Origin: an uncultured Chloroflexia bacterium | GTDB taxonomy: Bacteria; Chloroflexota; Limnocylindria; Limnocylindrales; CSP1-4 | Reading direction: 5' to 3' | Assembly: GCA_963708015.1 (NCBI GenBank) | Contig: OY970185.1 | Location: 211,984-275,983 of the forward strand | DNA length: 64,000 bases | Part shown: positions 1-64,000 of the stretch, piece after piece | How the letters are laid out: each line of letters opens with the position of its first letter | Position numbering within the stretch: the first letter of the stretch is position 1 | Position numbers and translations under genes: made by a program | The notes under the pieces: model-generated | The model's database searches: none | What the model saw: only the letters and a program-made list of their open reading frames with translations | What the model was told of the DNA's origin: nothing

Positions 1-579
1 CGCTCCGGCGACCAGGCCGGCGCCCTCGGCCATCCGGCGATATTTCGCACGCTGGGCGTCGGCGAGGTCCTGGCCGGGGGCCTCGAAGACAGCGCTTGAG
101 TAGGTCAGCGTCTCGTCCAAGAACAGGCGGTAGAAGTCGTTCCCGAGGTCGTAGTGAGCCGCGATGTTCCGCCTGGCCTGGGCCTTCGTGTTGCGGCGGG
201 CGCGGTGGGCCAGGGTCAGCGGCAGCTGGAGTGGCTTGCGCCACCAGCCCCGGGTCAGCGCGAGGGCCGCCCGGTTGAGCGCGGCCAGCTCGATCAGCCC
301 CTCGAGGTCGGGCGACGACCACAACCCGTCCATGTATGCCTCGCCGGCACCGGTCTCGCCTCGGAGCAGGATCCGGACCGCGGCCTCCTCGTCGTGGACC
401 CGGATCTCCGCCCGGCGGGCCGAGCCGGCGTCGCCGAAGGTGTGCCGACGGCCATCGGGCATGACCACGGTCAACTGGCCGACCTGGATTCGGCCGGCGG
501 CGGCCAGGGCGATCCTCTCGGCGGCGGACACGAGGGTGTCTCGCGAGGCCCGGCCGATCGGCCCGACCCGGGCGGTCAT
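1..579 (-). CDS. cyclopropane-fatty-acyl-phospholipid synthase family SAM methyltransferase (N-terminal part; the 3' end runs off the window)
   Basis: I translated the minus strand myself; the ORF track omits this edge-truncated ORF. The translation from the ATG at 579 includes ...NIAAHYDLGNDFYRLFLDETLTYSSAVF...QDLADAQRAKY..., the classic CFA-synthase N-terminal motif. The ATG overlaps the upstream DUF1365 stop. Confidence 0.8.
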   Translation of the reverse strand, partial: MTARVGPIGRASRDTLVSAAERIALAAAGRIQVGQLTVVMPDGRRHTFGDAGSARRAEIRVHDEEAAVRILLRGETGAGEAYMDGLWSSPDLEGLIELAALNRAALALTRGWWRKPLQLPLTLAHRARRNTKAQARRNIAAHYDLGNDFYRLFLDETLTYSSAVFEAPGQDLADAQRAKYRRMAEGAGLVAGA

Positions 580-581
580 GC

Positions 582-1373
582 TCATCGGACGGCCTGGCGG
601 ATCGGGTTGCCGGCGGACCGCCCGTGGCGCAGGAACGGCACGCCCCGCAGCCACAGGTTCAAGGCGTGCCAGTGGATCAGCCCGATCGTCCGCTGGGTCA
701 TGAACGGATGGCAGACGACCATCCGCAGGACGGCCCGGTCGGTCAGCCGACGGCGGTGGAGGATGACGCTCGTCGACAGGAGCGGCTGGGCCCCGTGGCG
801 CTCGTTGATCGCGATCGTGAGCCGGGCTGGATCGTCGCGAACCACGACCGAGTACTGGCCGGCCATCTCGATGAACGGCGAGACGTAGAACGTCTTGGCC
901 ATCGAGGCCGCGAAGGGCCCGTCCTCCGTTCGCGGCCGGAGCGTGTACAGGTGGCGTTCGAGGTGGGTGTTGTGGACCTCGACGATCACGACCCGGAGGA
1001 CACCGGAACGATCCCGACACAGGTAGAAGCTGGCTGGGTTGAACACGTAGCCCGCAACCCGCAGGTTCGTCACCAGGGTGATCCGCCAGGCGGCCAGGTC
1101 CTCGCCCGGAGCGCCATCCGCCCGAAGGTGCTCGCGCACCGTCGTGGGGAGGTCACCGCCGAGGAGCGGTTCGGGCCAGTGGTCGCGATCCCGGAACTCG
1201 AGCAGATTGGGTCCGTTGCGCCCGACGAGCCGGATCGATCGGGCGACCTCGTCAAGCTCCGCCAGGTCGAGCGCGAAGTAGTAGACATTGTGCTCGAGCC
1301 CGTACGTCACCGGCCGCGAGCGGCGATGGCGGACCTTGCCTTCGAGCAGGTGAGATCGCAATCGAGAGCTCAT
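582..1373 (-). CDS. DUF1365 family protein
   Basis: 263 aa; the N-terminus ([26 protein letters not shown]) is typical of DUF1365. It sits between the amine-oxidase-like gene and the cfa-like gene, and its ATG forms an ATGA overlap with the upstream stop. Confidence 0.8.
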
Positions 1374-2644
1374 GCTGCTGCCTCATCGTCGGCCAGGCTC
1401 GAGATCAGCTCCGCCGCCTCGTAGCCCGACCGGCAGCCATCCTCGTGGAAGCCGTATCCGAGATGGGCGCCGGCGTACCAGGTATTGCGATGACCCTGGA
1501 TCGCCCGGACATGCTCCTGGGCAGCCAGGGTCTCGAACGTGTAGGTCGGATGGCTCATCGAGCGAACGGCGATCACCCGGTCGTCGCGAACTCGATCGCC
1601 GGGGTTGACCGAGACGCAGTACTGGACGTCCCCGCCGATGCCCTGGAGCCGGTTCATGTGGTAGGTCATCGTCAGCCGATCGACCGCCCGGCGGCAGTCG
1701 GGCACCTCGACGTTCCACGATGCCCAGGCCGCGGTCCGCCGGGGCAGGATCGAACGATCGGTGTGGAGCACGACCTCGTTGGTCGAGTAGATGAAGCCGC
1801 CGAGCGCCGTGCGCTCGCGGGGATCGGCGTCGACGAGCAGGTCGATGGCCGCGTCGGCGTGGGTGGCCAGGACGAGCGCATCGACGTGTTCGACCCGGCC
1901 GCCGGCCGTCCTGATCGTTGCCCCGCGCTCATCCCGGCTGATCGTCTGGACCGGATCCCCGGCGCGAAGCGTGCCCGCCGGAAGAGCCTGGAGCAGGCGA
2001 TCAACGTAGGTCCGGGAGCCGCCCACGATCGTGCGCCACTGGATCGCTCGGTCGAGGCCGATCAGGCCATGCTGGTCGAGGAAGCGGAGCAGGTACTCGA
2101 CCGGGAACTCGAGCACTCGGCCGGGCGCGGTCGACCAGACCGCAGCGGTGATCGGGACGATGAAGTGCGCCCGGAAGCCCCGACCGTAGCCGCGCTCATC
2201 GAGGAACTCACCGAGGGTCGCCCCGGTCGGCTGGGGGTTGTCGAGGATCGCCCGGGCATCGCGATAGAAGCGGAGGATGTCGGGGAACATCCGGAGATGG
2301 GCGGGCCGGCCGAGCGCCGAGGGTTGGGCAAAGAAGCCCCGGGCGCCGCGCGAGCTGAACTCGAGATCGCAGGCGCGACAGGCGAAGCCGAGTGACATGT
2401 CCGACGGCCGGGACTCGACGCCGAGCTCGGCGAGCAGCCCGACGAAGCGCGGGTAGGTCCGCTCGTTGTAGACGATGAAGCCGGTGTCGACCTGGAAGGG
2501 ACCGTCCGGGCCGTCGACTCCCACGGTCCTGACGTGGCCGCCGGGCTCGTCGTCCGCCTCGAACAGCTGGACCTTGTGCGATCCCCTCAGGGCAAACGCT
2601 GCGGTCAGGCCGCTGATGCCCGATCCGACGACGGCGATTCTCAT
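1370..2644 (-). CDS. NAD(P)/FAD-dependent oxidoreductase (amine oxidase / phytoene-desaturase-like)
   Basis: 424 aa; N-terminal Rossmann motif [19 protein letters not shown]...[11 protein letters not shown]. It is in 4-nt overlap with the genes on both sides. Confidence 0.85.
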
Positions 2645-3108
2645 GGCTCGACGGCCGCCCCGGCGGCCCGCTCATCGAGCGCGTGCTGCATCCCGTCGAG
2701 GGCATCCTTGGCGAGCTTGCGGAATGCCCCACCGGCGAACGGCTCGATCAGGCGCATCCAGCCGCCGAGGCGGATGTCGGCGGCGTAGTCGATGCGGGTG
2801 CCCGCGCCGGCCGGCTCGAAGCCGATCGAGTCCGTGGCCGAAACGCCAGATCCGCTGCCGAGAAGGATCACCCGGGACGGCCGGTCGTAGGTCGTGATCC
2901 GGTAATCCATCGGGGCGACCCGGCCGCGCATTCGGACCCCGAGCTTGAACGGCGTGCCGACTCTCAGCGGATCGCTTCCGTTTCCCTCGGCGCGAGTGGA
3001 CGTGGCCACGCCGGGATCCCAGAGGCTCGAGTTGGCGAAGTCGGCGACGAAGTCGAAGGCCTGGTCGATCGGCAAGCTTGTGACGATGGTTGCCTTGAGG
3101 CGGGTCAT
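2641..3108 (-). CDS. SRPBCC family (polyketide cyclase/dehydrase-like lipid-binding) protein
   Basis: Only the C-terminal 155 aa of ORF 2641..3936 look protein-like ([32 protein letters not shown]...). The ATG at 3106-3108 is preceded by GGAG. The rest of the ORF is R/G/P-rich wrong-frame read-through. Confidence 0.7.
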
Positions 3109-3156
3109 TTGGGCAGGTGCTCCTGTGGTCGGCTCGGGGCCATCGGTGGGTGATGC

Positions 3157-4233
3157 GTGGCGTCGAGCAATCCGGATCACTGCAGCGTGCGAATGCCTGG
3201 GGTGATCTCCGCGCCGGTGCTCCTTGACCAGCTCCTCGAACTGCTCGTCGTGCCGAGCTTCACCCGGCTTGGCTTTGCCATTCGCTCGCGCGTGTTCAAC
3301 TGGAGGCCCGTGGAGTCCTGGTCCCTGGCCGGCCGGACGATCGTGATCACCGGGCCGACCAGCGGGCTGGGCCGCGAAGCAGCCGGCTCGTTCGCCCGAA
3401 TGGGCGCTCGGTTGGTCCTGGTCGGGAGGGATGCGGAGCGACTCGAGGCGACGGCGGGCGAGCTTCGGAACGGTTCGCCATCGGCCGAGATCGCATGGGT
3501 CGTGGCCGACATGGCCTCGCTCGCGTCGGTGCGCAACGCTGTCGGCGAGATCCTCGCCCTGACGACCCGGATCGATGTGATCGTCGACAACGCCGGGGCA
3601 ATGTTTGCGGAGCGCGGGCTCACTCGCGAGGGGTTCGAGCGAACCTTCGCGACGATGGTCCTCGGGCCGTTCGTGCTCCTCGCCGGACTCCTGCCGGGAG
3701 TGCTGGAGAGCCCGGATGGGCGGATCGTGGCCGTGGCCTCGGGCGGCATGTACGCCGAGGCGCTGCCGCTCGACGACCTCCGGTTCGAGCAGGGCAAGTA
3801 CCAGGGAGCCCGGGCCTATGCCCGGGCGAAGCGCGCCCAGGTCGCGCTGATTCGGGAATGGTCGCGGCGGTTGCCAGCGGCACGGGCCGCCGGAGCGGGC
3901 GACGCTCAGAAACGAGTGACGGCCAATGCGATGCATCCGGGCTGGGCCGACACGCCGGGGCTCGAGGCGTCCTTGCCCGGCTTTCGACGGCGGATCGGCC
4001 GCTGGCTGCGGACCCCGGCCGAGGGCGCCGACACGATGATCTGGCTGGCCGCTTCGGGCGAGGCAGGAGGCGCGACCGGTCAGCTGTTCCTCGATCGCAG
4101 GAAGCGGCCGTTCGATCGGATCCCGACGACCCGGCTATCGGCGGCCGATCGGCGCGTGCTGTGGGATCGCGTGCTCGACCTGACCGGCGAAGTCGACCCG
4201 ATTCGTCGGTTGGGGGTCGCGGCGCTGGAGTAG
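3157..4233 (+). CDS. SDR family NAD(P)-dependent oxidoreductase
   Basis: Contains TGPTSGLGREAA (TGxxxGxG), NAG and a YxxxK region. The true start may lie a few codons downstream, for example MPGV at about 3193. Confidence 0.8.
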   Translation: MASSNPDHCSVRMPGVISAPVLLDQLLELLVVPSFTRLGFAIRSRVFNWRPVESWSLAGRTIVITGPTSGLGREAAGSFARMGARLVLVGRDAERLEATAGELRNGSPSAEIAWVVADMASLASVRNAVGEILALTTRIDVIVDNAGAMFAERGLTREGFERTFATMVLGPFVLLAGLLPGVLESPDGRIVAVASGGMYAEALPLDDLRFEQGKYQGARAYARAKRAQVALIREWSRRLPAARAAGAGDAQKRVTANAMHPGWADTPGLEASLPGFRRRIGRWLRTPAEGADTMIWLAASGEAGGATGQLFLDRRKRPFDRIPTTRLSAADRRVLWDRVLDLTGEVDPIRRLGVAALE

Positions 4234-4314
4234 GATCGCCTCCACCTCGCCAGCGTCGCGAGCGAGTCTCATCGGCGCCGCCTGTGCCGGTGTCTCGGCC
4301 AGGAGGATCAGCTG

Positions 4315-5079
4315 ATGCGTATCGAAGAGGTCGAAGGAATTGGCCCGGCCCACGCCACCTCGCTCACCGCCGCGGGCGTGCCCTCGATCGAAGAGCTCCT
4401 CACCCAGGGCGCCACGACCGCCGGCCGAGCCAAGCTCGCCGAAGTGACCGGGATCAGCCACAAGCAGATTCTGACCTGGGTGAACCTGGCCGATCTGATG
4501 CGGATCAAGGGCGTCGGCCCGGAATATTCCGAGCTGCTCGAGGCGGCCGGCGTCGACTCGCCGGCGGAGCTCGCCCATCGCAACCCGGCGAACCTCGAGA
4601 CGACGTTCCAGGAGGTCGTCGCCGCTCGGCCGGAGATGGTCCGGCGGATCCCGACCGAGGCCGAGATCACCGACTGGATCGAGCAGTCGAAGTCGCTCCC
4701 GAAGGTGGTCGAGCACGGCGGCGGCCACGCCGCGCCGGAGCACGCCGGGCACGAAGGTAACGATCATTCGGCCCACGACGATGCGGAGCACGACCACGCC
4801 GAGCACGATCACGCTGCCCATGAGCACGAGGCCAGTCCGGCCGCCGCAGCTGCGACCATCTCCGAGGCGACCTCCACGCCGGCCGTGTCGACCCCGGCCG
4901 CACCGGCTCCGGCGCCCGCTCCCGAGGCACCGGCTCCGGCCGCACCGGCACCGGCGGCTTCAACTGCGACTGCTCCGGCTCCGGGGGCTTCAGCTGCCGC
5001 TGCTCCGACTCCCGCGGCCCAGGCGGAGGCACCCAAGGGCTTGTGGGCCCGACTCAAGGCGATGTTGTTCGGCGCCTGA
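4315..5079 (+). CDS. DUF4332 (helix-hairpin-helix) domain protein with a His-rich block and an Ala/Pro-rich tail
   Basis: AGGAGG lies 7 nt upstream of the ATG. Repeated EGIGPAHATSL / IKGVGPEYSELLEAAGV HhH-like motifs are followed by HAAPEHAGHEGNDHSAHDDAEHDHAEHDHAAHEHE and then about 80 aa of PAPAPA low complexity. Confidence 0.7.
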   Translation: MRIEEVEGIGPAHATSLTAAGVPSIEELLTQGATTAGRAKLAEVTGISHKQILTWVNLADLMRIKGVGPEYSELLEAAGVDSPAELAHRNPANLETTFQEVVAARPEMVRRIPTEAEITDWIEQSKSLPKVVEHGGGHAAPEHAGHEGNDHSAHDDAEHDHAEHDHAAHEHEASPAAAAATISEATSTPAVSTPAAPAPAPAPEAPAPAAPAPAASTATAPAPGASAAAAPTPAAQAEAPKGLWARLKAMLFGA

Positions 5080-5191
5080 GCGAAAGCGACCGGATCAGCG
5101 GTCCCCAGGTCCGGGGCGGCGGCCGCTCGTCACGGACCCGCGGTTCATGACGGTGGCCCGGCTCGGGTCCTGGGCTGCGGCCCTGCGGCGG

Positions 5192-8100
5192 TCAGACGTT
5201 CGAGAGATCGCCTGATCGGGTCGGGTCGGCAGCCTCGACCGCGGGGTGCTTGCGCGCCAGCGCAGCGTCGAGCCGCTCGACGAACGACTTCGCGCCGAGC
5301 CGGCTGAACATCGCGCGGGCGGCATCGGCGGCCGCCCGGACCTCGGGCTCTGCCGGATCGAGGACGGTTGCCATGTCGATCGCGGTCAGCCCCTCTTCCA
5401 GGACCAGGTGGAGGTCGCGCCAGCGGCGAAGGGCGTCGCGATAGAGACCGAGGGCCTCGGCCTTGCCCTTCTCGGTTGCGGCGAGCCCGGCTTGCATCGT
5501 GATCCGAGTCGCGGCGACGCTGGCGGTTCGGAATCCGGTCGCTTCAAGCTGCTCCAGCTCGGCCGCGAGCGCAGGGATGTCGCCGGCCCAGAGCGCCGCG
5601 TGGCCGGCCAGGGATCGTTGGGCGATCCCATTGAGGGTCCCATTGAGCGCTCCGGCTCGATGATTCTCCCGGTATGCCTCGTCGAGCCGCCCGTCGGCCA
5701 GCGCCCGGGCACCGCGCACCTCGCTCAGGTTCGAAGCGAGCGTGACGTCGGGATTCTGTTCCGATCAGCCGGACCATCTCGGCGATCGACGGCTCGATGT
5801 CTTCGCCGCGAAAAGCGGGGGTCAGCAAGGCATTATCAAGGATTTGCAGGCGGTCCTCGGATGAAGGATCATCGGTCAGCGCTTCGCCGAGGACGGCTTC
5901 AGAGCGATCCCACTCGCCCAACCGGAACGCCATGTAGCCGATCCCGACGGCGAAGCCGAAGACCCAGCTCCGCAGACCCATCCGGCGGGCCAGGGCCAGT
6001 CCCTCCTTCTGTGCTTCATAGGTGGCCCTCGGGTCCATCTCGCCCTGGTAGACCGTCCGGTTGTTGATCGCCCGCAGGAGGATCGAGACGAGGCCCGCAG
6101 ATCGGGCCAGTCGCTCGCCCGTCTCGATCATTCCGACGCCCTCGATGAGGCGACCGATATCGCCCAGGGCGCTGCCCTTCGTGATCAATGTGTCGGCCAC
6201 GAGGGCGTCGAGCTCGGACGGCTCGGCGACTTCGAGCGCCCGATCGGCCATCTCGATGGCCTTCCGGCTGTCCCCGGTCAGCATGCAGGCGCGAGCGAGC
6301 TGGCTGTGGAGTGCGACGAGCGCCGGGTCGCTGCCGAGATCGGCGAACTCGACCACGGCCGGCCCGAGGAGCTCCAGGGCCTCGGCTGTCCGGCGGGCGC
6401 TCAGGCGGACCCGGCCGAGGGCGGCCGTTGCCCGAGCGGTCGCGATCCGGTCGCCCCGCTCCCGGTTGAGTTCCGTGGCCCGCTCGAGGAACGCTTCGGC
6501 GTCGTCGTGGCGGGCCGCCGACGAGGCGATCTCGCCGGCGCGCTCGAGGAGCTCGGCCGTCTCGGTCGGATCGGTGGTCACGGTGAGTGCCTGGTTGAGG
6601 AACGTAACCGCCTGGTCGTACGAACCGAGGGCGATCGCCCGGGCGGCGGCGGCCTTCAGAGCGATCCGGGCCTGGCCGGCGAGCGCGTCGGCCTCGACGC
6701 CGTCCGGGGCGCTGGCATAGGCCGCCAGGTAGTGCCCGGCGAGGCCACCGGCGATCTCCTCGGAATCGAGGCTCTCGAAGAACCGCGCTGCGGCGAGATG
6801 GCGCGCTTTGCGATCCTTCTTGGCCAGGGTGTTGTAGGCAACCTCGCGGATCAGGGCCTGGACGAAGGCGTACTGGCCATGCTCGGGCGAGCGAGGGTCC
6901 GTTTCGCGGCTGAGCAGCTCTCGTCGGACGAGGCCGAGGAGGCGCGGCTCCAGCTCGGCCTCCGGGATCCCCGAAACGGCCGAGAGGCCGGCCAGGGTGA
7001 AGCTCTGGCCAAGAACGGCGGCGTCGGAGACGAGCGTCCGATCCTCGGCCGCCAGGCCGTCAAGCCGGGAGGCAATCAGGGCGGTGAGCGTCTCCGGAAC
7101 CGCCACGCTGGTCAGGTCGCCAATCGGCCGGTAGACGCCATCTTCCAGGGCCAGGCGGCCCTCCGCGAGCAGCATCCGGACCGTTTCAACGGCGTAGAGC
7201 GGCATCCCGTCGGCTCGATCGACGATCGCCTTGACGGCGGCCGCCGGCAGACCCGGAACCAGGCCGGCCAGGAGCTCACGCATCGCGGCCGGCGAAAGCG
7301 GCTCGAGGTAGAGCGAGGTGAAGTTGCGCTTGCCGGCGCCCCAGTCCGGGCGCTTCTCGAGGAGCTCCGGGCGCGACAGGGTGACGACGTAGATCGGGAC
7401 ATTCCGGCTCCACTCGAGGACGTGGTCGACGAAGTCGATCAGGCCGACGTCGGCGAAGTGGAAGTCCTCGAACACGAGGACGACCGGAGCCGTCGCAGCG
7501 AGGCGCTCGAAGAACGTTCGCCAGGCGGCGAAGAGCTGCTCCGAGCCGCTGGCCGCGGTTTCGACCCCAAGCAGGGCGAGGAGCGCTGGCTCGATCCAGC
7601 GCCGCTCCTCGGGATCGGGCACATGGGTTGCGAGCGTCTCGGCGACCTTGGCTCGCGTCGTCGAAGCGTCGTCGGTCTCGAGCAGGCGGCAGCGCTCCCG
7701 GACCATTTCGCCCAGGGCCCAGAAGCTGATCCCGTCGCCGTAGGCCGGCGAGCGGCCATCGTGGAACCAGACGGTCTCGACCAGGCCGTCGATGTACTTG
7801 AGGAGCTCCCAGGCCAATCGCGTCTTGCCGATCCCGGCTGGGCCGATCACCGATACGAGCCGGGCCCGGCCGTCGCGACTTGTCGAGTGGAAGAGGTCCT
7901 TGAGCTGGCGCAGCTCGTCCTCCCGGCCGACGAACGGGGCCTCGAGCGTCTCGGCCCGGTTCCGCCCGCCGACCTCGGCCACGACCCGGACCGCGCGCCA
8001 GGCCTCGACCGGAGCAGACTTGCCCTTGAGGACCTGGTCGCCGGCCTCCTCGAACGCGATCGCCTTGCTCGCGGCCCGCTGGGTCGCCTCACCGACGAGG

Positions 8101-8744
8101 ACGGTCCCGGGCTGGGCCACGCTCTGGAGTCTCGATGCGGTGTTGACGAGGTCGCCAGCGACCATCCCCTCGTTCGTCGCCCCGATCGTGACCGCGGCTT
8201 CGCCCGTGAGCACGCCGGCCCGGGCCTGGATGCCGGGCCCCAGGCCCTTCACGGCATCGACGAGCTCGAGGGCCGCCCGGACGCACCGCTCGGCGTCGTC
8301 CTCGTGGGCGATCGGCGCACCCCAGACGGCCATCACCGCGTCGCCGATGAATTTCTCGACGGTTCCGCCGTAGCGGGCGATCACGTCGCGCGAGAGCTCG
8401 AAGTAACGCGAGAGCAGCTCGCGGGTGTCCTCGGCATCCCGACCCTCGGCCAGGGTCGTGAAGCCGACGAGATCGGCGAACAGGATCGAGACGACCCGGC
8501 GTTCCGCGACGGGCGCGGCCTGTGGTACCGGGCTGGGCCGGACGATCCGGGGCAGGGTCGGCCCGGCAGTCTGCGTCGCCGGGGCGGGCGCCGCGGTCAC
8601 TTTCGTGCCACATTCGCCACAGAACTTGGCCCCAGCCGGGATCGGCGCGCCACAGGTGGGGCAGCCGGTCGCCAAGGGCTCACCGCATTCGATACAGAAC
8701 TTGCGACCGGCCTCGTTGACCTTGCCGCAGCTTGTGCAGGGCAC
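5192..8744 (-). CDS. adenylate/guanylate cyclase domain protein (double zinc ribbon - class III cyclase - AAA/STAND ATPase - TPR), interrupted by an apparent frameshift near 5760
   Basis: The N-terminus is CTSCGKVNEAGRKFCIECG...CPTCGAPIPAGAKFCGECG, with the cyclase core FADLVGFT...FIGDAVMAVWGAP and the P-loop GPAGIGKT. ORF 5544..8744 turns into R/G/P junk after ...IAEMVRLIG. The TPR-like C-terminus continues in ORF 5192..5719, which begins directly after a stop at about 5763. Confidence 0.75.
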
Positions 8745-8826
8745 CGCGCTCTCCGCTACACGACGCTAGACCACGGAGCGTACCGGAAGCACGGCCGGCA
8801 AACCACGGGAATTGGCACCGGCCCTG

Positions 8827-9399
8827 TCAAGGGGTCAGCGTTCGAGAGCGGGCCTCGGCAATTGCCACGATGTCGACCAGGGCGCGCTCGATCTCGGACG
8901 CACGGTCCGCCTCGAGGGCGGAGACCATTCCCGGGATGAGCTCCGCCCGTGAGCGGCCATTGACGAAGACGCAGTAGCGGAAGCCGAAGCGGGCTTCGTA
9001 GGCCTGGTTCAAGCGCTCCAGCTCAGCCGCGACCGCACCGGCCGCGTCAACCGCGTCTGCCGGGTCGGCGGCATCGGGCGACTCGGCCGGCAGTCCGGTC
9101 TCCGCCTCGGCTGAGCCGTAGCCCTGCTCGCGGAACGACATCGCGGAGACGCTGGCCGGCGGCGCACCCAGTCGGGGATGGGCGTCGATCAACTCGAGCT
9201 GGGCAGCTTCGGGCATCGCCTTGGCGATCTCGAGCGCGGCCGGCCAGAGGGCCTCGTAACCGGCGAACGGCCGGCGCGCCGCGAGCAACCCGAGGAACGT
9301 GGGCGCGTTCTCGAAGAGTGGCCCGACGACGCCGGCGAATTCGTCAGCCGGCAGGCCGTTGAGGGTCGCGATCGGCGGCACGGTCCGATCCGCCGACAT
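8827..9399 (-). CDS. uraD: OHCU decarboxylase (2-oxo-4-hydroxy-4-carboxy-5-ureidoimidazoline decarboxylase)
   Basis: 190 aa; shows the IDAHPRLG signature and ...YEARFGFRYCVFVNGRS.... It overlaps the HIU hydrolase by one nucleotide. Confidence 0.8.
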   Translation of the reverse strand: MSADRTVPPIATLNGLPADEFAGVVGPLFENAPTFLGLLAARRPFAGYEALWPAALEIAKAMPEAAQLELIDAHPRLGAPPASVSAMSFREQGYGSAEAETGLPAESPDAADPADAVDAAGAVAAELERLNQAYEARFGFRYCVFVNGRSRAELIPGMVSALEADRASEIERALVDIVAIAEARSRTLTP

Positions 9400-9752
9400 C
9401 AGCTACCGAGGTAGGTCGACAGTCCGAAGGCGGTGAGCAGGAGCGGCACGTGGTAGCTGCGGTCGATGTCGATCACCCGCAGGTCGAGCGCGATCGCCTG
9501 GAACAGGGGGCTGCGTTCGCCCGTTTCGAAGCGGAGCCGGTAGGTCCCGGCGACGAGCGGCCGCCCAAGCAGGTCCGCCACCCGGCCATCCGAATCGGTC
9601 ACGGCCGAGCCGATCGGGACCTCGTGGCCGTCCGGTCCGACGAGGGCCAGGCGGATCGTGATGCCCGCGGCCGGCGCTCCAAGGCCCGTGTCCAGGACGT
9701 GGCTCGAGATCGTCGGGACCCGATTGGCCACGCTATCCTCCGCGTATGGCAC
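9399..9752 (-). CDS. uraH: hydroxyisourate hydrolase (transthyretin-like)
   Basis: 117 aa; ISSHVLDTGLGAPAAG...TYRLRFETG...YHVPLLLTAFGLSTYLGS. The C-terminal YxGS tetrapeptide is typical of HIUases. Confidence 0.85.
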   Translation of the reverse strand: MPYAEDSVANRVPTISSHVLDTGLGAPAAGITIRLALVGPDGHEVPIGSAVTDSDGRVADLLGRPLVAGTYRLRFETGERSPLFQAIALDLRVIDIDRSYHVPLLLTAFGLSTYLGS

Positions 9753-10192
9753 GACTCCAGATCGAGGTTGGCGACCTCCACTTTAGCGCTCGCTGGGAGC
9801 CTGCCGCGCCCCGCACGATCGAGGCGATCCGGCGGATGCTGCCGATCCAGGCGTCGCTGATCCACTGTCGCTGGAGCGGCGAGTCGACCTGGATCCCGTA
9901 CGGCGACCTGCGACCCGGGATCGACTACGAGAACCACACCTCGCATCCGGCCCCGGGCCAGCTCGCGCTCTACCCAGGCGGGATCAGCGAGTGCGAGATC
10001 TTCTTCCCGTACGGCGCCTGCACGACGAGCTCGAAGGTCGGCCAGCTCGCCGCGAACCACTTCGCCACGATCGAGCCCGACGTGGCTGACGGGGCTTCGA
10101 ACGCGCAAGGCTGGGCCGATCGCCTGCGCGAGGTCGGGCGGCGCTGCCTGTGGCAGGGCGCTCAGCAGATCACGATCCGCGAGGTCGACTGA
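9746..10192 (+). CDS. DUF3830 family (cyclophilin-like fold) protein
   Basis: 148 aa (MARLQIEVGDLHFSARWE...). It is divergent from uraH and lies immediately upstream of the allantoinase. Confidence 0.6.
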   Translation: MARLQIEVGDLHFSARWEPAAPRTIEAIRRMLPIQASLIHCRWSGESTWIPYGDLRPGIDYENHTSHPAPGQLALYPGGISECEIFFPYGACTTSSKVGQLAANHFATIEPDVADGASNAQGWADRLREVGRRCLWQGAQQITIREVD

Positions 10193-10197
10193 CCGGC

Positions 10198-11613
10198 GTG
10201 TTCGGGCCCGGCGGCTCGAGCGTTGAACTCCTCGTCCGGGGCGGGACGATCGTTACGCCAAGTGGCTCTCGCCGGGCCGACCTGGCGGTCGCAGGCGGCC
10301 GAATCAGTGCGATCGAACCCAACCTCGCCGGGCTGGCGGCCAACGCCCGGGAGGTCGTCGACGCGACCGGCCTCCTCGTCCTGCCGGGCATGGTCGACGT
10401 CCACACCCACACCCGCGTTGCGAGCGACGCCGAGCCCGATCGCTTCTTCCAGGACTCGGTTGCGGCGGCCTTCGGTGGGACGACCACGTTCCTGGCCTTC
10501 AACAATCCCGGCACGGGGTCGTCACCTGCGGCCGAGCGATCCCTCGTTGCCGGCCTGGCCGAATGGCGGGCTGCGACGAGCTCTGATTCGGCGGTCGACT
10601 ACGCGGTCAGCCTGGCCGTGAGCGGCCGGATGGAGGATCCGATCGCCGAGCTACCGGTGATCGTCGATGACGGCGTCCCGACCGCCAAGGCGTTCATGGT
10701 CTTCGACTTCCGGCTCGACGACGAGCGCCTGCGTCAGGCGATCGCGACGATGGGCCGGCGCGGGGGTCGGCTCGAGGTCCACTGCGAGGACCCGCTCATC
10801 ATCGACACCGAGGTCGCGGCGGCCCTGGCCCGGGGCGATACGGCGCCGCGCTTCCACGCCTCGTCCCGGCCGGCCCGAGCCGAGGCGATCGCGACGGCTC
10901 GGGCGATGGACTTCGCGGAGGCCGCGGATGCGCCGGTCCACGTCGTCCATCTCTCCTCGGCCGGCGCACTCGAGGCCATCCGGGCGGCCAAAGCCCGCGG
11001 CGTCCGCGCCTCGGCCGAGACCTGTCCCCACTACCTGGCCCTGACCGACGCCCGCTACCTCGATCCCGACGACCGGGAGGTCGCCAAGGTCGTCATCTCG
11101 CCGCCGCTCCGCTCCGCCGCGGATCGAGATGCGATGTGGGCCGGGCTGGCCGACGGCACGCTCGACCTGGTCGCAACCGACCACGTCCCGGATCGGGGCG
11201 CGGTCGAGAAACGGGTCGAGGGCGTCCCGTTCGACCGGATCAGCAACGGGGCGCCGGGGATCGAGACCCTGCTCGCGATCGCCTGGTCGGAGGGCGTGGC
11301 CCGCGGCAGGATCAGCCCCGAGCGCCTGGTCGAGCTGCTCGCCGCCGAGCCGGCTCGCCTGTTCGGACTCGGCTCGAAGGGCGTCCTGGAGCCAGGCCGC
11401 GACGCGGACTTCGTCCTGTTCGATCCCGCCGCCCGACGGACGATTCGGGCTGTCGAACTCCATCACACCTCGGACTACACTGCGTACGAGGGCCTGGCGG
11501 TGAGCGGAGCTGTCCGATCGGTCTTCGTCCGGGGCCGAGCCGTGATCCGCGACGGCCTGTTCGTCGGCCAGCGCGGCTACGGCCGGTTCGTCGAGCGGCG
11601 GTTGGGCGACTGA
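10198..11613 (+). CDS. allB: allantoinase / dihydropyrimidinase-family cyclic amidohydrolase
   Basis: The HxH motif VDVHTHTR, the carboxylated-Lys region AKAFMVF, and HVVHLSS / ATDHVP are present. The GTG at 10198 directly follows the DUF3830 stop. The ORF-track start at 10150 would overlap DUF3830 by 43 nt. Confidence 0.8.
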   Translation: MFGPGGSSVELLVRGGTIVTPSGSRRADLAVAGGRISAIEPNLAGLAANAREVVDATGLLVLPGMVDVHTHTRVASDAEPDRFFQDSVAAAFGGTTTFLAFNNPGTGSSPAAERSLVAGLAEWRAATSSDSAVDYAVSLAVSGRMEDPIAELPVIVDDGVPTAKAFMVFDFRLDDERLRQAIATMGRRGGRLEVHCEDPLIIDTEVAAALARGDTAPRFHASSRPARAEAIATARAMDFAEAADAPVHVVHLSSAGALEAIRAAKARGVRASAETCPHYLALTDARYLDPDDREVAKVVISPPLRSAADRDAMWAGLADGTLDLVATDHVPDRGAVEKRVEGVPFDRISNGAPGIETLLAIAWSEGVARGRISPERLVELLAAEPARLFGLGSKGVLEPGRDADFVLFDPAARRTIRAVELHHTSDYTAYEGLAVSGAVRSVFVRGRAVIRDGLFVGQRGYGRFVERRLGD

Positions 11614-11623
11614 TCAACCCGGA

Positions 11624-12691
11624 TTACTTCGGATCGGCCTCGATCGTGCCGCTCACGAGCCCCTGGCTGTCCTCGGTCAGGCTCATCCGGATCGACCAGA
11701 CCGAGCCGCTCGACGCACCCTGGCAGGTCGCGCTGAGGCCGCTGTCAGTCAGGCCCTCGATCGGGCCGGTGCAGGTGTCGCCGTTCGGTGCGAGCAAGGA
11801 CATCGTCGCTCCGCTGATCTCCAATCGGCCGCCCCGGACCGATGGGAACCTCAGGGTCAGGCGGTCCCCGCTCGAGGCGAGCACAGCCGTCATCGCGACC
11901 GATCCGTCGTCGGCCTGTTGAAGCTGTCCCGAGATCGAGTCCGAGAACGGCTGCCGCTGTGGAGCTGTGCTGGGTGCCGCCGATGGCTGGACCGGGCCAT
12001 CCGATGGGCTGGCGCCGGCCGCGTCCAGGATCGCGCTGCCGGAGCCGCGGCCATCATTGGCGATCGCATTCCAGCCCGGCTGGAGGGGACCGAGCCAGGC
12101 CCACATGCCGATCGCCATGGCGGCGGTCGTCGCAAGCACCGCCGGAATGGGGTGCGTCCGCTCTTCCGTCGGTGGAAAGGCCCGGACGAGGATCAGCGCC
12201 CCGACCAGGACGACGCTCCCTGCATAGACCGCGATGGCCCACGGCGTTCGAACGTCGCTTCCGGTGGCAATCCCATGGACGAGAGCAAGCCCGAAGATCG
12301 CAAACGAGAGCTCGTGGAAGCGACGCCACCACGTGTATCCGACATACGGTCGAACGCGCTCGCTCAGGTAGACCGCGATCAGCAGGTACGCCGCCACGAT
12401 CCCGAGGGCGATCCACAGCGGCCGGTAGTGGCTGACGAACGGGACGAGGACTTCGACCGGCGAGAATCCGATGAACGGATCGATCGCGACCATCAGCGTG
12501 TGGATGGCCGTGAAGACGAGGGCAAGAAGCGTGACGAAACGGTGGAGCTCGGTCGTGATGAACCGGGTCCAGCGCGGCGATCGCCATTTCAGGCTGACGA
12601 CGAGGCCGATGGCGACCGAGGCGGTCAGCAGCCCGTAGGCCATGAAGCCACCGGCCCGAGCGATCTCCCAGGTCAACGTCGAGGGAATCAC
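11624..12691 (-). CDS. ferric-reductase-like transmembrane (FRD) protein with a C-terminal putative flavinylated (FMN-bind-like) domain
   Basis: There are six hydrophobic helices with conserved His pairs (HRFVTLLALVFTAIHTL; FHELSFAIFGLALVHGIATG). An extracytoplasmic C-terminal domain contains RLEISGATMS, an SGAT flavinylation-type motif. The GTG at 12691 overlaps the ApbE stop (GTGA); an alternative ATG lies at 12643. The N-terminal ~110 aa of ORF 11624..13024 are wrong-frame read-through. Confidence 0.7.
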   Translation of the reverse strand: MIPSTLTWEIARAGGFMAYGLLTASVAIGLVVSLKWRSPRWTRFITTELHRFVTLLALVFTAIHTLMVAIDPFIGFSPVEVLVPFVSHYRPLWIALGIVAAYLLIAVYLSERVRPYVGYTWWRRFHELSFAIFGLALVHGIATGSDVRTPWAIAVYAGSVVLVGALILVRAFPPTEERTHPIPAVLATTAAMAIGMWAWLGPLQPGWNAIANDGRGSGSAILDAAGASPSDGPVQPSAAPSTAPQRQPFSDSISGQLQQADDGSVAMTAVLASSGDRLTLRFPSVRGGRLEISGATMSLLAPNGDTCTGPIEGLTDSGLSATCQGASSGSVWSIRMSLTEDSQGLVSGTIEADPK

Positions 12692-13644
12692 GCCACGCTC
12701 CACGTGCCGGCCGGCTGCTCGGTCCCGTCGGGCGCAATGAACATGCCGGCGAGGCCGTGCCGCTCGAGGAAGCGGGCACCGTCGAGCGGGCCGAGAAGGA
12801 ACGCTGCCTTGGCCGCCGCCTCGGCCTGGGTGCAGTTCGGCGCAGCGACCGAGGCGGACCAGAGCGCGGACGTGGACGGCATCCCCGTCCGCGGATCGAT
12901 CAGGTGATGTCGGAGAGCAGCACCCTGGCTCCAGCGCCGCCTGGACGTGCTCGATGTGGCGATCGCCCCGAACCGCAACGAGACGGTCCGGTCCTGCCGG
13001 GGACTTTCGATCGCGATCGACCACGAGTCGGAACCGGCGGGCAGGCCCAGGACTGCGAGATCGCCCCCCGCGTCAACGGCGGCCGTCTGGACTCCGCGTG
13101 CCGCCAACTGGGCGATTGCGGCGTCCACGGCCATCCCCTTGACCAGGCCGCCGAGGTCAATCCCGACGCCGGCCGGCAGCTCGACGATCCGGCCAGCGTC
13201 GAGTAGCCGGAGGTCGCGCCAGCCGCCGGTCTTGGCCGGCGGGCCGGTCATATCCGGGACCTGGGGGCGAGCCAGCACGGCACTGAAGTCCCGGTCGTAG
13301 CCGATCGACTCGAGCGAGGCCAGGAGCGTCGGATCGAACAGGCCATCGGTTGCCTGGGCGGCCTGCCTGGCCGTGGCAAGGACCCTGAACATGAGGTCAC
13401 TGACGACGCACGGCCGCCCGGCCGCCGCGTTCAACCCGCTCAGCTCGCTGTCGGGATCGAACCGGGAGAACCGCCCTTCCCAGTCCCGGAAGAGCGTCTC
13501 GACCGCTCCGGCCTCGGCCCGGCGCGAACCGGGCAGGAGGACCGAAACGCTCGTGCCCATCGCCTCGAAGGTGGCGCGGACGAGATCGCCCGGCGTCAGG
13601 AGCTGCTGGGCCGTCGGATCCCGTCGGGCCAACGGCGAACCCAT
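12688..13644 (-). CDS. apbE: FAD:protein FMN transferase (ApbE family)
   Basis: Shows ...FEAMGTSVSV..., LGGLVKGMAVD and the ApbE fold signature. The start was chosen at the internal Met (MGSPLARRDP) so that the gene does not overlap the upstream gene. Confidence 0.85.
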   Translation of the reverse strand: MGSPLARRDPTAQQLLTPGDLVRATFEAMGTSVSVLLPGSRRAEAGAVETLFRDWEGRFSRFDPDSELSGLNAAAGRPCVVSDLMFRVLATARQAAQATDGLFDPTLLASLESIGYDRDFSAVLARPQVPDMTGPPAKTGGWRDLRLLDAGRIVELPAGVGIDLGGLVKGMAVDAAIAQLAARGVQTAAVDAGGDLAVLGLPAGSDSWSIAIESPRQDRTVSLRFGAIATSSTSRRRWSQGAALRHHLIDPRTGMPSTSALWSASVAAPNCTQAEAAAKAAFLLGPLDGARFLERHGLAGMFIAPDGTEQPAGTWSVA

Positions 13645-13648
13645 CCCG

Positions 13649-13939
13649 TCAGGATCCGCCACTTGAGAGCATCGGCTGGCCGCCACCCAGAATGAGCGGA
13701 GGCTGGGCAACCGGCCCTACCACGCCGCCAGTCCCGGGCTGGCCGAAGAAGTCGCCCTGGGGCAGGACCAGCCCCGGCGTCGTTCCGTTCGCGTTCGACG
13801 GATCGTTGGCCGCAGGCGCATGCGCAGTCACCCCGACGACGTTGAACACAGCCAGGCCGAGGAATGCCCCGAAGGCCACAATCGAGGCTGCCGCGATCCG
13901 GCGGCGGGCGGCAGCCAGGAACGTGCGCGGGTCGGACAT
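13649..13939 (-). CDS. small membrane-anchored hypothetical protein (Gly/Pro-rich ectodomain)
   Basis: The internal Met of ORF 13649..14161 gives MSDPRTFLAAARRRIAAASIVAFGAFLGLAVFNVV (a single TM) followed by about 60 aa rich in G, P and Q. The start coordinate is uncertain by a base or two. Confidence 0.4.
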   Translation of the reverse strand: MSDPRTFLAAARRRIAAASIVAFGAFLGLAVFNVVGVTAHAPAANDPSNANGTTPGLVLPQGDFFGQPGTGGVVGPVAQPPLILGGGQPMLSSGGS

Positions 13940-14111
13940 CGGCGTCTTGATCGGCTCGGGCGCCTGCGGGACAGCCCGATACGTTTGGCCGCGCCGATCG
14001 TTCCCGACCCGCTGGATTCGACGCGCGCGCACTCTCTGATCCTGAGTTGACATCGAACCCGACGCTACGGTCGCGGGATGAGAAGAACCTGAAAATCGGA
14101 GCGAAGGCCCC

Positions 14112-15179
14112 TCATTGGAGCGAAACGGTGATGATCGAGGCAAGCGGCGCGACCGTCTCACCGCCGATCAGGTAGCCGACACCGTCGACGACGACTGCGG
14201 CCGCATCGGCGACCGGGTAGGGCAGGCGGCCGGCATTCGCGACCGCGCCAGTCGTGAGGTTGAGCAGCCAGAGCTCCGCCTGGGCTCGACCGGCGGACCG
14301 GCCGCCGGCGATCAGGACCCGATTCCCAATCACCAAGCCAGACCCATCGGAGATGGGTCGCGGGAGGTGGCCGACGATCCGAACGACACCGGACGACACG
14401 TCGACGCCCTGGATCGCCGAAGTCGCGCCGGAGGCAGTGCTCCCGCCGGCGACGTAGATCACCCCATCGAGGACAGCCACGGCCGGATAGCGGACCGCCA
14501 CGGGCAGCCGCGCGACGAGGCGAAACTGGTGACCGTCGGTCGTGGCCAGGACGCGACCGTCTGGTTGACCGGGCGTGCCTCCGCCGACCAGCACGATTTC
14601 GCTGCCGGTGGCCACGGCGACCAGGTCGGCTCGCGCCGCCGGCAACTGGCCGACAGCGATGGCTGTCCCGCCCGGGTCAACCCGCTGGACCGTCGAACCG
14701 GCGACGGTCCGACCGCCGCCGAAGACGTACGCCTGGCCGTCGAGTGCGGCACCGCCTGCGTCATGGACGGCTACGGCCAGCGAGCCGGCCCTTGAGATCC
14801 GGGCAGACCCGGGATCGAGCTCGAGGATCGAGCCCGTGGTCCCACCCGTTGACAGGCCGCCGCAGATCAGGACAACCGATCCGAGGTCGATTGCCACAGC
14901 TCGACTGCGGGCGGCCGGCATCCGGATCGCCGAGAGGGCGACTCGCACCGTTGGCGGAGCCCCGGACGCGTTCGGAACGGGCGCGCCAGCGCTCGCGGAC
15001 GGCGCCTCGGCCGATGCCGGGGGAAACGAGGCCGCGCCCGTCGCCGGGGAAAGCGAGGCCGCACCTGTCGGGGGGAAATCGGATGGTTGGGGTTGGCCGC
15101 AGCCAACGCTGATCAGAACGACGGCGCCGAGAGCAGCGGCGAGCCGCCGCCCACGGTTGCCCGACCCGGCCTGAGTCAA
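14112..15179 (-). CDS. Kelch-repeat beta-propeller protein, secreted/lipoprotein-like
   Basis: Repeated double-Gly Kelch motifs (YVFGGG, VLVGGG, IYVAGG, VLIAGG, GYLIGGE). A signal/lipobox-like LAAALGAVVLISVGCG is present. The TTG at 15179 overlaps the NHL stop (TTGA). Confidence 0.7.
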   Translation of the reverse strand: MTQAGSGNRGRRLAAALGAVVLISVGCGQPQPSDFPPTGAASLSPATGAASFPPASAEAPSASAGAPVPNASGAPPTVRVALSAIRMPAARSRAVAIDLGSVVLICGGLSTGGTTGSILELDPGSARISRAGSLAVAVHDAGGAALDGQAYVFGGGRTVAGSTVQRVDPGGTAIAVGQLPAARADLVAVATGSEIVLVGGGTPGQPDGRVLATTDGHQFRLVARLPVAVRYPAVAVLDGVIYVAGGSTASGATSAIQGVDVSSGVVRIVGHLPRPISDGSGLVIGNRVLIAGGRSAGRAQAELWLLNLTTGAVANAGRLPYPVADAAAVVVDGVGYLIGGETVAPLASIITVSLQ

Positions 15180-16390
15180 AGGCCCTGGATCATGCCGGGC
15201 GGGAGCAGGTTGACCCCGTCCGGGATGTTCAAGCGATCCGGGCCGCGACCGGCCAGCCCGGTCCGCCCGTACTGCCACAGGATCTTGCCGGTGATCGGAT
15301 TCAGGAAGATCACCCGATGCCGGAGATCGTCGTTGAGGACAAGCGTGCCGTCCGCCAGGGGAACGGCCAGGCTTGGATGGTCGAGCCGGCCGACCCCTGT
15401 CCGTGGGCCATACCTCCAGACAAGGTGGCCCGTTGGCGTTACGGCCACGACGGCCCCCGGATTCGAGTAGTCCGCGACGACGACATCGCCGTGTGAGTCG
15501 AGCTGCGCGTCGGACGGATAGGCGGTCGGGACATGGATGTTGAACACGACCTTGCCCGCGGCATTGAGGCGGACAACGCGCGAGCCCTTGATCTCGGTGA
15601 TCAGGATCCCGCCGTCAGGGAGCGGGGTGTCCCCGTTGGGCTCGTTGTAGGCGTAGGGCGGGGCGTCACGGCACACGCCCGTGTGGCCCCACGTCCGAAC
15701 GACGTGCTTGTCCGGGGCGATCTCGATGATCCGGCAATTACGGATGTCGGCCACGGTCACGTTTCCGTTGGCCAGGGGATAGGCGTCATCCGGGGTGTTG
15801 AGGAAGCCCGGGGCTGAACCCGTCCGGTTGTAGTGCCCGTACTGCCAGGTGATCCGCTTCGTGGCGATGTCGATCCGGACGAGGACCTGATGCATCTCCT
15901 CACTGGCCATGATCGTCTTGCCGTCCGGGGCGACGAACGCATCGTCGGCGCTGAACCCCTGCCCGGGGCTCAGGCTGCCGGCGACCGGAAAGCGCCACAG
16001 GACCTGGGCCTGGCTATTGACGATCAGGAGGCGCCCGTTGCCTCGGTCGGCGATCAGGAGGTCACCGGCGAAGACGCCATGGGTCACCGGAGTGGGAGCA
16101 GGGGTCGTAGCGGGCGTCGGGGCTAGCGTCGGGTCCAGTGCGGCGATGGACGGAGCGGTGCTCGCGGAAGGTGCGAGCGACGGGAACGCTCCCGAGGCTG
16201 GCGGACTGGTAGTCGCCAGGGCCTCTGGGTTGGGCTGGGTCGAGCTCGCGGCGGCTCCGGTCATGGCGATCGCCATGAGGATCAGCCCGACTGCAACCGC
16301 AGGCAGGGCACTGGCGAGGCGTGATCCTCCCCCTCCCGAACCGGACCGATGGGCCATCGCCTGCCGGCGGGATCTCGATCCGTTCGTCAC
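15176..16390 (-). CDS. NHL-repeat beta-propeller protein with an N-terminal membrane anchor
   Basis: Five or six NHL-like blades (ADRGNGRLLIV, ADIRNCRIIEI, TEIKGSRVVRL, ADYSNPGAVVAV, NDDLRHRVIFL). The hydrophobic N-terminus is AVAVGLILMAIAMTGAAA. The ATG forms an ATGA overlap with the GatD stop. Confidence 0.7.
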   Translation of the reverse strand: MTNGSRSRRQAMAHRSGSGGGGSRLASALPAVAVGLILMAIAMTGAAASSTQPNPEALATTSPPASGAFPSLAPSASTAPSIAALDPTLAPTPATTPAPTPVTHGVFAGDLLIADRGNGRLLIVNSQAQVLWRFPVAGSLSPGQGFSADDAFVAPDGKTIMASEEMHQVLVRIDIATKRITWQYGHYNRTGSAPGFLNTPDDAYPLANGNVTVADIRNCRIIEIAPDKHVVRTWGHTGVCRDAPPYAYNEPNGDTPLPDGGILITEIKGSRVVRLNAAGKVVFNIHVPTAYPSDAQLDSHGDVVVADYSNPGAVVAVTPTGHLVWRYGPRTGVGRLDHPSLAVPLADGTLVLNDDLRHRVIFLNPITGKILWQYGRTGLAGRGPDRLNIPDGVNLLPPGMIQGL

Positions 16391-17208
16391 CCTCGACCGA
16401 GCCGGGCCGGCTCAAGGGCCGTTCGCCGCCCCCTGTTGCGGAGGGCCACATCCTCGGCAAGGTCGTGGGCGCTTTGCTCGAGGGTGTCATCGAGTTCGGT
16501 GAGTTGGATCTGTCCGCCCACCTTGCGCTCGAGGACGATTCGGATCAGGTGATCCGCGAGCCACGGATTCTTGGGTAGAACCGGGCCGTGGAGGTAGGTG
16601 GCGTAGACGTTGTCGCGACGCGCTCCTTCGGTACCATCGCGTCCATTGTTGCCCGCTCCGGCGATCACGGTCCCGAACGGCCGCAGGCCGGGGCCGAGCT
16701 CGGTCAGTCCAGAGTGGTTCTCGAAGCCCACGATCGTCTGGACGCCGTCACCAAATCCCACCTGGCAGGCAGCGTGCTGCATGAATCGTTGTCCACCTGA
16801 CCGTGTCTCGAGGTCGAGCAAGCCGATCCCTTCGATGGCCGGGCCGGTCGCCGGAATATACCGATGCCCGAGGAGCTGCAGGCCGGCGCACACGGCGAAG
16901 ACTACGACACCTCGGTCAGCAGCATCCCGCAGGGTCGGCGCCTTGATCTGGAGGTCGCGGGCGGCAATCGCCATCTCAACATCCTGACCACCCTGGAAGA
17001 AGATCAAATCGAACGACGTGAGGTTCAGCGACTCACCGACCTCTACCGGCACAATCTCGGTGGCGATCCCACGCCAGCCAGCCCGGCGTTCAATCGCGAT
17101 GACATTGCCCCCATCGCCCGCGATGTTGAGCAGGGACGGATAGAGATGGGCGATCCTGATGACCGGATAGGGTCCGCTGGGTTTGCGCCGCGGCGGACCT
17201 TCATCCAT
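16387..17208 (-). CDS. gatD: lipid II isoglutaminyl synthase glutaminase subunit (GATase-1, CobQ-like)
   Basis: Catalytic Cys in VFAVCAGLQLLG and His in YATYLHGP. It lies immediately downstream of murT. The start was set at Met9 to avoid a 32-nt overlap. Confidence 0.85.
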   Translation of the reverse strand: MDEGPPRRKPSGPYPVIRIAHLYPSLLNIAGDGGNVIAIERRAGWRGIATEIVPVEVGESLNLTSFDLIFFQGGQDVEMAIAARDLQIKAPTLRDAADRGVVVFAVCAGLQLLGHRYIPATGPAIEGIGLLDLETRSGGQRFMQHAACQVGFGDGVQTIVGFENHSGLTELGPGLRPFGTVIAGAGNNGRDGTEGARRDNVYATYLHGPVLPKNPWLADHLIRIVLERKVGGQIQLTELDDTLEQSAHDLAEDVALRNRGRRTALEPARLGRG

Positions 17209-18592
17209 CGCGCAGCGGCCCGACCCAGCCACGACGGTTCATCAGGCTCCGCAGCTCGAGGGTCGGCGTGTAGCCCGCCAGGATCGTCAGGCGCCCGCCC
17301 GGCGCGATCGAGGCAAAGGCCGCATCGAGGGCCCGGCTGGCCGAGCCGAAGACCGTGATCGATCGTGGGTCGACCCCCGCATACTTGAGCCGGTTGGCCA
17401 GGTCCCAGGCTCGTGTTCCGGTCACCGTCACGCGCTCGAGGCGAGCCGCCGCAGATTCGAAATCGACATCCCACAACCAGGCGAAGTCCTCGCCATCGAC
17501 CTTCGTGTTGCTGGCGGCGACCAGGAGCTGGCGCGGCTCGCCGGCGAAGCGGAGGGCCTGCAGCGTCGTGTTATACGACGTCGGATTCTTCACGAAGCCG
17601 AGGACGATCCGGCGGTCCCCAATGTGGGCTGTTTCAAGGCGGCCGAATGCCGGCCGCACGGCCTCCAGCGCTTCGGCGGCATGGCTCAGCGGGACGTCGA
17701 GGCCAAGCATGACCGCAAGGGCAGCCGCCACGTCATACGCGATGTGGACACCCGCCTGGGGAATCCTGAGCACGAGCTCCGACGATCCGGCCTGGACGGT
17801 CAGGCTCGTCTCGGAAGCGCCGACTCGAAGCGCCGTAACGGCGACGTCCAGGGGCGGGCGCTTCAGGCCGCAGCCCGGGCAACGGTACGAGCCAAGATGG
17901 CTGAGGTAGACCTGCTCATACACGAGATCCGAGCGGCAACGCGGGCACCGGATCGAGTCCGCCGCCCTGGTGATCCGGTCCGTGGAGTGATCCAGGTCAA
18001 GCCCAAAGGTGACCCGCCGCCCCCGTCGTTCGGAGGCCAGCGAGGCGACCACCGGGTCATCGGCGTTGACGATCCAGGCGGTGTCCAGGGGCAAGGCTCG
18101 AGCGACCGCTTCGATCGCGTCGGAGACCGCGTGAAGCTCCCCGTACCGATCGAGCTGGTCGCGGAACAAGTCAAGGACCAGAACGGCACGGGGTACCAGC
18201 TCCGGCACGACCTGGGCCAGGGCACCCTCATCGACCTCGGCGACAAGCATTCCTTCAGCCAAGCGCCCGTGCAGATCGGCGTTGTTGACGGCAAGGCTCG
18301 TCACGCCTTGAACGAGGTTGGCCCCAGCGGCATTGCTCAGGGTGACGATGCCCTCGGCTCTGAGGAGTGCCGAAACCAGACGCCCGGTGGTCGTCTTGCC
18401 GTTGCTTCCGGCGATCACGATGGCCGGGACTTTGGCTTCGCCGACCAGGGTGCTCAGGACGGTTGGCTCGATCAGCCGGGCAATCAGGCCGGGCAGCGAG
18501 GTGCCGTCGCCCTTGCCGAGTCGCCGAGCAAGCGTGCCGGCCGTCTTGCCGGCCGCGATGGCGACCGCGAGGCGCGGCTTCACGTTCGCCAC
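17201..18592 (-). CDS. murT: lipid II isoglutaminyl synthase subunit MurT (Mur-ligase family, DUF1727 C-terminal domain)
   Basis: P-loop IAGSNGKTTT, the four-Cys ribbon CPRCRSD...CPGCG, and the DUF1727 C-terminal domain. Confidence 0.9.
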   Translation of the reverse strand: MANVKPRLAVAIAAGKTAGTLARRLGKGDGTSLPGLIARLIEPTVLSTLVGEAKVPAIVIAGSNGKTTTGRLVSALLRAEGIVTLSNAAGANLVQGVTSLAVNNADLHGRLAEGMLVAEVDEGALAQVVPELVPRAVLVLDLFRDQLDRYGELHAVSDAIEAVARALPLDTAWIVNADDPVVASLASERRGRRVTFGLDLDHSTDRITRAADSIRCPRCRSDLVYEQVYLSHLGSYRCPGCGLKRPPLDVAVTALRVGASETSLTVQAGSSELVLRIPQAGVHIAYDVAAALAVMLGLDVPLSHAAEALEAVRPAFGRLETAHIGDRRIVLGFVKNPTSYNTTLQALRFAGEPRQLLVAASNTKVDGEDFAWLWDVDFESAAARLERVTVTGTRAWDLANRLKYAGVDPRSITVFGSASRALDAAFASIAPGGRLTILAGYTPTLELRSLMNRRGWVGPLRDG

Positions 18593-18715
18593 AGGGTCGT
18601 TGGCTGCATCCGAGCAGGATGCGTGAACCGGGTGAGAGGACTCTGAGAATTAAGGCGCCCGTCAGACCCGATGAATTGCGATCACGATCGGGGCCCCGCG
18701 GCGCTGGAGTGACCC

Positions 18716-19051
18716 TCAGCCTGGTGCGTGCTCCTTGAGCTCCACGCCGATCACGTGAATGTCCTCGGACCCGTTGTTCTCGAGGGTGTGCAACGAGGTC
18801 GGCTCCTGGAACGTGACCCGCTCGTTGGCGAACGCGGGATCGGCCCGGGTGTCCCGCAGCACCTGGCCGTGCTCGTCGCGGCGGATCGAATGGTTGCCCG
18901 AGACGTGGTAGAGCAGCGTTGGGGTCAGGTGCGTGTGCAGCGGCGCCGTCGTGCCGACCGGGATCACAATGTCGAGCACCCGCACGAGCTCGTTCTCGAA
19001 GATCACCTTGTGGTTGTCGGGCGCAGCGATTGGTCCGTCGAGGTCGTCCAT
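18716..19051 (-). CDS. cupin domain protein
   Basis: 111 aa; cupin His motifs PLHTHLTPTLLYHVSGNH. Confidence 0.6.
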   Translation of the reverse strand: MDDLDGPIAAPDNHKVIFENELVRVLDIVIPVGTTAPLHTHLTPTLLYHVSGNHSIRRDEHGQVLRDTRADPAFANERVTFQEPTSLHTLENNGSEDIHVIGVELKEHAPG

Positions 19052-19121
19052 GCCGGGAAGTCTAGCCGCGGCCGGTACCCCGGCGAGCCCTCGGGCAGGT
19101 CGGCCGGTCGGCGGCAGTGCC

Positions 19122-21989
<2,868 letters not shown>

Positions 21990-22020
21990 TCTCGACTCCC
22001 TGTTCAGGGCTCGACGGTGC

Positions 22021-22875
22021 TCACCACCCGCCGGCGTCGCGGATCAGGCGGTGAACGACGCGCGCGGCGACCACCCGGCGGTAGTCTGCCGTCGAGCGGA
22101 CATCATCGATCGGCTCGATCTCCGCGGCAAGGGTGACGAATGCGCTATCGGCCGTGTCGCTGGTTGGCGGTCGGCCCTCGATGGCGGCCTCGGTCGCGGT
22201 CGCCCGGATCGGCCGCTCGGCCACGGATCCGAGGCCCAGCCGAACCGACTCCCAGGGCGTATCGGCCGCGACTGCGACCCAGCTCAGGGCTAGGACGACC
22301 TTGCTGATCGCCTGCGCCCGGCGCGTCCCGATCTTGCGAAAGCGGACCTGGCGATCGGCCACGAGCGGAATCCGGATCCGGACGACGAGCTCGTCCGGCG
22401 CGAGGGCCGTCGTGCGGTAGCCGGTCCAGAAGGCCGCGGCAGGGATCGAGCGTTCGCCCCGGATCGAACCGGCCTCGATCGTCGCGTCGGTGGCCAGCAG
22501 GACCGGCAGCGTGTCGCCGGCCGGCGAGGCATTCGCAATGTTGCCCCCGAGCGTCCCCCGGTTCTGGATCTGGGCCGCCCCGATCGTCGCCGCGGCCTCG
22601 GCCAGGACGGGCAGCAGGTCGTGGCAGACCGCCGAACGGCGAATCTCGGTGTAGGTCGTCAGGGCGCCGAACGTGAGCGCGTCGCCGTCGAGGGCGATCC
22701 CGCGCAGCTCGTCGAGGCGCCACAGGTCGAGCAGCCGGTCGACCGGCGGGCCGGTCCCCGACGAGAGCTGGACGAGGACGTCGGTCCCGCCCGCGAGCGG
22801 CCGGTGGGATGCCGAGGCCAGCAGCTCGTAGGCATCGGCCAGGCGTTCGGGCGAGACAAGCGGCGGCTCGATCAC
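22021..22875 (-). CDS. xanthine dehydrogenase FAD-binding subunit (CoxM/XdhB-like)
   Basis: Only the portion downstream of the GTG at 22875 is protein-like ([19 protein letters not shown]...GGTDVLVQL...[14 protein letters not shown]). The GTG overlaps the Fe-S subunit stop (GTGA). The N-terminal 132 aa of ORF 22021..23271 are wrong-frame. Confidence 0.8.
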
Positions 22876-23387
22876 GGCTCGATCGCGGCGCTGGCTTCGC
22901 GCCGGCTCGACGCCAGGGCGATCGCGTCGATGATCTTCGTGTAGCCGGTGCAGCGGCACAGGTTGCCCGCGATCGCCTCCCGGATCGCGTCGTCGGTCGG
23001 GGCGGCCCCGGACGCGAGGAAGGCCTCGGCCGACATCAGCATGCCCGGGGTGCAGATCCCGCATTGGGCACCGCCGGCCTCGAGGAAGGCCAGCTGGAGC
23101 AGATCGAGGTCGTCGACCACGGCCGGCTCGACCGCGGTCGGCTGGCGACGCCCGAGGCCCTCGACCGTTCGGACCACGCGGCCGTCGACCTGGCTGATCG
23201 GGACGAGGCACGCGTCGACGACCTGGCCGTCGAGCAGGACCGTACACGCCCCACACTCCCCCTCGCCGCAACCCTCCTTCGTCCCGGTCAGGCCCAGATC
23301 CTCCCGCAGGACATCGAGCAGGCGCCGGACACCGGGCAAATCGAGCTCGACCGGAACGTCGTTGACCCGAAAACGGAGCGCGGTCAC
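22872..23387 (-). CDS. xanthine dehydrogenase [2Fe-2S] iron-sulfur subunit
   Basis: 171 aa beginning at a GTG (VTALRFRVNDVPVE). Both cluster motifs are present: CGEGECGACTV and CGICTPG...CRCTGY. The GTG overlaps the large-subunit stop. Confidence 0.85.
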   Translation of the reverse strand: MTALRFRVNDVPVELDLPGVRRLLDVLREDLGLTGTKEGCGEGECGACTVLLDGQVVDACLVPISQVDGRVVRTVEGLGRRQPTAVEPAVVDDLDLLQLAFLEAGGAQCGICTPGMLMSAEAFLASGAAPTDDAIREAIAGNLCRCTGYTKIIDAIALASSRREASAAIEP

Positions 23388-25831
23388 GTCGAGGCGCCGC
23401 TCGTCCCGGCGCCCGTGGGGCCGGGGGCCGGTGCCAACGGGCCCGCCAGTGCCGCCAGGATTCGTTCCGGGCTGGCCGGCAGCTCGTGGATCCAGAGCCC
23501 GGTCGCGTCGTGGATCGCGGCCACCACGGCCGGCGCTCCGACGTCCATCGGCAGCTCGCCGATCCCCTTCGCCCCGTGCGGCGCCCCGCTGAATGGGGCT
23601 TCGACCAGGATCGTGCTGATCCGCGGGGCGTCGAGCGCGGTCGGGATCAGGTACGTGGCGAGCCGGTCGTTCAGGTAGCGGCCATCGCGGAGCTTGATCT
23701 CCTCGATCGTGGCGTAGCCGACGGCCTGGAGCGTGCCGCCCTCGACCTGGCCCTCGGCCAGGACCGGATGGATCACCCGGCCGACGTCGTCGGCGGCGAC
23801 GACGCTGCGCACGGCCACCTCGCCCGTGTCGAGGTCGACGTCCACCTCGGCGATCGCCGAGGCCCAGCCGAAGGCCGGGTAGGCATCGCCGCGATAGGTC
23901 GTGTCGTCGAAGTCGACCCCCGGATACGGTTCGAAGTGCTGGTCGATCCGGGTCGCCCCGTGGATCCGGGCGTCTTCCGCATAGCGCTGGGCGAACAGTT
24001 CGCCGTTCGGGCTGCGTTGCTCGACCACGGCCCGCAGGCGCCGGCAGGCCTCGATCGCCAGGCCGCCCACGACCATCGCCGTGCGCGAGGCGACGGTCGG
24101 ACCGCTGTCCGGGACCTGGGCCGTGTCCACGTCGGCCAGCTCGATCTCGTCCATGGGCACGCCGAGGGCTTCGGCCGCGAGCTGGGGGAAGATCGTCTTC
24201 GTGCCCTGGCCCATCTCGGTCGAGCCGATCAGGATCCGGATCCGGCCGTCCGCCCCGAGCTCGACCGAGGCGACGGAAGCGAGGTGGACCTCGCCCGATC
24301 CGGTGAATCCGGCGCCATGCCAGGCGAGGGCGAGGCCGATCCCATGGGCGCTCCGAGCCGGTCCCGGCCGGTCGGACCGAGCATCGGCCACCCGAGCGCC
24401 GCCCGCCGGATCGTGAGCAGCCGCCTGGCGGGCCGCCCGCTCGTTGGCCGTGCGCGTCCGGATCCGCTCGTACTCGGCTGCCTCGGCGGCGCGATCGAGG
24501 ACCTCCTCGGCAGCCACGCTCTCGCGCAGGACCTGGCCGGTCGGGGTCGTGTCGCCCGGCCGGTACAGCCAGCGACGGCGCAGCTCGAGCGGTGATGCGC
24601 CCAGGGCCTCGGCGATCCGGTTGACCTGCATCTCGGCGGCGAACTCGGTCTGGGGCGCCCCAAAGCCGCGGAAGGCCCCGTTCGGGGGCGTGTTCGTGGC
24701 GACCGCTCGCGAGGTGATCCGGATATTCGGACAGGCATACGGGCCGCCCGAGTGGAGCGTGCCCCGGGACAGGACGACCGGGCTGAGCGTGCAGTACGCC
24801 CCGCCGTCCATCACGATCTCGATCTGCTGGGCGACCAGCCGGCCGTTGGCCGAGACGCCGCTCCGGTAGCGGACGATCGCCGGATGGCGCTTCGTCGTCG
24901 CCGCGATGTCCTCGTGACGGTCGTAGATCATCCGGACGGGCCGGCCGCAGGCCCGGGCGAGTAGCGCCGCGTGGAGGGCCAGGATCGAGGGGTACTCCTC
25001 CTTGCCGCCGAAACCGCCGCCGGTCTCGGCCTGGATCACCTGGGCCTGTGCGTCCGTCAGGAGGAGCGAGCGCCGGAGCGCCCGGTGGACGTAGTACGGG
25101 CACTGGAGCGAACCGTGGACGGCGACCCCGCCGTCGTCCCTGGGCACCGCGATCATCGCGTTGTTCTCGATGTAGAGCTGCTCCTGGTGGCCGACCCGGT
25201 ACTCGCCCTCGATCACCAGGCTCGCTGCGGCGAAGCCAGCCACGAGATCGCCGGTCTCGATCTCGTAATGGGCGAAGACCTGCTCGCTGAGGAGCGGGTC
25301 GAGGACGGCCGGCAGTGCTTCAGTCCGGACCTGGAGATGGCCGATTGCCTCGCGCAGGAGGTTCCGGTCGGGCGCTGCCACGAGCGCGATCGGCTCGGCG
25401 TGATGGCGGATCTCGGTCTCGACCAGGATCGGCTGATCGTCCTGGATCGAGCTGACGATGTTCGGCCCGGGAATGTCGGCCGCGGTGACGACGACGACCT
25501 TCGACCAGTCGAAGTCCGGGGCCCGCTCGATCCCCAGGAGGCGGGCGTGAGCCTCGGTCGAGCGGATCGTGGCGCCGTACCAGGCACCCGGAAACACCAG
25601 GTCGTCGGTGTAGCGGGCGGTGCCGGTGAGCTTGGCCGGGCCTTCCCGCCGAAGCGGCCCGCGGGGCCTCGCCAAGCCCGGGGTTGGAGCATCGGGCCGA
25701 AGAATCACAGGGGTCGCCGCGCGACCAAGTCGCTCGGTCGCCGGGACCGTCGGCTCACGAATCGCCGGTTCGGCAACCCGTGCCGTGGGGGTCCGGATGG
25801 TCATCTCAGCCCGTACATCCTGACGCCCCAC
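23384..25831 (-). CDS. xanthine dehydrogenase molybdopterin-binding large subunit
   Basis: 815 aa of the aldehyde oxidase / xanthine dehydrogenase a/b hammerhead plus MoCo-binding domains (GGGFGGKEEY; the FRGFGAPQ region). The start could instead be the Met at 25804. Confidence 0.9.
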   Translation of the reverse strand: MGRQDVRAEMTIRTPTARVAEPAIREPTVPATERLGRAATPVILRPDAPTPGLARPRGPLRREGPAKLTGTARYTDDLVFPGAWYGATIRSTEAHARLLGIERAPDFDWSKVVVVTAADIPGPNIVSSIQDDQPILVETEIRHHAEPIALVAAPDRNLLREAIGHLQVRTEALPAVLDPLLSEQVFAHYEIETGDLVAGFAAASLVIEGEYRVGHQEQLYIENNAMIAVPRDDGGVAVHGSLQCPYYVHRALRRSLLLTDAQAQVIQAETGGGFGGKEEYPSILALHAALLARACGRPVRMIYDRHEDIAATTKRHPAIVRYRSGVSANGRLVAQQIEIVMDGGAYCTLSPVVLSRGTLHSGGPYACPNIRITSRAVATNTPPNGAFRGFGAPQTEFAAEMQVNRIAEALGASPLELRRRWLYRPGDTTPTGQVLRESVAAEEVLDRAAEAAEYERIRTRTANERAARQAAAHDPAGGARVADARSDRPGPARSAHGIGLALAWHGAGFTGSGEVHLASVASVELGADGRIRILIGSTEMGQGTKTIFPQLAAEALGVPMDEIELADVDTAQVPDSGPTVASRTAMVVGGLAIEACRRLRAVVEQRSPNGELFAQRYAEDARIHGATRIDQHFEPYPGVDFDDTTYRGDAYPAFGWASAIAEVDVDLDTGEVAVRSVVAADDVGRVIHPVLAEGQVEGGTLQAVGYATIEEIKLRDGRYLNDRLATYLIPTALDAPRISTILVEAPFSGAPHGAKGIGELPMDVGAPAVVAAIHDATGLWIHELPASPERILAALAGPLAPAPGPTGAGTSGAST

Positions 25832-25896
25832 GATGGGACCGGGCTTGCCGGGCTGTCAAGCGTGGCCCTGGGCAGGTCCGACGATGGCGTCCTTGG

Positions 25897-26580
25897 TCAG
25901 AGGCAGCCTGTCGCCGAGCGCGGCGGGATCACCCCCGCCTGGCCCAGTGCAATCGGCAACGGGCCGAGCGTGATCTTGCCCGTATCGACCGTCAGGACGC
26001 CGTTCTCGTCGACCTCCGACCAGAACCGGTCGAGGCTGCGGGGGGCGGGGCCATACTGCTGGCCGAGGACCTTGATCCCGAGGCGGTCGCAGCGCGAGCC
26101 GTGGCAGGGGCATTCGAACCAGAAGTTCGCGGGACAGAAGTTGGGCGTGCAGCCAAGGTGCGTGCAGCGCTGATATAAGGTGCGAACGTTCGTCTCGGCC
26201 CCATCACCGGCCGGGCTGGTCCCAGGCACGAACTCGTAGCGCGAGGGGTCCACCAGGACGAAGAACGCACGAGCGTCCAGGAAGTGCGCCGGAGCCCCCT
26301 GCTTGAAGCTCGGGCCACTGCGGACGTCGAGGTTGGCGGCGACCACGTCGATCTTGCCGATCGTGATCTTGCCCCCGAACCCCCCGGTCAGGTTCGGCCA
26401 GAGGAAGCCGATCGTGCCAACCGTAAGCTCGGTCAGCCACAGCCCGAGCCCGACTCCGAGGGACGTGCGCAACACCTGGCGGCGCGACACGCTCGGAGGA
26501 TGCTGGCGACGGAGGGCCTTGAGGGCTTCGCCGGTCAGGGCCGAGGGCCGGTCCGCGGGTTCGACCTGGTAGTTGCTCAT
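25897..26580 (-). CDS. Rieske [2Fe-2S] protein with a Tat signal
   Basis: The internal Met (MSNYQVEP...) is preceded by GAGGTGAGG. The twin-arginine signal is SRRQVLRTSLGVGLGLWL. Rieske boxes CTHLGC and CPCHGS are present. The upstream 108 codons of ORF 25897..26904 are not protein-like. Confidence 0.8.
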   Translation of the reverse strand: MSNYQVEPADRPSALTGEALKALRRQHPPSVSRRQVLRTSLGVGLGLWLTELTVGTIGFLWPNLTGGFGGKITIGKIDVVAANLDVRSGPSFKQGAPAHFLDARAFFVLVDPSRYEFVPGTSPAGDGAETNVRTLYQRCTHLGCTPNFCPANFWFECPCHGSRCDRLGIKVLGQQYGPAPRSLDRFWSEVDENGVLTVDTGKITLGPLPIALGQAGVIPPRSATGCL

Positions 26581-26644
26581 TCGCCTCACCTCGCTGTGAG
26601 GGTTCCTTACGCCGTCCGGGGTGGACGATCGATCGGGAGTGCCA

Positions 26645-26668
26645 TATGGTTGTCCTATGACAACCATA
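26645..26668. promoter_or_regulatory. perfect 10-bp inverted repeat TATGGTTGTC-ctat-GACAACCATA (candidate operator) in the Rieske gene 5' region
   Basis: Read directly from the sequence at about 26.64-26.67 kb, roughly 65-90 nt upstream of the Rieske ATG on the minus strand. Confidence 0.4.
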
Positions 26669-26928
26669 CCCCAGAGTTGGGGAGGGCGCCCAGATCGATC
26701 CAGGCGTCGCAAACACCACTCGATACGAAGGTGTAATCGGCGACCTAGTCCCGGATAGATCGCCGCGACCGATGAGCAACGAACCTTTGGAGTGTCCCCC
26801 GGGCGGATCATCGATCGACGACCGGGGGCTCCACCCAATCGATCGAACGGGCCGACGGCTCGGCTGACAGGCCGTCGATCCAGACGAGGTGCATCACGAC
26901 ACACGACACGACGGTTCGACGCAGGACA

Positions 26929-27108
26929 TTGTCCGCGCGCCAGTCGCGAATCGCCGCCGGGACGATCAGCGCGATGTTCCTGATGGTCGCGGCGGTCTAC
27001 TGGTTCCTGAGCTATGAGGCTGGCGGCACCACCCTGATCGCGATGGTCGGGCTCACCCTCGGGGTGGGGACGTACGTGTTGCTCCGGGCATCGCTGGAGG
27101 TCATCTAG
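26929..27108 (+). CDS. possible small hydrophobic protein (44-59 aa) missing from the ORF track
   Basis: ATG at 26974 (or TTG at 26929) through TAG at 27106-27108 gives MFLMVAAVYWFLSYEAGGTTLIAMVGLTLGVGTYVLLRASLEVI, two predicted TM helices. It lies in a 600-nt gap between the Rieske and SDR genes. Confidence 0.25.
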   Translation: MSARQSRIAAGTISAMFLMVAAVYWFLSYEAGGTTLIAMVGLTLGVGTYVLLRASLEVI

Positions 27109-27181
27109 CGACCCGTGCTCGATTATGGGCCAACACCCGCAAGCCGGCCGCCGGACAACGTCGCGATCGAGTGACCCTTTG

Positions 27182-27979
27182 ATGATGGGACCCGTGGGTA
27201 GTGCGGGAACGACCCGTTTGGATGGGCTGACGGCACTCGTGACCGGCGGCGACTCGGGGATCGGTCGATCGATCAGCTTGGGCTTGGCCCGTGCCGGCGC
27301 TCGGATCGTCGTCGACTATCACGGCCAAGGCGGGCTGGCCCGGGCGGTCGTCGGTGAGATCGAGGAACTCGGTGGCCGGGCGAGCCCGCTCCAGGCGGAT
27401 GTGAGCGATCCTGACCAGGTCGAGCGCATGATCCAGCACGCCGTGACGACCTTCGGCGGTCTCGACATCCTCGTCAACAACGCCGGTTTGGAGGAGCAGC
27501 ACCCGTTCCTCGAGATGCCCCTGGCGGCCTGGTCGCGGACCATCGCCGTCGATCTGACCGGCGTCTGGCTGTGCTCCCAGAGCGCAGCCCGTCAGATGGT
27601 CGCCCAGGGCCGCGGGGGACGGATCATCAACATCTCGTCGATCCACGAGGACGTGGCGATGCCCACGAACGCACCGTACTGCGCCGCCAAGGGCGGCGTC
27701 CGGATGCTGATGCGGACTCTTGCGGTCGAGCTGGCGCCATACGGGATCACGGTCAACAACATCTGCCCCGGGGCGATCGACACCAAGATGGACGCTCGCC
27801 TGGAACAGGATCCTGACCGGTTCGCGAACCTCCTCGACGAGATCCCCCTTCATCGCATGGGCCGTCCGGCCGAAGTCGCCGACCTGTGCGCCTTCCTGGC
27901 CTCGGACGCCGGCACCTACATCACGGGCGCCTCGTACGTCATCGACGGCGGGATGAGTCGGCAGGCCGGCAGCCTGTGA
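27182..27979 (+). CDS. SDR family oxidoreductase (glucose-1-dehydrogenase-like)
   Basis: Contains ALVTGGDSGIG, NNAG and YCAAKGG. The start was set at the MM of the ORF that begins at 27125. Confidence 0.8.
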   Translation: MMGPVGSAGTTRLDGLTALVTGGDSGIGRSISLGLARAGARIVVDYHGQGGLARAVVGEIEELGGRASPLQADVSDPDQVERMIQHAVTTFGGLDILVNNAGLEEQHPFLEMPLAAWSRTIAVDLTGVWLCSQSAARQMVAQGRGGRIINISSIHEDVAMPTNAPYCAAKGGVRMLMRTLAVELAPYGITVNNICPGAIDTKMDARLEQDPDRFANLLDEIPLHRMGRPAEVADLCAFLASDAGTYITGASYVIDGGMSRQAGSL

Positions 27980-27998
27980 GGCATCGGGCGATCCTCCC

Positions 27999-30527
27999 GT
28001 GATCAGCAAGTCCGCTGGGCCGAGCGAAAAGCCATCGACCTACGCCGTGAGCGACAGCGAGATGGCCCAGGGCAGCACGCTCGGTTCGCCCAAGGCGGTG
28101 GTGATCATCGGCGCGACGGGAGCGATCGAGACGTTCTACTCGATCGATGCCGGCCGAAAGGTCATCGGGACCGTGATGGTCCACCACTGGGACGAGCGCA
28201 CCGGCGTGCCGCTGACGAAGACCCACGGCCATTTCGTCGTCCACCCGTTCCACCAGGAACACTTCCTCGAGCTCTCGAACGGCGTCACCGTGCGAGAGGA
28301 TATCTTCGTGCTGAGCGGCCAGCCCGCCGGCCGGCGGGTCGACCCTCCGGCCGCCTACTACACGATCGAGCTCAACAATCCGACCGACGAACCGGCGGTC
28401 ATTGGAACGTATGCCTCGGCCCGCCTGCGTGGGGACTGCGGCCCGGACATCCGCACGGGCTACCGTCGCGGCCAGCATGCCCTGTTCGCCTGGAACGAGG
28501 CCGAACCAGGGCTCGTACGGAGCTTCGGGTCGTCGACCGTGCCCACGAGCTATGAGACGACGGGCGATCACGGCAAGGCGAGTGCCAGCATCTTTCGAGG
28601 CAAGCTCGCAAACCGCCTGGCCCAGAATGCCGAGGACCCCCTTGGCATCATCCACTTCCGGCATCGCCTCGGCCCGGGCGAGAGTGTCGCGATCCACCTG
28701 ACCATGAGTGTCTCAACCTCCGGTCGAGCGGCCGCCCGGCGGATCCATGGGCGTTGTCCACCGGCCGCCGTGGCACTTCGCCGGACGGCTGCCTACTACG
28801 AAGAGGTCCTCGGCCGAGCCGTGCTGGTCACACCCGATCCTGACGTGAACCGGGGCGTGCTCTGGGCCAAGGCGAACATGCTGCGGACGGAGCTGCTCGG
28901 GCGGACCGGCTGGGCCGTGGTCAATGACCCGACCCGCTCGAACAACAGCGTGGGCCGGGATACGGCCTGGTTCGCCTACGGCTCCGATTACATCACGCCG
29001 GAATTCTCGCGGGCATCCCTGCTGTGGTATGCAACCCACCTGGAGCCCAGCGGCATGGTCGTCGAGTACTACGACATCCGCACCGGCCAGAGCTCCGACT
29101 ATCGGCTGAACATCAACGACAACACCCCGTTGCTGATCCTCGGCCTGTGGCATCACTACAACACGACCGGCGATCGAGCCTTCCTCCGCCAGGTCTATCC
29201 TCGGGCGGTCGCCGCGGCCCGCTACATCCTGTCGCAGCGGAACAAGCAGGGGCTCGTCTGGTGCACGGCGACCGGCACGGGCGACTGGGGCATCGTTGGC
29301 TGGCGCAACGTCATCGCCGGCTATCGGCTGTCGGGCGCGACGACCGAGCTGAACTCCGAGTGCTACGCCGCGCTCGCGGCGGTGTCGAACATGGCCCGGG
29401 TTCTGGGTCGCCACGCTGAGGCTGCGACGTTCAAGGCAGAAGCCACAGCCCTGCGCGATGTGATCAATCAATTCCTGCTTGATCCAACCACCGGCCTGTA
29501 CTACCTCAACATCGACGTCACGGGTGAGGCCCGGACCGACGTCACCGCCGACCTCGTCTTTCCGGTCATGTTCGGCGTCGCCGACGACGAGACGGCTGCC
29601 CAGATCATCAGCCGACTCAGCGCTCCGGCGTTCTGGACCGAGGCAGGGATGAGGACCGTGCCCCGCGACGCGATCGACTACGGGCCGACCCACGGCTACG
29701 GGCTGCTTGGTGGCGTGTGGGTCGCCTTGACCTTCTGGTTCGCCTTCGCGGCAGCCCAATTCAATCCTGAGTTCATGGCGGCGTCGCTCTCGGCCAGCTT
29801 CCGCCATTACGCCGAGAATCCGCGCGGCAACAATACGGTGCCAGGTCAGTTCTCGGAGTGGCTCCACGGCGAGACCCTGGCCAACCACGGGATGATGCTG
29901 TCGCCCTGGTTCCCGCCGCGCTACCTGTGGGCGGCGATCGAGGGCGCGGCCGGGCTCGACCTCTCGGGAGACCAGCCCAGCATCAACCCCCGCCTGGCCC
30001 CGGATTGGGAGTGGCTGGGCGTTCGGAACCTGGCCCTGGCGGGACGGCGGGTGAGCTGGTTCGTGGCCCGCCTGCCTGAGCTGCGGATGTTCGCCACCCA
30101 CCGGTTCGACCAGTCGATGCCGTACGACGCGTACGACGAGGACGTGACGAGCGACCTCCAGGTCATGGGCGAAGGGGTGACCGCGATCGGACTGCGCAAG
30201 GGTGGCCACATCGCCATCCTCGTCGGCAACACGTCGGATCGGACGGTCGCCACCGCCCTGCGCCTGACCGGCCCGATCGTTGGCGGGTATGCGAGCCGGA
30301 CGTTCAACAGTCTGCGCGGCGAGTGGCTCGAGTGGGCCACGTTGGATCCGGCGGACCTGGAGCGCGGGGTCCCGCTCCAGGTCGAGCGCAAGGGCTTCTG
30401 CCTGATCGAGCTGCGCAGGAGACATAGCGGCAGCGCCGCGAGTGCGAGCACGCGGCGGCAGCCTCGGCGATTAGGCGGGCGATACGGACCGGAGGTTCGA
30501 GCGGGGCCGGCGGGCCGCGTGGCGTAG
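27999..30527 (+). CDS. glycogen-debranching-enzyme-like / amylo-alpha-1,6-glucosidase family (alpha/alpha)6-barrel glycosidase
   Basis: 842 aa. The central and C-terminal regions resemble the GDE_N_bis plus GDE_C architecture (GRDTAWFAYGSDYITPEF; DWGIVGWRNVIAGYRLSGATTELNSECY; GYGLLGGVWVALTFWFA). The family call is judged by eye and is not certain. Confidence 0.5.
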   Translation: MISKSAGPSEKPSTYAVSDSEMAQGSTLGSPKAVVIIGATGAIETFYSIDAGRKVIGTVMVHHWDERTGVPLTKTHGHFVVHPFHQEHFLELSNGVTVREDIFVLSGQPAGRRVDPPAAYYTIELNNPTDEPAVIGTYASARLRGDCGPDIRTGYRRGQHALFAWNEAEPGLVRSFGSSTVPTSYETTGDHGKASASIFRGKLANRLAQNAEDPLGIIHFRHRLGPGESVAIHLTMSVSTSGRAAARRIHGRCPPAAVALRRTAAYYEEVLGRAVLVTPDPDVNRGVLWAKANMLRTELLGRTGWAVVNDPTRSNNSVGRDTAWFAYGSDYITPEFSRASLLWYATHLEPSGMVVEYYDIRTGQSSDYRLNINDNTPLLILGLWHHYNTTGDRAFLRQVYPRAVAAARYILSQRNKQGLVWCTATGTGDWGIVGWRNVIAGYRLSGATTELNSECYAALAAVSNMARVLGRHAEAATFKAEATALRDVINQFLLDPTTGLYYLNIDVTGEARTDVTADLVFPVMFGVADDETAAQIISRLSAPAFWTEAGMRTVPRDAIDYGPTHGYGLLGGVWVALTFWFAFAAAQFNPEFMAASLSASFRHYAENPRGNNTVPGQFSEWLHGETLANHGMMLSPWFPPRYLWAAIEGAAGLDLSGDQPSINPRLAPDWEWLGVRNLALAGRRVSWFVARLPELRMFATHRFDQSMPYDAYDEDVTSDLQVMGEGVTAIGLRKGGHIAILVGNTSDRTVATALRLTGPIVGGYASRTFNSLRGEWLEWATLDPADLERGVPLQVERKGFCLIELRRRHSGSAASASTRRQPRRLGGRYGPEVRAGPAGRVA

Positions 30528-30538
30528 CATTCGGGCCG

Positions 30539-31963
30539 ATGCCTGCGAGCCTGCCCGATCGGCCACCGTTCGCGCTGCGAGCCCGGATCCTGACTCCACT
30601 CGCCGGTGGCGGCAGTCGGTACGAGCCGGACGGCGCCGTCCTGGTTGGAGCGGACGGCCGGATCGAATTCGTGGGTCCGTGGGATCAGCTGATCGCGAAT
30701 CCGGCCGGGCCAGAGGCCGGCGGAGGGCAGCCACTCGCGATCGGCGCCGGGCGGGCCGGCCAGAGCCAGCCCGAAGGTGCTGCCCCAGTCCCGACCGTCG
30801 ACCTTCGGCCCTGGCTCGTGCTCCCCGGCCTGATCGACCTCCACGTCCACCTGCCCCAGGTGCCGCACGCCGGGCTGGGCTTCGGGATGCCCTTGCTGGA
30901 CTGGCTCCAGCGCTACGTCTTTCCACTCGAACGCGACTTCGACGAGGCCGCTGCCGAGGTCGTGGCCCCGGCCGTCTATCGCGCCTTCGCCGCGGCCGGG
31001 ACCACGACGGCCCTGATCTACGGGGCCGTCTACGAGCCCTCGATCGAGGTCGCGTTCCGGGCGGCCGAAGCCCACGGGCTCCGGGCGATCATCGGCAAGG
31101 TGATGATGGATCGGCTGACCTACGACGACACCCTCCGGCCCTCGGAGGTGCTCGACCTCTCGCTGCGCCAGTCGGCCGACCTGTGCGAGCGCTGGCACAT
31201 GCGGGACAATGGCCGGCTGCGCTATGCATTCACCCCGCGCTTCGCGGTCGCCTGCTCGGCCGACATGTTGCGCGAATCGGCCAGCCTGGCCCGAGCGGCC
31301 GGAGCGTACTGGCAGACCCACCTGGCCGAAGACCGGGCCGAGACGGCCGAGGTCCGGCGGCTGTTCCCCGAGGCGATCGACTACCTCGACGTGTACGACC
31401 GGGCGGGCGGCCTCGGGCCGAAGACAATCCTGGCCCACGCGATCCACCTGTCGGATCGCGAGGTGAACCGGCTGGCCGAGACGGAGACCCGGCTGGCCCA
31501 CTGCCCTGCCTCGAACCTGTTCCTCGCGTCGGGCACGATGCCCCTTGCCCGCTATCTCGACGCCGGCCTGGCCGTGGGCCTGGGCTCCGACGTGGCCGGC
31601 GGCCCGGACCTCTCGATCTTCGGCGCGATGCGCTTCGGGGGCTACGTCCAGAACGCCCTGCGAGTGGCCGGGACCGAGACCCGTCCGATCCTCGATCCGC
31701 TCGGCTGGCTTCGCCAGGCGACGTTCGAGGCGGCCCGCTGCCTCGGGCTCGAGGCCGAGATCGGTTCGATCGAGCCGGGCAAGGAGGCCGATCTGATCGC
31801 GGTCGATCCGGTCCTGGCCGCGCCGCCGGCCGCGGTCGAGCCGAACGGGCCGGCCGAGATCCTGAGCCAGCTGATCTTCCGCTCGCATCCGGACATGGTC
31901 CGCGGAGCCTGGGTCCGGGGCCGCCGGCTGGAGGGACCCGGCCGGGACCCAGTCGCGACATGA
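30539..31963 (+). CDS. guaD: guanine deaminase (amidohydrolase superfamily)
   Basis: Contains PGLIDLHVHLPQ (HxH), a ...HLAE... region, ILAHAIHLSDRE and GLGSDVAGG, the typical guanine/cytosine deaminase signatures. It fits the purine-catabolism context. Confidence 0.75.
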   Translation: MPASLPDRPPFALRARILTPLAGGGSRYEPDGAVLVGADGRIEFVGPWDQLIANPAGPEAGGGQPLAIGAGRAGQSQPEGAAPVPTVDLRPWLVLPGLIDLHVHLPQVPHAGLGFGMPLLDWLQRYVFPLERDFDEAAAEVVAPAVYRAFAAAGTTTALIYGAVYEPSIEVAFRAAEAHGLRAIIGKVMMDRLTYDDTLRPSEVLDLSLRQSADLCERWHMRDNGRLRYAFTPRFAVACSADMLRESASLARAAGAYWQTHLAEDRAETAEVRRLFPEAIDYLDVYDRAGGLGPKTILAHAIHLSDREVNRLAETETRLAHCPASNLFLASGTMPLARYLDAGLAVGLGSDVAGGPDLSIFGAMRFGGYVQNALRVAGTETRPILDPLGWLRQATFEAARCLGLEAEIGSIEPGKEADLIAVDPVLAAPPAAVEPNGPAEILSQLIFRSHPDMVRGAWVRGRRLEGPGRDPVAT

Positions 31964-31988
31964 GCCCGGCGACATGGACCCCGGCGGC

Positions 31989-33632
31989 ATGAGCCCAGTC
32001 GACATCCTGATCCGCGGTGGGACTGTGGTCGACGGGACCGGCTCACCCGGGCGTCCGGCCGACGTCGCGGTCTCGGGCGACCGCCTCCGGCTGATCGAAC
32101 GGGGCCAGGCGATCGGGGATGGGCCGCCTTCGGACGAGGCGCCGGCGCAAGAGCCCTGGCCCGACCCGCCCGGGCGGATCATCGAGGCGAGCGGTCGGAT
32201 CGTGGCGCCCGGCTTCATCGACCTGCACAGCCACTCCGGCCTGATAATCCTGGCCGAGCCGGAGCACGAGCCGAAGGTTCGCCAGGGGGTCACGACCGAG
32301 GTGATCGGGGTCGACGGCAACTCGTACGCGCCGTTCGACGATCCGGCCGACCTGGCCGCATTCGTCGAGCTGAATGCCGGCCTCGACGGCCATCCCGGGA
32401 TCTCGTACGACTGGGACCGCGTCGCGACCTACCTGACCCGCTTCGACCGGCAGGTCAGCGTGAACATCGCCTACCTCGTGGGCAACTCGGTCCTCCGGAT
32501 CAATGCCCTGGGCTGGAACGACATGCCGGCCGGACCCGCCGCGATCGAGCGGATGCGCTCGCTGCTTGCCGAGGCAATGGCCGAGGGTGCCTTCGGGCTG
32601 AGTTCGGGCCTCGACTACCCGCCGGGCTCGTTCGCCACGACCGGGGAGCTGGCCGCCTTGACCCGCGAGGCCGGCCGGCTGGGCGGGTTCTACCACACCC
32701 ACGTCCGCTATCCGCTCGGCGACGGCTACCTCGATCCGTTCCGCGAGGCGATCGAGATCGGCCGGCTGGGCCAGGCCCCGGCCCACATCACCCATTTCTA
32801 TCACCGGGCCACGTTCCCGGGCGGCCCGGAGTCGATGCTCGAGCTGGTCGATCGAGCGCGGGCCACCGGGCAGGACGTCACGTTCGACTCGTATCCCTCC
32901 GAGTGGGCCAGCACCCGGCTCCTGATCCTGATCCCGCCGTGGGTCCAGGAGGGTGGCCCGGCGCCGACGAAGGAGCGCCTGGCCGACCCGGCGGTTCGCC
33001 GGCGGATCCGGCGAGAGCTGGCCGAGCGGGGCACCCTGTTCGCCGGCAGCGCCGGGTTGGCCGGCGTCCGGGTCGGCTACTTCGCCCGGCCGGAGAACCT
33101 CCGCTGGGAGGGCTGGAGCCTGGGCGCGATCCAGGCCGAGACGGGCAAGGAGGCGGTCGACCTCGTGTGCGACCTGCTCCTGGCCGAGGAGCTCCGCCTG
33201 AACGAGGTCACGCCCGGCCCGAACCGGGCGACGATGCCGCCGTTCTTCCGCCACCCGGTCGGCATGGTCGGGACCGATTCGACCTTCGTCGGGGTAAAGC
33301 CGAGCCCGCGGACGTACGGCTCGTTTCCCAGGATCCTGGGCGAGTTCGTCCGGGAGGAGCATCTGCTGAGCCTCGAGGAGGCGGTCCGCAAGATGACCTC
33401 GGCCCCGGCCGCCCGGCTCGGGATCACCGACCGCGGCCGGCTGGCCGATGGCCTGCTGGCCGACGTTGTCGTGTTCGATCCCGCTCGAATCCGGAGTGAA
33501 GCCACGGTCGATGAGCCGCGCCGGTTCCCCGAAGGGATCGAGCAGGTGATCGTCAACGGGACCCTCGTGGTCGATGGAGGCCGGCACACCGGCGCGACGC
33601 CGGGCCGGGCCCTCCGCCATCGGCGGAGCTGA
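31989..33632 (+). CDS. N-acyl-D-amino-acid deacylase family amidohydrolase (D-aminoacylase-like)
   Basis: Contains PGFIDLHSHS and GVTTEV, and a C-terminal region like D-aminoacylase. The start was set at Met6 of the ORF. Confidence 0.7.
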   Translation: MSPVDILIRGGTVVDGTGSPGRPADVAVSGDRLRLIERGQAIGDGPPSDEAPAQEPWPDPPGRIIEASGRIVAPGFIDLHSHSGLIILAEPEHEPKVRQGVTTEVIGVDGNSYAPFDDPADLAAFVELNAGLDGHPGISYDWDRVATYLTRFDRQVSVNIAYLVGNSVLRINALGWNDMPAGPAAIERMRSLLAEAMAEGAFGLSSGLDYPPGSFATTGELAALTREAGRLGGFYHTHVRYPLGDGYLDPFREAIEIGRLGQAPAHITHFYHRATFPGGPESMLELVDRARATGQDVTFDSYPSEWASTRLLILIPPWVQEGGPAPTKERLADPAVRRRIRRELAERGTLFAGSAGLAGVRVGYFARPENLRWEGWSLGAIQAETGKEAVDLVCDLLLAEELRLNEVTPGPNRATMPPFFRHPVGMVGTDSTFVGVKPSPRTYGSFPRILGEFVREEHLLSLEEAVRKMTSAPAARLGITDRGRLADGLLADVVVFDPARIRSEATVDEPRRFPEGIEQVIVNGTLVVDGGRHTGATPGRALRHRRS

Positions 33633-33635
33633 GGG

Positions 33636-36245
33636 TCAGCCGCCGGCCAGGAAGTAGCCGGTCACGTCGAACAGGACCTGGGCCGTGGCTCCCTTCGGGC
33701 CGACGTACGTGACCCACAGCTTGCCGCCCGTCCCGAGCCCTGCGGCCAGTCCGTTCGCCCGCGTATCGCCCAGCGGGAAGTTGATCGTCGAGGTCCCCGG
33801 CTTCGTGGTCGCCACGGAGGTCAGGGCCACGTAGCCCGCCGCCGTCTGTCCGGTCACGGTCAGGTTGCCGGTCACGGCGATCGCCGCGTCGGGCACGTTG
33901 AAGGCCGGGTTCGTGGCCTGGCCGGTCGCCCCGAAGGTCGCCGGCGTGCCCGCCTTGACCGCCCCGCTGGTGAGCCCGATCTTGGAGCGGGAGTCAACCA
34001 GCCGACTGGGGTCGACCGCGAACCAAGTCGCGCCGGTCGAGCCGGGCAGGAAGTAGCCGGTCACGTCGAACAGCACCTGGGCCGTGGTCCCCTTGTGAGC
34101 GATATACGTGACCGACAGCTTGCCGCCGGCTCCGAGGGCGATCGTCACCCCATTCGCCCGAGTGTCACCCAGGGGGAAGTTGATCGTCGACGTCGTCGGC
34201 TTGGCCGTTGCCACCGAGGTCAGGGCAAGGTAGCCGGCCGCGGTCTGGCCGGTCACGGTCAGGTTGCCGGTCACGGCCACGGCCTCGGCCGGGATCCCCT
34301 TCAAGCCGGTGACCTGGAAGGTGCTGGGTGTGCCGGCCTCAACCGCCCCGCCGGTCAGGCCGGTCTTCGAGCGGCTGTCGACCAGGCGGGTCGCGGCGAG
34401 CGGGAAGTAGCTTGCTCCCGAGGCGCCGGGCAGGTAGTAGCCGGTCACGTCGAAGATCGCCTGGGCGCTCGACCCGGAGTGGGCGATGTACACGAGGCCG
34501 AGCTTGCCCCCGCTGCCCAGGGGGATCGTGACGCCGTTCGCCCGGGTATCGCCGAGCGGGAAGTTCAGGGTCGAGTAGCCCGGCTTGTTCGTGGCGACCG
34601 AGGTCAGAGCGAAGTAGCCGGGCGCCGTCTGGCCGGTCACGGTCAGGTTGCCGGTGACCGCGACCGCATCGGCCGGAACCGGGTTGGCGCCAACGCCCGT
34701 CACCTGGAAGGTGCTCGCGACCCCGGCCTTCAACGCGCCGTGGGTCAGGCCCTTCTTCGTCCGGGTGTCCACCAGGCGGCTGGGGCTCAGGGCGAAGTAG
34801 GTCGCCCCGGGGATCGAGACCACCGGGGTCACGGCTGCGCTGGCGGCCGAGGTCGCCCCCGGTCCGGACTCGTTCGTGGCCACGACCGTGAACGTGTAGG
34901 CCGTCCCGTTGGTCAACCCGGTTACCGTGCAGAACAGCCCGGTCTTCGTCGAGCAGGTCCGGCCACCGGGGGCGGCCATCACGGCGTAGGTCGCGATCGT
35001 GCCGCCGCCGTCATTGGCCGGGGGCAGCCAGGTCACGTAGGCCGAGGCGTCGAGGGGCGTCGCGGCAACCCCGGTCGGGGCGTCCGGCGGAGCCGGCAGG
35101 ACGGTCAGCTTGGCCAGCGTCGTCCGGGTCAATCCCCCGCCGACGCCCTGGATCGTTGGCGAGACGACCCCGGGCGGGGTGACCGTGGGCACGTTCGAGG
35201 TCGTGATCGTCAGGGTCGAGGTCGTGCCGGTGACCGGGTTCGGGCTGAATGCCGCGGTCGTGCCACTGGGCATCGCGCTGGCAACCGACAGGGTCACCGG
35301 CGGCACGAACTCGGTCCGGTTCACGTTGATCGTGAAGGTGGTCGTTGCGCCCCGGGTGACCGACTGGCCGGCAGGGTTGGCGACCACGGCAAAGTCTGGG
35401 TGGTAGGTCACGGGCGTCAGGTCCGTCCCGACGAACCGGTCGAGATCGACGCAGCCGGTCGTGATCCCGGCCACGTGGCCGCAGTCGGTGTACTGCCAGA
35501 ACGTCCAGCCGTTGCCGCTCCAGTTGTTGGCCGGCACGGTCGGGCTGGTCACGCCCCAGTTGGCAATCCAGAGGACCTTGTAGCCGGCCTGGGCGATGCT
35601 CGTGTTGTTGGCCATCTTGGTCGACCAGAAGCTCGGGCTGACGTAGATCATCGGCTGGATCCCGAGCTTGGCGGTGACCTCGTCGAGCCAGGCCCGGACC
35701 CAGACCTGGAGCACGGCCGGGCTGAGCGCGCCGGTCTGCTCGAGATCGAGGGCAGGCAGCAGGTTGCCGGGGGTCAGCCCGGCGACCGCCACGTAGTGGT
35801 CAGCCTCCGCGACGGCCTCGCCCGGGCTCGAGTCCGGCGAGGCGAAGTGATAGGCGGCCATTGGGATGCCGACAGCCATCGCGCCCGCCCGGTTGGTCGC
35901 GTACTTCGGATCGACGAAGCCGGTCCCCTCGGTCGCCTTCATCACGACGAACTGCTTGCCGGCCGCCTTGACCTGGGGCCAGTTGATCGTGGCCTGCCAG
36001 CTACTCACGTCGAGCCCTTCGAGGGGCGCGACGACCGAGGCCCGCAGGCTCGGGCTGCCGCTGCCGGGACTTCCGCCCAGGCCGGGCTGGACCTTGACCG
36101 CGGGCCTCGGTGGCGGGCTCGGCGAAGCGGCCCGAACGCCAACCGGTCCGAGGGATGCAGCCAGGATCAACAGGATCGCCGTCAGGATCCCGGCGTACCG
36201 AGCCGACTGGGGTCGGACTCGGACACGCTCGCTATCTCGTGTCAC
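33636..36245 (-). CDS. secreted GH25 muramidase (lysozyme) - FN3 domain - three tandem ~130-aa repeat domains
   Basis: A signal peptide is followed by the GH25 core (GLDVSSWQATINWPQVKAAGKQFVVMKATEGTGFVDP ... DLDRF). An FN3-like region reads APPDAPTGVAATPLDASAYVTW...TNGTAYTFTVVATN. It is followed by three copies of [A(T/S)YF.L...RLVD.R.K.GLT.GA.KAG...F.VTG.....A.AVTGNLTVTGQTA.GY.ALTSVAT.KP..ST.NFPLGDTRANG..I.LG.GGKL...YIA..G..AQ..FDVTGY.LPG]. Confidence 0.8.
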   Translation of the reverse strand: MTRDSERVRVRPQSARYAGILTAILLILAASLGPVGVRAASPSPPPRPAVKVQPGLGGSPGSGSPSLRASVVAPLEGLDVSSWQATINWPQVKAAGKQFVVMKATEGTGFVDPKYATNRAGAMAVGIPMAAYHFASPDSSPGEAVAEADHYVAVAGLTPGNLLPALDLEQTGALSPAVLQVWVRAWLDEVTAKLGIQPMIYVSPSFWSTKMANNTSIAQAGYKVLWIANWGVTSPTVPANNWSGNGWTFWQYTDCGHVAGITTGCVDLDRFVGTDLTPVTYHPDFAVVANPAGQSVTRGATTTFTINVNRTEFVPPVTLSVASAMPSGTTAAFSPNPVTGTTSTLTITTSNVPTVTPPGVVSPTIQGVGGGLTRTTLAKLTVLPAPPDAPTGVAATPLDASAYVTWLPPANDGGGTIATYAVMAAPGGRTCSTKTGLFCTVTGLTNGTAYTFTVVATNESGPGATSAASAAVTPVVSIPGATYFALSPSRLVDTRTKKGLTHGALKAGVASTFQVTGVGANPVPADAVAVTGNLTVTGQTAPGYFALTSVATNKPGYSTLNFPLGDTRANGVTIPLGSGGKLGLVYIAHSGSSAQAIFDVTGYYLPGASGASYFPLAATRLVDSRSKTGLTGGAVEAGTPSTFQVTGLKGIPAEAVAVTGNLTVTGQTAAGYLALTSVATAKPTTSTINFPLGDTRANGVTIALGAGGKLSVTYIAHKGTTAQVLFDVTGYFLPGSTGATWFAVDPSRLVDSRSKIGLTSGAVKAGTPATFGATGQATNPAFNVPDAAIAVTGNLTVTGQTAAGYVALTSVATTKPGTSTINFPLGDTRANGLAAGLGTGGKLWVTYVGPKGATAQVLFDVTGYFLAGG
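33639..34815. repeat. three intragenic tandem DNA repeats (~384, ~384 and ~399 nt) that encode the C-terminal repeat domains of the GH25 protein
   Basis: The unit-end motif caggaagtagccggtcacgtcgaaca recurs at about 33648, 34047 and 34431. The encoded units are 128-133 aa and highly similar. Confidence 0.7.
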
Positions 36246-36312
36246 AAGGCATCATCGGTGCGGAGCCCCATCCTGGACCGCCAGGCGGACGCACACCATA
36301 ACCCCATCGGAC

Positions 36313-36337
36313 CAGTCATGACCGCCATGGGTCATGT
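36313..36337. promoter_or_regulatory. 7-bp inverted repeat CATGACC-gccatg-GGTCATG upstream of the GH25 gene
   Basis: Read from the sequence. It lies about 70-90 nt upstream of the start of the 36245 minus-strand gene, and the spacer contains CCATGG. Confidence 0.25.
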
Positions 36338-36408
36338 CGCCGCAGGCGAGTTTCCGGGTTGGACGCCCCGGCGACGTACCGGGGCGATCGAGCCCCGAGA
36401 CCGACGGG

Positions 36409-37731
36409 CTACCGAGCGATCGAGCCCGAGATCGACGCGCCCCAGCCGGCCCCCAGCCGCAGGACCTGGTGCTCCCGGACGATGTGGCCGCTCGAGCTGT
36501 TGACCGTGTCGACCACCAGGCGAGAACGGTCGTAGACAAGATCCCAGTCGATCGCCCGGTGAGCCGTCACCACCACGATCACGTCCGCCCAGTCGACGAT
36601 CGCTGCCAGGTCGACGCTCCGGTGGGTCTCGCCGTCGGCATCCCGGAAGGTGGCGACATGGGGATCGTGGTAGCGGACGTCACCGCCGCGGGCAGTCAGC
36701 CCCGAGATCACATCGCGCGCCGGCGAGTTCCGCGCATCCTGGACATTCGCCTTGAAGGCGACCCCGAGGATGCCCACCTTTGCGCCTTTCAGGGCCAGGC
36801 TGTGCTCGTTGAGCGCCTCGGCCACCAGGTCGACCACGTGGCGGGGCATGGCGAAGTTGATGTCGGCGGCCGTCTCGATGAACCGATCGATGAAGTCGAA
36901 CTCGCGGGCGCGCCACGAGAGGTAATACGGGTCGACCGGGATGCAGTGGCCGCCAACGCCCGGACCCGGGCTGAAGCGCATGAACCCGAATGGCTTGGTG
37001 GCAGCCGCGTCAATGACCTCCCAGACGTCGAGGCCCATCCGCTCGCAGAGCAGTGCAAGCTGGTTGACAAAGGCGATGTTGATGTTCCGAAAGACGTTCT
37101 CGAGGAGCTTGGCCAACTCGGCCGCGTCGGGCGACGACAGCTCCAGGACCTGGTCGTTGATCTCCGAGAGCAGGACGGCGGCGCGGCGGGTGGCAGCCGG
37201 CGTCGTCGCGCCGACCAGGCGAGGGACGATCCGGGAGGCACTGGCCGGGTCGCCCGGATTGACTCGCTCGGGGGCATAGCCCAGGTCGAAGTCGCGGCCG
37301 GCGACCAGCCCGCCCATCTCGATTGCCTCGCGGAAGGCCCCCGTCGTGGTGCCGGGGAACGTCGTCGACTGGAGGACGACGAGCTGGCCCGGGCGGAGGT
37401 GCTCGCGGATGAAGGAGGCGGCCGTGAGCACGGGTCCAAGGTCGGGATCCTTGGTCGTCGTGATCGGTGTCGGGACACACACGAAGATCGCGTCCGCCTT
37501 GGCCAGGCTTGCCGAGTCGGGCCCGACAACGGACAGGCCGGAATCCAGGGCCGCCCCGAGGCGTTCGTCGGAGATGTCGTCGATCGGCGACGTTCGCGCG
37601 TTCAACTCGGCCACGCGCCCGGCGAAGGCGTCGATCCCCTCGACCTGGTGGCCAGCTTCGACGAACGAGATGGCGAGGGGCAGGCCGGTGTAGCCGAGGC
37701 CGATCACGGCGAGACGAGTGTCGGTTGTCAT
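36409..37731 (-). CDS. nucleotide-sugar dehydrogenase (UDP-glucose/GDP-mannose dehydrogenase family; UDP-N-acetyl-hexosamine dehydrogenase-like)
   Basis: The N-terminal Rossmann motif is LAVIGLGYTGLPLA. The catalytic Cys region is FSPGPGVGGHCIPVDPYYL, and a C-terminal UDP-binding domain follows. The start was set at Met32 (MTTDTRLAVIG). Confidence 0.85.
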   Translation of the reverse strand: MTTDTRLAVIGLGYTGLPLAISFVEAGHQVEGIDAFAGRVAELNARTSPIDDISDERLGAALDSGLSVVGPDSASLAKADAIFVCVPTPITTTKDPDLGPVLTAASFIREHLRPGQLVVLQSTTFPGTTTGAFREAIEMGGLVAGRDFDLGYAPERVNPGDPASASRIVPRLVGATTPAATRRAAVLLSEINDQVLELSSPDAAELAKLLENVFRNINIAFVNQLALLCERMGLDVWEVIDAAATKPFGFMRFSPGPGVGGHCIPVDPYYLSWRAREFDFIDRFIETAADINFAMPRHVVDLVAEALNEHSLALKGAKVGILGVAFKANVQDARNSPARDVISGLTARGGDVRYHDPHVATFRDADGETHRSVDLAAIVDWADVIVVVTAHRAIDWDLVYDRSRLVVDTVNSSSGHIVREHQVLRLGAGWGASISGSIAR

Positions 37732-37792
37732 GCTTGGAAGCCTAGCGGATGGCCCGACGGCGCCGGGAACGGCACCGCCCACCGGACTTCGC

Positions 37793-39898
37793 TCAGCCGC
37801 CGGCGCCAATGACCGCGGAGGCACCGACCGAGGTGAGCTCGGCCTGGACCGCCATGACCGGGACTCCAGCCTCGGCCGTCAGCACGGCGGGCTCGGGCAT
37901 CCGGGCGACCTCGTCCTGCCTCGCCGGGCCGATGCTCAGGCCACGGGCGTAGTCGAGCAGGACGCCGCGCAGGAGGTCCTCGTTGTTGCCGCTCGCCAGC
38001 GCCATCAGCCCAAGCACATCCTCGCGGATGTCCCTGGGCGCCCGGTCGGCCGCGGCCCGCAGGACCTTCGGGTTTTCGGTCGGCTCGACCGTCTCCGAGG
38101 CGTAGAACAGCTCTTCGTGGAGCTTCTCCCCGGGCCGCAGTCCGACGATCTCGAAGGGCTGGCTGTCGGGGTCGCGGCCGGCCAGCCGGACGAGGTCGCG
38201 GGCCAGGTCCATGATCTTGACCGGCTCGCCCATGTCCAGCACGAACAGGTCGCCCGACCGGGCCAGGGAGGCGGCGTCCAGGATCAGCCAGGCGGCCTCG
38301 GGAATCGTCATGAAGAAGCGGGTCATCGCCGGGTCGGTGATCGTGAGCGGCTCGCCGTTCTCGAGCTGCTCCTGGAAGATCGGCACGACGCTGCCGTTCG
38401 AGCCCAGGACGTTGCCAAAGCGGACCGACACGTAGGGTCGCCCGGTTCGCTCGGCCGTATCGGCGACGAGCATCTCGGCGACTCGCTTGCTGGCGCCCAT
38501 GACGCTCGACGGGCGGACGGCCTTGTCGGTAGAGACGAGCACGAAGCGCTCGACCCCGGCGGCCTCGGCCGCGTCGAGGACCGCCTGGGTCCCGGCCACG
38601 TTGACGTACATCGCGTCGGACGGATGGGCCTCCATCATCGGCACGTGCTTGTAGGCGGCGGCATGGAAGATCACCCTGGGCGCCTCGACCGAGATCAGCT
38701 TGTCCATGGCCGCCCGGTTGGTGATGTTGGCCAGGGCCGTGTGGACGTCGACCCGGGTATGGCCGTGGACGTCGCGCAGCTCGAGCTCGCGCTCGAGCAG
38801 GTAGAGCGGGCTTTCGGCCCGGTCGACCAGGACCAGCCGGCGAGGACCGAGCGAGAAGACCTGCCGGGCAAGCTCCGAGCCGATCGAGCCGGCCGCACCG
38901 GTGATCAGGACGGTTTGATCCCGGATGATCTCGGCGACGCCTGCGACATGATCCTTGACGATCGGACGGCGGAGCAGGTCCTCGACCCGGATCCGGCGCA
39001 TCCGGTTGGCGGCGGTCGTGCCATCGAGCAGGTCGGTCACGGGCGGGACGATCCGCACGTCGAGGCCGAGGGCCATCGCCGATTCGACGACCGGGCGGAC
39101 CGCCGCTCCGGGCGCGCTCGGCATCGTGATCAGGAGCGTTCGGGCTCCGGTCAGCTCGGAGGCCCGGGTCAGCTGGTCACTGGCCCCGAACACGCGCAGG
39201 CCCGCCACGTACTTGCCTCGGAGGGCCGGATCGTCATCGAGGAAGCCGACCGGGACCACGCCGGTGCCGGGATTGCGCTCGGCCGAGCGGGCCATCAGCA
39301 CCCCCGTCCGGCCGGCGCCGTAAAGCAGCGTCAGGTGCTGGCCGGTGGTGGCTCCAGCGGGTGTCTCCGGCGACCAGTCGAAGGCAGCCCGGATCGTGAA
39401 CCGGACCCCGCCCAGGATCGCGATCGCGAGGAGCATCTCGAGCGGCCAGAACGAGCGGGGGAAGGCCCCCGGCATGTCCGCCGGCGCGATCGCCACCAGG
39501 CTGTAGAAGAGGATCATGCAGGCGATCGTGCCGATGACCATCGCGGCTGCGATCTGGAAGACATCCGGGATGCTGGCGAAGCGCCAGCCGCGGCTGTACA
39601 GGCCGAGCTGGCTGTTGCAGGCGGTTCGGACGGCCATCAGCAGGAGGATCGTGGGCAGGACCGGGCCGATCAGGGCCGGTCCGGGCAGCACGTCGTAGCG
39701 CAGGCCGAGGGCGAGGCAGGCAGCAGCAAAGATCCCGACCAGGTCGATGAGCAGCAGGTGGCGGGCCTGGAGCCGGCGGGCCACACGGGCGATCACGGCA
39801 CCACCCGTCCTGGACGGTGCTGACCGGTAATCGGATCCTGGCGATCGGTGTGTGACATCGGCGAGGCGAACCGAAAGGCGAGACAGGCGGCGAGACAC
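37793..39898 (-). CDS. polysaccharide biosynthesis protein CapD/WbpM/PglF-like (membrane-bound nucleotide-sugar 4,6-dehydratase)
   Basis: Four N-terminal TM helices are followed by two Rossmann domains (LITGAAGSIGSEL; the YKHV..E region). The true start is probably the GTG near 39796 (VIARVARRLQARHLLLIDLVG). Confidence 0.8.
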   Translation of the reverse strand: MSRRLSRLSVRLADVTHRSPGSDYRSAPSRTGGAVIARVARRLQARHLLLIDLVGIFAAACLALGLRYDVLPGPALIGPVLPTILLLMAVRTACNSQLGLYSRGWRFASIPDVFQIAAAMVIGTIACMILFYSLVAIAPADMPGAFPRSFWPLEMLLAIAILGGVRFTIRAAFDWSPETPAGATTGQHLTLLYGAGRTGVLMARSAERNPGTGVVPVGFLDDDPALRGKYVAGLRVFGASDQLTRASELTGARTLLITMPSAPGAAVRPVVESAMALGLDVRIVPPVTDLLDGTTAANRMRRIRVEDLLRRPIVKDHVAGVAEIIRDQTVLITGAAGSIGSELARQVFSLGPRRLVLVDRAESPLYLLERELELRDVHGHTRVDVHTALANITNRAAMDKLISVEAPRVIFHAAAYKHVPMMEAHPSDAMYVNVAGTQAVLDAAEAAGVERFVLVSTDKAVRPSSVMGASKRVAEMLVADTAERTGRPYVSVRFGNVLGSNGSVVPIFQEQLENGEPLTITDPAMTRFFMTIPEAAWLILDAASLARSGDLFVLDMGEPVKIMDLARDLVRLAGRDPDSQPFEIVGLRPGEKLHEELFYASETVEPTENPKVLRAAADRAPRDIREDVLGLMALASGNNEDLLRGVLLDYARGLSIGPARQDEVARMPEPAVLTAEAGVPVMAVQAELTSVGASAVIGAGG

Positions 39899-40175
39899 GA
39901 GAATCCCCGGGCACGGAGATCGCTACGGCTAGGACGCTGCGACCAAGTGACGCGTGGATAATCGTCCCGGTGCGTGCGCGACTCGCCCTGGTCCTCGGGG
40001 ACGCGCCACACCCGGAACCCTGGGATCGCGACTGCCCGAAGCGCCTGGATAACTCGGATGAAGGCAACGCTTCAGGACCGCAAACGATAGGCCATCCGGG
40101 TCGCCGGGGCCAGTACTTTTCGGTAAATTCGGGCGTGGAACCGTTGCGCCAGAGCACCATTCGGAAAGGGACTCG

Positions 40176-40850
40176 ATGACCGATCGAGCCAGGCTTTCGC
40201 TCGTCCATCGGGTCCGGCCGCTCGCAGCCGGTGAACCTCGTGTCGAGCCACGTCCGCTCCTGATCCTGCTCCACGGCGTGGGCAGCAATGAGCTGGCGAT
40301 GGCCGCGGTCGCCCAAGCCTTCGACCCACGCTTCCAGGTCGTCAGCGTTCGGTCGCCGATCGAGCTCGGGCCGTTCGCCTTCGGCTGGTTCCCGATCGCC
40401 CGGACCCCCGGCAGCCCGGCAGTGAGCGACGCCGATGTCGAGTCGGCCATGTCCCGGCTGTCGGCCTTCATCGATGAAGCGCTGGCGGCCTACGCGGGCG
40501 ATCCGGACCGGATCTTCCTGGCCGGCTTCAGCCAGGGCGGAATCGTGGCGGTCGGGTACCTCCTGGCCCACCCCGGGCAGGTCGCCGGGGCTGTCTCGAT
40601 GAGCGGCTGGCTGCCGCCGGAGGTCGTCCCGGCCGAGGTTGACGCGGACGCGCTGGCCGGCCGAGCCGTCCTCGTCCTCCACGGGATCGATGACCAGACG
40701 ATCGGGATCGACGCCGCTCGCGCCGAGCGGGCGGCCCTGTCAGGGTTCCCGGTCCGGCTCGACTACATCGAGCTCGCGATCGGCCACACGACGACCGAGG
40801 AGAGCGTGGCGATCGTCGCCGGCTGGCTGGCCGACCGGCTCAACGACTGA
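40176..40850 (+). CDS. alpha/beta hydrolase (phospholipase/carboxylesterase family)
   Basis: 224 aa; HGVGSNE, the nucleophile elbow GFSQGG, and a C-terminal His. Confidence 0.75.
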   Translation: MTDRARLSLVHRVRPLAAGEPRVEPRPLLILLHGVGSNELAMAAVAQAFDPRFQVVSVRSPIELGPFAFGWFPIARTPGSPAVSDADVESAMSRLSAFIDEALAAYAGDPDRIFLAGFSQGGIVAVGYLLAHPGQVAGAVSMSGWLPPEVVPAEVDADALAGRAVLVLHGIDDQTIGIDAARAERAALSGFPVRLDYIELAIGHTTTEESVAIVAGWLADRLND

Positions 40851-40871
40851 GCCGCACGACACCGGACGACG

Positions 40872-42662
40872 TCATTCGGCGCTCGCCAGGAGCCGGACGA
40901 GCTCTCGCTCGAGCAGCGCCCGCCCGGCGCGCTGCGCCTCGATCGGTCGGAGCGTGTGGTCGACACCGGGCAGCTCCTCGAAGACAAGGTTCGGCCACCG
41001 ATCGAGGCCGGCCACGATCCCGGCCGCCGCCAGCTCGTCCAGGACCGGCTCCTCGCCCGAGAAGGCGAGCACCACCCGGGTGCCGTTGCGGCGCAGGGCG
41101 TCGAGCAGGCCCTCGGCCGGATCCGCGGGCCGACTTCCGCCGATCGACCGGATCCGCTGTGGCGCGTTGGCCGCCCCCCGGGCCGCCGTTCGGGCCATCG
41201 CCCGTGAGACCTCGACCATCCGCGACGGCGGCACCTCGCCGCGCAGGATGCGCCGCCACAAGCCGGCGTCGCCCAGGCGCTGGATCTTGCGGGCCTCCCT
41301 CCGGGCGAGCAGGTCGTCGTCCCAGACGATCGCCCGCGGGTTGATCGCGATCACCTCGACGATCCGGGGTTCACGAGCGGCTACGTTGACCGCCCAGTAG
41401 GCGCCCGAGCACAGGCCGACCAGCACGAACCTGGGCCCCAGGCCGCGCTCGACCAGGAAATCCAGGGCCGCCACCATCTGGGACGCGAAGATGTCCTTGT
41501 AGAACTTGCCGACCTCGCCCCGGCGGACCGGGTCGCCGTCGGCATCGCCGATGCCGTTCAGGTCAATCCGAAGCGTCGGAATACCCTGACCACTCCACTG
41601 CCGGGCCGCCTCGACCCACATCCGGTTCGGGCCGATCCGACGGACCGCCCCGGCATTCAGGAAGATCGCGCACAGGTCGCCCCGAGCGCCGTCGAGTGCT
41701 TCGGCCAGGACCCCGAACGGGCGGCTGTCCGGGTGGCCGATCCGGACGGGCGTCTCCCGAATCCGGGCATCGGCGCTGTCCAGGACCGCCGTCTCGGTCG
41801 CGCCCGGCTGTTCGAGCGCGGCCCGCTCGGTCCGCCCTGCGCCGGGCCGGCCGGTCCCCGAGTCCAGCCATGCCTCCACCTCGGCGAACACCCCGGTGGG
41901 CGGGGCGTCGTGCTCGGGGTGGAACACCATGTCGGCCCAGCCGCGGCCCGGGGCAACCGTCACCTCGACCTCGAGCGACCGCAGGTGGGCCTCGGTCGCC
42001 TGGTCATGGCCCATGCCGTCGCGATCCAGGAGAAGGGCTCGGCGGAGCCGGCCGAGGTCCATCCGAGCCGGAGCAAGCTCGTCCAGGTCCTTCATCGAAC
42101 CGGCCGACAGGACGAACCCGCTCACCTCGAGGTCGCCCGAGGGCGGGACCGAGGAGCCACCATCCCGGGCTGGATCCAGCCGGGTGCCCTGGAGGGCGGC
42201 GAAGGCGCGCTGCTCGCGGACGAAGGCCCGCCCGCTGGCGGGTACCGCCCACAGGACGAGATCATCGACGGGCGCCCCGCCCGCGATCGCAGCCGTCCCA
42301 AGCAGCCCGCCAAGGCCGAGCCCGATCAGGGCGACGGGCGGGGCATCCGGCCCGCCGGCGAGCCAGCCCGCGGCCGTGCTGATCGCCCCGAGCCAGGACT
42401 CGACCAGGCCCGGATCGGCCGATGACCCAGCGCTGTCCCCGGTGCCCGGCAGATCGATCCGGAGCGTGGGATGACCGTGCTCGGCGAGCGACTCGGCCCA
42501 GGCCTTGCGACTCCGATACGAGGCGATGTCGTCCCAGCCCCACGGTCCGCAGATCAGGACCGCCGCCGATCGAGGAGCATCGACCCAAGGCTCGTGAAAG
42601 ATCCCGAAGAGCGGTCCGCGGCGGGTCGCGAGATAGATCGGCCGGCCGGCGACGCCGGTCAC
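40872..42662 (-). CDS. tandem double alpha/beta-hydrolase-domain protein (two exosortase-system-type 'hydrolase 2'/'hydrolase 1'-like halves)
   Basis: 596 aa with two separate nucleophile elbows, GLGLGG in the first half and GLCSGA in the second. Each half resembles the small alpha/beta hydrolases found in EPS loci. Confidence 0.6.
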   Translation of the reverse strand: MTGVAGRPIYLATRRGPLFGIFHEPWVDAPRSAAVLICGPWGWDDIASYRSRKAWAESLAEHGHPTLRIDLPGTGDSAGSSADPGLVESWLGAISTAAGWLAGGPDAPPVALIGLGLGGLLGTAAIAGGAPVDDLVLWAVPASGRAFVREQRAFAALQGTRLDPARDGGSSVPPSGDLEVSGFVLSAGSMKDLDELAPARMDLGRLRRALLLDRDGMGHDQATEAHLRSLEVEVTVAPGRGWADMVFHPEHDAPPTGVFAEVEAWLDSGTGRPGAGRTERAALEQPGATETAVLDSADARIRETPVRIGHPDSRPFGVLAEALDGARGDLCAIFLNAGAVRRIGPNRMWVEAARQWSGQGIPTLRIDLNGIGDADGDPVRRGEVGKFYKDIFASQMVAALDFLVERGLGPRFVLVGLCSGAYWAVNVAAREPRIVEVIAINPRAIVWDDDLLARREARKIQRLGDAGLWRRILRGEVPPSRMVEVSRAMARTAARGAANAPQRIRSIGGSRPADPAEGLLDALRRNGTRVVLAFSGEEPVLDELAAAGIVAGLDRWPNLVFEELPGVDHTLRPIEAQRAGRALLERELVRLLASAE

Positions 42663-42721
42663 GCGTCACGAGCGGGTCTCCGGGGTCCTGATCGCCACCT
42701 GGCCCTTCAGGTTGAGGGCCG

Positions 42722-45184
42722 TCAGCCAGCCGTCAGGGCCTGCGCCACCGCCAGAGCCATCCGGTCCGGTTGGCCGGAGCGGGATGTTCCGGCGGCCACC
42801 CGGCTCGATCGAGAAGGCATCGTCGCCCGGGACGAAGCCCGCCAGGTGGATCCGGACGCCATAGGCCAGGCGGCGAGCTGGCGATCTTCAGGACCGGGGC
42901 TCCGTCGGGGCCGCGATCGGTCCTGACCGAGAGCCCCAGCCGATCGCACCGGCTCGGCGGCGAGCGGCCGCCCGGCCGGGAAGAGGAACGCCTGCGACAG
43001 CAGCCTGGGCGGGCCATCGCCGACCGGCTGTTCGAGGCTGGCGACGATCACGTCCTGGGCCGGCGGCCCGAACCGGTAGGCCCACGAGGCATCGACGAAG
43101 CCGCCGACGATCGCCTCGACGTCGTGCTCGGCCGACCCATGGGCGGGCAGCTCGAGGGCAACCTCGCCGGCTCCGACCGGCAGCTCCTGGTCGCTGTACA
43201 GGCCGATCCGGAGACGAGCGGCGAGCGGCTGCGGCCCGTCGTTGGCGACATGCGCGACGACGCCGCCGGTCCGTTCGTCGGTCAGCCAGACGGCGCGTCG
43301 GGGCCAGGATCCGGCGCAGGTGGTGGTAGGCGGTCTTCGGTCGCCCGCGGTGATCGACGACGCCCCAGCCGGCACCCGGGACGAGGTCGCGCAGCCACAG
43401 GATCAGGCCGCCGCCCGACGGCGAGCCGGCCCGGCGCCACTCGCCGATAGACGAGCTCCATGACCTCGCCGGTGACCGCCCGGGAGAGCTCGAGGTAGCG
43501 GGCCGGGTCGTCCCGCCGGAGGACCCCCGGATCGAGTCCGAAGACGAGCTCGAGGTAGTGGTCGCGCATGTCGTCGAAGTCCCAGCCGGCGCCCGCGTCG
43601 CGGGCCACCCCGGCCTTCCAGCGAGGATGGTGGACGAACACGTCGTGGGGCGCTCCGACGGCCAGCTCGTCCACGACCGCCTCGTCGGGGACGTTGGCGA
43701 ACGCGAGGCACTCGGCGGCGAACAGGACGCCGCTCGTCCGGGCGTCGGACAGCGGGCGCCCGGTAGCCACCGACCCCGTAGTAGTTCGTCACGCCCCGGT
43801 TCGGCCGCATCGGCAGGTCGCCCCCGAAGGGCGCCGACGGCACGTAGATCGCGTCGAGGCCGGCGGCCTCGACCAGGCCGGGCACGATCGGCGTCGAAGA
43901 ACGGGATCCGGGCAAGGGCCGGATCGAGGCCGAGCATCGCGACCTGCTGCTCGACCTCGCTGTTGCCGCACAGGACGGCCAGGCTGGGCCGTCCGCCGAT
44001 CTCGCTCCAGCGAGCTGGGCGACCTCCCCTGCGGCCGCCCGGCTGAAGGGCTCGTCCGCGAACGGGTAGTCCAGGCTCATGAACATGAGGTCCTGCCAGA
44101 CCAGGACCCCCAGCTCGTCGCACAGGTCGTGGAAGGCGGCCTGCTCGTAGGCTCCGAAGCCGGGCAGGCGGAGCATGTTCATGCCGGCATCTCGAGCCGT
44201 CTCGATGGCAGCCCGCAGCTCATCGTCCGAGGCGGCCAGGCGGACGCTGTCGAGCGGCGTCCAGAGCGCCCCCCGGCTGAAGACCGCCTGCCCATTGACG
44301 TGGACGAACAGGCCGTCCCGGCTCGATGTCATGGCCGGCGGCGGGCCTGGGGCCAGGCTCCGGAAGCCGACCCGGCCGGCATCGATCGTGATCGGATCGG
44401 GGCCCGGGCCGACGATCAGGCGGACCCGATAGAGGGCGGGGTCGCCGTGGGTGTGCGGCCACCAGCGGGCGACGCCGACGATCCTGAGCTCGGAGCTGGC
44501 CACCAGGGCCCGATCGTCGGCCGCTGACCGACAGTGGCCCTCGATGGACTCCGGTCGGGCCCTCGAGCTCCAGCTCGACCGGCCCGTCGAGGGCGGCGGC
44601 CAGGCCCCGCAGGCGAACGTTCAGGGCGAGAATCGCCGTCGTCTCCATCCAGGCGCGGCGTCAGCTGGATGGACTCGATCGACGAGCCTCGTGCGTCGCT
44701 CGAGCCAGACGCCGCGCCACGGCCCGACCGCCGGCGGGCCCGGGGCGAAGCCGGGAATCCGCCCGATCAGCATCGAGCGGAACCAGCGCAGGTTGTTGTC
44801 GGCGACGAGGCGGGTGCGCCAGCGCGCCCGGGGCGATCGCTGGCGGTCGAGCTCGGGGGCCAGCGGCCCGAAGCGGATCGCCAGCTCGTTGTGGGCGGCC
44901 AGGAGGCTGCCGACATCGATCAGGTGGCGGGCGAACATCGATTCGCCGGCCAGGACTGGTTCGCCGTTCAGGAAGACCTCGGCGAGGGTGGCCAGCCCGT
45001 CGAGGCCGAGGACGACCTCCTCGCCCGGTCCGGGCGGGGTCGCCTCGAAGGTGGTCCTGAACCACCAGTCCTGGGCGTCCAGGTCGCCGATCGGCAGGCC
45101 GGCGTCGCGCAGTGCGCCGGCGACCGTGCCCGGCACCGCGGCCGGGATCCAGGCGAGCTCCGTCGAGGCCGTCGGCCGGCTCAA
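42722..45184 (-). pseudogene. glycoside hydrolase family 2 (beta-mannosidase / exo-glucosaminidase-like) gene broken into at least four reading-frame segments
   Basis: The N-terminal sugar-binding domain is in ORF 44621..45184 (WIPAAVPGTVAGALRDAG...DWWFRTTFEA...LDGLATLAEVFLNGE). Core pieces lie in ORFs 43403..44503, 42888..44123 (LAVLCGNSEVEQQVAMLG) and 43282..43770 ([35 protein letters not shown]). The C-terminal Ig-like domain is in 42722..43375. Confidence 0.6.
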
Positions 45185-45266
45185 CGCTGACCCGGGTCGG
45201 CCTGGGCCGCCTGCCAGCCCGTCGAGAGGAAGGTCCGCTCGTGCCCGGACACCCGGGCTCGGTCGG

Positions 45267-46265
45267 TCAGGGCCGGGTCCATCGGACTAGGCCAGGACGT
45301 CGCTGAGCGATCCCATCGCTTCGGTCCAGGCCTCGCTCAGGCCGCGCATCGGCTCGGTCGGATCGAACGTCCGGCGTCGGGCAAGCTTGAAGCCGAGCAT
45401 CTTGCAGCCTTCGACGATCCGGGCCATGGCCGCCGCCGCCGGATCGGCCCGCTCGCCCGAGGAGCCACTCGACGTGGGAGGCGAGGAGCTCGAAGCCGGC
45501 CCCGGCCATCCGGAACGTGGCGAAGGTGAAGGCGTGATAGCGGGCGGCGTCGCCCTCGAGGAGGGCTGGCAGCTCGGCCGAGAGGCGGGCCCCGAACTCG
45601 TCGAACGGGTTGCCGGGCACGATCCGTCCGAGGTGGCCGCGGAGGATCTCGCGGGCGGCGGCGCGCAGCTCCTCGCCCTCGAGACGCGGCCCGGCGTCGA
45701 ACCGGATCAGCTCGGTGTACGGCGGCAGGACGTCGCCCGACCAGCCGTCGCCGGTCCGAAATGCGCCCCGGAAGTCGGCGCCCTCGAGGCTCATACATCG
45801 AGGCGTTGTGGAAGTAGCTGGAAGCGCTCGCCGGCCAGGTCGATCCCCTCGGCGATCACCCCGGTCTTGACGTGGGCCTGGCCGTAGCTCGTCGCGGCGG
45901 TGTCGGGCAGGTACCAGCGCGTCGAGCTCGATCGTCATCGTCCGACCGAGGGCCAGGACCTCGGCGATCTGGTGCGGAATCGAGCGGTACGGCTGGATCT
46001 CGTGGATGTCCATCCCGTACAGGACCTCGAGGTCGACGGCGAGCGGCTTGAAGAACGTCCACTGGTCGTTCTCGAAGCCCATCCGGACGAACGAGCCGAA
46101 CGAGGCGACGGGCTCATCTCCGCGAGCGTGGAGCAGCTCGATCACGATGTCGGTGAAGCAGTTCGTCTCGATGTAGCTTCGCTCGCCGGTGTGCAGGGGA
46201 CTGGGCTGGTAGGTCGCCGGATCGAGACCGAACAGGCTGACCATGCCACCCGGGGCGAGGCTCAT
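45267..46265 (-). pseudogene. DUF1839 family protein gene with frameshifts
   Basis: [52 protein letters not shown]...IELDALVP becomes R/G/D junk. Protein-like sequence resumes later in the same ORF (VLPPYTELIRFDAGP...AFTFATFRMAGAGFELLASHVEWLLG) and then degenerates again. Confidence 0.5.
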
Positions 46266-46403
46266 GACCAGAGCTCCGCGCGCACCTCGGCCGGCCAGGC
46301 GTCGACGGCCAGGCCATGGGCCCGGAAGAGGGCCAGGGTGATCCGCTCCAGGCCGAACGCGACGCATCCGGTGTGGGCGACCCGCCCGCCTTCGAGGCCG
46401 ATC

Positions 46404-47196
46404 TCATAGATCTGGCGTGAAGTGGTCCTGGTGGTAGTTGAAGGAGGCGATCGCCGTCGGCTCCGGTCCGCCGACCATCGCCACGAGCTCGAACTTCAGC
46501 TCCTGGGCCCGCTGGTTCGCGGCCAGCATCCGGCCGCCCCGGCCGAAGAACGGGTCGGAGGCAACCTCCGAGGTCGCGGCGAGGCCGACGCCGCTCGAAC
46601 AGGCCGACGGTCCGCCCCAGCCAGTCGTCCCGGAACGCCCCGACATCGTCGGGATCGGCGATCCGGACGAACTCGAGCATGTGGAAGATCTGCATCCGGG
46701 CAGGATCGCCCGACGCCTCGTTCCGGAAGACCCACGAGCTGCCCGTGTCGACCGTCACCCCGGCGACGGGCAGCGGGCCTCGCCGGGCCACTTCCGGGTA
46801 GACCGGGTAGCAGGCGGCCGGCAGGACGACCAGGTCGGTCATCGTCTGGAACCGGCTCCAGTCCTCGTGGCGCGCGGCGAGCTGCCTCCTGCTCCAGTGG
46901 CCTCGGCGTCCGAGCCGTCGAACGAGAAGACGCTCCCGGCCAGGTGGGGGAACGACGCGAGGTAGCCGTTCTTCTCGATCTGGTAGCGCGGCAGGAGCGG
47001 CGGGAAGCGCATCGCCTCGGCGTGATCCGGAGCGGCGGCCCGCATGACCGCGTCGGTGAAGGCCTCGCGAACCCGCACGAAGTCGACGCCCTGGCCGTAG
47101 ACGCCCGGAACGTCGGTCTGGACGAGCAGGCCCCTGTCCAGGAGCTCGGCGCAGGAAGGCGGCCTGCTCGGCGGTGGCGGCGCGGTACGCCGCCAT
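46404..47196 (-). pseudogene. amino acid--[acyl-carrier-protein] ligase (truncated seryl-tRNA-synthetase-like class II core) gene split over at least three frames
   Basis: The segments are MAAYRAATAEQAAFL... (47196 downward); ORF 46839..47078 (RFPPLLPRYQIEKNGYLASFPHLAGSVFSF); ORF 46114..47340 middle ([58 protein letters not shown]); and ORF 46404..46646 ([25 protein letters not shown]...SFNYHQDHF). Confidence 0.55.
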
Positions 47197-48374
47197 TAGA
47201 CGTCCTTGGCGATGAGCAGCAGGCTGGCGTTCGTCTGGTGGATCCGCTCGTTGGCGACCATCAGGCAGGCCGACATCGTGTCGCGCAGGTGCCGTCCGAC
47301 GCTGAACGGCGTGTCGTTCTTGTAGCCGACGATGCCGCACACGTTCATCGCTCCCTGGCAGACCCGCGGGGCCTGCTCGGACGCGGCGATCTTCAGGTTG
47401 TTGAAGCGCAGGATCATGGCCATCGTCGACAGCCGCTCGCGGTCGCCCGGCCGAGGCATCGACTGAACTCGCGCAGGCCGGTGTTGACCTCCGCGCGCAG
47501 GAGGGACAGCTCGCTCATCAGCTGGGACAGCCGGACGGCGGTCGGCGGGAGCTGGTCCGGCCGGGCCTTGGCCGAGGCCTTCACGAAGGCGCGGGCGCGA
47601 TCGAACGCGTCGGTCGCGATGCCCAGCCAGAGGTGCGACCAGAGGATGTGCGAGATCGGCACCATCGACTCGGTGCCGACGGTCGAGAACGGGATCGGCA
47701 GGACCTGCTCGGCGGGAACTCGGCCCGCACGGTGTAGCCGGGCGAGCAGGTGCCGCGCATGCCCATCGGGTCCCAGCGTGCCCTTCTGCTCGAGCGTGAA
47801 CTGCTCGCGATGGGTGAGGACGGCGACCTGGTCGCCGGGCTCGGCGTCCGGGCTGCGGCGGAGGGTGGTCAGGAGGTCGTCGGCATAGGCGCCGTAGGAG
47901 ACCGTCGGCGCCTGCTTCTCGAACGTGGCCAGGCCGCCGTCGACCGGGGGTGACCGCGGCGATCGACTTGCCGAGGTCGCCGCCCGTCCCGATCTCGGAG
48001 GTCACCGAAGCGACGAGCCGCTGATCGCGGGCGACGTCGCGCAGGTAGGCCTCGAACCAGGGCGAGCCATTCAGCGTGGCGAGCGATCGCGGCGATCTGG
48101 ATCTGGTGCATCGCGAAGACCATCGCGCTGGCCCCGCAGCGGCGGCCGAGCTCGAAGCAGGCCGCGGCGACGGTCTCGAACGAGACGCCGCCGCCGTCGT
48201 ACTCCTCGGGGATCAGCGACGACAGGGCCCGCTGCGGCGCGCAGGGCGGTCGATCGTCTCGATCGGGAAGCGGGCGTTGCGGTCGACATCGTCGGCATTC
48301 GGCGCGGCGACCTCGTCGGCGATTCGCCGGATCGTCGCGAGGAAGGCCTGGTCGCGATCGACGGCGACGGTCAT
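47196..48374 (-). pseudogene. acyl-CoA dehydrogenase family gene split over at least three frames
   Basis: The N-terminal fragment is ORF 47869..48468 (YDGGGVSFETVAAACFELGRRCGASAMVFAMHQ). The middle is ORF 47414..47665. The C-terminal fragment is ORF 47196..48005 (MAMILRFNNLKIAASEQAPRVCQGAMNVCGIVGYKNDTPFSVGRHLRDTMSACLMVANERI). The start ATGA-couples to the ACP gene. Confidence 0.55.
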
Positions 48375-48627
48375 GCCGCGACCTCGCAGCTGGCGTCAAG
48401 GCGGCCGCTGATCGCAGAGACGCTCTGGAAGACGCTCCGCTTGAGCATCGCGTCGGGGAACTCGACATCGAACTCGGTCTCCAGGCCGAGCATCAGGTTC
48501 ACGCTGGCATGCGATGTCATGCCCGCCTGGAACAGGTCGGCGTCGTCGCTGAGGGTCGAGATATCGACCGGGCAGATGGCCGTGCTCCCGGATCACCTGG
48601 CGAATCCGGTCCGCCAGGTCTGCGCCA
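48371..48627 (-). pseudogene. acyl carrier protein (phosphopantetheine-binding) gene with a one-base frameshift
   Basis: I translated it myself: VNSGADLADRIRQVIREHGHLP | (shift of +1 at cccggtcg) VDISTLSDDADLFQAGMTSHASVNLMLGLETEFDVEFPDAMLKRSVFQSVSAISGRLDASCEVAA. The region after the shift carries the ACP helix II Ser. Confidence 0.5.
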
Positions 48628-48810
48628 CTATTCACTGGGTTCGTTCCTCGTTTTGCCAGCCGGTTCGTCTCCGCAGCATACGATAGTCATGTGGCCTGAC
48701 CAGCCAACTGGGGCACTCAAGGTTGCCCCGGCGCACCATCGAGACGGCCGGACCGCCCGGACGGGTGCTACGTTCAGGGGGTCGCTCGTGGGGGTGGATT
48801 GGAGTCAGGC

Positions 48811-49887
48811 GTGCCGGGCACGGTCAGCGTGATCATTCCGACCTTCAATCGGGCCAGGTTCCTGGGCGAGGCGCTGGACAGCGTCCTGGGGCAAACCTAC
48901 TCCGACCTCGAAGTCATCGTGGTCGACGACGGCTCCAGCGACGGTACCGCCGAGCTGATGGCGACCCGGACCCGGGACGATGCCAGGGTCCGCTACGTGC
49001 GTCAGGCCAATCGCGGGGCGTCGGCGGCCCGGAACGCGGGCCTCGACGCCGCGACGGGTGACTTCATCGCCTTCCTCGACTCGGACGACGCCTGGCAGCC
49101 GTGGCACCTCGAGCTGACCCTGGCATGCCTTGAGCAAGCCCCGGAGGCCGGCCTGATCTGGACCGACATCGAGTTCGTCGATGATGCCGGGGTGCTCGTG
49201 AAATCGTCCGCTCTTGAGCAACTGCTCTCGAATTACCACCGCTTTCCGCTCGAGGAGCTATTCGAGGGTTCGAGCTCGCTGGGAGAGCTCGGCCTGACCG
49301 CGCCGCCAGGGAGCGAGGATGGCCGTCTCTACGTCGGCGACGTCTTTTCGCCGATGATCATGGGCAACCTCGTGCTCGCATCGTCGACGGTGATTCGGCG
49401 CGAGCGACTCGAGCGGGCCGATCGGTTCGACGAGACCCTGCCGATGGGCGAGGACTACGAGTTCTTCCTGCGCGCTTGCCGGGCCGGTCCTGTCGCCTTC
49501 GTGGACGTCGACGATGTCCGGTACCGGGTCGGCAATGCTGACAAGCTGAGCGGGCGGCAGAGCCCGCTTCCCATGGCCAGTTCGTATCTGAAGGTCCTCG
49601 AGGAGACGCTGGCTCGAGATGGCGACCGGATCACGCTGCCGCCCGCGATGGTCTCCGAGGCCCGAGCCTACGCACACCGTTGGGTAGGCAGAATTCAGCT
49701 CCAGAATGGCTCGCGCAGGAGCGCCCGAGCTCACCTGGGGCAGGCGCTCCGGATCGGGCCGTGGCAGCCGACGACGATGGCGCTCTACGGGCTGACGTTC
49801 GTTCCAACCCCGGTTCTTGAAGGCATGCTTCAAGCACGTCACGGCCTGAAGGCGGCGGTCAGACGAAAGTCGGCCCCGTCGGACTGA
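48811..49887 (+). CDS. glycosyltransferase family 2
   Basis: Contains VSVIIPTFNRARFL and the FLDSDD DXD motif. GTG at 48811 (GGAG upstream) or TTG at 48799. Confidence 0.8.
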   Translation: MPGTVSVIIPTFNRARFLGEALDSVLGQTYSDLEVIVVDDGSSDGTAELMATRTRDDARVRYVRQANRGASAARNAGLDAATGDFIAFLDSDDAWQPWHLELTLACLEQAPEAGLIWTDIEFVDDAGVLVKSSALEQLLSNYHRFPLEELFEGSSSLGELGLTAPPGSEDGRLYVGDVFSPMIMGNLVLASSTVIRRERLERADRFDETLPMGEDYEFFLRACRAGPVAFVDVDDVRYRVGNADKLSGRQSPLPMASSYLKVLEETLARDGDRITLPPAMVSEARAYAHRWVGRIQLQNGSRRSARAHLGQALRIGPWQPTTMALYGLTFVPTPVLEGMLQARHGLKAAVRRKSAPSD

Positions 49888-50809
49888 CCCGGTAGGAGTC
49901 GACCGTCGCCGTGATTCCTTCCTCGAACGGCACCCGGACCGCGTAGCCGAGGGCTGTGGTCGCCAAGCTGATGTCCGCCTGCGAGTGAGCGATGTCGGCC
50001 ATCCGGGCCGGCCCGAAGCGCGGCTCGGCCGATCGGCCCGCGGCGTGATTGACGGCGGCTAGGAGGTCAAGGAGCGAATACCGATTGCCACTGGCGATGT
50101 TCACCGTGATCCCGGTTGGGCTCGACTCCCTCGCCGCAAGGAGATTTGCGTCAACGACGTTGTCGACGTGGATGAAGTCACGCGAGATGTCGCCGCTGCC
50201 GTAGATGATCGGCTGCTCGCCCGCCAGGACTGCCGTCGCAAAGCGGGGCACAACCGCCGAGTACTCCTGGCTCGGATCCTGACCAGGCCCAAAGACGTTG
50301 AAATACCGCAGGGCAACTGTTTCGACGCCGTGGAGAGCCCCGAGGGTGTGGAGGTAGTGCTCGGCCGCGACTTTGCTCGCTCCGTATGGCGACACCGGGT
50401 CGGGCCGATCCACTTCGCGGCAGGGGAGCTCCTTCGGAACGCCGTAGACGGACGAAGAGCCGGCCAGGATCACCCGCCGGACTCCTTGTCGCTTGGCGGC
50501 GAGGATCGTCTCAATCGTACCCCCGACGTTGACCGCATTGGTCAGGGCCGGGTGGATCAACGATTGTGCGACCGAGGCCACGGCAGCTTGGTGAAGGATG
50601 ACCTCGCATGAATCGGCCGCCGCGTCCAGGGCGGCTGGATCGACGACGCTGCCGTGAACGATCGAGATCTGGTCAGCGAACGAATGGAGGCGCCACGCGA
50701 ACCCCGAGCTAAAGTCGTCAAGCACCCGCACGTCATCTCCCCGAGCCACAAGGCGGCGAACAAGGTGATGACCAATGAAACCAGCCCCACCGGTGACCAG
50801 AACTCTCAT
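49859..50809 (-). CDS. NAD-dependent epimerase/dehydratase (UDP-hexose / UDP-GlcNAc 4-epimerase-like)
   Basis: Contains MRVLVTGGAGFIGHHL and a YGASK catalytic dyad. Confidence 0.85.
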   Translation of the reverse strand: MRVLVTGGAGFIGHHLVRRLVARGDDVRVLDDFSSGFAWRLHSFADQISIVHGSVVDPAALDAAADSCEVILHQAAVASVAQSLIHPALTNAVNVGGTIETILAAKRQGVRRVILAGSSSVYGVPKELPCREVDRPDPVSPYGASKVAAEHYLHTLGALHGVETVALRYFNVFGPGQDPSQEYSAVVPRFATAVLAGEQPIIYGSGDISRDFIHVDNVVDANLLAARESSPTGITVNIASGNRYSLLDLLAAVNHAAGRSAEPRFGPARMADIAHSQADISLATTALGYAVRVPFEEGITATVDSYRVSPTGPTFV

Positions 50810-50939
50810 CGTTGCTCCAAAGCCCCGGGCGACTCATTCGGGCGGCGCAGGTCAGCCAGGACGGAAGCGCGTCCCGTGACGGTGTCCGATCCTCGTCCGG
50901 CGTTGCCAGGGCGCCCCATCCAACCGAGGCGAAGGCGAG

Positions 50940-52319
50940 TCAAGTCGTGCCGGCCGATCGACGCAAGACCCGCCGGGCCATCCCCAGACTGGTGTCGAAG
51001 GCGAAACGGATATCGGACAGGCGCGGGATCCAGAAGTCCGCCACCGAAGCTTGGTTTAGCCGGGCGGCGACGAAGGACAGAATGATGGCGGACAGCGAGT
51101 ATGAGATCAATGACGCCGCGGCAGCGCCGACGATCCCAAAGGAAGGGATCAGCAACAAGTTGACTGCGATGTTGACGACCAGTGACGCCACGTTGGCGTA
51201 TGACGTCACCGCGGTCATTCCAAGGCCGGCAAGGTAGCTGCTCAGGACTTTGGTCTGGCTCAATGCGACGACACCCGGCAGGATCACGAACAGCGGTGTC
51301 AGCGCCTGCTCGAAGGCCGGCAGCAAGACCCGGATCAGCACGATCGAGAAGGGCACGAGGACGATCGCCATCGCGCCCGTCAGCAGCAGTGTGACCCTGG
51401 CGACCATCGCGACCTGTCGGTCGGCGTCCTCACGGGTCGTCCCGGCCACGTGCGGGAAGAACACCGAGGAGACGGCATTCGGCAGGAAGAACACAAGCTG
51501 GGCAATCGTGACAGCCATGCTGTAGTAGCCGAGCGGTGCTGATGGGTTGGGCAGAATCCAGGCAAGGAGGTACACGTCCACCCGCAAGCTCAGGAAATTC
51601 GTCAGCGTCCCCGGGTAATACGGCAGGCCATAACCGAACAACTCGCGGTACGAAACCCCAGTTCGCCCGGGAACTGATGCACTGACCCGAACGGAGCCCA
51701 GGAAGTAGGCAAGCGTCCCGATGACGTAACACACGAAGAAGGCCCACAACGCACCGACCAGACCGAACCCAAGCACTCCAACCAGCACGATATACATCAC
51801 GACCGAACACGCGCTCTGGCCCAGGTTCACGGCCGAATACCAGCGCACTGACTGTCGTCCAAGCAGCACGCCGGTCGTAAACGTCGCGTTCAGCGCAAGC
51901 GGCAGGACCAACAAGCCCAGGATGATCTCGCTCGGATCGATCGAATCGAGGATCGTCGCCCGCAGGACCGGCAGAAGAGCAATCGTCAGAGCAAACGCCG
52001 GGCCCGCCAGGGCGACGGTCAGCAGGACCGTCTTCGTGTTGATTCCGGTCGTTTGGCCGCGGGCGGCGAAGAATCCAAAGGCCTGAGGTAGTCCGAGCTG
52101 GATGAGGACCATGATCGTGACCGGGAACAAGGTGATCAGGTAGAAGTCGCCCTTGCCCGCCGGGCCGAGGACGCGCGCGAGCAGAAAGCCGACGAGAATG
52201 CCGATCCCGGTTCCCAGGATCGAGGTGACAAAGAGCGTCAGGACCCGGTCGGAGAGGCCCTCGAGGCGGCCGGTCGCGACCGGCTCTTCAGCCCCGTTGG
52301 AAGTTCGCACCGTCGCCAT
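50940..52319 (-). CDS. wzx: oligosaccharide flippase (Wzx; MOP/polysaccharide biosynthesis protein family)
   Basis: 459 aa with about 12-14 TM helices and the typical PST-family profile. Confidence 0.8.
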   Translation of the reverse strand: MATVRTSNGAEEPVATGRLEGLSDRVLTLFVTSILGTGIGILVGFLLARVLGPAGKGDFYLITLFPVTIMVLIQLGLPQAFGFFAARGQTTGINTKTVLLTVALAGPAFALTIALLPVLRATILDSIDPSEIILGLLVLPLALNATFTTGVLLGRQSVRWYSAVNLGQSACSVVMYIVLVGVLGFGLVGALWAFFVCYVIGTLAYFLGSVRVSASVPGRTGVSYRELFGYGLPYYPGTLTNFLSLRVDVYLLAWILPNPSAPLGYYSMAVTIAQLVFFLPNAVSSVFFPHVAGTTREDADRQVAMVARVTLLLTGAMAIVLVPFSIVLIRVLLPAFEQALTPLFVILPGVVALSQTKVLSSYLAGLGMTAVTSYANVASLVVNIAVNLLLIPSFGIVGAAAASLISYSLSAIILSFVAARLNQASVADFWIPRLSDIRFAFDTSLGMARRVLRRSAGTT

Positions 52320-52444
52320 AGGTGGTGATTCTGCGTGTCGCGTTCAGCCGGCCAGTAGGTGGGTCGTCCCTCAGGAGCCCGGCGCCGCCCGAAGCATGGC
52401 GCCTCACGCGCAGCGTTGGGCCTTGTGCATTTGGCTGTAGCCGA

Positions 52445-53317
52445 TCATCTCGAGGCGTCCCGGGGGGGCTGTGTCGACCGAGCTACGAACTCGTCATCTG
52501 GCGTGCCTGCCCTGGTCGTCGTGCCGCGTGCCGCAGGCCAAGTCGGAGGCGGCGATTGCGGGCCGGCGCGTGCACGGCGCCACCAGCCTGGGACGGCGTA
52601 TGGTCCACCTTGCGGGTCCTCGGAGGCTTCGGAATCCTGAGTTGCCACGGTCTGTGAGGGTCCGTCTGGATTGGTCCGGAACCCGCCGCGCCGCTGCCAG
52701 AGATTCTCGCCCAAAAAGGCAATGCTGATCGTCAGGAAGAGGGCGATCGCCCCGCCCAAGGCGACCCTGATCACAAACCCCGGGCCGTCACGAACGGTTG
52801 GGGCTGTCGCAGGATCGACGACGGTGAGGGCGACGAGCTTCGCAACGTTGGCATCGCTCGGATTCGGTGGCGCGTACACCTGAAGGTCGGAGGCGATGGC
52901 GTTTGCGAGAGCGCTCGCCTGGGCGGGATCCCGGTCCGACACACTAATTTCGAGCAGGTTCGTACCCGCAGGAATGTGAGTGGACACGGCTTGGGTGAGG
53001 GCCAGGACGTTGGTGTTCGCGTTGGTCGAGCTGATGACCCGATCGAGGACCGGGGTGGTCGTGGCAAGCTCGGCAAATGTCGGGATCAGCGCCTGGGCGA
53101 CCTCAAGGTCACTCGTGTTGACACCGGTATTGGTGTCGGCCGGGGCAACGAGCAAGGTCACATGGGCCGTATAGGTCGGCGGCGTGATCGCGGCGACACC
53201 AACGGCAATGACCAGGCCAATTACCGTTCCACCCAGGATGAACCAACCCCAGGTGCGCACGATCGACCGGAGTCCCCGGCTAGCCGAAGGTCCGGCGGGA
53301 ATGGATTGGCTGCTCAC
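52445..53317 (-). CDS. Wzz-like polysaccharide chain-length determinant / co-polymerase (no kinase domain)
   Basis: TM1 is WGWFILGGTVIGLVIAVGVAAI. A periplasmic region of about 170 aa follows, then TM2 IRVALGGAIALFLTISIAFLGE. The tail after TM2 is low complexity. Confidence 0.6.
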   Translation of the reverse strand: MSSQSIPAGPSASRGLRSIVRTWGWFILGGTVIGLVIAVGVAAITPPTYTAHVTLLVAPADTNTGVNTSDLEVAQALIPTFAELATTTPVLDRVISSTNANTNVLALTQAVSTHIPAGTNLLEISVSDRDPAQASALANAIASDLQVYAPPNPSDANVAKLVALTVVDPATAPTVRDGPGFVIRVALGGAIALFLTISIAFLGENLWQRRGGFRTNPDGPSQTVATQDSEASEDPQGGPYAVPGWWRRARAGPQSPPPTWPAARGTTTRAGTPDDEFVARSTQPPRDASR

Positions 53318-54555
53318 TAGACGCGCACCGTATCACCGCTGGTAAGTAGGGGAACAATGGGACCTTTGTCCGCTGCCGGGAAGTCAGCCGCAATCGAGCG
53401 ATAGTGTTGCAGTAGCGCCGCCGCGTTGACATCGACGTCGTAGTCCCGCTTGACGAGCTCCTGGAGTCGAGTCGCTGCCTCGTTCGCGCTGGAGCGGTCA
53501 TCGACGAACGAGGTCAGGGCGGCCGCGACCGAAGTCGCGGAGACCTCGGGGAGCAGCCTTCCCCGGTCGCTCCCGAGGAGCTCGGGAATCCCGCCAACCG
53601 AGCTGGCGATGACTGGCAGACCCAGTGACCCGGCTTCGACAAGCACCGTGGGGAGCCCTTCGCTGTACGACGGCAGGACAAGAACGTCAGCGGCCGACAT
53701 ATAGCGAATGACGTCTCCATGCGTCTGAGCGCCACGATATTCAAGCCGTGTGGGAGCCCGTGAGTCGTCGGTGCCGTAGCCCCGCTCAGGTCCGTCGCCA
53801 ATCAGAACGCCGACCAGCGGTCCGTCGAGCCCGAGAACTGCATCGACGAACTCGCGAACCCCCTTGGCGCGCTTGAGCTCACCTACGTACAACACGACGA
53901 GGGAGCCCTGGGGTAGTCCGACTAGCGCCCGAGCCTTAGATCGTGGCAACGCCCCAGCGGCGATCGCTCGATGATCCGAGCCCAGAGGCAGATATGTCGC
54001 CCGGACTCCCGTGACTTCCCGGATCCGGTCAGCCAGGGCCTGACTCACGGCGAAGACCGCCCCAGCGCGAGCGACGGCTTCCCGCAAGTCCGACATCCGC
54101 TCCGGATGCTCGTCGGGCCAGCGATTGATGTCGCTGCCGTGGAAGGTCAGAACGTACGGAAGCGCGGCCCGCGCCGCAAGGTGCCAGGCTGCCAGGCCCG
54201 TGACCGAGTAGTGGCCGTGGATGATCCGGGCGCCCGCCCAATCGCGGCGCGCTCGCCACATCGCATCCGCAATCACACGATCGGGACGTGCCCAGGTCGG
54301 CTCCCCCGGAACGTTCACGTAGCGAGGACGAATCACGGCCACGTTTTGATCGCGAGAACGGCGGGGAGCGTGAGCGTACTCGCGCCAGCGTGGCCTGATC
54401 GCCGACAGGGGCCACGGAGCCCATGGGGTTGGTGCTGCCACGGTGACCGCTGGCCCGAGCCGGGCGATCGCCCTGGCCTGGGTCTGGTAGAACACGCCGT
54501 TCGCGGGTTGCTCGATCCATGGGTACGCCCGAGTGATCCACAGCGCGTCGGTCAT
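53317..54555 (-). CDS. glycosyltransferase family 4
   Basis: Contains the EX7E region SYSEGLPTVLVEAGSLGLPVIAS. The start at Met20 ATGA-couples to the upstream stop. Confidence 0.8.
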   Translation of the reverse strand: MTDALWITRAYPWIEQPANGVFYQTQARAIARLGPAVTVAAPTPWAPWPLSAIRPRWREYAHAPRRSRDQNVAVIRPRYVNVPGEPTWARPDRVIADAMWRARRDWAGARIIHGHYSVTGLAAWHLAARAALPYVLTFHGSDINRWPDEHPERMSDLREAVARAGAVFAVSQALADRIREVTGVRATYLPLGSDHRAIAAGALPRSKARALVGLPQGSLVVLYVGELKRAKGVREFVDAVLGLDGPLVGVLIGDGPERGYGTDDSRAPTRLEYRGAQTHGDVIRYMSAADVLVLPSYSEGLPTVLVEAGSLGLPVIASSVGGIPELLGSDRGRLLPEVSATSVAAALTSFVDDRSSANEAATRLQELVKRDYDVDVNAAALLQHYRSIAADFPAADKGPIVPLLTSGDTVRV

Positions 54556-55955
54556 GTGGTCACTACGGAAGGTTCGACCGTCGAGGCCCCGACTGACCGG
54601 CGCATTCCCCACAGCGCCTCCTGCTTCTTGAGATAAGCGAGGCCCGCGGCCATCCCGATCAAGAGCCAGAGCTCCTTTCGGGTAAGCATGTCCTGGAACA
54701 GGGCAATGATCACGAGTGACGCCAGGGCCGCCTGGACGAAATCGGCATCAGGGCCCCAGCCGCGGCGAACGACCAGCGGAACCAGGAAGGCGGCGAGAAG
54801 CACGAATCCCACGATTCCAAGCTCGCCCAGCGTGCTGATCACGAGGTTGTGGGCCTCTAGGTTCGCCAACCCGTTCGGGTCTGTCGTCTCCACCGACGAC
54901 GCGCGAAGTAATTCAGGCGTGTTGGCAACAGCGAAATTAGACAGCCCGACGCCGGTAACGGGAGCCGATTCGATGATGCTGATGCCGACCGTCCAGATAT
55001 CTGTTCGACCAGCCCCGCCGGAGGACAAGGCGGTGTCCGTTCGCTCGTTCACGAGCGCGGCGATGCCCGGGATCTGAAGGGTGATCAGGACGAGGGCCAG
55101 GACGAAGACCACGGCTGCGGCTCGCCGGAGCGGGTCGAGGCGAGGCAACAGGAACACAATGACGACGACGGCCAGGCTCAGCCAGGCACCCCTCGTCCCG
55201 GAGATCGCAATCCCAACAGTGCCAGCGAGCGCAATCGCTGCGCTGGGGATCAGCCAGCGACCGTGCAGGAGCTCGTTCAGGGTGAAAACGATCGCGGGAA
55301 GGAGGATCGCCGCGAAATAGGCGGGATTCTGGTCGGTCAGACCCGCAATCCTGCCGTCCTGGTTCCCACCACCCAGGGCCACAAACGTCGCGATGCCGAG
55401 CACCGCGGTCCCACCTGCAGCCAGGCTGTAGGCCCACATTACCGGGCGGATGATCGACGGATCTTCAACGACCACACTGGCCACGAGCACGGCCACGATG
55501 AGGACCAAGACCAGGGCCGGAATCGCCGCCGAGGTGGGCGCTGGGTCGAGTGCCCACGTGATGCTGAAGACCGCCCAGAGGACGAACCCGAAGGCCGGCA
55601 CGGGCATGGCCCGGACCGACAGGCGACCGAGCCGTGGAATCCCGTAGCTCACGATGAACAGGAGCTCGGCGTACCGGCTAAGGGTCCCTAGGTCGCCGAT
55701 GACGACGGCCTGCTCAAACGGGATCAGCACGGCCAGGCCGAAGAGCGGCAGGAGCGGCCAACGCAGGCTCAGCAGGACCAGGAACCCGGCGCCGGCGATG
55801 GCAGCTGCCTGGATGTCGCGGCCGGTCCAGCTCGCGCCGGCGACGATCAGGCCGACGATGACCAGAAGACCGGCCGCGGCCACGCCCGCGAGGATCCGCC
55901 GGTCAAGGCGCACCAGTGGAAGCCGGTCGCGAACAACAACGTGGGGCGGGATCAA
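54552..55955 (-). CDS. O-antigen ligase / polymerase family membrane protein (Wzy/WaaL-like)
   Basis: 467 aa with about 10-12 TM helices and a large loop carrying ...GTRGAWLSL..., which is Wzy_C-like. Confidence 0.75.
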   Translation of the reverse strand: MIPPHVVVRDRLPLVRLDRRILAGVAAAGLLVIVGLIVAGASWTGRDIQAAAIAGAGFLVLLSLRWPLLPLFGLAVLIPFEQAVVIGDLGTLSRYAELLFIVSYGIPRLGRLSVRAMPVPAFGFVLWAVFSITWALDPAPTSAAIPALVLVLIVAVLVASVVVEDPSIIRPVMWAYSLAAGGTAVLGIATFVALGGGNQDGRIAGLTDQNPAYFAAILLPAIVFTLNELLHGRWLIPSAAIALAGTVGIAISGTRGAWLSLAVVVIVFLLPRLDPLRRAAAVVFVLALVLITLQIPGIAALVNERTDTALSSGGAGRTDIWTVGISIIESAPVTGVGLSNFAVANTPELLRASSVETTDPNGLANLEAHNLVISTLGELGIVGFVLLAAFLVPLVVRRGWGPDADFVQAALASLVIIALFQDMLTRKELWLLIGMAAGLAYLKKQEALWGMRRSVGASTVEPSVVTT

Positions 55956-56144
55956 GAATTGAACTCGCAGCGCGGACGGCCCGGATCGGACTCGGGGTCC
56001 GTCACCCGGGCCGAGTGCGACCGTTCAGAATGACCCAGGCAGTACCAGACCCGACGCATCGGTAGAGCATACGAGGAACCTCAAAAGTGGAGCCATTGGC
56101 CAAAAGTCCACAGCGGGCGCGAGTCGACGCCCTGCGTCCCGGGA

Positions 56145-57107
56145 GTGCGAGCTAGGCCGGTGTCTACCCTGTCGTTCCCGTCGGGCGCCCGGTTTGCCTT
56201 CTCGATCTTCGATGATGCCGACAACGCCACGGTAGCGAACTCCGCCCCTGTTTATGCCCTGCTTGCCCGAAACGGCATCCTTACCACCAAGTCTGTCTGG
56301 GTCTATCCACCCCGCGGGCGCTTTACTGGGGAATCGCTGCTCGACGCCGAGTACCGCGAGTGGGTTCTGCGCCTCAAGGCACAAGGCTTCGAGATTGGCC
56401 TCCATAACGTGGGCGACGGAGCCTTCGCCCGGGACGAGATCCTGAAGGGCCTGGATATCTTCCGAGACAGCCTCGGCAGCTACCCCCGGGCGCATGCCAA
56501 CCATGTCTCAAACCCGGATTGCATCTACTGGTGGGATCGTCGGTTTGAGTGGCCGTTCGACCTGCTCTACCGACTCTCGTATCGACTTCGCCACGGTCGC
56601 CTGAATCGCCGGGCAGGCAGTGACCCGAGCTCTCCCCACTTCTGGGGGGATGCATTCAAGGAGCATGTCGACTATGTCCGGAACCTGACATTCAACGGGA
56701 TCGACACGCTGGCGCTCGATCCTCGGATGCCCTACCGAGTGAAGTCCAAGGAGGCATTCTCGAACCTGTGGTTCAGCTCCTCGGATGGCCAGCGGATCGA
56801 GGAGATGCGCGATCTCCTGTCCAAGGCAAACGTTGATGCCCTCGAGGCCAGCGGCGGAGTTTGCATCGTGTACACCCACTTCGCGAGTGGTTTCGTGGAT
56901 GCCGCGGGCGTAGTCGATCCAACCTTCGAGCAGGAGATCGCCTATCTCGCCTCGAGAAATGGCTGGTTCGTTCCGGTGAGTACGCTCCTGGACTACCTCG
57001 CGGTGTCTCACGGATCGACAGAGGACCCCGGCTACCGCTATCGCCTTGCCCGGAATGCTCGATGGGCGATCGACCGGGTCCGAAAGCGGCGGCGCTATGG
57101 GCGCTGA
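56145..57107 (+). CDS. hypothetical protein, possibly polysaccharide-deacetylase-like (CE4/NodB-type)
   Basis: 320 aa. Shows FSIFDDADN (a DD motif) and AHANH (HxxH). The assignment is weak. Confidence 0.35.
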   Translation: MRARPVSTLSFPSGARFAFSIFDDADNATVANSAPVYALLARNGILTTKSVWVYPPRGRFTGESLLDAEYREWVLRLKAQGFEIGLHNVGDGAFARDEILKGLDIFRDSLGSYPRAHANHVSNPDCIYWWDRRFEWPFDLLYRLSYRLRHGRLNRRAGSDPSSPHFWGDAFKEHVDYVRNLTFNGIDTLALDPRMPYRVKSKEAFSNLWFSSSDGQRIEEMRDLLSKANVDALEASGGVCIVYTHFASGFVDAAGVVDPTFEQEIAYLASRNGWFVPVSTLLDYLAVSHGSTEDPGYRYRLARNARWAIDRVRKRRRYGR

Positions 57108-58617
57108 TCGCGATCCGATTCTTGCCTTCGGATTTGCCACCGATGGACCGATCGCGGCGTGGCAGGCTGACTGCCTTGCGGCTCTGTCCGCTGTCGACGG
57201 GGTCCGCGTCGAACGATGGTTCCGCGCCGGTCAGGACACGCCGTGGCAGGGCGGTGAGCCAGCACCCGGGACGATTGGAGGCGACGCTCCAAAACGGCTC
57301 GATGTCCTGCTGGACTTCACTCGGGCTGGGCTCTTGGCTCCCTTGGAAGTTGCGGCAGAGGCTTGGCATTTCTCATACGGTCAAGGGGATCTTCGAGACC
57401 CGGCGCGGGCAGCCGTCCTCGACTATGTTCGTACACCCGGCCACTCGAAGGTCGCCCTGATCTCCGAGCCCGAGGCGAGAATTCTGCGCGAAGGCATCTT
57501 GTTCTGGTCGCGAGGGGAACAGTTGGACCGGATCCGGTTCGATCCGGCCGAGTGGCCCGCAATCGTCGCTCGCGACCGGATGGAGCAGATGCGCCGGACA
57601 ATCCCCGAGGCGGTCCCTGCCGATGCCTCAGCAGGTCGGCAGGCGTCGAGCCCGCGCCCGGACCGCTTGGCGGGAGTGCCAGGCGCCGTCCTGACCGGCG
57701 CGACCATCGGTCGGCGGATCATGGGCGCGGCCCGCTTCGCGACGCGGCACGACGATTGGAATATTGGCGTCGTTGCAGCCCCGATCCGGGAGTTCCTGAC
57801 GATCAGGCAAAGTCCGGACGTCGTCTGGCTACCACGTCGTGCCGGCCATTTCGCGGCGGATCCATTTGGAGTCGAACGGGCCGGCGTGCTGCATCTCTTC
57901 TTCGAGGATTACGACCAGAAGACCGGCCGCGGCTCAATCGCCTACCGATCGATCGACCCGTCCGGCACGGCAACCGAGGCCGAAACGGTCCTCGACCCGG
58001 GCGTCCATGCCTCATATCCGTTCATCGTCGAACGAGACGGAACGACTTTCATGATCCCGGAGACATCCGCCGCCGGCGAGCTCGTCCTCTATGAAGCGAC
58101 CGACTTCCCGCGTTCCTGGCGCCGCGCCGCGACCCTGCTCTCGATTCCTGTCGCGGACGCGACGGTGGTCGAGTTCGAAGGGCGATGGTGGATGTTCGGG
58201 ACGCGAACGGACCGGGGACCCAACAACAACCTGTTCATTTGGCACGCCCCTGATCTGGAGGGCCCATGGAGTCCGCATGAGGGCAATCCGGTCAAGACCG
58301 AGGCCCGGTCAGCTCGACCCGGGGGTACGCCGTTCGTGGCCGATGGTCGACTCTATCGACCGAGCCAGGACAACTCTCGCAGCTACGGCGGCGGCCTCGT
58401 CGTCAATCAGATCGAGGTCCTCACGCCCCGCTCATTCGCCGAGCGGGCGGTCAGGACATTCGCGCCTGAACCCGGATCGAGCCAACCAGACGGGTGGCAC
58501 ACGCTTTCGACCGTGGGCGCGAAGACTCTGATCGATGGCAACCGCCGGCACTTCGTTCCCGAGACGCTGAGGCTCACGCTGACCCGGCGTCTGAACTCGA
58601 CGGTCCGGGCTCGGTAG
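57097..58617 (+). CDS. hypothetical two-domain protein; the C-terminal half looks like a 5-bladed beta-propeller (GH43/GH32/GH130-like fold)
   Basis: The start at Met18 overlaps the upstream stop. The C-terminus reads YPFIVERDGTTFMIPETS...WWMFGTRTD...LFIWHAPDLEGPWSPHEGNPV. No confident family was identified. Confidence 0.35.
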   Translation: MGADRDPILAFGFATDGPIAAWQADCLAALSAVDGVRVERWFRAGQDTPWQGGEPAPGTIGGDAPKRLDVLLDFTRAGLLAPLEVAAEAWHFSYGQGDLRDPARAAVLDYVRTPGHSKVALISEPEARILREGILFWSRGEQLDRIRFDPAEWPAIVARDRMEQMRRTIPEAVPADASAGRQASSPRPDRLAGVPGAVLTGATIGRRIMGAARFATRHDDWNIGVVAAPIREFLTIRQSPDVVWLPRRAGHFAADPFGVERAGVLHLFFEDYDQKTGRGSIAYRSIDPSGTATEAETVLDPGVHASYPFIVERDGTTFMIPETSAAGELVLYEATDFPRSWRRAATLLSIPVADATVVEFEGRWWMFGTRTDRGPNNNLFIWHAPDLEGPWSPHEGNPVKTEARSARPGGTPFVADGRLYRPSQDNSRSYGGGLVVNQIEVLTPRSFAERAVRTFAPEPGSSQPDGWHTLSTVGAKTLIDGNRRHFVPETLRLTLTRRLNSTVRAR

Positions 58618-59290
58618 GGGCCAAGGGAGCGGGGACGGCCCCGCCAGGCGGCCCGTCTGTCACGCGCGATTGCAACGGAAAGCCGATTTCATCGACGTCC
58701 TGAATCTCGCGCACGTCCGTCTTCCTCAGGACTTGGGCCAGGGTCATCCCAATAATCTGGAGATCGAGCGACAGGCTTCGATGATCGACGTACCAGACGT
58801 CCAGCGCGATCCGTTCCTGAAACGGCATCGTGTGCCGGCCATGGACGGCCGCCCAGCTGGTGATCCCGGGTCGGACGTCGTGCCGACGGTGCTCTTCGGG
58901 GGTGTAGGCAGCGAGGTACTCGAGCAGCAAGGGACGCGGCCCGACGAGGCTCATCTCACCACGGAGCACGTTCCACAGTTCGGGCAATTCGTCGAGGCTT
59001 GTAGAGCGGAGCAATGGTCCGATCCGGGTCAGTCGTGTGGCGTCGGTTCGATATTGGTCCTCACCAGGCCGTACCTCCCGCATCGTCCGGAACTTGAGGA
59101 TCGTGAATGGGCGACCGTTCAGCCCCGGCCGAGGTTGGCGGAATAGGATTGGGCGACCGGAGGTAACCAGTACGGCAACGGCGACCCACAGGAGAACCGG
59201 CGACAGGATGACAAGCCCAATAGCCGCCCCAGTCACGTCCGTGAGCCGCTTCAGGCCGGATGAACGTCCGTCGCGTAGTGATCGACTCAG
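58574..59290 (-). CDS. polyprenyl-phosphate sugar phosphotransferase (small 'bacterial sugar transferase' / WbaP-C-terminal-like priming enzyme)
   Basis: A TM helix (VTGAAIGLVILSPVLLWVAVAVLV) is followed by PGLNGRPFTILKFRTM and DELPELWNVLRGEMSLVGPRP. The start is uncertain. The ORF extends to 59578, but its first ~95 codons are not protein-like. Confidence 0.7.
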   Translation of the reverse strand: MSRSLRDGRSSGLKRLTDVTGAAIGLVILSPVLLWVAVAVLVTSGRPILFRQPRPGLNGRPFTILKFRTMREVRPGEDQYRTDATRLTRIGPLLRSTSLDELPELWNVLRGEMSLVGPRPLLLEYLAAYTPEEHRRHDVRPGITSWAAVHGRHTMPFQERIALDVWYVDHRSLSLDLQIIGMTLAQVLRKTDVREIQDVDEIGFPLQSRVTDGPPGGAVPAPLAPTEPGPSSSDAGSA

Positions 59291-59395
59291 CGTACCTCTC
59301 CCCGATCGGCTGGAATTTCTCCGGCTCGGAGATTTGGAATCCCCAGGGCCAAACGCGGCGCTTGAGCCCAGGGTGATGCTACCGCGACGCCCACA

Positions 59396-60370
59396 GTGAA
59401 CTCGGGGACAAATGTTCTGATCACCGCCGCCGGGCGGCGGACGAGCCTGGTGCGGGCCTTCGTCGAGGCGTCGGCCGTGCGTGGCGGTCGGACCTACGCG
59501 GCGGACGTCGACCCCCTCGCCCCCAGCCTCTTCCTTGCGGACGGTGCCGTTCGGCTCTCGCCAAGCCACGACCCGCATTACGTCGACCGGTTGCTCGAGA
59601 TCGTGCTCGACCTCGGGATCCGCCTGCTCGTGCCGACGATCGATCCAGATCTCCCAATCTTGTCTGGTAGTCGCAAACGGCTCGAAGATGCAGGGTGCCT
59701 GGTCGCGGTCTCGAGCGAGGGTTTCGTTTCGATCACGGCCGACAAGCTGACGACGGTGACGGCATTTCGTTCACGCGGCGTCGATGTGCCAGCGACGTGG
59801 CTGCCGGGGACCGACCCAGCTGAGCTGCCTGCGCGGGTGTTCCTGAAGCCAAGCCGCGGAAGCGCCAGCAAGGACACGTATGTCGTCGGTCGAGCCGATC
59901 TCGACCGGTTACTACCGATGATCGAGGGGCCGATCCTCCAGGAGGTGCTCGACGGCCCGGAGATCACGATCGACGCCCTGCTCGACTTCGCCGGCCAACC
60001 GATTTACTTCGTCCCCCGCCGGCGGATCCGAACGCTTGCCGGTGAATTGATCCAGGGGGTGACGATTGAGCACGATCCGGAGTTCGAGGAATGGATCGAA
60101 CAACTCCTGATTCTCTGTGGAGAGTTGGGTGCAGCCGGTCCCCTCACGCTCCAGGCCTTCCGCACCGCCAGGGGTCCGGTCCTCTCGGAGATCAATGCCC
60201 GCTTTGGGGGAGGCTTTCCCCTGGGCCTTGCCGCCGGCGGGCGCTATCCGGCCTGGCTGCTCGACATGGCGGCCGGGCTCGAAGTTCCCAAGCGCATGGG
60301 CGACTACGAGGCGGGCGTGTATATGACCCGACACCACGTTGAGATCCTGACCCGCTCACCGAAGTGGTGA
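59396..60370 (+). CDS. ATP-grasp domain protein
   Basis: 324 aa with a PylC/CarB-like ATP-grasp layout (VLITAAGRR...; ...VFLKPSRGSASKDTYVV...; ...SEINARFGGG). Confidence 0.7.
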   Translation: MNSGTNVLITAAGRRTSLVRAFVEASAVRGGRTYAADVDPLAPSLFLADGAVRLSPSHDPHYVDRLLEIVLDLGIRLLVPTIDPDLPILSGSRKRLEDAGCLVAVSSEGFVSITADKLTTVTAFRSRGVDVPATWLPGTDPAELPARVFLKPSRGSASKDTYVVGRADLDRLLPMIEGPILQEVLDGPEITIDALLDFAGQPIYFVPRRRIRTLAGELIQGVTIEHDPEFEEWIEQLLILCGELGAAGPLTLQAFRTARGPVLSEINARFGGGFPLGLAAGGRYPAWLLDMAAGLEVPKRMGDYEAGVYMTRHHVEILTRSPKW

Positions 60371-61044
60371 TCGAGGGCGTTGTCTTCGACATCGATGACA
60401 CGCTGTACTTCGAACGCGAGTACGTGAGGAGCGGGTTCCTGCACGTGGCGGGAACCATTGCCAGTTCCGAGGCCGAGCGGGACGTCCTCTTTGCCTGGCT
60501 GTGGAGCGAATTCGAGCGGGGCCGTCGGGGAGACACCTTCGATCGCCTGAGCGCAGCCTTCCCCACCGTGCAAGGAAGGTTCTCGACGTCCCTTCTGGTC
60601 GACGAGTATCGCCAGCATCGCCCGACGATTTCGCTCATCCCGGGCGTCGCCGAGTTGCTCGAGGAGATGCAACAGCGCGGACTTCGATTGGGGGCCTTGT
60701 CGGACGGACCCTTGGCGAGCCAGGAAGCCAAGGCAGCGGCCCTCGACCTCGCCAGTTGGCTGGATCCAATCGTGTTCACATCCGCGCTCGGTCCGGCCTA
60801 TGCCAAACCTGCGATCGGTGGCTTCGAAATGATCCGCGAGCTGTGGGGAATCGATCCCGATCGGCTGCTCTACGTCGGGGACAACCCACTCAAGGACTTC
60901 GCGGGACCGCGTCGGCTGGGCTGGCACACGGTGCGCCTGCGCAACCCGTCGCAGTTGCGCTTTGGACTGGAGTCCCGGGACGAGCTCGAGGGTCCGGAGG
61001 TCGAGATCCAGACGATCCCCGAACTGAGCGCCCTGGTCGGCTAA
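60364..61044 (+). CDS. HAD family hydrolase
   Basis: Motif I is VVFDIDDTLY. Motif IV is YVGDNPLKD. Confidence 0.8.
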   Translation: MVIEGVVFDIDDTLYFEREYVRSGFLHVAGTIASSEAERDVLFAWLWSEFERGRRGDTFDRLSAAFPTVQGRFSTSLLVDEYRQHRPTISLIPGVAELLEEMQQRGLRLGALSDGPLASQEAKAAALDLASWLDPIVFTSALGPAYAKPAIGGFEMIRELWGIDPDRLLYVGDNPLKDFAGPRRLGWHTVRLRNPSQLRFGLESRDELEGPEVEIQTIPELSALVG

Positions 61045-61101
61045 TCTTCAGGTCCGCCATGCGGCAGACGGTTTGCGCGCAGAAAGCGGCTGGAGGCACT
61101 C

Positions 61102-62244
61102 ATGGCAAACGCGGGCGACTCGCCGACCAGGCGCATTCCACTGGCCAGGCCAGACGTAGGCGAGCGGGAACTCGAACTCGTTACCCAGGTTCTCCAAAGC
61201 GACATCCTGGCGTTGGGGCCGTTTGCGCCACGTTTCGAGGAGGCCATCGCCGCAGCCGTCGGCCGCCGTGAGGCGATCGCCTGTTCGAGTGGAACCGCGG
61301 GGCTGCACATGGGCGTCCGGGCCCTCGGGATCGGCGATGGTGACGAGGTCCTGACGACGCCGTTCAGCTTCGTCGCGTCGTCGAACTGCCTCCTGTACGA
61401 GCGGGCCATCCCGCGTTTCGTCGATATCGAAGAGGACAGCCTCGGGATGGATCCTGACCAGGTTGCGTCTGCGATCAATCCTCGGACGAAGGCGATTCTG
61501 CCGGTCCATGTCTTCGGCCGCCCGTGCCGGATAGAGGACCTCTCGGCGACGGCCAGGGAGCACGGCTGGTCCATCCTAGAGGACTCCTGCGAAGGATTGG
61601 GGTCCTCTGTCGGCGAACGGGCGGTGGGCAGCTTCGGGGACATCGCCGTCTTTGCCTTCTATCCAAACAAGCAGATCACGACCGGCGAGGGGGGAATGGT
61701 CGTCACCGACGACCCTTCCCTGGCCGAGGCGATGCGGAGCATGCGCAACCAGGGCCGCGACGCGGATGGAACCTGGCTGCGCCACGTCCGACTCGGGTTC
61801 AACTATCGGCTCGACGAGCTGTCAGCCGCCCTCGGTGTTGCCCAGATGGCGCGACTGGCCGAGCTGCGAGCAGGACGGGCGCGGGTCGTCGCGGCGTACG
61901 AACGTGCACTGAGAGGCAAAGACTGGGTCACCCTCCCTGCTCCGGGTGAGCGAGAAACCGTCGACTGGTTCGTGTACGTGGTGCGCTTCGATCCGGAGAT
62001 CAACCGCGACGCGATGATCGACCTCCTGGCCTCGCACGGGGTCGCCTCGCGGCCGTATTTCAGCCCGATCCATCTTCAGCCGTTCTACCGGGAGACGTTC
62101 GGGTTCAAGCCGGGCGACTTCCCGGTGACCGAACGGGTCGCCGCCTCGACCTTGGCGCTCCCGTTTTCAAGTCGGCTGACCGACGGCGAGATCCAATATG
62201 TGGCTGACGTCCTTTCCGAGTCGGTGAATGCCGCCCTCAGGTGA
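61102..62244 (+). CDS. DegT/DnrJ/EryC1/StrS family PLP-dependent sugar aminotransferase
   Basis: 380 aa; contains ...FSFVASSN..., the PLP-Lys region AFYPNKQITTGEGGMVVT, and GFNYRLDEL. Confidence 0.9.
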   Translation: MANAGDSPTRRIPLARPDVGERELELVTQVLQSDILALGPFAPRFEEAIAAAVGRREAIACSSGTAGLHMGVRALGIGDGDEVLTTPFSFVASSNCLLYERAIPRFVDIEEDSLGMDPDQVASAINPRTKAILPVHVFGRPCRIEDLSATAREHGWSILEDSCEGLGSSVGERAVGSFGDIAVFAFYPNKQITTGEGGMVVTDDPSLAEAMRSMRNQGRDADGTWLRHVRLGFNYRLDELSAALGVAQMARLAELRAGRARVVAAYERALRGKDWVTLPAPGERETVDWFVYVVRFDPEINRDAMIDLLASHGVASRPYFSPIHLQPFYRETFGFKPGDFPVTERVAASTLALPFSSRLTDGEIQYVADVLSESVNAALR

Positions 62245-63520
62245 CACCGGGAACTCGGCTCGACGACGGATCTGGATCGTCAACCACTATGCAGACGCTC
62301 CGGACCGCGCGAACGGCACCCGACACTTCGATCTGGCCAGGCGCCTCTCAACCAGCGGCTTCGACGTCACGATCATCGCGTCTGGCTTCAGTCATGTAAC
62401 GGGCCGCGAAGAGCGACTTCGGTGGGGCCAGCTCTACCGAACGGAGCCGTTCGACGGCGTCCACTTCGTCTGGCTCCGGACCATCCCCTACCGAGGTAAC
62501 GGCTGGCGGCGGCAAGTCAACATGCTTTCCTTCGTGGCGTCTCTGCTCGTCGTCCAGACGCGATTGAAGGCGCCGGACGCCATCGTCGGCTCGACCGTCC
62601 ACCCATTTGCCGCCCTCGGCGCGTGGCTCGTCGCAAGAACTCGAGGCGCGCGCTACATCTTCGAGGTCCGCGACCTCTGGCCAGAGACGTTGGTCGACCT
62701 GGGAGCGCTGCGGGTGGGCTCGCCCGGGGAGCGCCTGTTGCGTGCGATCGAGGCGCTCCTCGTCCGGCGTGCAGCGGTTGTCGTCACTCTGCTTCCGGGT
62801 ATGCAGGACTACCTGGTCGAGCGGGGCCTTCCCCACGGTCACGTCCGCTACATCCCCAATGGCGTCGACCTCGAGGCCTTCGACGCCGCCGCAGCGGCAG
62901 AGAGTCAGCTGCCCGAGCTCACGACCTGCCTGTCCACGATCAGCCAGATGAAGCGTGACGGCCGAGTCGTCTTCGGATACCTGGGCGCACTCGGCCGAGT
63001 GAACGGGGTGAGCGAGATTATCCAAGCGGGCGTTCTTGCCGAAGCCCGGGCACCGGGCAAGGTCGGTGTCGTGATCGCCGGCGATGGTCCCCTCCGCGAT
63101 CAACTGACGGACCTGGCGCGGGATCACGGCTCCGTCGTCCTGGTTGGCCCCATCCCGAAACGCGTCGTGCCCCGGGTCCTGGCTGCCATTGATGCCGGGA
63201 TCGTCCACGCAACGGCCAATCCGGTCTATCGCTATGGGATCAGCTTCAACAAGCTTTTTGAGTATTTCGCAGCATCGCGCCCGGTCGTCTTCGCCTGCAC
63301 GAGCAACTACGACCCGGTGGCCAGCGCAGGCGCGGGTCTGTCCCTGCCCCCCGATGATCCCAGCACGTTGGCGAACGCGATGATCGAGCTTGCAGGGGCG
63401 AGTCCCGAGGCTCGCCGCCGAATGGGGAAAGCCGGCCGAGGCTGCGTCTCGAGCGATCACAACATCGCGACGCTGGCAACCATCTATGGCGAGGCGGTTT
63501 CCGGGATCAGTGACTCGTAG
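62228..63520 (+). CDS. glycosyltransferase family 4 (WbuB-like)
   Basis: An N-terminal IWIVNHYA motif and a C-terminal GT-B domain. Confidence 0.8.
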   Translation: MPPSGDTGNSARRRIWIVNHYADAPDRANGTRHFDLARRLSTSGFDVTIIASGFSHVTGREERLRWGQLYRTEPFDGVHFVWLRTIPYRGNGWRRQVNMLSFVASLLVVQTRLKAPDAIVGSTVHPFAALGAWLVARTRGARYIFEVRDLWPETLVDLGALRVGSPGERLLRAIEALLVRRAAVVVTLLPGMQDYLVERGLPHGHVRYIPNGVDLEAFDAAAAAESQLPELTTCLSTISQMKRDGRVVFGYLGALGRVNGVSEIIQAGVLAEARAPGKVGVVIAGDGPLRDQLTDLARDHGSVVLVGPIPKRVVPRVLAAIDAGIVHATANPVYRYGISFNKLFEYFAASRPVVFACTSNYDPVASAGAGLSLPPDDPSTLANAMIELAGASPEARRRMGKAGRGCVSSDHNIATLATIYGEAVSGISDS

Positions 63521-64000
63521 AGCTCAGTGAGGCGCGCCGATTCGGTCTCCCAGTTCCATCGATTGTGAGCGGCATCGAGACAACGCTGCCCCAGGGTGCG
63601 CTGCTCTTCGGCTGACCGGTCAATGATCGATCGGATCGCCTCGGCAATCGACGCCGGATCGACCGGATCGCAGGCGGCCCCAAGTGGGCCCGAAGGATCG
63701 GACAGGACGATCTTTCGCATCACCGGAAAGTCGCTCACGACGACTGGGACGCCGGCGGCCAGGCTTTCCCACAGCTTGTTCGGCGTACATAACCAGTGAT
63801 TCAGGCTTGAGTGCTGCAGTGGCATTGCGTCCACGTCGGCCCCCGCGACCCAACCAAGCAACTCGTCGGGCGAGACCGCCTCAAGCAGGTGCAGGCGTCC
63901 CGCCAAACCTGAGCCGTGCGGGTCGATCCCCAGGCGTTCGACATCCCCAAATCCAAGAAGGACCAGGTGGACGTCGGCCATCCCGGGCTCGTCGAGCGCG
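63484..64000 (-). CDS. glycosyltransferase (GT-B C-terminal domain); the 5' part lies beyond the window end
   Basis: ORF 63484..63981 reads ...NKLWESLAAGVPVVVSDFPVMRKIV...DPASIAEAIRSII..., typical of a GT1/GT4 C-terminal domain. The reading frame is open up to the window edge. Confidence 0.55.
   Translation of the reverse strand, partial: ALDEPGMADVHLVLLGFGDVERLGIDPHGSGLAGRLHLLEAVSPDELLGWVAGADVDAMPLQHSSLNHWLCTPNKLWESLAAGVPVVVSDFPVMRKIVLSDPSGPLGAACDPVDPASIAEAIRSIIDRSAEEQRTLGQRCLDAAHNRWNWETESARLTELYESLIPETASP

Follow-up and report, generated by a model that had tools for sequence, protein, structure and literature searches.

A gene cluster at the start of a 64,000-nucleotide stretch of DNA (the window) from Candidatus Limnocylindria, an uncultured soil and freshwater lineage of Chloroflexota, is probably a UfaM/UfaD/UfaO-type operon for modifying fatty-acyl chains, a reading to which we assign a probability of roughly 0.6. 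Within membranes, furan fatty acids scavenge singlet oxygen and radicals, and their biosynthesis has been worked out in a few proteobacteria only. Three proteins make up the published pathway: the CFA-family methylase UfaM, the NAD/FAD-binding desaturase UfaD and the DUF1365 protein UfaO (PMC7380195). The locus extends this known pathway to a new lineage, the Chloroflexota; it is not a new kind of system and does not overturn current understanding.

The open reading frame listing and translation place four overlapping genes on the minus strand of positions 1..3108, with 4-nt overlaps at all three junctions (582–585, 1370–1373 and 2641–2644) and a GC3 of 0.87–0.88 in the operon frames, which fits coding sequence. 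The first gene (2641..3108, minus strand) encodes a 155-aa SRPBCC (START/Bet v 1-like) protein (Polyketide_cyc2 PF10604, 1.6e-17), and starts at an ATG at 3108–3106 with AGGAG upstream at 3124–3120. It is followed by the gene for a 424-aa UfaD-like FAD-dependent oxidoreductase of the amine-oxidase/phytoene-desaturase superfamily (1370..2644, minus strand; Amino_oxidase PF01593, 4.8e-22; NAD_binding_8 PF13450, 3.4e-13), which lies directly upstream, with a 4-nt overlap, of the gene for a 263-aa UfaO-like DUF1365 protein (582..1373, minus strand; PF07103). The last gene (1..585, minus strand; ATG at 585–583) continues past the window start, so that the window holds the N-terminal 195 codons of a predicted UfaM-type (CFA-synthase-family) SAM-dependent fatty-acyl methyltransferase (CMAS PF02353, E = 2.5e-16 over 195 aa). 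The preliminary description had reported four minus-strand genes with 4-nt overlaps that bring together, with an SRPBCC gene, the three enzyme types of furan fatty acid synthesis; the open reading frames, translations and Pfam matches (CMAS, DUF1365, Amino_oxidase and PF10604) bear this out in full, and the three enzymes are translationally coupled. The functional unit probably extends past 3108, adding the intergenic region 3109..3201 and a short-chain dehydrogenase/reductase (SDR) gene that ends at 4233.

The catalytic two-thirds of the methyltransferase lie outside the window and were read from an orthologue on a 92–96% identical contig (L088), from which the missing end was recovered, as the preliminary description had suggested, in a complete 417-aa CMAS protein that is 96% identical to the window fragment across all 195 aa. 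The window itself has Ser at the position of E. coli Cfa C139 (motif YSSAVF), which is the only diagnostic position visible there; the others come from L088, a second orthologue (L001) and relatives. The H266 position is Gln in L088, L001 and 66/68 Limnocylindria relatives, G236 and H240 are replaced by E and A in the two orthologues, and the ligand positions E239, I268 and Y317, beyond the window edge, are kept. We take the bicarbonate-binding residues of E. coli Cfa to be C139, E239, H266, I268 and Y317. Such residues are highlighted, without a list, in supplement 3 of PMC7791843. Halomonas UfaM has the signature SEEEAQIY (E. coli Cfa positions 139/173/236/239/240/266/268/317), as do L001, L088, 58/68 Limnocylindria orthologues and the in-cluster enzymes of Rhodococcus, Streptomyces and Rhizobium; three BfaB enzymes and the Cfa proteins of E. 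coli and Halomonas have CDGEHHIY. Beyond C139S and H266Q, three more signature positions differ from every Cfa and BfaB sequence compared. The S139/E236/A240/Q266 signature is proposed here from the alignment and is not an established criterion; its correlation with reaction outcome derives from one characterized UfaM sequence, that of Halomonas, whose sequences were stitched across frameshifts from an OCR-damaged DNA table and have a few residues marked X.

Phylogeny points the same way. In a neighbour-joining tree of full-length orthologues, DUF1365-linked methyltransferases including Halomonas UfaM form a clade with 97% bootstrap support, apart from Cfa and BfaB; the BfaB enzymes form their own clade (100% bootstrap), and the window-type methyltransferase falls outside it. 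The window fragment scores 77–80 bits in tblastn to UfaM-type enzymes, 56–59 to Cfa and 43–45 to BfaB, with 77 bits to Halomonas UfaM versus 59 to Halomonas Cfa. Expression of Halomonas ufaM in E. coli yields 11-methyl-octadec-12-enoate (PMC12089945). These comparisons, which used Halomonas UfaM and not R. sphaeroides RSP2144 (accession Q3J4I7; PMC10940516) or R. palustris RPA2569, support assignment of the methyltransferase to the UfaM type rather than to Cfa or BfaB. Likewise, the clade and the S139/Q266 pair support the earlier proposal that the operon would make modified fatty acids rather than carry out plain cyclopropanation, with the lipid product itself predicted from these features. 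Place within a cluster is no guarantee of UfaM function: R. sphaeroides RSP1089 (402 aa), encoded in the same operon as the other pathway genes, is dispensable for furan fatty acid synthesis, and UfaM is encoded elsewhere (PMC7380195, PMC12089945).

The other two enzymes also fit their pathway families. The DUF1365 protein matches PF07103 over its full length (E = 8.1e-68, profile positions 1–232 of 235), no NCBIfam model matched it, and it fits the UfaO family, as the preliminary description had proposed: in an 11-sequence alignment spanning four phyla every invariant residue is kept, including H16, R18, D64, E132, N135, T136, R140, H141, Y143, K160, S165, P166 and F167. A structure model shows a beta-barrel without a cofactor, similar to a spirocyclase and to lipid/heme-binding barrels, and this predicted fold fits an oxygenase/cyclase that would enclose an acyl chain; our search found no solved structure of any DUF1365 protein. 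The FAD enzyme has an N-terminal dinucleotide-binding motif (GSGISG at residues 7–12), and aligns with six DUF1365-linked FAD oxidoreductases at 35–43% identity over ~410 aa (256–336 bits). The nearest solved structure is the amine oxidase LkcE, at 129 bits, and other solved oxidases score no more than 39 bits. The enzyme is thus closer to UfaD-like partners than to other amine oxidases, as had been anticipated; for both UfaD and UfaO the comparison was made with synteny-defined orthologues in place of the R. palustris proteins and those of R. sphaeroides (RSP1091 and RSP1090; UfaD Q3IYV7 and UfaO Q3IYV8). UfaD is described as an NAD-FAD-binding protein related to phytoene desaturases (PMC7380195). 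Together, the FAD and DUF1365 proteins are 29–43% identical to DUF1365-linked pairs of proteobacteria and actinobacteria.

Conservation was assessed in 80 species-level genomes or loci, all Chloroflexota, found by a genome scan with a clade-level DUF1365 alignment; for assembly look-up, the 94% identical P0002 was used in place of the window DUF1365 and FAD proteins. The three-enzyme core is colinear in 78/80 of these loci, so the arrangement is not due to chance, and as protein identity across the conserved Limnocylindria loci is 58–80%, this synteny indicates purifying selection on the whole module. The SRPBCC gene is directly upstream of the FAD gene in 63/66 related loci in which its position is visible, and an SDR gene lies beside the operon in 58/62 loci, in 55 of them divergently and in the other 3 on the operon strand, just upstream of the SRPBCC gene. 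A heliorhodopsin gene neighbours the operon in several relatives.

In the window, the divergent SDR gene (3202..4233, plus strand; PF00106, 3e-26) has start candidates at 3157, 3193, 3202 and 3217, and the GTG at 3202 is the start conserved in relatives. We consider the SDR probably part of the module. The lipid-binding role suggested for the SRPBCC protein is presumed from its family. Between the divergent units lies a 40-bp dyad-symmetric element (3154..3193), TTCG-N13-TCCGGA-N13-CGAA, identified by a pattern scan and from conserved blocks in relatives. The window copy has one mismatch, and the only other two matches in the window have two mismatches, a threshold at which 0.49 are expected by chance. 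Each of 24 retrieved loci has a single exact copy, always at the site between the SDR and SRPBCC genes, and the element is a candidate operator or back-to-back promoter pair. The operon 5′ leader (3109..3153, minus strand) contains the ribosome-binding site and a degenerate copy (~3141–3127) of an inverted repeat, GGGTCC-N7-GGACCC, found in relatives in an alignment of 29 upstream regions. In this repeat 88% of cells pair, covariation is weak (four double changes) and 2/500 shuffles reach the score; RNAalifold gave no consensus structure for the leader. Scans of 1..5300 found no sigma-70 promoter-like site, and one terminator-like site that was not above chance.

Known systems resemble the operon to differing extents. 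The proteobacterial systems of Rhodobacter (Cereibacter) sphaeroides, Rhodopseudomonas palustris and Halomonas have the same three protein families; the Ufa genes are numbered consecutively in R. palustris (RPA2569–2571; PMC7380195) and are consecutive in Halomonas sp. YLGW01 (PMC12089945), and Halomonas UfaM has both the residue signature and the clade of the window-type methyltransferase. The order FAD enzyme, DUF1365, methyltransferase is common to the window and to the proteobacterial and actinobacterial clusters examined. However, the window belongs to a monoderm-type phylum, its proteins are just 29–43% identical to those of proteobacteria, and it adds an SRPBCC gene with a 4-nt overlap and a long divergent SDR of another subfamily. 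Homology of this SDR to those of proteobacterial clusters was considered and rejected, as the similarity is only generic (24% identity, 47 bits). The window operon has none of the small proteins (DUF3833, chalcone-isomerase-like, DUF2878, DUF2177 and NTF2-like) that are encoded in the proteobacterial clusters. Homologous pairs adjoin rpoE-chrR in Paracoccaceae, Rhizobium and Pseudoalteromonas replicons, as in Rhodobacter, and the Pseudoalteromonas pair also adjoins a photolyase gene, whereas neither an rpoE-chrR pair nor a photolyase gene was found among the neighbours of the window operon within 6 kb, and the conserved 40-bp dyad is present there instead; the operon may be controlled by a sigma factor encoded away from it.

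The actinobacterial clusters of Rhodococcus erythropolis and Streptomyces sp. (FAD oxidoreductase, DUF1365, CFA-family and DUF1295 genes) share the core order with the window and the methyltransferase signature with its orthologues, and the Limnocylindria methyltransferase clade is sister to actinobacterial sequences (93% bootstrap). They differ in carrying DUF1295 and alpha/beta-hydrolase genes and in lacking a leading SRPBCC gene, although in Streptomyces a gene for a 31%-identical SRPBCC protein lies 2.6 kb from the cluster. We take their arrangement to be that of M. tuberculosis Rv0449c–Rv0446c, with ufaA1, and the Rhodococcus in-cluster methyltransferase to be of the M. tuberculosis ufaA1 type. 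The window-type methyltransferase shares the PF02353 fold and an N-terminal lipid-binding extension with E. coli Cfa, but has S, Q, E and A in place of C139, H266, G236 and H240. The same three domains are found in plant lipid-droplet proteins, AtUFAMD1 (AT3G23510, in which FAD and CFA-family domains are fused) and AtUFAO1 (AT1G30130, DUF1365) (PMC10940516), showing that their association is ancient and widespread; these proteins are eukaryotic, with oxidase and methyltransferase in one polypeptide, and are likened to the window by domains rather than by sequence alignment.

The pathway of R. sphaeroides and R. palustris suggests the following course for the operon. The methyltransferase would methylate a cis-monounsaturated phospholipid acyl chain with SAM as donor, giving a methyl-branched trans-alkene and not a cyclopropane. 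The FAD enzyme, with O2, would convert this to a conjugated methyl-diene, and the DUF1365 beta-barrel would then insert an oxygen atom from O2 and close the ring to form a monomethyl furan fatty acid, a predicted scavenger of singlet oxygen and radicals. The probable role of the SRPBCC protein is to bind or present an intermediate or the hydrophobic acyl chain itself, the divergent SDR may act as a lineage-specific redox accessory, and both transcription units are probably controlled through the common 40-bp dyad.

Several other products deserve consideration. The operon might make mainly a mid-chain methyl-branched fatty acid (methyl-alkenyl, or saturated 10/11-methyl after reduction, possibly by the SDR), with the FAD and DUF1365 proteins doing something other than furan formation. 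We find this doubtful, although the conserved adjacent SDR could reduce a double bond and the Rhodococcus in-cluster homologue, presumably of the ufaA1 type, has SEEEAQIY. Methylated intermediates also accumulate in proteobacteria (PMC7380195), and, as PMC5660069 summarises it, recombinant UfaA1 of M. tuberculosis was reported to form 10-methyl stearate in a crude extract of E. coli with SAM and NADPH, a result that the authors of that paper question. Translational coupling of the FAD and DUF1365 genes to the methyltransferase gene, and their retention with it in 78/80 loci, make an idle role for them hard to explain. Moreover, the genetically established 10-methyl stearate (tuberculostearic acid) system is built differently. 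BfaA/BfaB (Rv3719/Rv3720) likewise combines a CFA-family methyltransferase with a flavoprotein and acts, like the Ufa enzymes, on phospholipid-bound monounsaturated chains, with BfaA described as an FAD-binding oxidoreductase or FAD oxidase (PMC7791843, PMC5660069). However, BfaB keeps the Cfa-type CDGEHHIY, the system lacks a DUF1365 gene, and BfaA is taken to be unrelated to the amine-oxidase-like protein of the window and is likely of the FAD-linked-oxidase type. A BfaAB tuberculostearate locus was rejected on methyltransferase clade and flavoprotein type.

An ordinary cyclopropane fatty acid synthase with unrelated or accessory neighbours is an improbable reading of the methyltransferase. 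Its fragment finds its best NCBIfam matches among cyclopropane fatty acid synthase models, but at scores far under the cut-offs (98.5 bits versus 600 and 71.8 versus 400), and a plain synthase was rejected on the residue signature, which departs from all Cfa and BfaB compared, and on the clade shared with an enzyme that gives a methyl-alkene. Still more improbable, in our judgement, is a module that acts on a lipid other than a fatty acid, for example a polyketide, a carotenoid or a precursor of hopanoids. The superfamily of the FAD enzyme includes phytoene desaturase and HpnE, its closest solved structure (LkcE) is a polyketide-tailoring amine oxidase, and the SRPBCC family, here matching Polyketide_cyc2, includes polyketide cyclases. 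However, the NCBIfam matches to HpnE, CrtD and CrtI are weak and far under family cut-offs, the bit scores to DUF1365-linked homologues are two to three times those to LkcE, and the operon has no genes for polyketide synthases, carotenoids or hopanoids beside it.

The favoured UfaM/UfaD/UfaO-type assignment predicts that an abundant uncultured class of soil and freshwater Chloroflexota makes methylated or furan acyl chains, which are possible lipid biomarkers, and that a simple residue signature separates DUF1365-linked methyltransferases from cyclopropane synthases. It also makes the conserved SRPBCC and SDR proteins candidate accessory factors, for example in substrate presentation or supply of reductant. 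The recurrence of heliorhodopsin among the neighbours suggests that light sensing and membrane protection may be linked, which can be tested. A more speculative version, which we consider rather unlikely, is that the Limnocylindria pathway is a five-gene light-linked module with obligatory SRPBCC and SDR proteins, co-regulation through the lineage-specific dyad and, in several species, a physical tie to heliorhodopsin; its product would be a furan fatty acid that a monoderm-type bacterium makes under light stress sensed by heliorhodopsin, or an undescribed reduced or cyclised oxygenated lipid.

An Rfam scan of the window gave no match, and no regulator conserved beside the operon was found among related loci; L001 has a response regulator and a kinase there, but these recur in just one other distinct locus. 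Neighbours of the operon within 6 kb include the SDR, a DUF4332 protein and a cyclase-AAA_16-TPR protein (a cyclase-ATPase regulator). The DUF4332 gene is present in 1/80 genome-scan loci and also in the near-identical L088. Urate catabolism genes are also among the operon's neighbours.

Four minus-strand genes occupy positions 1..3108 in a region of 69–71% G+C (GC3 of ~0.87 in called frames), and every junction between them is a 4-nt overlap. The SRPBCC gene leads (2641..3108, 155 aa; Pfam Polyketide_cyc2, 1.6e-17), with an ATG at 3108 and an AGGAG at 3124-3120. It is followed by genes for an FAD enzyme (1370..2644, 424 aa, N-terminal 13 residues not shown; Amino_oxidase, 4.8e-22, and NAD_binding_8, 3.4e-13), a DUF1365 protein (582..1373, 263 aa; full-length DUF1365 match, 8.1e-68) and a CFA-family methyltransferase, whose first 195 codons (1..585; CMAS, 2.5e-16) are present before it runs off the window. 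The ORFs, overlaps and Pfam matches confirm the four-gene operon of the preliminary description. An SDR (short-chain dehydrogenase) gene (ORF 3157..4233; adh_short, 3e-26) diverges from it. In an NCBIfam scan, no model matched the DUF1365 protein, and the methyltransferase fragment matched cyclopropane-synthase models only far below threshold.

A genome scan with the clade alignment matched 348 species-level genomes, and locus counts refer to the best 80 of these. With one exception, labelled Saccharimonadales, the best 80 matches (59–73% identity) are Chloroflexota MAGs labelled Candidatus Limnocylindrales, Limnocylindria or ‘uncultured Chloroflexia’; an identical copy of the DUF1365 protein is present in public sequence data. 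Genes for the FAD enzyme, DUF1365 protein and methyltransferase are colinear in 78 of these best 80 loci. Of the 66 loci among them that show the upstream position, 63 have the SRPBCC gene there, immediately before the FAD-enzyme gene, which agrees with the preliminary description that it is encoded with the three enzymes. An SDR gene is present in 58 of 62 (divergent in 55; in the other 3 it shares the strand of SRPBCC and immediately precedes it). One related contig, L088, is 92–96% identical to the window across 9.5 kb, with the same neighbouring genes. It yielded the missing 3′ end of the cfa-like gene: the full methyltransferase has 417 aa and is 96% identical to the window fragment. Because the next gene in L088 begins only after a further 258 nt, we conclude that the operon ends with the methyltransferase. 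In another relative (L001/L009) the FAD-enzyme gene is called in two pieces of 272 and 175 aa (L001 6699..8004), which suggests a frameshift or assembly error in this long-read MAG.

The methyltransferase was compared with E. coli Cfa and BfaB enzymes, which belong to the 10-methyl stearate system (both from supplement 3 of PMC7791843), with ufaM and cfa of Halomonas sp. YLGW01 (PMC12089945 Table S1; OCR-damaged DNA stitched across frameshifts) and with the in-cluster methyltransferases of five annotated replicons. In this Halomonas, ufaM, ufaD and ufaO are consecutive; expressed in E. coli, its ufaM gives 11-methyl-octadec-12-enoate and its cfa gives cyclopropane acids (PMC12089945). A signature read at E. 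coli Cfa positions 139, 173, 236, 239, 240, 266, 268 and 317 is CDGEHHIY in E. coli Cfa, Halomonas Cfa and three BfaB enzymes, and SEEEAQIY in Halomonas UfaM, the in-cluster enzymes of Rhodococcus, Streptomyces and Rhizobium, L001, L088 and 58 of 68 Limnocylindria orthologues. The window fragment has S at position 139 (YSSAVF); the other positions lie beyond the window edge and were read in the orthologues. We take C139 and H266 to be bicarbonate ligands of E. coli Cfa. Supplement 3 of PMC7791843 describes the bicarbonate-ligand residues as highlighted. A neighbour-joining tree built on 391 columns with 100 bootstraps groups every DUF1365-linked enzyme, Halomonas UfaM among them, in one clade (97% bootstrap), apart from the Cfa and BfaB clades (100% each). 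The window fragment scores 77–80 bits against UfaM-type enzymes, compared with 56–59 against Cfa and 43–45 against BfaB.

In the published pathway, UfaM is followed by UfaD and then UfaO (PMC7380195). UfaD is an NAD/FAD-binding, phytoene-desaturase-like protein that makes a 10t,12t methyl-diene, detected only in aerobically grown cells, and UfaO is a DUF1365 protein that inserts oxygen from O2 (PMC7380195). We compared the corresponding window proteins with synteny-defined orthologues in place of the R. sphaeroides proteins themselves. The FAD enzyme is 35–43% identical to six DUF1365-linked partners (256–336 bits) and nearer to these orthologues than to oxidases of solved structure; the closest of the latter, the amine oxidase LkcE, reaches only 129 bits. 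The DUF1365 protein is 29–35% identical to its counterparts and retains the residue at each of the 23 columns that are invariant when 11 sequences from different phyla are aligned. Among the homologous clusters, rpoE-chrR directly adjoins the FAD-enzyme/DUF1365 pair in a Paracoccaceae replicon and is also found in those of a Rhizobium tropici plasmid and a Pseudoalteromonas replicon, the last of which has a photolyase gene too.

Methyltransferase signature and clade, together with the similarity of the FAD enzyme and DUF1365 protein to DUF1365-linked pairs, support the proposed resemblance to UfaM/UfaD/UfaO loci. The suggestion that the locus does not encode simple cyclopropanation is likewise borne out by the SEEEAQIY signature of its full-length orthologues, against CDGEHHIY in Cfa, and by the clade that these share with Halomonas UfaM; we therefore reject a cyclopropane synthase locus. 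A BfaAB tuberculostearate locus is also rejected, since BfaB forms a separate clade and BfaA (PMC7791843 supplement sequences) looks, by eye, unrelated to the amine-oxidase type. The main uncertainty about the operon is chemical rather than genomic. By analogy, it most likely makes a monomethyl furan fatty acid (probability about 0.6): a phospholipid-bound monoene would be converted to a methyl-alkene, a methyl-diene and then the furan. An end-product that is instead a methyl-branched fatty acid seems unlikely, and we give little weight to anything else. We place M. tuberculosis UfaA1 and the Rhodococcus homologue in one cluster type. In favour of a methyl-branched product, 10-methyl stearate was reported in crude extracts for UfaA1 (as summarised in PMC5660069). 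R. sphaeroides RSP1089 (402 aa, same operon) is dispensable for furan fatty acid synthesis, with UfaM encoded elsewhere (PMC7380195, PMC12089945).

Within Limnocylindria, conservation of the module extends to the SRPBCC and SDR genes. In contrast, proteobacterial clusters are without SRPBCC and SDR genes of this type and carry DUF3833, chalcone-isomerase-like, DUF2878, DUF2177 and NTF2-like proteins and 240-aa SDRs, to which the window SDR has generic similarity only. A Streptomyces sp. NBC_00158 plasmid (L004) has an SRPBCC gene (10638..11090; 31% identical to that of the window, 66 bits) after a MerR regulator gene, 2.6 kb downstream of an FAD-enzyme/DUF1365/CFA/DUF1295 cluster, possibly a distant echo of the association.

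We aligned the upstream regions of the window and 28 loci of its closest subclade. A 40-bp dyad, TTCG-N13-TCCGGA-N13-CGAA, occurs without mismatch once per locus in 24 loci, always at the same intergenic site; the window copy, at 3154..3193, has one mismatch. On both strands its arms, read outward, give TGCGAA(T), and the conserved start of the SDR gene, GTG 3202 in the window, lies ~8 nt beyond an arm. Judged from sequence, the dyad may be two back-to-back promoters, in which case the SDR transcript would be nearly leaderless, or an operator bound by a dimeric regulator. An inverted repeat, GGGTCC-N7-GGACCC, precedes the ribosome-binding site (88% of cells in the aligned regions pair, with weak covariation); the window copy is degenerate. 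RNAalifold gave no consensus leader structure, an Rfam scan of the window no match and a sigma-70 scan of the operon region no promoter.

The pathway's authors already noted homologues ‘across the bacterial phylogeny’ (PMC7380195); our full-text literature search found no paper tying these genes to Limnocylindria. What is added here is a lineage-specific architecture, in which SRPBCC is the first gene, an SDR gene diverges from the operon and the dyad is particular to the module.

Of 79 distinct related loci, 11 (L054, L063, L056, L074, L039, L057 and L001/L010/L012/L014/L015) encode a heliorhodopsin no more than 8 kb from the operon, in at least four different arrangements. By our estimate, chance would give fewer than one such locus if the gene is single-copy and the genome 3 Mb; no heliorhodopsin gene lies in the window's 64 kb. 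In L054 (5324-6100) and L063 (5342-6124) the heliorhodopsin gene separates SDR from SRPBCC, sharing the direction of SDR and diverging from the operon. A survey linked monoderm heliorhodopsins to light-induced oxidative-stress genes without mentioning the operon cluster (PMC8612252), and the full-text search found no paper tying heliorhodopsin to it.

Directly after the SDR gene, a plus-strand gene (4315..5079) encodes a DUF4332/helix-hairpin-helix protein, part of which is rich in histidine and which has a long tail rich in Ala and Pro; the gene keeps this position in L088 and occurs in 1 of the best 80 of 348 genome-scan loci. A minus-strand gene (5544..8744) encodes a regulator-like protein of 1066 aa that contains a double zinc ribbon, adenylate/guanylate cyclase, AAA_16 ATPase and TPR repeats, and L088 has a second gene of cyclase-AAA_16-TPR architecture downstream of the operon. 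Purine/urate catabolism genes lie at 8827..11613 and 23384..25855: OHCU decarboxylase (8827-9402) and HIU hydrolase/transthyretin (9399-9782), both of which also adjoin the operon in L088, an allantoinase-like amidohydrolase (10090-11613) and a xanthine-dehydrogenase-type molybdopterin subunit (23384-25855). In a minus-strand ORF of 973 aa (19122..22043), uricase domains (PF01014, 3e-50) occur together with a complete malate synthase (MS_N, TIM barrel 1.1e-108, MS_C); from these domains the protein would be an unusual fusion coupling urate oxidation to glyoxylate capture. The sole tRNA gene in the window is a minus-strand tRNA-Ser (CGA) at 13441..13530.

Follow-up and report, generated by a model that had tools for sequence, protein, structure and literature searches.

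The window analysed here, a 64,000-nucleotide stretch of DNA from an uncultured Chloroflexia bacterium, carries an apbE gene beside a gene for a membrane protein resembling ferric reductases (FRD-like), in a row with genes for a small membrane protein, two beta-propellers and a MurT/GatD-like enzyme pair. The locus raises two questions: whether these seven genes make up a single system and, if ApbE attaches flavin to a protein encoded here, which residue receives it. The genes are as follows.

17201-18592, minus strand: murT-like Mur-ligase subunit, 463 aa (Pfam and translation)
16387-17208, minus strand: gatD-like glutamine amidotransferase, 273 aa (Pfam)
15176-16390, minus strand: NHL/PQQ_2-type beta-propeller, membrane-anchored, 404 aa (Pfam)
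14112-15179, minus strand: Kelch beta-propeller, 355 aa (Pfam)
13649-13939, minus strand: small transmembrane (TM) protein, 96 aa (ORF without a family)
12688-13644, minus strand: ApbE-family FAD:protein FMN transferase homologue, 318 aa (Pfam)
11624-12691, minus strand: FRD/MsrQ-like two-heme membrane protein, 355 aa, GTG start at 12691 (homologues and AF2 model)

The first-pass annotation had described seven minus-strand genes linked throughout by stop/start overlaps. All seven ORFs are present and their family assignments hold, as do the overlaps at four of the six junctions read from the sequence; the other two, Kelch/small protein and small protein/apbE, are gaps. The gatD start lies over the murT stop in an 8-nt overlap (ATGGATGA), gatD and NHL share GTGA, NHL and Kelch share TTGA, and the apbE stop overlaps the FRD start by the 4 nt GTGA. 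The small protein follows Kelch after 58 nt if it begins at ATG 14053 (134 aa) or after 172 nt if it begins at ATG 13939 (96 aa), and a 4-nt gap separates it from apbE. The 11.0-19.5 kb region yields no match to a sigma-70-like promoter, a terminator or an Rfam element, and the sequence is thus compatible with a single transcript for all seven genes.

The murT product contains the Pfam domains MurT_C (83 bits) and Mur_ligase_M (48 bits), with a GSNGKTT P-loop and a CxxC...CxxC ribbon in its translation, and is paired with a GATase_3 subunit (115 bits) encoded by gatD. In having a Mur-ligase middle domain plus MurT_C, a CobQ-type amidotransferase and overlapping genes, the pair resembles the MurT/GatD lipid II isoglutaminyl synthase and, by domain content, is a putative enzyme of this kind. 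However, its scores lie far below the NCBIfam equivalog cut-offs that denote the same function (212 against 800 bits for MurT, 180 against 400 bits for GatD), and its adjacency to a redox module is lineage-specific. The next two genes form an NHL-Kelch pair. The product of the first, NHL, matches the Pfam families PQQ_2 (39 bits) and NHL (27 bits), has a TM segment at residues 22-51 and has more than 3300 homologues. The Kelch protein matches several Kelch Pfam families and begins with a lipoprotein-like signal (…LISVGC); its sequence matches in the PDB are generic 6-bladed Kelch domains only.

Gene neighbourhoods were compared across 58 related genome loci from Chloroflexota (Limnocylindria and Ktedonobacteria), one Thermoleophilia and one Dormibacterota. 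The seven genes are three independently conserved units in juxtaposition, namely murT-gatD, NHL-Kelch, and the trio of small protein, apbE and FRD, the last of which occurs without either of the other two in more than 40 loci. The proposed coupling of ApbE to the FRD-like protein is borne out, with apbE immediately upstream of FRD in 53 of the 58 loci and its stop codon over the FRD start in nearly all those surveyed. An OmpR-type two-component (RR/HK) pair, orthologous among loci at 66-88% identity, flanks the trio in 19 loci, and the 39 loci without an adjacent two-component system still have the small protein.

The other two units are placed more variably. Only three or four close relatives have murT-gatD beside the module, with the order of the window recurring in loci L001, L006 and L007; the pair is missing from this position in L009, L010/L071, L013 and L014, which show 69-70% identity, and in every locus more distant than these. 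In L071, a 70%-identity relative, uricase-malate synthase directly abuts NHL with no murT-gatD between. Judging from these gene orders, the adjacency is a recent, lineage-specific juxtaposition. Two different gene orders keep NHL-Kelch linked to the trio, and the propellers may be local partners of the trio in the lineage of the window, but the same pair also stands without apbE and FRD in three other genomes (L068-L070).

The functional coupling to MurT/GatD and to the propellers proposed in the first-pass annotation is not supported by this comparison. In its fullest form, all seven genes would encode one cell-envelope system in which ApbE/FRD redox power drives or controls peptidoglycan amidation by MurT/GatD, together with the propellers. 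Such a system would account for the overlapping or near-abutting junctions without a promoter or terminator match, for the gene order repeated in three relatives, for the two linkages of NHL-Kelch to the trio, and for locus L064, where a second MurT/GatD pair, a 35%-identical paralogue, adjoins the module in another arrangement. We nevertheless regard it as very improbable, given the many loci in which murT-gatD is not beside the module and the genomes in which NHL-Kelch is alone. In addition, the chemistry of MurT/GatD is an ATP-dependent amidation, which does not need redox input.

Within the trio, the FRD-like protein matches Ferric_reduct (PF01794) over residues 15-136 at 25.6 bits, just below the 28-bit cut-off, and PF01794 is found on most of the 120 homologues listed among 729. 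In its AF2 model, six TM helices are joined by a disordered linker to a beta domain, and the following features are located there.

12092-12691, minus strand: six-helix TM domain (helices from the AF2 model, loop charges)
12542-12544, 12500-12502, 12314-12316 and 12275-12277, minus strand: predicted heme ligands His50, His64, His126 and His139, respectively
11627-11947, minus strand: 8-stranded beta-barrel, residues 249-355, with conserved Cys307 and Cys323 (model)
11804-11815, minus strand: SGAT, in a variable loop that leads into barrel strand 4 (literal match)

Two bis-His heme helices had been proposed, and two such His pairs are found, H50/H64 (spacing 14) and H126/H139 (spacing 13), located in predicted helices 43-70 and 119-143 and invariant in 31 homologues. 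These four residues are predicted to bind two hemes b. Since loops 1-2, 3-4 and 5-6 are rich in K/R and the barrel has a conserved Cys pair, the C-terminal domain is predicted to be extracytoplasmic, also as proposed. It is confidently modelled as an 8-stranded beta-barrel of the allene-oxide-cyclase/dirigent/avidin type, a fold class of small-ligand-binding barrels that includes the phenazine-binding protein PodA.

The same domain had been proposed as an FMN_bind-like target of ApbE, on the basis of the string RLEISGATMS, which is indeed present. Thr296 of SGAT would then carry the flavin in an MsrQ-FMN_bind fusion architecture, and fusions of this type exist (PMC11334425). The literal match to [S/T]GA[S/T] and the predicted location outside the cell agree with this proposal. 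Furthermore, a clade-specific flavin site in the barrel is possible because all 10 sequences in the clade with at least 59% identity to the window protein have GA[TS]. However, at E<=10 Pfam yields no family for residues 198-355 and nothing beyond Ferric_reduct/Ni_hydr_CYTB for the whole protein, and none of the 120 listed homologues carries PF04205 (FMN_bind). Absence of an FMN_bind-like fold had been named beforehand as grounds for abandoning the proposal, and the model indeed shows no such fold, with the 8-stranded barrel in its place. The missing profile match and the different modelled fold together argue against an FMN_bind identity for this domain.

Conservation and motif statistics also speak against Thr296. 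Among the homologues compared, SGAT occurs in the window protein only; its first Ser is already changed at 86% identity (NGAT), and the clade at 59% identity or above has NGAT, EGAT, DGAT, QGAT, AGAT, RGAT or EGAS instead. In all relatives below about 55% identity the Thr has become V, L, I or Q (GQV, GSQ, GEL, GKI or GTL at this site) despite the retention of apbE. Shuffling the FRD-like protein produces [ST]GA[ST] in 11.5% of cases, and shuffling the seven proteins together does so in 48%; the occurrence of the pattern in this protein is not above chance. An Asp is lacking at the start of the motif, and the full D-x-x-[ST]-G-A-[ST] is found in no frame of the 64-kb window. We therefore judge flavin attachment at Thr296 to be improbable.

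The small membrane protein, which had been treated as incidental, proves to be the most conserved partner of the module. In all loci examined, which give 49 distinct sequences, apbE is preceded on its own strand by an ORF of one and the same architecture, and the 28 called homologues are all 'hypothetical' proteins without a Pfam family; the window protein itself has no Pfam match at E<=10. The architecture comprises a basic N-terminus, one TM helix and a tail rich in Ser, Gly, Pro and Ala, with these features in the window.

13829-13897, minus strand: TM/signal-anchor (IAAASIVAFGAFLGLAVFNVVGV), with RRR just before it (hydropathy)
13742-13756, minus strand: GDFFG in the tail (regex over 49 sequences)
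13652-13675, minus strand: C-terminal PMLSSGGS followed by the stop, the final Ser being the candidate FMN site (position counts)

Because net charge over the 49 sequences falls from +3.5 for the 15 residues preceding the TM helix to -0.1 for the 15 following it, the protein is predicted to be oriented N-in, C-out. The aromatic-pair motif of the tail usually conforms to [FY]F[GANST], (D/E)FFG being the commonest form, and its distance from the C-terminus is roughly 19-62 residues, for the most part 23-35; the regex matches 46 of the 49 sequences, and the remaining three have DPFFD at the same place. The C-terminus follows the consensus P-Φ-Φ-x-[S/G/T]-x-[G/T/A]-Ser-stop. Its final Ser (position -1) is invariant in the 49 sequences and is likewise terminal in 16 of 16 independently called homologues that were read. 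Upstream of it, the counts are G33/T10/A4 at -2, G26/R9/H7/S6 at -3 and S36/G9/T4 at -4, preceded by R/S/Q at -5, L/V at -6, M/V/I/A at -7 and Pro in 46 sequences at -8.

The last four residues, SGGS in the window, resemble [S/T]GA[S/T]. With reference to the ApbE recognition motif D-x-x-[S/T]-G-A-[S/T], a terminal Ser acceptor is present in all 49 proteins, whereas Asp at motif position 1 together with Gly-Ala before the acceptor is not found in them. Counting against a terminal-Ser site are SGGS in place of SGAT, Ala at -2 in only four of the 49 sequences and the missing Asp; whole clades end in GRTS or SHGS. Mutational work shows that seven residues can suffice as a motif, that a protein terminus works best, that Ser works as the target residue, that D to A has a minor effect and that about 50% flavinylation remains after G to A or A to V (PMC12052999). 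In addition, flavinylation motifs have been predicted on unstructured C-terminal extensions of FMN_red proteins (PMC11334425). Overall, the final Ser is likely a better fit than SGAT as the site of flavin attachment.

The enzyme that would carry out this attachment matches Pfam ApbE (PF02424) at 196.3 bits against a cut-off of 25.6, over profile positions 1-265 of 266. Its PDB relatives are TM1553 and the flavin transferases of T. pallidum, V. cholerae and Listeria (E 1e-28 to 1e-16). One stretch differs from the solved structures.

12808-12825, minus strand: AEAAAK, where solved ApbEs have ADAL(S/A)T (alignment to 1vrm and 4xdt)

This A-E-x-x-x-K occurs in 56 of 57 family members, with ATS and HH kept. 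Relative to the conserved Asp-Ser-His triad (Asp285-Ser241-His257 in Vc numbering; PMC12052999), Ser (ATS) and His (HH) are kept; Glu takes the place of the Asp and Lys that of the aligned Thr, so the activity may differ. Neither a signal peptide nor a lipobox was found in about 55 loci, where ApbE has no hydrophobic N-terminal segment even when in-frame upstream extensions are included. The protein is a putative flavin transferase with an altered motif and no export signal.

A cytoplasmic ApbE of this kind might modify no protein of the cluster. It could instead hydrolyse flavin or present it at the cytoplasmic face of the FRD-like protein, by analogy with a flavin reductase feeding MsrQ, or its target could be encoded elsewhere; the small protein would then be a structural or regulatory subunit, which might for instance modulate the histidine kinase encoded nearby. 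The missing signal peptide, the metal site altered by AE..AK and the two-component system adjacent in 19 loci are consistent with such a role, as is Ktedonobacter, where the small protein accompanies a short FRD protein without the barrel and without an adjacent apbE. Both FAD hydrolases and cytosolic proteins are known among ApbE homologues (PMC12052999). However, the triad Ser and His are kept, the stop codon of apbE lies over the start of FRD in almost every locus, and the small protein persists where no two-component system is adjacent. It would also be hard to explain otherwise why the terminal Ser, in an [S/T]G[A/G][S/T]-like ending beside apbE, is invariant. We consider this alternative fairly unlikely.

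Our tentative preference is for an FMN_bind-less variant of the 'MsrQ-like' flavinylation systems, with the terminal Ser of the small protein as the likely FMN site. The trio would form a three-gene trans-membrane electron-transfer module, in which two hemes b held between the four His of the FRD/MsrQ-like protein would carry electrons from the cytoplasmic to the outer face. Quinol or a cytoplasmic reductase are possible donors. At the outer face, the protein's own C-terminal barrel would sit on a flexible linker, and the small protein would be anchored by its one N-terminal helix. ApbE would supply covalent FMN, the likeliest acceptor being the terminal Ser (…P-M-L-S-S-G-G-S-COOH) rather than the SGAT loop. 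The tethered FMN, possibly nested in the barrel, would be reduced by the outer heme and would in turn reduce an extracytoplasmic acceptor. Because ApbE lacks a signal peptide and the tail of the small protein is predicted to lie outside, flavinylation would have to precede export, for which we know of no precedent.

In E. coli, MsrQ (YedZ) of MsrPQ is a heme-b membrane subunit of the FRD family that passes electrons to an extracytoplasmic partner. HprRS (YedVW), an OmpR-type two-component system, is reportedly encoded alongside MsrPQ (Gennaris 2015, as cited in PMC8238504). The loci studied here likewise have an FRD-family subunit and a putative extracytoplasmic partner, and 19 of the 58 have an adjacent OmpR-type RR/HK pair, but the molybdoenzyme MsrP is absent from every locus seen, and MsrQ has no C-terminal barrel, ApbE partner or small-protein partner. 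With the NOX/STEAP ferric-reductase-domain superfamily, the window protein shares bis-His pairs on two helices with 14/13 spacing and, presumably, two stacked hemes. In contrast to these proteins, it lacks a cytoplasmic FAD/NADPH dehydrogenase domain, and an extra sixth helix is predicted to place its C-terminus outside.

The closest likeness is to the 'MsrQ-like' systems (Méheust et al. 2021, PMC8238504; Huang et al. 2024, PMC11334425). In these, a membrane cytochrome of the PF01794 type, with two sites predicted for heme, has its gene beside apbE and is proposed to pass electrons through the membrane to an extracytosolic element that carries covalent flavin. These systems were defined operationally by a PF01794 gene no more than five genes away from apbE or FMN-bind (Méheust 2021), a distance well covered by the overlap of apbE with the FRD start here and by their pairing in the related loci. 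Unlike these systems, the seven-gene locus has neither PF04205 nor an NAD-binding domain, offering the 8-stranded barrel and the 96-aa protein instead, and its ApbE has no signal peptide. The 2021 survey accepted only loci in which ApbE or a known substrate has a signal peptide or lipidation site (PMC8238504). No such site is present on the ApbE of the window, and the substrate domains FMN-bind, DUF2271 and DUF3570 are absent from the seven proteins; with ApbE lacking a signal peptide, the survey would presumably have excluded these loci.

The proposed site can also be compared with the engineered 'flavin-tag' (PMC12052999), where ApbE needs no more than a short, unstructured peptide at the terminus, with the modified Ser/Thr as its last residue. 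The tag reads D-x-x-[S/T]-G-A-[S/T], whereas the small protein has P-Φ-Φ-x-S-G-G-S, without Asp and with Gly for Ala, and its putative modified residue is the very last one of a natural mini-protein. If this assignment is correct, the engineered seven-residue tag would have a natural counterpart in the tail of the small protein.

Between positions 11624 and 18592 of the window, seven ORFs are located on the minus strand:

17201-18592, minus strand: murT (Pfam MurT_C and Mur_ligase_M)
16387-17208, minus strand: gatD (Pfam GATase_3)
15176-16390, minus strand: NHL propeller (Pfam PQQ_2/NHL; one TM anchor)
14112-15179, minus strand: Kelch propeller (Pfam Kelch families; lipoprotein-like signal)
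13649-13939, minus strand: small protein (no Pfam family)
12688-13644, minus strand: apbE (Pfam ApbE, 196 bits)
11624-12691, minus strand: ferric-reductase-domain (FRD)-like membrane protein (Pfam Ferric_reduct, 25.6 bits against a cut-off of 28)

The FRD-like ORF most plausibly begins with the GTG codon at 12691, which gives a protein of 355 residues. The MurT and GatD proteins score far under the equivalog cut-offs of NCBIfam. Four of the six junctions overlap, namely murT/gatD by 8 nt, gatD/NHL (GTGA), NHL/Kelch (TTGA), and apbE/FRD (GTGA). Given these ORF positions, Pfam assignments, and junctions, the gene description in the first-pass annotation is essentially correct, except that its chain of overlaps is interrupted twice: 4 nt separate the small-protein ORF from apbE, and the gap between the Kelch and small-protein ORFs is 58 nt or 172 nt according to which start codon is used. 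A scan of the region from 11.0 to 19.5 kb for promoters, terminators, and Rfam elements, including the FMN riboswitch, returned no match. Comparison of the NHL and Kelch proteins with PDB sequences yielded generic repeat matches alone (TRIM71, KEAP1), which carry no functional clue.

A survey of 58 genome loci encoding FRD relatives, supplemented with further loci on metagenome contigs (L-numbers denote the fetched loci, and percentages are identities to the window proteins), reveals that the seven-gene string consists of three units that are neighbours in a single narrow lineage. The apbE gene is directly upstream of the FRD gene at 53 of the 58 loci; of the other five, two are contig ends and three are Ktedonobacter genomes. 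The ORF directly upstream of apbE is conserved at every locus with sequence available. We take this trio (small protein, apbE, and FRD) as the functional unit. The NHL-Kelch pair adjoins the trio solely in a clade of at least 63% identity (8 loci), and at L012/L064 it sits downstream of the FRD gene rather than upstream. Homologues of the NHL protein number more than 3300, and three other genomes (L068-L070) carry the pair with no apbE, FRD, or murT inside 8 kb. NHL-Kelch is a widespread gene pair that is independent of the trio. A gene with a DMFA2_C domain follows it at three of four loci (L068-L070 and L064, with L070 as the exception), and a tatA-like gene is also present after the pair at L069.

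The proposed coupling of a redox module to MurT/GatD is unsupported by the survey, as murT-gatD adjacency is restricted to L006, L007, and L008/L001. At L064, where the FRD, NHL, and ApbE proteins are 63-67% identical to their window counterparts, a murT-gatD pair is divergently oriented and just 35% identical to the window pair. The gene order there is gatD, murT, a histidine kinase (HK), and an OmpR-type response regulator (RR) reading leftward, followed by the small protein, apbE, FRD, NHL, and Kelch reading rightward. This second MurT-like gene (369-1808, minus strand; 35% identical to window MurT) is accompanied by a gatD fragment. The NHL gene of L071 (70% identity) directly adjoins a uricase-malate synthase gene, which suggests that murT-gatD was inserted or deleted inside a purine-catabolism neighbourhood.

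Other neighbours recur near the trio. An orthologous RR/HK pair flanks it at 19 of the 58 genome loci (RR 66-88% identical between loci), which suggests that expression of the trio is regulated. The flanked loci are L003, L004, L012/L064, L016, L019-L021, L024, L025, L027, L028, L030-L032, L042, L056, L057, L059, L062, and L067. The pair is divergent and upstream in Limnocylindria and is downstream in Ktedonobacteria; a search of the window for such a pair found none. In L001, a relative at 73% identity, a DoxD+Rieske fusion gene (5086-6210) separates gatD from NHL, and in three loci of another clade a gene for a DoxX/DoxD-like membrane protein is found about 400 nt downstream of FRD (L015, 3112-3741; L016, 11504-12127; L019, 11466-12200). 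These neighbours hint at a quinone-linked partner.

A homologue search with the FRD protein gave 729 matches, chiefly from Candidatus Limnocylindria MAGs; of the 120 matches listed, most have PF01794 and none has FMN_bind. An alignment of 31 homologues, which share 42-86% identity with the window protein, shows no change at His50, His64, His126, or His139. In the AlphaFold2 model, six TM helices are followed by a disordered linker at 217-242, and the C-terminal domain is all-beta and confidently predicted. Lys and Arg residues cluster in loops 1-2, 3-4, and 5-6, so the C-terminal domain is predicted to be outside the cell, which fits its conserved Cys307/Cys323 pair. By analogy with its family, the protein probably binds two hemes b and transfers electrons outward. 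Foldseek comparison of the full-length model with the PDB gave nothing at E<=0.001 and weak small-barrel matches, which are uninformative for the TM domain, and the family profile had no meaningful match among PDB sequences.

The first-pass annotation had read an SGAT sequence in this C-terminal domain as the ApbE target of an FMN_bind-like domain, and this assignment is not supported. Even at E<=10, Pfam gives no match to the last 158 residues. A model of the domain by itself, built with 22 homologues, is an 8-stranded antiparallel barrel (pLDDT 93.6, pTM 0.84) whose fold relatives are the Diels-Alderases PloI4, Tsn15, PyrI4, and AbyU-type enzymes, dirigent proteins, and allene oxide cyclase. 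The SGAT belongs to a loop of variable length that leads into strand 4. Its equivalents are NGAT, EGAT, DGAT, QGAT, AGAT, RGAT, and EGAS within the clade of at least 59% identity, and GQV, GSQ, GEL, GKI, and GTL in more distant members, where apbE still adjoins FRD despite the loss of GA[TS]. Moreover, [ST]GA[ST] arises by chance in 11.5% of FRD shuffles and in 48% of shuffles of all seven proteins, and D-x-x-[ST]-G-A-[ST] is absent from all frames of the window. A caveat is that GA[TS] is kept across the clade to which the window protein belongs. Both a literal four-residue motif and operon-like overlaps can mislead without comparative data. Two further candidates were set aside: conserved Ser/Thr residues on the cytoplasmic loops of FRD never occur in a G-A context, and the barrel does not appear to be a free-standing secreted family, because the short matches that were read are mostly fragments of FRD fusions.

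The ORF upstream of apbE encodes a 96-residue protein in the window and is represented by 49 distinct sequences, all of which begin with a basic segment, where DPRxF and R-(L/V)-K-R are frequent, and have a single hydrophobic helix. The tail that follows has 40-81 residues, is 77% Ser/Thr/Gly/Ala/Pro/Asn/Gln, and carries a (D/E)FFG-type motif. Its end is strongly conserved:

Position -8: Pro in 46 of 49
Positions -7 and -6: hydrophobic
Position -5: Arg, Ser, or Gln
Position -4: Ser 36, Gly 9, Thr 4 (of 49)
Position -3: Gly 26, Arg 9, His 7, Ser 6 (of 49)
Position -2: Gly 33, Thr 10, Ala 4 (of 49)
Position -1: Ser in 49 of 49

Searches of Pfam and NCBIfam with the small protein gave no match. 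Independent gene calls in other assemblies include 28 homologues, all annotated as hypothetical and unassigned in Pfam, and each of the 16 that were read ends in Ser. The charges flanking the helix (+3.5 before, -0.1 after) predict an N-in, tail-out orientation. The possibility that the small protein and ApbE are one frameshift-split polypeptide was rejected, given that the frame offset varies by locus and the Ser-stop is conserved. In Ktedonobacter racemifer, a protein of this type (ending PPVSGSHVS-stop) directly precedes the gene for a short FRD that has neither sixth helix nor barrel, with no apbE between them. At the Ktedonobacter loci L056, L057, and L059 (about 9478-10576), a small protein ending in SGSHVS directly precedes an FRD of 193 residues that is missing these two elements, and no apbE adjoins the small protein or FRD. 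A large GT39-like membrane glycosyltransferase is encoded upstream and the RR/HK pair downstream.

The trio ApbE is nearest in sequence to solved flavin transferases and keeps the ATS serine and HH histidine. However, 56 of 57 family members carry A-E-x-x-x-K (window site 12808-12825) where solved enzymes have A-D-A-L-(S/A)-T, such that the triad Asp is replaced by Glu and the aligned Thr by Lys. This variant goes together with loss of the signal peptide. No hydrophobic segment was found in the N-terminus or in-frame upstream extensions at about 55 loci, and from these sequences the enzyme is judged to be cytoplasmic, as is likewise the second ApbE of Klebsiella pneumoniae (PMC12052999).

The electron-transfer module proposed earlier is real, and its FRD protein would serve as a two-heme wire across the membrane with ApbE as the supplier of covalent FMN. 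The best candidate for the acceptor is the Ser that invariably ends the small protein. The ApbE motif comprises just seven residues, the last being the modified Ser/Thr; it is most effective when placed at a protein terminus, and substitutions of its Asp, Gly, and Ala are tolerated (PMC12052999). Also, flavinylation motifs are predicted on unstructured C-terminal extensions of FMN_red proteins (PMC11334425). Both precedents support the terminal-Ser assignment. We tentatively propose, as a possibility short of probable, that the small protein, anchored in the membrane or secreted, represents a new natural class of ApbE substrate. As a natural 'flavin-tag', this mini-protein would receive FMN on its C-terminal Ser from the signal-less Glu/Lys-variant ApbE prior to export. 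The flavin might then dock onto the FRD protein and its barrel to create a split, three-component electron conduit, one that flavinylation surveys based on domains would have overlooked. The fold class of the barrel binds small planar or hydrophobic ligands, and one speculation is that the barrel could hold the isoalloxazine ring or some other redox ligand.

The main difficulty is geometry: with ApbE in the cytoplasm and its acceptor outside, either modification must precede export or the enzyme has a different target or activity. For this reason, we also consider that ApbE might not be a transferase here or might act in trans, an explanation that we regard as unlikely. A Tat signal on the small protein would reconcile the enzyme with its proposed target. 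Such a signal is unsupported, because many sequences have R-(L/V)-K-R before the helix and the twin Arg is not conserved.

The closest described kind of system is the 'MsrQ-like' flavinylation-associated system (PMC8238504), and MsrQ-FMN_bind fusions have been modelled (PMC11334425). Both the trio family and MsrQ-like systems include a cytochrome and apbE. However, the trio family lacks FMN_bind and NAD-binding domains, and instead has the barrel, the mini-protein, and a signal-less ApbE. In the 2021 survey, a cluster was retained only if ApbE or a known substrate carried a signal peptide or lipidation site (PMC8238504), and this requirement would presumably have filtered out such loci. Our literature search for the trio found no description.

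Flavinylation is at present mapped via FMN_bind, DUF2271, DUF3570, or NqrB/RnfD domains and secreted ApbEs. The small protein is possibly a new type of ApbE substrate and is a lead worth testing. If the proposal is true, a conserved apbE-cytochrome module that lacks these domains but has a cytoplasmic ApbE and a mini-protein with an invariant final Ser would mean that ApbE acts on more kinds of substrate than such surveys capture, and would raise the question of how covalent flavin made in the cytoplasm gets outside the cell. It would also provide a handle on the envelope redox biology of Limnocylindria and related Chloroflexota of soil and fresh water, most of them not in culture.

The block from NHL to FRD is embedded among purine-catabolism genes (window 8827-11613 and 19122-21989; L071), including those for OHCU decarboxylase, transthyretin-type HIU hydrolase, DUF3830, an amidohydrolase, and uricase-malate synthase, with xanthine dehydrogenase pieces as well at L071. 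In E. coli, a transthyretin-like hiuH gene likewise precedes msrPQ, which may be a coincidence. The uricase-malate synthase gene of the window (19122-21989, minus strand) is one 955-residue ORF in which a uricase domain is joined by a Pro/Glu-rich (EPEPEP…) linker to a full malate synthase, and the same fusion is called at L071 (6578-9328; Pfam Uricase, MS_N, MS_TIM-barrel, and MS_C). The opening and closing steps of carbon salvage from purine to malate would thereby be combined in a single protein. Over the final 14 kb of the window (about 50000-64000), G+C content falls from about 0.70-0.73 to about 0.63-0.67, and this end may be a region of different origin.

Follow-up and report, generated by a model that had tools for sequence, protein, structure and literature searches.

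We analysed a 64-kb window (the whole stretch of 64,000 nucleotides) from an uncultured, Chloroflexota-like soil bacterium. [quoted passage not shown] The same genes are intact and collinear in a Limnocylindrales MAG (L002), where stop and start codons overlap, and they probably form one co-translated operon. The features of the window are:

36409–37824, minus strand: NDP-sugar dehydrogenase (TIGR03026, 379 bits, cut-off 190)
37793–39898, minus strand: PglF/PseB/CapD-like UDP-HexNAc 4,6-dehydratase, membrane-anchored (Polysacc_synt_2, 8.7e-105)
40176–40850, plus strand: Abhydrolase_2 carboxylesterase, divergent (Pfam PF02230, 5.2e-23)
40872–42662, minus strand: double alpha/beta hydrolase, 596 aa, intact open reading frame (NCBIfam)
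42669–45294, minus strand: GH2 beta-mannosidase-like protein, ~870 aa, 2.6 kb (tblastn and frameshift-aware alignment to the L002 GH2)
42876–48572: 5.7-kb patch that holds all frameshifts (frame HMM and alignments)
45290–46265, minus strand: DUF1839 protein, 324 aa (PF08893, 5.7e-80)
46265–47196, minus strand: amino acid:[carrier protein] ligase, truncated atypical-SerRS homologue, ~309 aa (NF005479, PDB 4h2w)
47199–48374, minus strand: ACAD-fold flavoprotein, ~389 aa (Pfam Acyl-CoA_dh_N, 2.9e-15)
48374–48635, minus strand: ACP, dedicated acyl/aminoacyl carrier, ~86 aa (NF005480, Pfam PP-binding)
48799–49887, plus strand: GT2 glycosyltransferase, divergent from the ACP gene (PF00535, 2.3e-35)
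49859–55955, minus strand: epimerase, Wzx flippase, Wzz, GT4 and Wzy_C polymerase/ligase-like protein (Pfam)
57046–63520: GINT1_N/GH43-like protein, Bac_transf priming transferase, ATP-grasp, HAD, PseC/LegC-like aminotransferase and GT4 (Pfam and NCBIfam)

The ACP scored 100.5 bits against NCBIfam NF005480 (cut-off 72) and 1.1e-6 against Pfam PP-binding, and this carrier is encoded in the same operon as the ligase. The corrected translation of the ligase reached 379.4 bits with NF005479 (cut-off 357) and matched Bll0957 (PDB 4h2w/3mey) with an E value of 5.7e-71. It represents a class II atypical-SerRS catalytic core that lacks the tRNA-binding domain; when compared with the type-2 SerRS 3w3s, residues 122–304 alone aligned, to the C-terminal core (312–505). 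The motifs AAC, M(L/R)E (here MLE) and HTGC were retained in the alignment to 4h2w, and their Cys, Glu and Cys are what we take to be the zinc ligands of the Bll0957 active site. Bll0957 (glycine) and Atu2573 (alanine) were reportedly characterized as aa:CP ligases by Mocibob et al. in 2010 and 2013, with 3mey and 4h2w as structures. From family membership and the conserved zinc ligands, we infer that the ligase studied here activates an amino acid and loads the ACP.

The N-terminal domain of the ACAD-like protein was well above its Pfam threshold (57 bits, cut-off 22.9), while the two C-terminal domains (19.8 and 17 bits) stayed under theirs. Full-length alignments to ACADs in the PDB gave E values of 1e-11 to 1e-8, and the matches were split equally between true ACADs and ACAD-fold oxygenases such as KijD3, DnmZ, DszC and MsuC. 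Manual alignment suggests that MVA stands in place of YEG and its catalytic Glu: at this canonical C-terminal site, RDTMSACLMVANERI aligned to RDAKIxQIYEGTxxI with Val at the Glu position. In IVD and LCAD, the catalytic Glu occupies an alternative position.

DUF1839 matched PF08893 with 269.3 bits (threshold 22.5) over profile positions 2–311 of 313. A search with a profile of 30 sequences found no homology to PDB chains at E values up to 10, except for one chance match. However, Foldseek placed the structural model close to CcbD and CtaG (probability 1.0, TM ~0.6), and the model shows a papain-like N-terminal and a helical C-terminal domain, the bipartite architecture of the CcbD, CtaG, BtrH and AsbE ligases. 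Cys36, at the N-terminus of a helix, is invariant, as are several His and Asp residues. An independent study grouped DUF1839 with BtrH_N and DUF6005 in the papain-like superfamily, described a non-canonical, rearranged C(T/S)H active site and already proposed a link to glycans from gene neighbourhoods (PMC10318531). CcbD accepts a carrier-tethered proline on its Cys for transfer to an amino-sugar amine (PMC12945683). CtaG, AsbE and BtrH belong to the papain-like ligases that depend on a PCP (PMC12865890). Based on the modelled fold, we predict that DUF1839 is a carrier-protein-dependent Cys acyl or amide transferase. Its structural relatives CtaG, AsbE, BtrH, CcbD and AziU3 all come from natural-product biosynthesis.

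The L002 orthologue of the GH2 protein matched the beta-mannosidases 6bye (4.5e-47) and 2vjx in the PDB. It retains the GN(S)E motif with the acid/base Glu (CGNSEVE aligns to CGNNEVQ of 6bye), and the motif AAE is the sole indication of the nucleophile Glu. This gene, which runs from 45294 to 42669, had been overlooked in the earlier note. That note had named the ACP, ACAD, aa:CP ligase and DUF1839 families; all four were recovered on the minus strand where it had placed them, after stitching across the frameshifts, and HMM and PDB searches with the corrected translations returned the aa:CP ligase, DUF1839 and ACAD families. Its statement that the product of the cassette is still unassigned agrees with the literature we found (PMC9437257). 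The hydrolases that it had described as directly beside the cassette do exist, but GH2 lies between DUF1839 and the hydrolase fusion, so that they are not adjacent to the four named genes.

The six-gene order was found again in Chloroflexota, Actinomycetota and Proteobacteria. Nearly all of 80 chloroflexotal and actinomycetotal loci contained the six genes together, as did the Proteobacteria Mycetohabitans (pBRH01), Azospirillum oryzae and Rhizobium sp. NLR16a. The double hydrolase is conserved within the cassette from Proteobacteria to Chloroflexota, and the Mycetohabitans hydrolase aligned at the corresponding position in 60 of the 80 loci. Since this order recurs across phyla, the supposedly neighbouring hydrolases are members of the cassette. 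The divergent Abhydrolase_2 gene is a lineage-specific neighbour, kept in the closest relatives only (L004–L009 and L014–L020). Some cassette variants lack the ligase or GH2, so neither the loader nor the glycosidase is obligatory. Among the 80 loci, a dedicated phosphopantetheinyl transferase (PPTase) gene adjoins the ACP gene in 49, a flavin reductase occurs at 23, methyltransferases at 11 and HpaB-type monooxygenases at 9. The cassette is frequently located on plasmids or chromids (65 PLSDB records) and travels as a compact unit between unrelated contexts.

In the window, that context is a Wzx/Wzy polysaccharide locus, with Polysacc_synt, Wzy_C, Wzz, Bac_transf, GT2 and GT4 all present according to Pfam. 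The best NCBIfam match of the 4,6-dehydratase was PseB (163 bits, under the cut-off), and no PglD/PseH-type N-acetyltransferase was found in the 33–64 kb part of the window. Surveying related cassettes for linkage to glycan genes, as had been suggested, confirmed that polysaccharide contexts do occur: at least one glycan gene was present within 10 kb at 34 or more of the 55 full-length loci, and amino-sugar genes lie within this distance at about a quarter of loci. In a member of the Solirubrobacterales (L058), ACP, ACAD, DUF1839 and hydrolase genes directly follow Wzz, Wzy, GT4, Bac_transf and Wzx and adjoin Gfo/Idh and DegT; neighbours of the exopolysaccharide (EPS) type were also found in B. 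gladioli and Rhizobium. Embedding among Wzx/Wzy or glycosyltransferase genes is repeated and independent in three phyla. At the remaining 21 of the 55 loci, no glycan genes were seen within 10 kb; in L084, the flanks consist of Suf, Rieske and ion-channel genes. The proposed embedding in a polysaccharide locus therefore holds for the window but is not a general property of the cassette. The accompanying idea that the pathway decorates a glycan gains from the conserved GH2, the CcbD-like DUF1839 model, L058 and the amino-sugar genes as far as an acyl group on a sugar is concerned, and loses from the limited spread of the EPS setting.

We consider it an evenly balanced proposition that the six genes form a thiotemplated operon, intact in vivo, which delivers an acyl group derived from an amino acid to an amine, probably that of an amino sugar. 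The SerRS-like ligase would use ATP to activate a small amino acid and bind it as a thioester to the phosphopantetheine arm of the ACP. The carrier-bound aminoacyl group may then be modified by the ACAD-fold flavoprotein, which apparently lacks the canonical catalytic Glu and is often encoded together with a flavin reductase in related loci. Judging from the fold, Cys36 of DUF1839 would accept the acyl group and pass it to an amine nucleophile with formation of an amide, as in CcbD and CtaG. The acceptor would probably be a cytoplasmic amino sugar or glycan intermediate; the best candidate in the window is a 4-amino-4,6-dideoxy-HexNAc, which the locus itself should be able to make with its PglF/PseB-like dehydratase and PseC/LegC-like aminotransferase. 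The Cys-nucleophile domain of the double hydrolase could carry the acyl group as a further thioester, with a role in proofreading, off-loading or O-acyl transfer. Against a glycan acceptor count that DUF1839 resembles CcbD and CtaG at the level of the fold only, that 21 of the 55 loci show no nearby glycan genes, and that the six proteins look cytoplasmic with no transporter conserved beside them. Nevertheless, this likeness to carrier-dependent enzymes that acylate amino sugars provides a testable idea of function for a long-unexplained operon.

The acceptor amine of DUF1839 could also be a small molecule, as for AsbE and CtaG. The cassette might then be a self-contained pathway for a specialized metabolite (a small N-acylated amine, a glycoside or a short carrier-built peptide) that is merely located in the polysaccharide loci of some lineages. 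We regard this as possible but rather doubtful. It would account for the natural-product functions of the five structural relatives of DUF1839, for the mobility and frequent plasmid or chromid location of a compact unit, for accessory genes that resemble tailoring enzymes (PPTase, flavin reductase, HpaB-type monooxygenase and methyltransferase) and for the loci devoid of nearby glycan genes. It fits less well with the conservation of GH2 inside the operon and with the recurrent glycan setting in three phyla, and no exporter, regulator or resistance gene was conserved with the cassette in the related loci compared. Moreover, it overlaps with acylation of an amino sugar if the product is a free glycoside, because BtrH and CcbD themselves acylate amino sugars.

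The earlier note had described the cassette as frameshifted. By frameshift-aware alignment to the intact L002 orthologue, we counted 32 frameshifts, namely 1 in ACP (near 48572), 8 in ACAD, 5 in the ligase, 4 in DUF1839 and 14 in GH2. The frame HMM detected a switch of frame every 100–500 nt in the 5.7-kb patch only, and 7.8 kb of flanking genes contained no frameshift. This confinement to five consecutive genes of one operon between intact flanks would suit genuine pseudogenes, that is, a cassette inactivated while the rest of the locus was kept. However, natural decay is expected to add substitutions, stops and deletions, whereas 29 of the 32 events were mended by skipping one base and are thus single extra bases, and the roughly 1,970 corrected codons contained no in-frame stop. 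The corrected proteins also match the intact orthologue as well as, or better than, their intact neighbours do (ACP 82.6%, ACAD 91.5%, ligase 86.1%, DUF1839 85.8% and GH2 68.5% identity versus 60.6–85.7% for flanking genes), ACAD being the best-conserved gene of the locus. In addition, the window shows ~45 single-base insertions at the patch and few elsewhere when aligned to L001, its nearest relative, which comes from a set of long-contig MAGs. In L001, a patch of +1 insertions of its own lies in GT2, a gene that is intact in the window. Inactivation is therefore improbable; the frameshifts, though present in the deposited letters, are most likely consensus errors of the assembly, and the operon would be intact in the living organism.

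The double hydrolase had been regarded, together with the divergent third hydrolase, as exosortase-type. Both the fused pair and the third gene are present, but this classification could not be upheld. The best NCBIfam matches were hydr2_PEP (TIGR03101) for the N-terminal and hydr1_PEP (TIGR03100) for the C-terminal half, with scores under half of the curated cut-offs (90 versus 202.75 and 78.7 versus 168.45). In the N-terminal domain, Gly stands where the nucleophile would be (G-L-G-L-G); the C-terminal domain uses an invariant Cys as nucleophile (G-L-C-x-G, C418), together with D568-H569. Family HMMs found no exosortase in any scanned open reading frame of the 64-kb window. In the exosortase-A TIGRFAM sets, two hydrolases likewise occur together with an ACP and an adenylating enzyme, and the Wzy-like and priming-transferase proteins of the window weakly match exosortase-associated models; still, given the low scores, the fusion in the order 2-1, the altered nucleophiles, the lack of an exosortase among the scanned reading frames, the carriage by chloroflexotal and actinomycetotal MAGs and the presence of the hydrolase with the cassette even without an EPS locus, it is highly improbable that exosortase-A hydrolases 1/2 transfer acyl or aminoacyl groups here onto an exosortase-associated exopolysaccharide.

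Compared with known systems, the exosortase-A hydrolases thus share with the fusion the best-scoring named families and differ from it in domain arrangement, nucleophiles and genomic company. D-alanylation of teichoic acids by DltABCD follows the same logic: a small amino acid is loaded by its own ligase onto a small carrier protein and ends up on a glycopolymer of the cell envelope. However, its proteins are unrelated in fold to those of the cassette (DltA belongs to the adenylate-forming ANL enzymes), and transfer proceeds outward via the membrane proteins DltB and DltD, whereas all six cassette proteins look cytoplasmic. Butirosin biosynthesis is analogous to the cassette in that a carrier-bound amino acid meets a flavin enzyme with its reductase and is then transferred to an aminoglycoside amine. 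CtaG, BtrH and AsbE have in common with DUF1839 the papain-like N-terminal and helical C-terminal domains and stand-alone carrier partners, but they depend on ATP-grasp or AMP-ligase loaders and belong to secondary-metabolite clusters without GH2 or double hydrolase (PMC12865890). Among the lincosamide condensation enzymes CcbD and LmbD (PDB 7yn1, 7yn2 and 9dkr), CcbD is likewise a Cys enzyme that joins a carrier-tethered amino acid to an amino-sugar amine as an amide. Sequence similarity to DUF1839 is not detectable, the active site is Cys-His-Glu as opposed to the C(T/S)H reported for DUF1839, and the donor is loaded by an NRPS A domain instead of a SerRS-like ligase. The Bll0957 (Bradyrhizobium) and Atu2573 (Agrobacterium) systems share the truncated atypical-SerRS core of ~310 aa, the zinc-ligand residues and a small ACP (NF005480) in the operon; their hosts are Proteobacteria, whereas here a Chloroflexota-like host carries the locus inside a Wzx/Wzy cluster. 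The DUF1839 neighbourhood of Ozhelvaci and Steczkiewicz (J Biol Chem 2023, PMC10318531) agrees with the cassette in the order ACP, ACAD, aa:ACP ligase, DUF1839 and GH2 and in a papain-like DUF1839. To these five proteobacterial genes, our analysis adds the double alpha/beta hydrolase as a sixth conserved gene, a frequent PPTase, the occurrence in Chloroflexota and Actinomycetota, and variants without ligase or GH2.

GC3 frame analysis of the window, which has a G+C content of ~70%, revealed a single long minus-strand coding run from ~48.6 to 40.9 kb. It comprises six genes:

48635..48374, minus strand: ACP (NF005480, 100.5 bits versus a cut-off of 72)
48374..47199, minus strand: ACAD-fold protein (Acyl-CoA_dh_N, 2.9e-15)
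[quoted passage not shown]
46265..45290, minus strand: DUF1839 protein (PF08893, 5.7e-80)
45294..42669, minus strand: frameshifted GH2 beta-mannosidase-like gene of 2.6 kb, between DUF1839 and the hydrolase fusion
42662..40872, minus strand: hydrolase fusion, an intact 596-aa ORF (top NCBIfam matches hydr2_PEP for the N-terminal and hydr1_PEP for the C-terminal half)

Translations of the frameshifted genes were obtained by joining frames by eye. Scored on these stitched translations, the matches to NF005480, Acyl-CoA_dh_N, NF005479 and PF08893 bear out the four families that an earlier note on this DNA had named. The ligase also keeps the Cys, Glu and Cys aligned with the zinc ligands of Bll0957, its characterised homologue. 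Thus, the cassette is confirmed, with one gene, GH2, having been overlooked. The hydrolase fusion does lie downstream in the same run, but the GH2 gene intervenes between it and the four genes it had been placed beside.

As previously claimed, the cassette is embedded in a polysaccharide locus with sugar-nucleotide genes. One flank carries a divergent Abhydrolase_2 esterase, a PglF/PseB-like 4,6-dehydratase, an NDP-sugar dehydrogenase and a GH25-fn3 protein. The other harbours GT2, epimerase, Wzx, Wzz, GT4 and Wzy_C genes, a GINT1_N/GH43-like protein, a Bac_transf priming transferase, an ATP-grasp protein, a HAD hydrolase, a PseC/LegC-like aminotransferase and further GT4 genes. The GINT1_N/GH43-like beta-propeller protein (57046-58617, plus strand) is seen again no more than 10 kb from the cassette in several Chloroflexota loci (L007, L014-L016) and in L085. 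The ATP-grasp (PRK12767-like, 338 bits, below cut-off), HAD hydrolase and aminotransferase genes form a tight run (59396-62244, plus strand), which could represent a second, independent way of equipping a sugar with an amino acid or amide. Epimerase and GT2 abut in the window (49887-49859) and are separated by an asparagine-synthase-family gene (1004-2791) in L002, the intact reference locus. Elsewhere in the window, a 955-aa fusion of a uricase (two repeats) and a complete malate synthase (19122-21989, minus strand) sits among purine-degradation genes (xanthine dehydrogenase subunits, HIUase, OHCU decarboxylase and amidohydrolases) and would tie the breakdown of urate to the capture of glyoxylate. 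A MurT/GatD-like pair (16387-18592, minus strand), consisting of a Mur ligase with MurT_C and a CobB/CobQ-type amidotransferase, points to peptidoglycan iso-glutamate amidation in the source organism.

The earlier note had called for a survey of such cassettes for linkage to polysaccharide genes. Fifty-five loci had complete 10-kb flanks. At least 34 of them contained one or more glycan-type genes and at least 20 contained three or more, but none was detected in 21; these are lower bounds, since the count depended on homology to a panel and on rough ORF calling in MAGs prone to errors. In L058, for instance, Wzx and Wzy were overlooked by the panel and picked up by a Pfam scan. In that locus, Wzz, Wzy_C, GT4, Bac_transf and a Wzx flippase lie immediately upstream of the ACP, and Gfo/Idh and DegT genes downstream. 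The flanks of L084 encode Suf, Rieske and ion-channel proteins. EPS-type neighbours were also found in B. gladioli and Rhizobium. On the basis of these counts and contexts, the link to glycan biosynthesis is recurrent, with independent origins in three phyla, yet it is not obligatory. About 14 of the 55 loci, and the window itself, have amino-sugar-forming genes no further than 10 kb away; they encode PglF-type dehydratases or DegT aminotransferases, in many cases accompanied by a Gfo/Idh oxidoreductase. These recurrent contexts, together with the fold of DUF1839, lend partial support to the proposed decoration of a glycan with an amino-acid-derived group, but the loci devoid of detected glycan genes would also suit a small-molecule pathway that is only sometimes located in glycan loci, an alternative we regard as possible though doubtful.

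The cassette had been described as frameshifted. Indeed, the frame switches every 100-500 nt within 42946-48581 and nowhere else in the 64 kb (GC3 frame analysis). L002, from a Candidatus Limnocylindrales MAG (GCA_038239115.1), is a relative at about 60-86% amino-acid identity and contains the same locus intact and collinear. Stop and start codons overlap between its cassette genes, the signature of a single operon. A frameshift-aware protein-to-DNA alignment of its six cassette proteins and three flanking proteins against the window gave the following results.

Frameshifts in the window and identity to L002 proteins
ACP (86 aa in L002): 1 frameshift, 82.6% identity
ACAD (389 aa): 8 frameshifts, 91.5%
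Ligase (309 aa): 5 frameshifts, 86.1%
DUF1839 (324 aa): 4 frameshifts, 85.8%
GH2 (872 aa): 14 frameshifts, 68.5%
Hydrolase fusion (592 aa), intact: 0 frameshifts, 60.6%
Dehydratase, intact: 0 frameshifts, 80.3%
Sugar dehydrogenase, intact: 0 frameshifts, 85.7%
GH25, intact: 0 frameshifts, 73.8%

Skipping one base cured 29 of the 32 frameshifts, and the five frameshifted genes contained no in-frame stops after correction. The closest relative, L001 (ENA ERZ25039457 contig_3813, same as L006; ~90% nucleotide identity), comes from a long-contig soil MAG set. Compared to L001, the window carries ~45 single-base insertions exactly in the frameshifted stretch. L001 has single-base insertion patches of its own (3059-3755 and 4924-5991, in GT2 and ACAD/ligase), which break up its gene calls; the window is intact in GT2 and differently affected in ACAD/ligase. 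Patches of +1 errors like these seem to be characteristic of such MAG assemblies. Dozens of +1 insertions unaccompanied by stops, deletions or extra substitutions are unlike natural decay, and the frameshifts are therefore very probably consensus errors in a cassette that is functional in the organism. True pseudogenes would account for the 32 frameshifts of the given sequence, but with zero stops and no surplus of substitutions in the corrected genes we rejected this improbable explanation. Homopolymer or methylation-motif errors were likewise rejected as the source, the inserted bases being mostly G or C in non-homopolymer contexts. The pseudogene-like appearance calls for caution: related long-contig MAGs repeatedly show artefacts of the same kind, and assembly is probably its cause here too.

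We then consider the cassette as a unit. A scan with one genome per species returned 447 DUF1839 loci. In almost all of the best 80 of these 447, which all belong to Chloroflexota (Limnocylindria-like) or Actinomycetota (Solirubrobacterales and relatives), the ACP, ACAD, ligase, DUF1839, GH2 and double hydrolase genes follow each other in this order. Among PLSDB plasmids, from which all proteobacterial contexts were drawn, the six genes are also present on pBRH01 of Mycetohabitans rhizoxinica and on one plasmid each of Azospirillum oryzae and Rhizobium, the Rhizobium copy having two additional GT4 genes and a longer hydrolase. The Mycetohabitans hydrolase matches the double-hydrolase position in 60 of the best 80 loci. 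Homologues of the fusion, ~600 aa long, number more than 1,600, and many of them share contigs with DUF1839 proteins. A dedicated PPTase adjoins the ACP in 49 of the best 80 loci; 23 encode a flavin reductase and nine an HpaB-type two-component monooxygenase, often downstream of the double hydrolase (for example L084, 15415-17429, and L085, 16862-18911). The window encodes neither of these two enzymes, and no further broadly conserved genes surround the cassette among the best 80 of the 447 loci. A reduced variant in L058 (1802-17133, Solirubrobacterales MAG CAWDQX010000001.1) comprises ACP, ACAD, DUF1839 and double hydrolase, lacking the SerRS-like ligase and GH2; L080 and L062 are similar. 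The neighbourhood of ACP, ACAD, ligase, DUF1839 and GH2 had already been recorded in Proteobacteria (PMC10318531). In the literature examined we did not find the double hydrolase as sixth conserved gene, the PPTase by the ACP or the flavin reductase. The conserved unit is thus six genes rather than four or five and ranges over at least three phyla, and the cassette adds a new phylum and context to a known, functionally unsolved gene neighbourhood.

Because the double hydrolase is conserved in the six-gene order across phyla, it is part of the cassette and not a separate exosortase-type system. Although the exosortase-associated families hydr2_PEP and hydr1_PEP are its best NCBIfam matches, the scores (90 versus a cut-off of 202.75 and 78.7 versus 168.45 bits) fall short and no exosortase was found in any scanned ORF across the 64-kb window, so we rejected the exosortase framing of the earlier note as highly improbable.

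In an alignment of 26 homologues, the N domain of the double hydrolase has an invariant Gly at the nucleophile position (G-L-G-L-G) and is thus probably non-catalytic. The C domain displays an invariant G-L-C-x-G elbow (Cys418) with D568-H569, which suggests a thioester acyl-enzyme on a Cys nucleophile. Both elbows fall at a strand-helix turn of the predicted secondary structure. The ACAD-fold protein is equally distant from true dehydrogenases and ACAD-fold oxygenases (KijD3, DnmZ, DszC, MsuC). In a manual alignment, Val takes the place of the expected YEG glutamate. Considered together with the flavin reductase so often encoded nearby, this hints that the carrier-bound residue undergoes an oxidase or oxygenase reaction. 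GH2 retains the acid/base Glu motif of beta-mannosidases. Inspection of the N-termini revealed no evident signal peptide in the six proteins. DUF1839 was modelled with AlphaFold2 using an intact orthologue 85% identical to the window copy (pLDDT 80, pTM 0.80). The model comprises a papain-like N domain and a long helical C domain, with an invariant Cys36 at a helix N-terminus, from which we infer transfer of a carrier-bound residue via Cys36 to an amine.

In the most likely mechanism, the ligase would load a small amino acid onto the ACP, as established for its homologues, and the flavoprotein would modify it there. Judging from its fold, DUF1839 would pass the residue through its cysteine to an amine, probably that of an amino-sugar intermediate in the cytoplasm. 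The candidate in the window is 4-amino-4,6-dideoxy-HexNAc, which the locus should be able to make with its own dehydratase and aminotransferase; no PglD/PseH-type N-acetyltransferase for that sugar was found at 33-64 kb. A bolder and less probable reading is that the cassette is a widespread N-aminoacylation route (glycyl, alanyl or an oxidised derivative) for amino sugars of bacterial surface polysaccharides. DUF1839 would then act as its amide synthase on a 3- or 4-amino sugar linked to NDP or Und-PP, and the Cys-type alpha/beta hydrolase would provide another thioester station.

The aa:CP ligases are textbook paralogues of aminoacyl-tRNA synthetases whose chemistry is known but whose purpose is not; a 2022 review still listed their role as unknown (PMC9437257). 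If correct, this bolder reading would give these enzymes, discovered in 2010, a biological role, account for the arrival of aminoacyl substituents on the amino sugars of O-antigen and EPS, and make DUF1839 the long-missing amide synthase. Taken together, the six-gene unit, its range over phyla, the DUF1839 fold and the polysaccharide contexts point to specific donors, a cysteine as catalyst and acceptors to consider. The interest lies less in this error-ridden copy than in a testable function suggested by the fold match and by the presence, in several lineages, of the six-gene unit inside loci making amino-sugar-containing polysaccharides.

No sequence-level homology was found between DUF1839 and solved structures, so its likeness to the natural-product ligases CcbD and CtaG is one of fold and logic, with family membership not demonstrated. 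Within these bounds, DUF1839 has the fold of enzymes that shift carrier-bound amino acids onto amines, including those of amino sugars. CtaG is a papain-like ligase acting between two carrier proteins, and its recognised homologues AsbE and BtrH transfer carrier-bound acyl groups to free amines, an aminoglycoside in the case of BtrH (PMC12865890). In CcbD, the catalytic Cys takes over a carrier-protein-tethered proline and hands it on to the amine of the amino sugar in lincosamides (PMC12945683).

Follow-up and report, generated by a model that had tools for sequence, protein, structure and literature searches.

Clustered single-base insertions in an amino acid:[carrier-protein] ligase cassette of an uncultured Chloroflexia bacterium point to a consensus artefact rather than gene decay

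The window analysed here, a stretch of 64,000 nucleotides from an uncultured Chloroflexia bacterium, contains five consecutive genes that are each broken by frameshifts. In the organism itself they are almost certainly whole, and the stray bases that break them look like an artefact of consensus building rather than decay, so that the block should be read as a data-quality flag rather than as biology. The existence of a local, error-prone patch in the assembly is strongly supported. As to its cause, we favour, with a probability of roughly 0.6, a long-read consensus error over a segment of about 5.8 kb in which two alleles were locally present.

Results

The five genes lie on the minus strand at positions 42669-48690 and encode an acyl carrier protein (ACP), an ACAD-like flavoenzyme, an amino acid:[carrier-protein] ligase, a DUF1839 protein and a GH2-like protein. 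A frameshift map of the block bears out the preliminary description in that five consecutive genes are broken and their neighbours intact. The bounds given there, 42722-48627, were right as to location but slightly narrow, since the lesions run from 42879 to 48654 and the genes extend beyond them; and the frame changes, put at one to four per gene, in fact number 2, 8, 4, 4 and 11 in the order above, about 29 in total. The patch delimited by its outermost lesions, taken without strand, is 5.8 kb long, with a stray base roughly every 206 nt. Of the lesions, at least 25 are single-base insertions, against about one clear deletion (47711); 25 of the 29 frame changes were counted as +1, and the '-1' calls mostly prove to be pairs of close +1 insertions. 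No indel longer than 2 nt was found among the block lesions, and no in-frame stop among the 1,992 codons across the block after repair.

The clustering of these events is extreme (P = 5e-29 for at least 29 of 30 events falling in 9.4% of the window). Inside the span their spacing is uniform (KS p = 0.75; mean 206 nt), and the edges are abrupt. On one side lies the last gene of the six-gene cassette to which the five belong, encoding a double hydrolase of 596 aa with two fused α/β-hydrolase domains (40872-42662, minus strand), which resembles exosortase-A-associated hydrolases 2 and 1 (TIGR03101, 90 bits, and TIGR03100, 78.7 bits, both below their cut-offs). The other side is bounded by a divergent GT2 glycosyltransferase gene (48799-49887, plus strand). 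Both genes are intact, with no frameshifts in either the 1.8-kb hydrolase or the 1.1-kb GT2 gene. For the remaining 58 kb, a 3-periodic Viterbi scan, which is blind to short compensated frameshift pairs, gave six candidates of which only one is a true frame change, at ~5745-5765 in a 1073-aa cyclase-type gene, as had been noticed earlier.

This distribution is open to other readings. Sharp edges, a length close to that of a typical soil Nanopore read, and an indel density of about 0.5% that is even along the patch, against a clean sequence elsewhere in the window, all suit an artefact of a different cause, in which raw-read indels persist because the segment derives from one or a few reads (a low-coverage bridge or a gap fill) or was missed in polishing. 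Genuine decay of the cassette in the lineage, with the frameshifts as real mutations, would likewise be expected to affect all the genes of one functional unit and spare the neighbours, as in the loss of a dispensable pathway, and the lesions do stand in the sequence as deposited and in the gene calls made on it.

Repair of the frames restores recognisable proteins throughout. The family identities proposed earlier were recovered by Pfam searches of the fragments for GH2 (PF22666, PF00703), DUF1839 (PF08893), the PP-binding domain, and the N- and C-terminal pieces of ACAD, and through NCBIfam and PDB matches to the repaired protein for the ligase; the frameshift-corrected translations, the comparison then suggested, give full-length Pfam matches, with the ligase and ACP above NCBIfam cut-offs. 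The ACP gene (48374-48690, minus strand; 105 aa after repair) carries extra bases at ~48654 and ~48572. PF00550 is matched on a fragment, and the repaired protein scores 99.7 bits against NF005480 (cut-off 72) in a match that starts at residue 27. The ~48654 lesion falls within an N-terminal extension that is poorly conserved and perhaps upstream of the true start. A lesion in this gene had been attributed to one G too many in a short G run (cccGgtcg), but the GG run is equal in length to that of the intact relative; against that relative the superfluous base is the G of CT[G]C-CCG, which makes a CTG/CTC doublet for Leu.

The gene for the ACAD-fold flavoenzyme (47199-48374, minus strand; 390 aa repaired) has frame changes at 48251, 48232, 48075, 47942, 47776, 47711, 47461 and 47448. 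Once these are repaired it has no stops and is 95.1% identical in amino acid sequence to the intact orthologue in the related locus L002, and its PF02771 match rises to 54.8 bits over positions 4-96 of 113, where the fragments reached 25 and 20.5 bits. The ligase gene (46265-47196, minus strand; 309 aa repaired) is changed at 47151, 46894, 46590 and 46415, the second of these comprising a +1 insertion at 46896 and another at 46886. Its repaired product scores 382.6 bits against NF005479, above the equivalog cut-off of 357, and matches Bll0957, amino acid:[carrier-protein] ligase 1, in the PDB (4h2w/3mey, E = 5e-71). It matches seryl-tRNA synthetase (SerRS) models only at ~309-503 of 518, corresponding to the catalytic core without the tRNA-binding domain.

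Single-base insertions at 45917, 45817, 45792 and 45440 disrupt the DUF1839 gene (45290-46265, minus strand; 324 aa repaired), for which the public gene call, P0001, is a verbatim translation of the shifted DNA. With repair, the two pieces of the PF08893 match in P0001 (172.7 bits) become a single one of 267.5 bits that covers 2-311 of 313. All 95 of 95 invariant residues are retained; no excess of substitutions was seen at these positions, which speaks against low coverage as well as against decay. The GH2-like gene (42669-45282, minus strand; ~867 aa repaired) has changes at 45182, 44692, 44634, 44522, 44007, 43889, 43759, 43446, 43298, 42946 and 42879, that at 44007 being two +1 insertions (44011 and 44003). 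Its product matches PF22666 with 69.6 bits, and PF00703 rises on repair from 18.4 bits, below the cut-off of 23, to a full-length match of 25.9 bits (2-109 of 109). The repaired 867-aa protein gave no Pfam match to the GH2 TIM-barrel catalytic domain with its two catalytic Glu residues, and no NCBIfam match, so that 'GH2-like' is the safe label.

When compared with 6,000 simulated random insertions passed through the same pipeline, 18 of the 25 insertions fall in third-codon-position doublets of two synonymous alternatives, where 41% would be expected (p = 0.002), and only two are of homopolymer type, a depletion from the 31.5% expected (p = 0.006); the other seven of the 25 are not synonymous doublets. 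Examples are GC[AG] at 48232-33, GG[TC] at 47942-43, AC[GC] at 47776-77, CT[GC] at 47151-52, GC[GC] at 45917-18, TA[TC] at 43446-47 and GT[GC] at 42946-47. The doublets look as if both alleles of a single-nucleotide polymorphism (SNP) had been retained.

Such a spectrum fits decay poorly. Natural bacterial indels are biased towards deletions, vary in length and arise by slippage in runs or repeats, whereas +1 insertions outside homopolymers are the opposite of this, and mutations that abolish the frame anyway have no reason to favour a codon position. Systematic base-calling errors caused by DNA modification, or programmed recoding at motifs, were also considered, since systematic, motif-linked errors occur in Nanopore data. 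This appears extremely improbable: k-mers near the 29 sites show no enrichment that survives correction for multiple testing (lowest p = 7.8e-4 in 158 tests), a genome-wide motif could not yield a single 5.8-kb patch, slippery sequences are absent, and we know of no precedent for 29 recoding sites in five genes. Persistent raw-read errors should be blind to codon position, yet the insertions favour synonymous third positions, and avoid the homopolymers in which the residual errors of Nanopore consensus sequences are reported to lie (PMC9262707). A low-coverage or unpolished patch, although it accommodates the evidence against decay equally well, is for these reasons unlikely.

Over more than 22 kb the cassette, together with its flanks, aligns collinearly with a related genome at 87-92% identity, and the six-gene order is kept in 12 related loci; Limnocylindrales-like genomes retain the cassette in synteny. 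After repair, the proteins share 86-95% identity with the intact, syntenic L002 orthologues; for the intact flanking genes the figure is 68-86%. A search for a same-species intact copy for direct comparison found none, the closest relative being 91% identical in DNA. Relative to an intact relative, dN/dS is 0.205 for the block and 0.179 for the flanks, values with which the repaired genes show the mark of purifying selection, though real insertions that arose very recently, in a burst, would leave dN/dS unchanged too. Codon usage, one of the checks proposed beforehand, gives a GC3 of 0.92 for the block.

Comparison with orthologous loci had also been proposed; among the 12 related loci, no short-read contig has a frameshift in ACAD, the ligase, DUF1839 or full-length GH2, and patches of frameshifts occur only in the long-read metagenome-assembled genomes (MAGs) L001 and L005. 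In L001/L003 (MAG MFD00031.bin.2.175), aligned with L002, 25 insertions and eight deletions are confined to one part of the locus; 26 of these 33 lie outside homopolymers, and 15 of 19 are doublets (p = 0.0025), which we count as an independent replicate. The lesions there fall in different genes from those of the window. In both the window and L001 the patchy lesions adjoin a hypervariable polysaccharide segment.

Discussion

Could the cassette nonetheless be decaying? We regard this as very unlikely. There are no nonsense codons, dN/dS is not raised, GC3 and the invariant residues are preserved, and 29 indels should come with many substitutions; moreover the sixth gene of the cassette, the hydrolase, is unaffected, and the same signature recurs in other genes of another long-read MAG. 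The block does share with bacterial pseudogene clusters the presence of frame-disrupting lesions in several adjacent genes of one pathway, but it lacks their stops, relaxed selection and deletions of more than 2 nt, and has instead a bias towards insertions and in codon position. The preliminary description had left the choice open between an error-prone assembly patch and a horizontally acquired cassette undergoing pseudogenisation. The former is strongly supported; the latter is not, given the collinearity, the order conserved in 12 loci and purifying selection.

Why, then, should a consensus acquire extra bases at synonymous positions? We suggest that the assembler or polisher of a long-read metagenome built its consensus over a segment of ~5.8 kb in which the pile-up mixed two alleles, from co-existing strains or a collapsed bubble, and that at some SNP positions both alleles would have been written side by side, adding one base. 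SNPs under purifying selection are mostly synonymous and at third positions, and their alleles differ by definition, so that non-homopolymer +1 insertions in synonymous third-position doublets are the signature expected, and this is what is seen in the block. The writing of alleles side by side is deduced here from codon-position statistics, and our literature search found no explicit description of such a doublet artefact. We also infer that the assembly of the window is long-read based, and that polymorphism, not plain low coverage, was the trigger.

In other respects the patch resembles known errors of long-read metagenomes. Single-base consensus indels in Nanopore or PacBio data likewise split open reading frames, and truncated or chimeric proteins then reach the public databases, as with P0001; IDEEL tests, proovframe and polishing with short reads are ways of dealing with the problem. 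The classic errors are, however, associated with homopolymers and distributed genome-wide, whereas those of the block avoid homopolymers, are mostly insertions at synonymous third positions and form one 5.8-kb patch, which argues for collapsed polymorphism rather than base-calling noise. Strain-oblivious consensus building of the Flye type merges close strains into one contig, as reported for strains of ~98.7% identity (PMC8302730). The MFD long-read project, source of the L001/L003 MAG, relied solely on Nanopore reads, processed with Flye and a single Medaka round, and its soil MAGs have measurable polymorphism (PMC12313526).

The five genes, together with the downstream hydrolase, should therefore be read as an intact, conserved syntenic cassette. 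The repaired ligase is akin to the amino acid:[carrier-protein] ligases of the Bll0957/Atu2573 type, truncated homologues of SerRS that have a carrier protein beside them, by NF005479, PDB match and catalytic core; the carrier here is an ACP of the partner family NF005480, encoded two genes upstream and conserved in the 12 loci. Unlike the Bll0957-type systems, the pair is set in a fixed six-gene cassette with ACAD-fold, DUF1839, GH2-like and double hydrolase proteins, in a polysaccharide locus of Chloroflexota-like genomes.

An AlphaFold model of the DUF1839 protein (pLDDT 82.6) gives full-length Foldseek matches to CtaG, CcbD and AziU2/U3 (E = 1e-6 to 1e-4; TM 0.54-0.61). It shares with the papain-fold, carrier-protein-dependent CtaG/BtrH/AsbE/CcbD ligases and transferases an N-terminal papain-like and C-terminal helical architecture (PMC12865890; PMC10318531), although sequence identity is 10-17%. 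Cys36 and several His residues are invariant in 30 sequences; the triad put forward in the literature is C-(T/S)-H, not Cys-His-Asp (PMC10318531). The adjacent ACP and ligase genes suggest that DUF1839 may use a carrier-protein-tethered acyl donor.

Homology and gene context together point to a putative chain from ligase through ACP to DUF1839, in which the ligase would charge the ACP with an amino acid, and the resulting aminoacyl group may be altered by the ACAD-fold flavoenzyme while still tethered. The CtaG/BtrH/CcbD-like DUF1839 protein, of papain fold, would probably hand the group on to an acceptor, for which a sugar of the polysaccharide that the surrounding locus produces is plausible. 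The GH2-like protein and the double hydrolase might then serve as accessory glycan- or ester-processing enzymes.

Finally, the error patch may itself indicate where the natural population is polymorphic. To our knowledge, the physiological role of amino acid:[carrier-protein] ligases has been open since their description in 2010. It is possible, and we offer it tentatively, that the cassette reveals their purpose, in the aminoacylation of a cell-surface polysaccharide.

Layout of the frameshifted block

Between 42669 and 48690, in a window of ~70% G+C, the coding signal lies wholly on the minus strand, and the GC3 peak switches phase repeatedly without stop codons. Pfam matches on the fragments identify GH2 domains (PF22666, PF00703), DUF1839 (PF08893), a PP-binding domain (PF00550) and the N- and C-terminal ACAD domains. 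Lesions were counted with a purpose-written frameshift-aware protein-to-DNA alignment, plain tblastn mapping being too blurry across frame changes. The rulers were the proteins of L002, a JGI metagenome contig that carries the same gene order with all genes intact: a divergent GT2 gene, followed by genes for an ACP (104 aa), ACAD (390 aa), amino acid:carrier protein ligase (309 aa), DUF1839 (324 aa), a GH2-like protein (866 aa) and a hydrolase. This alignment gives 29 frame changes, 2 in the ACP gene, 8 in ACAD, 4 each in the ligase and DUF1839 genes and 11 in GH2, and none in the flanking flippase, epimerase, GT2 and hydrolase genes. The preliminary description was thus right to see five broken genes amid intact neighbours, although its one to four lesions per gene was an undercount. 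Single extra bases account for 25 of the 29 changes. Four were called as -1. DNA-level alignment splits two of these into pairs of closely spaced +1 insertions and places a third where the sequences have diverged and several small insertions occur, so that only one is a clear deletion.

At the 5' end of the ACP gene (48652-48690) the NF005480 match does not reach the first ~26 annotated codons, and more distant relatives conserve them poorly. Translation may in fact begin further downstream, which would place the insertion at ~48654 in untranslated sequence.

When the whole window was scanned with a 3-periodic Viterbi model that makes no use of homology, 11 phase switches without a stop turned up in the block. 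Six candidates lay elsewhere, and on inspection five of these proved to be normal gene boundaries. The sole true frame change outside the block, at ~5745-5765, is in a minus-strand gene (5195-8765) with a 1073-aa cyclase/regulator-type ORF, which had already been singled out as the only other such case. There the coding signal is lost at ~5762 and resumes in another frame (ORF 5195-5764), the site being within CTGATCGGAACAGAATCCCGAC. The probability that at least 29 of 30 events fall by chance in 9.4% of the window is 5e-29. Within 42879-48654 the events are evenly spaced (KS p=0.75, mean 206 nt), and the patch ends abruptly. Downstream of the cassette, from 50000 to 64000, the GC content falls from ~0.70-0.74 to 0.61-0.68, and the scan, whose codon model was trained on high-GC genes, labels 52287-54611 and 55916-59417 as non-coding; these stretches may be polysaccharide genes of atypical composition.

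A homologue search that started from the DUF1839 reading frame retrieved the window's own public DUF1839 gene call (P0001, 332 aa, 45290-46265), on a 3,116,973-bp contig in NCBI and ENA. P0001 translates the shifted DNA as it stands, middle and tail out of frame, implying that the lesions are present in the deposited assembly. With these two out-of-frame stretches, it forms its own 90%-identity cluster in the protein databases. The frameshift block is real in the deposited sequence, and most probably not in the organism.

Tests for gene decay

Are these genes decaying, as one of the two earlier readings held? Removal of the extra bases leaves no in-frame stop in 1,992 repaired codons, and the repaired ACP, ACAD, ligase, DUF1839 and GH2 proteins are 89, 95, 94, 94 and 86% identical, respectively, to those of L002. 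With L002 as reference, the block has a dN/dS of 0.205 and the flanks one of 0.179. In DUF1839 all 95 invariant columns of a 30-sequence alignment are preserved, and seven of the eight differences at near-invariant positions are common to the intact relative. Two of the tests were checks proposed in the preliminary description. Frameshift-corrected translations recover family-typical matches: the ligase scores 382.6 bits against NF005479 (cut-off 357) and the ACP 99.7 bits against NF005480 (cut-off 72), the DUF1839 score climbs from 172.7 bits, split over two pieces, to 267.5 bits for a single match spanning 2-311/313, that of ACAD_N from 25 to 54.8 bits, and PF00703 moves from below to above its cut-off. 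Base composition does set the block apart (GC3 0.92 in the repaired genes, compared with 0.81), but the higher value is common to the L002 orthologues. Among natural indels in bacteria deletions prevail, and the events cluster in runs and repeats. The events in the block are nearly all +1 insertions, of G or C between unlike neighbours, and this spectrum is therefore wrong for natural mutation. Every decay test is negative, and genuine decay of the five genes, for all that the lesions stand in the assembly, is very improbable. Nor is recent horizontal acquisition, the other element of that reading, supported, given collinearity with relatives over >22 kb and a conserved cassette order.

Form of the insertions

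Eighteen of the 25 +1 insertions create, together with the adjoining base, a doublet at a third codon position: two different bases, either of which can be deleted to leave a synonymous codon, as in CT[GC], AC[GC], GG[TC], GC[AG] and TA[TC]. In 6,000 simulated random insertions passed through the same pipeline such doublets make up 41% (p=0.002), and homopolymer-type events, seen in 2 of 25 cases, make up 31.5% (p=0.006). The five events classed as unique can be read as non-synonymous two-allele sites, such as [G/A]GC for Gly/Ser. Sequencers and mutational processes are blind to codon position, whereas a consensus that kept both alleles of a SNP would produce exactly such doublets, since most strain-level SNPs are synonymous and two alleles are necessarily different bases. 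The pattern also differs from that of ordinary residual Nanopore errors, which are reported to be homopolymer indels (PMC9262707). Homopolymer slippage, for which the extra base noted earlier in a G run of the ACP gene would be an example, is ruled out by the DNA alignment and the simulation; the GG run is of equal length in L002, and what the extra base creates is a CT[G/C] doublet. In a search for a sequence or methylation motif shared by the lesion sites, no k-mer survived multiple-testing correction.

Comparison with related loci

The cassette, in the order ACP-ACAD-ligase-DUF1839-GH2-hydrolase, is syntenic across 12 related loci. Among the short-read contigs compared (L002, L004, L008, L009, L011, L014, L015, L017 and L018) there are no frameshifts in ACAD, ligase, DUF1839 or full-length GH2; isolated calls fall in the poorly conserved ACP N-terminus, the hydrolase or the cut ends of contig-truncated genes. 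Among the 12 loci, frameshift patches occur only in two long-read MAGs, at L001 (24 events) and L005 (9 events). L001 is 97.6% identical to L002; relative to L002 it shows 25 insertions and 8 deletions, and 26 of these 33 are non-homopolymer. All lie within L002 1052-5863, which runs from flippase to ligase, and the next 4.7 kb are free of them. Third-position doublets account for 15 of its 19 +1 events (null 44.6%, p=0.0025) and homopolymer-type insertions for one (null 28%, p=0.016). The same signature thus recurs in an independent long-read MAG.

In that MAG (MFD00031.bin.2.175, contig_3813; locus L001/L003) ~24 frameshifts of the same +1 doublet kind are spread over 3683-9550, affecting flippase, epimerase, GT2, ACP, ACAD and ligase, and the 4.7 kb after its own patch (DUF1839, GH2 and hydrolase) are clean. 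The long-read locus L005 and its short-read counterpart L004 were considered as a third replicate, but at 87% identity and with 169 gap openings errors are inseparable from real indels. A genome scan and a JGI metagenome scan for an intact copy from the same species returned nothing closer than L001 and L002 (94% aa, 91% nt); the remaining metagenome matches are at most 81% identical, and the other members of the cluster of P0002, the DUF1839 protein of L002, are L002-like and not window-like.

The flippase and epimerase genes (49890-52296, compared with L003 3899-6338) are only 75% identical, against 87-92% elsewhere over 22 kb, and their dS values to L002 are 0.82 and 1.54, compared with 0.20-0.33 in the cassette. 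These distances suggest that alleles have been replaced in a hypervariable polysaccharide segment adjoining the error patch.

Cause of the patch

The insertion spectrum, the doublets and their recurrence in L001 support the second earlier reading, a local assembly-error patch, and we put the probability of some form of consensus artefact at about 0.9. We infer that the window's own assembly is long-read based. The MFD long-read MAGs, the one with L001/L003 among them, are Nanopore-only Flye assemblies with one Medaka round, from soils with notable microdiversity (PMC12313526), and Flye collapses strains of ~98.7% identity into one consensus (PMC8302730). The consensus would then have kept both alleles of strain-level SNPs side by side, yielding +1 doublets, and this specific mechanism is the somewhat favoured one. 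A thinly covered or unpolished bridge is a less likely trigger, polymorphism being preferred because of the doublets. Recruitment of reads from an L003-like sister species was rejected: the broken block is no closer to L003 than the clean flanks are (87-92%), so cross-recruitment fails to explain the edges of the patch.

The repaired cassette

The ligase is clearly homologous to Bll0957, an amino acid--[acyl-carrier-protein] ligase 1 of known structure (PDB 3mey, 4h2w; E=5e-71), and matches SerRS models in the catalytic core only. Mocibob et al. (PNAS, 2010) reportedly found that such truncated SerRS homologues load amino acids onto the phosphopantetheine arm of a neighbouring carrier protein; we know of no physiological role for them. 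DUF1839 has an invariant cysteine, Cys36, in an ETNCFTD motif (alignment A1). In Foldseek its AlphaFold model (pLDDT 82.6, pTM 0.81) aligns along its whole length with CtaG, CcbD and AziU2/U3 (E=1e-6 to 1e-4, TM 0.54-0.61) and thus resembles in fold AziU2/U3 and the papain-like, carrier-protein-dependent ligases/transferases CtaG and CcbD. Published work places the family among papain-like proteins, assigns it a C-(T/S)-H triad and suggests a role related to glycans and acyl groups (PMC10318531). BtrH and AsbE use carrier-bound donors and free acceptors, and CcbD acylates an amino sugar (PMC12865890; PMC4351081). The model suggests that DUF1839, with the adjoining ligase and ACP, may carry out an aminoacyl transfer step.

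The ACAD-fold protein has no NCBIfam equivalog above cut-off, and the repaired GH2-like protein has GH2 N-terminal domains with no detectable catalytic-domain match. The conserved sixth gene (40872-42662, minus strand) encodes a 596-aa protein of two fused alpha/beta-hydrolase domains, like exosortase-A-associated hydrolase 2 (residues 8-196) and hydrolase 1 (332-573), both matches being below the NCBIfam cut-offs. GT2, epimerase and flippase genes adjoin the cassette; the most economical model, from homology and gene context, is therefore that it would decorate a surface polysaccharide with an amino-acid-derived acyl group.

Implications

Annotation of the five genes should treat them as intact, or as frameshifted with sequencing error suspected, and not as pseudogenes or ten-plus hypothetical fragments. 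As the chimeric P0001 illustrates, such patches inflate the counts of novel proteins and pseudogenes in MAG catalogues. The doublet test, homopolymer depletion, absence of stops and unchanged dN/dS together discriminate artefact from decay without reads, and the doublet diagnostics may also flag locally polymorphic segments. No inference about gene loss is possible from this block, and its biological value in itself is low. Its worth lies in the annotation warning, in the diagnostic, and in pointing to a by-product, a cleanly defined and conserved six-gene aminoacyl-ACP cassette in the polysaccharide loci of Limnocylindrales-like bacteria, which deserves study in its intact form.
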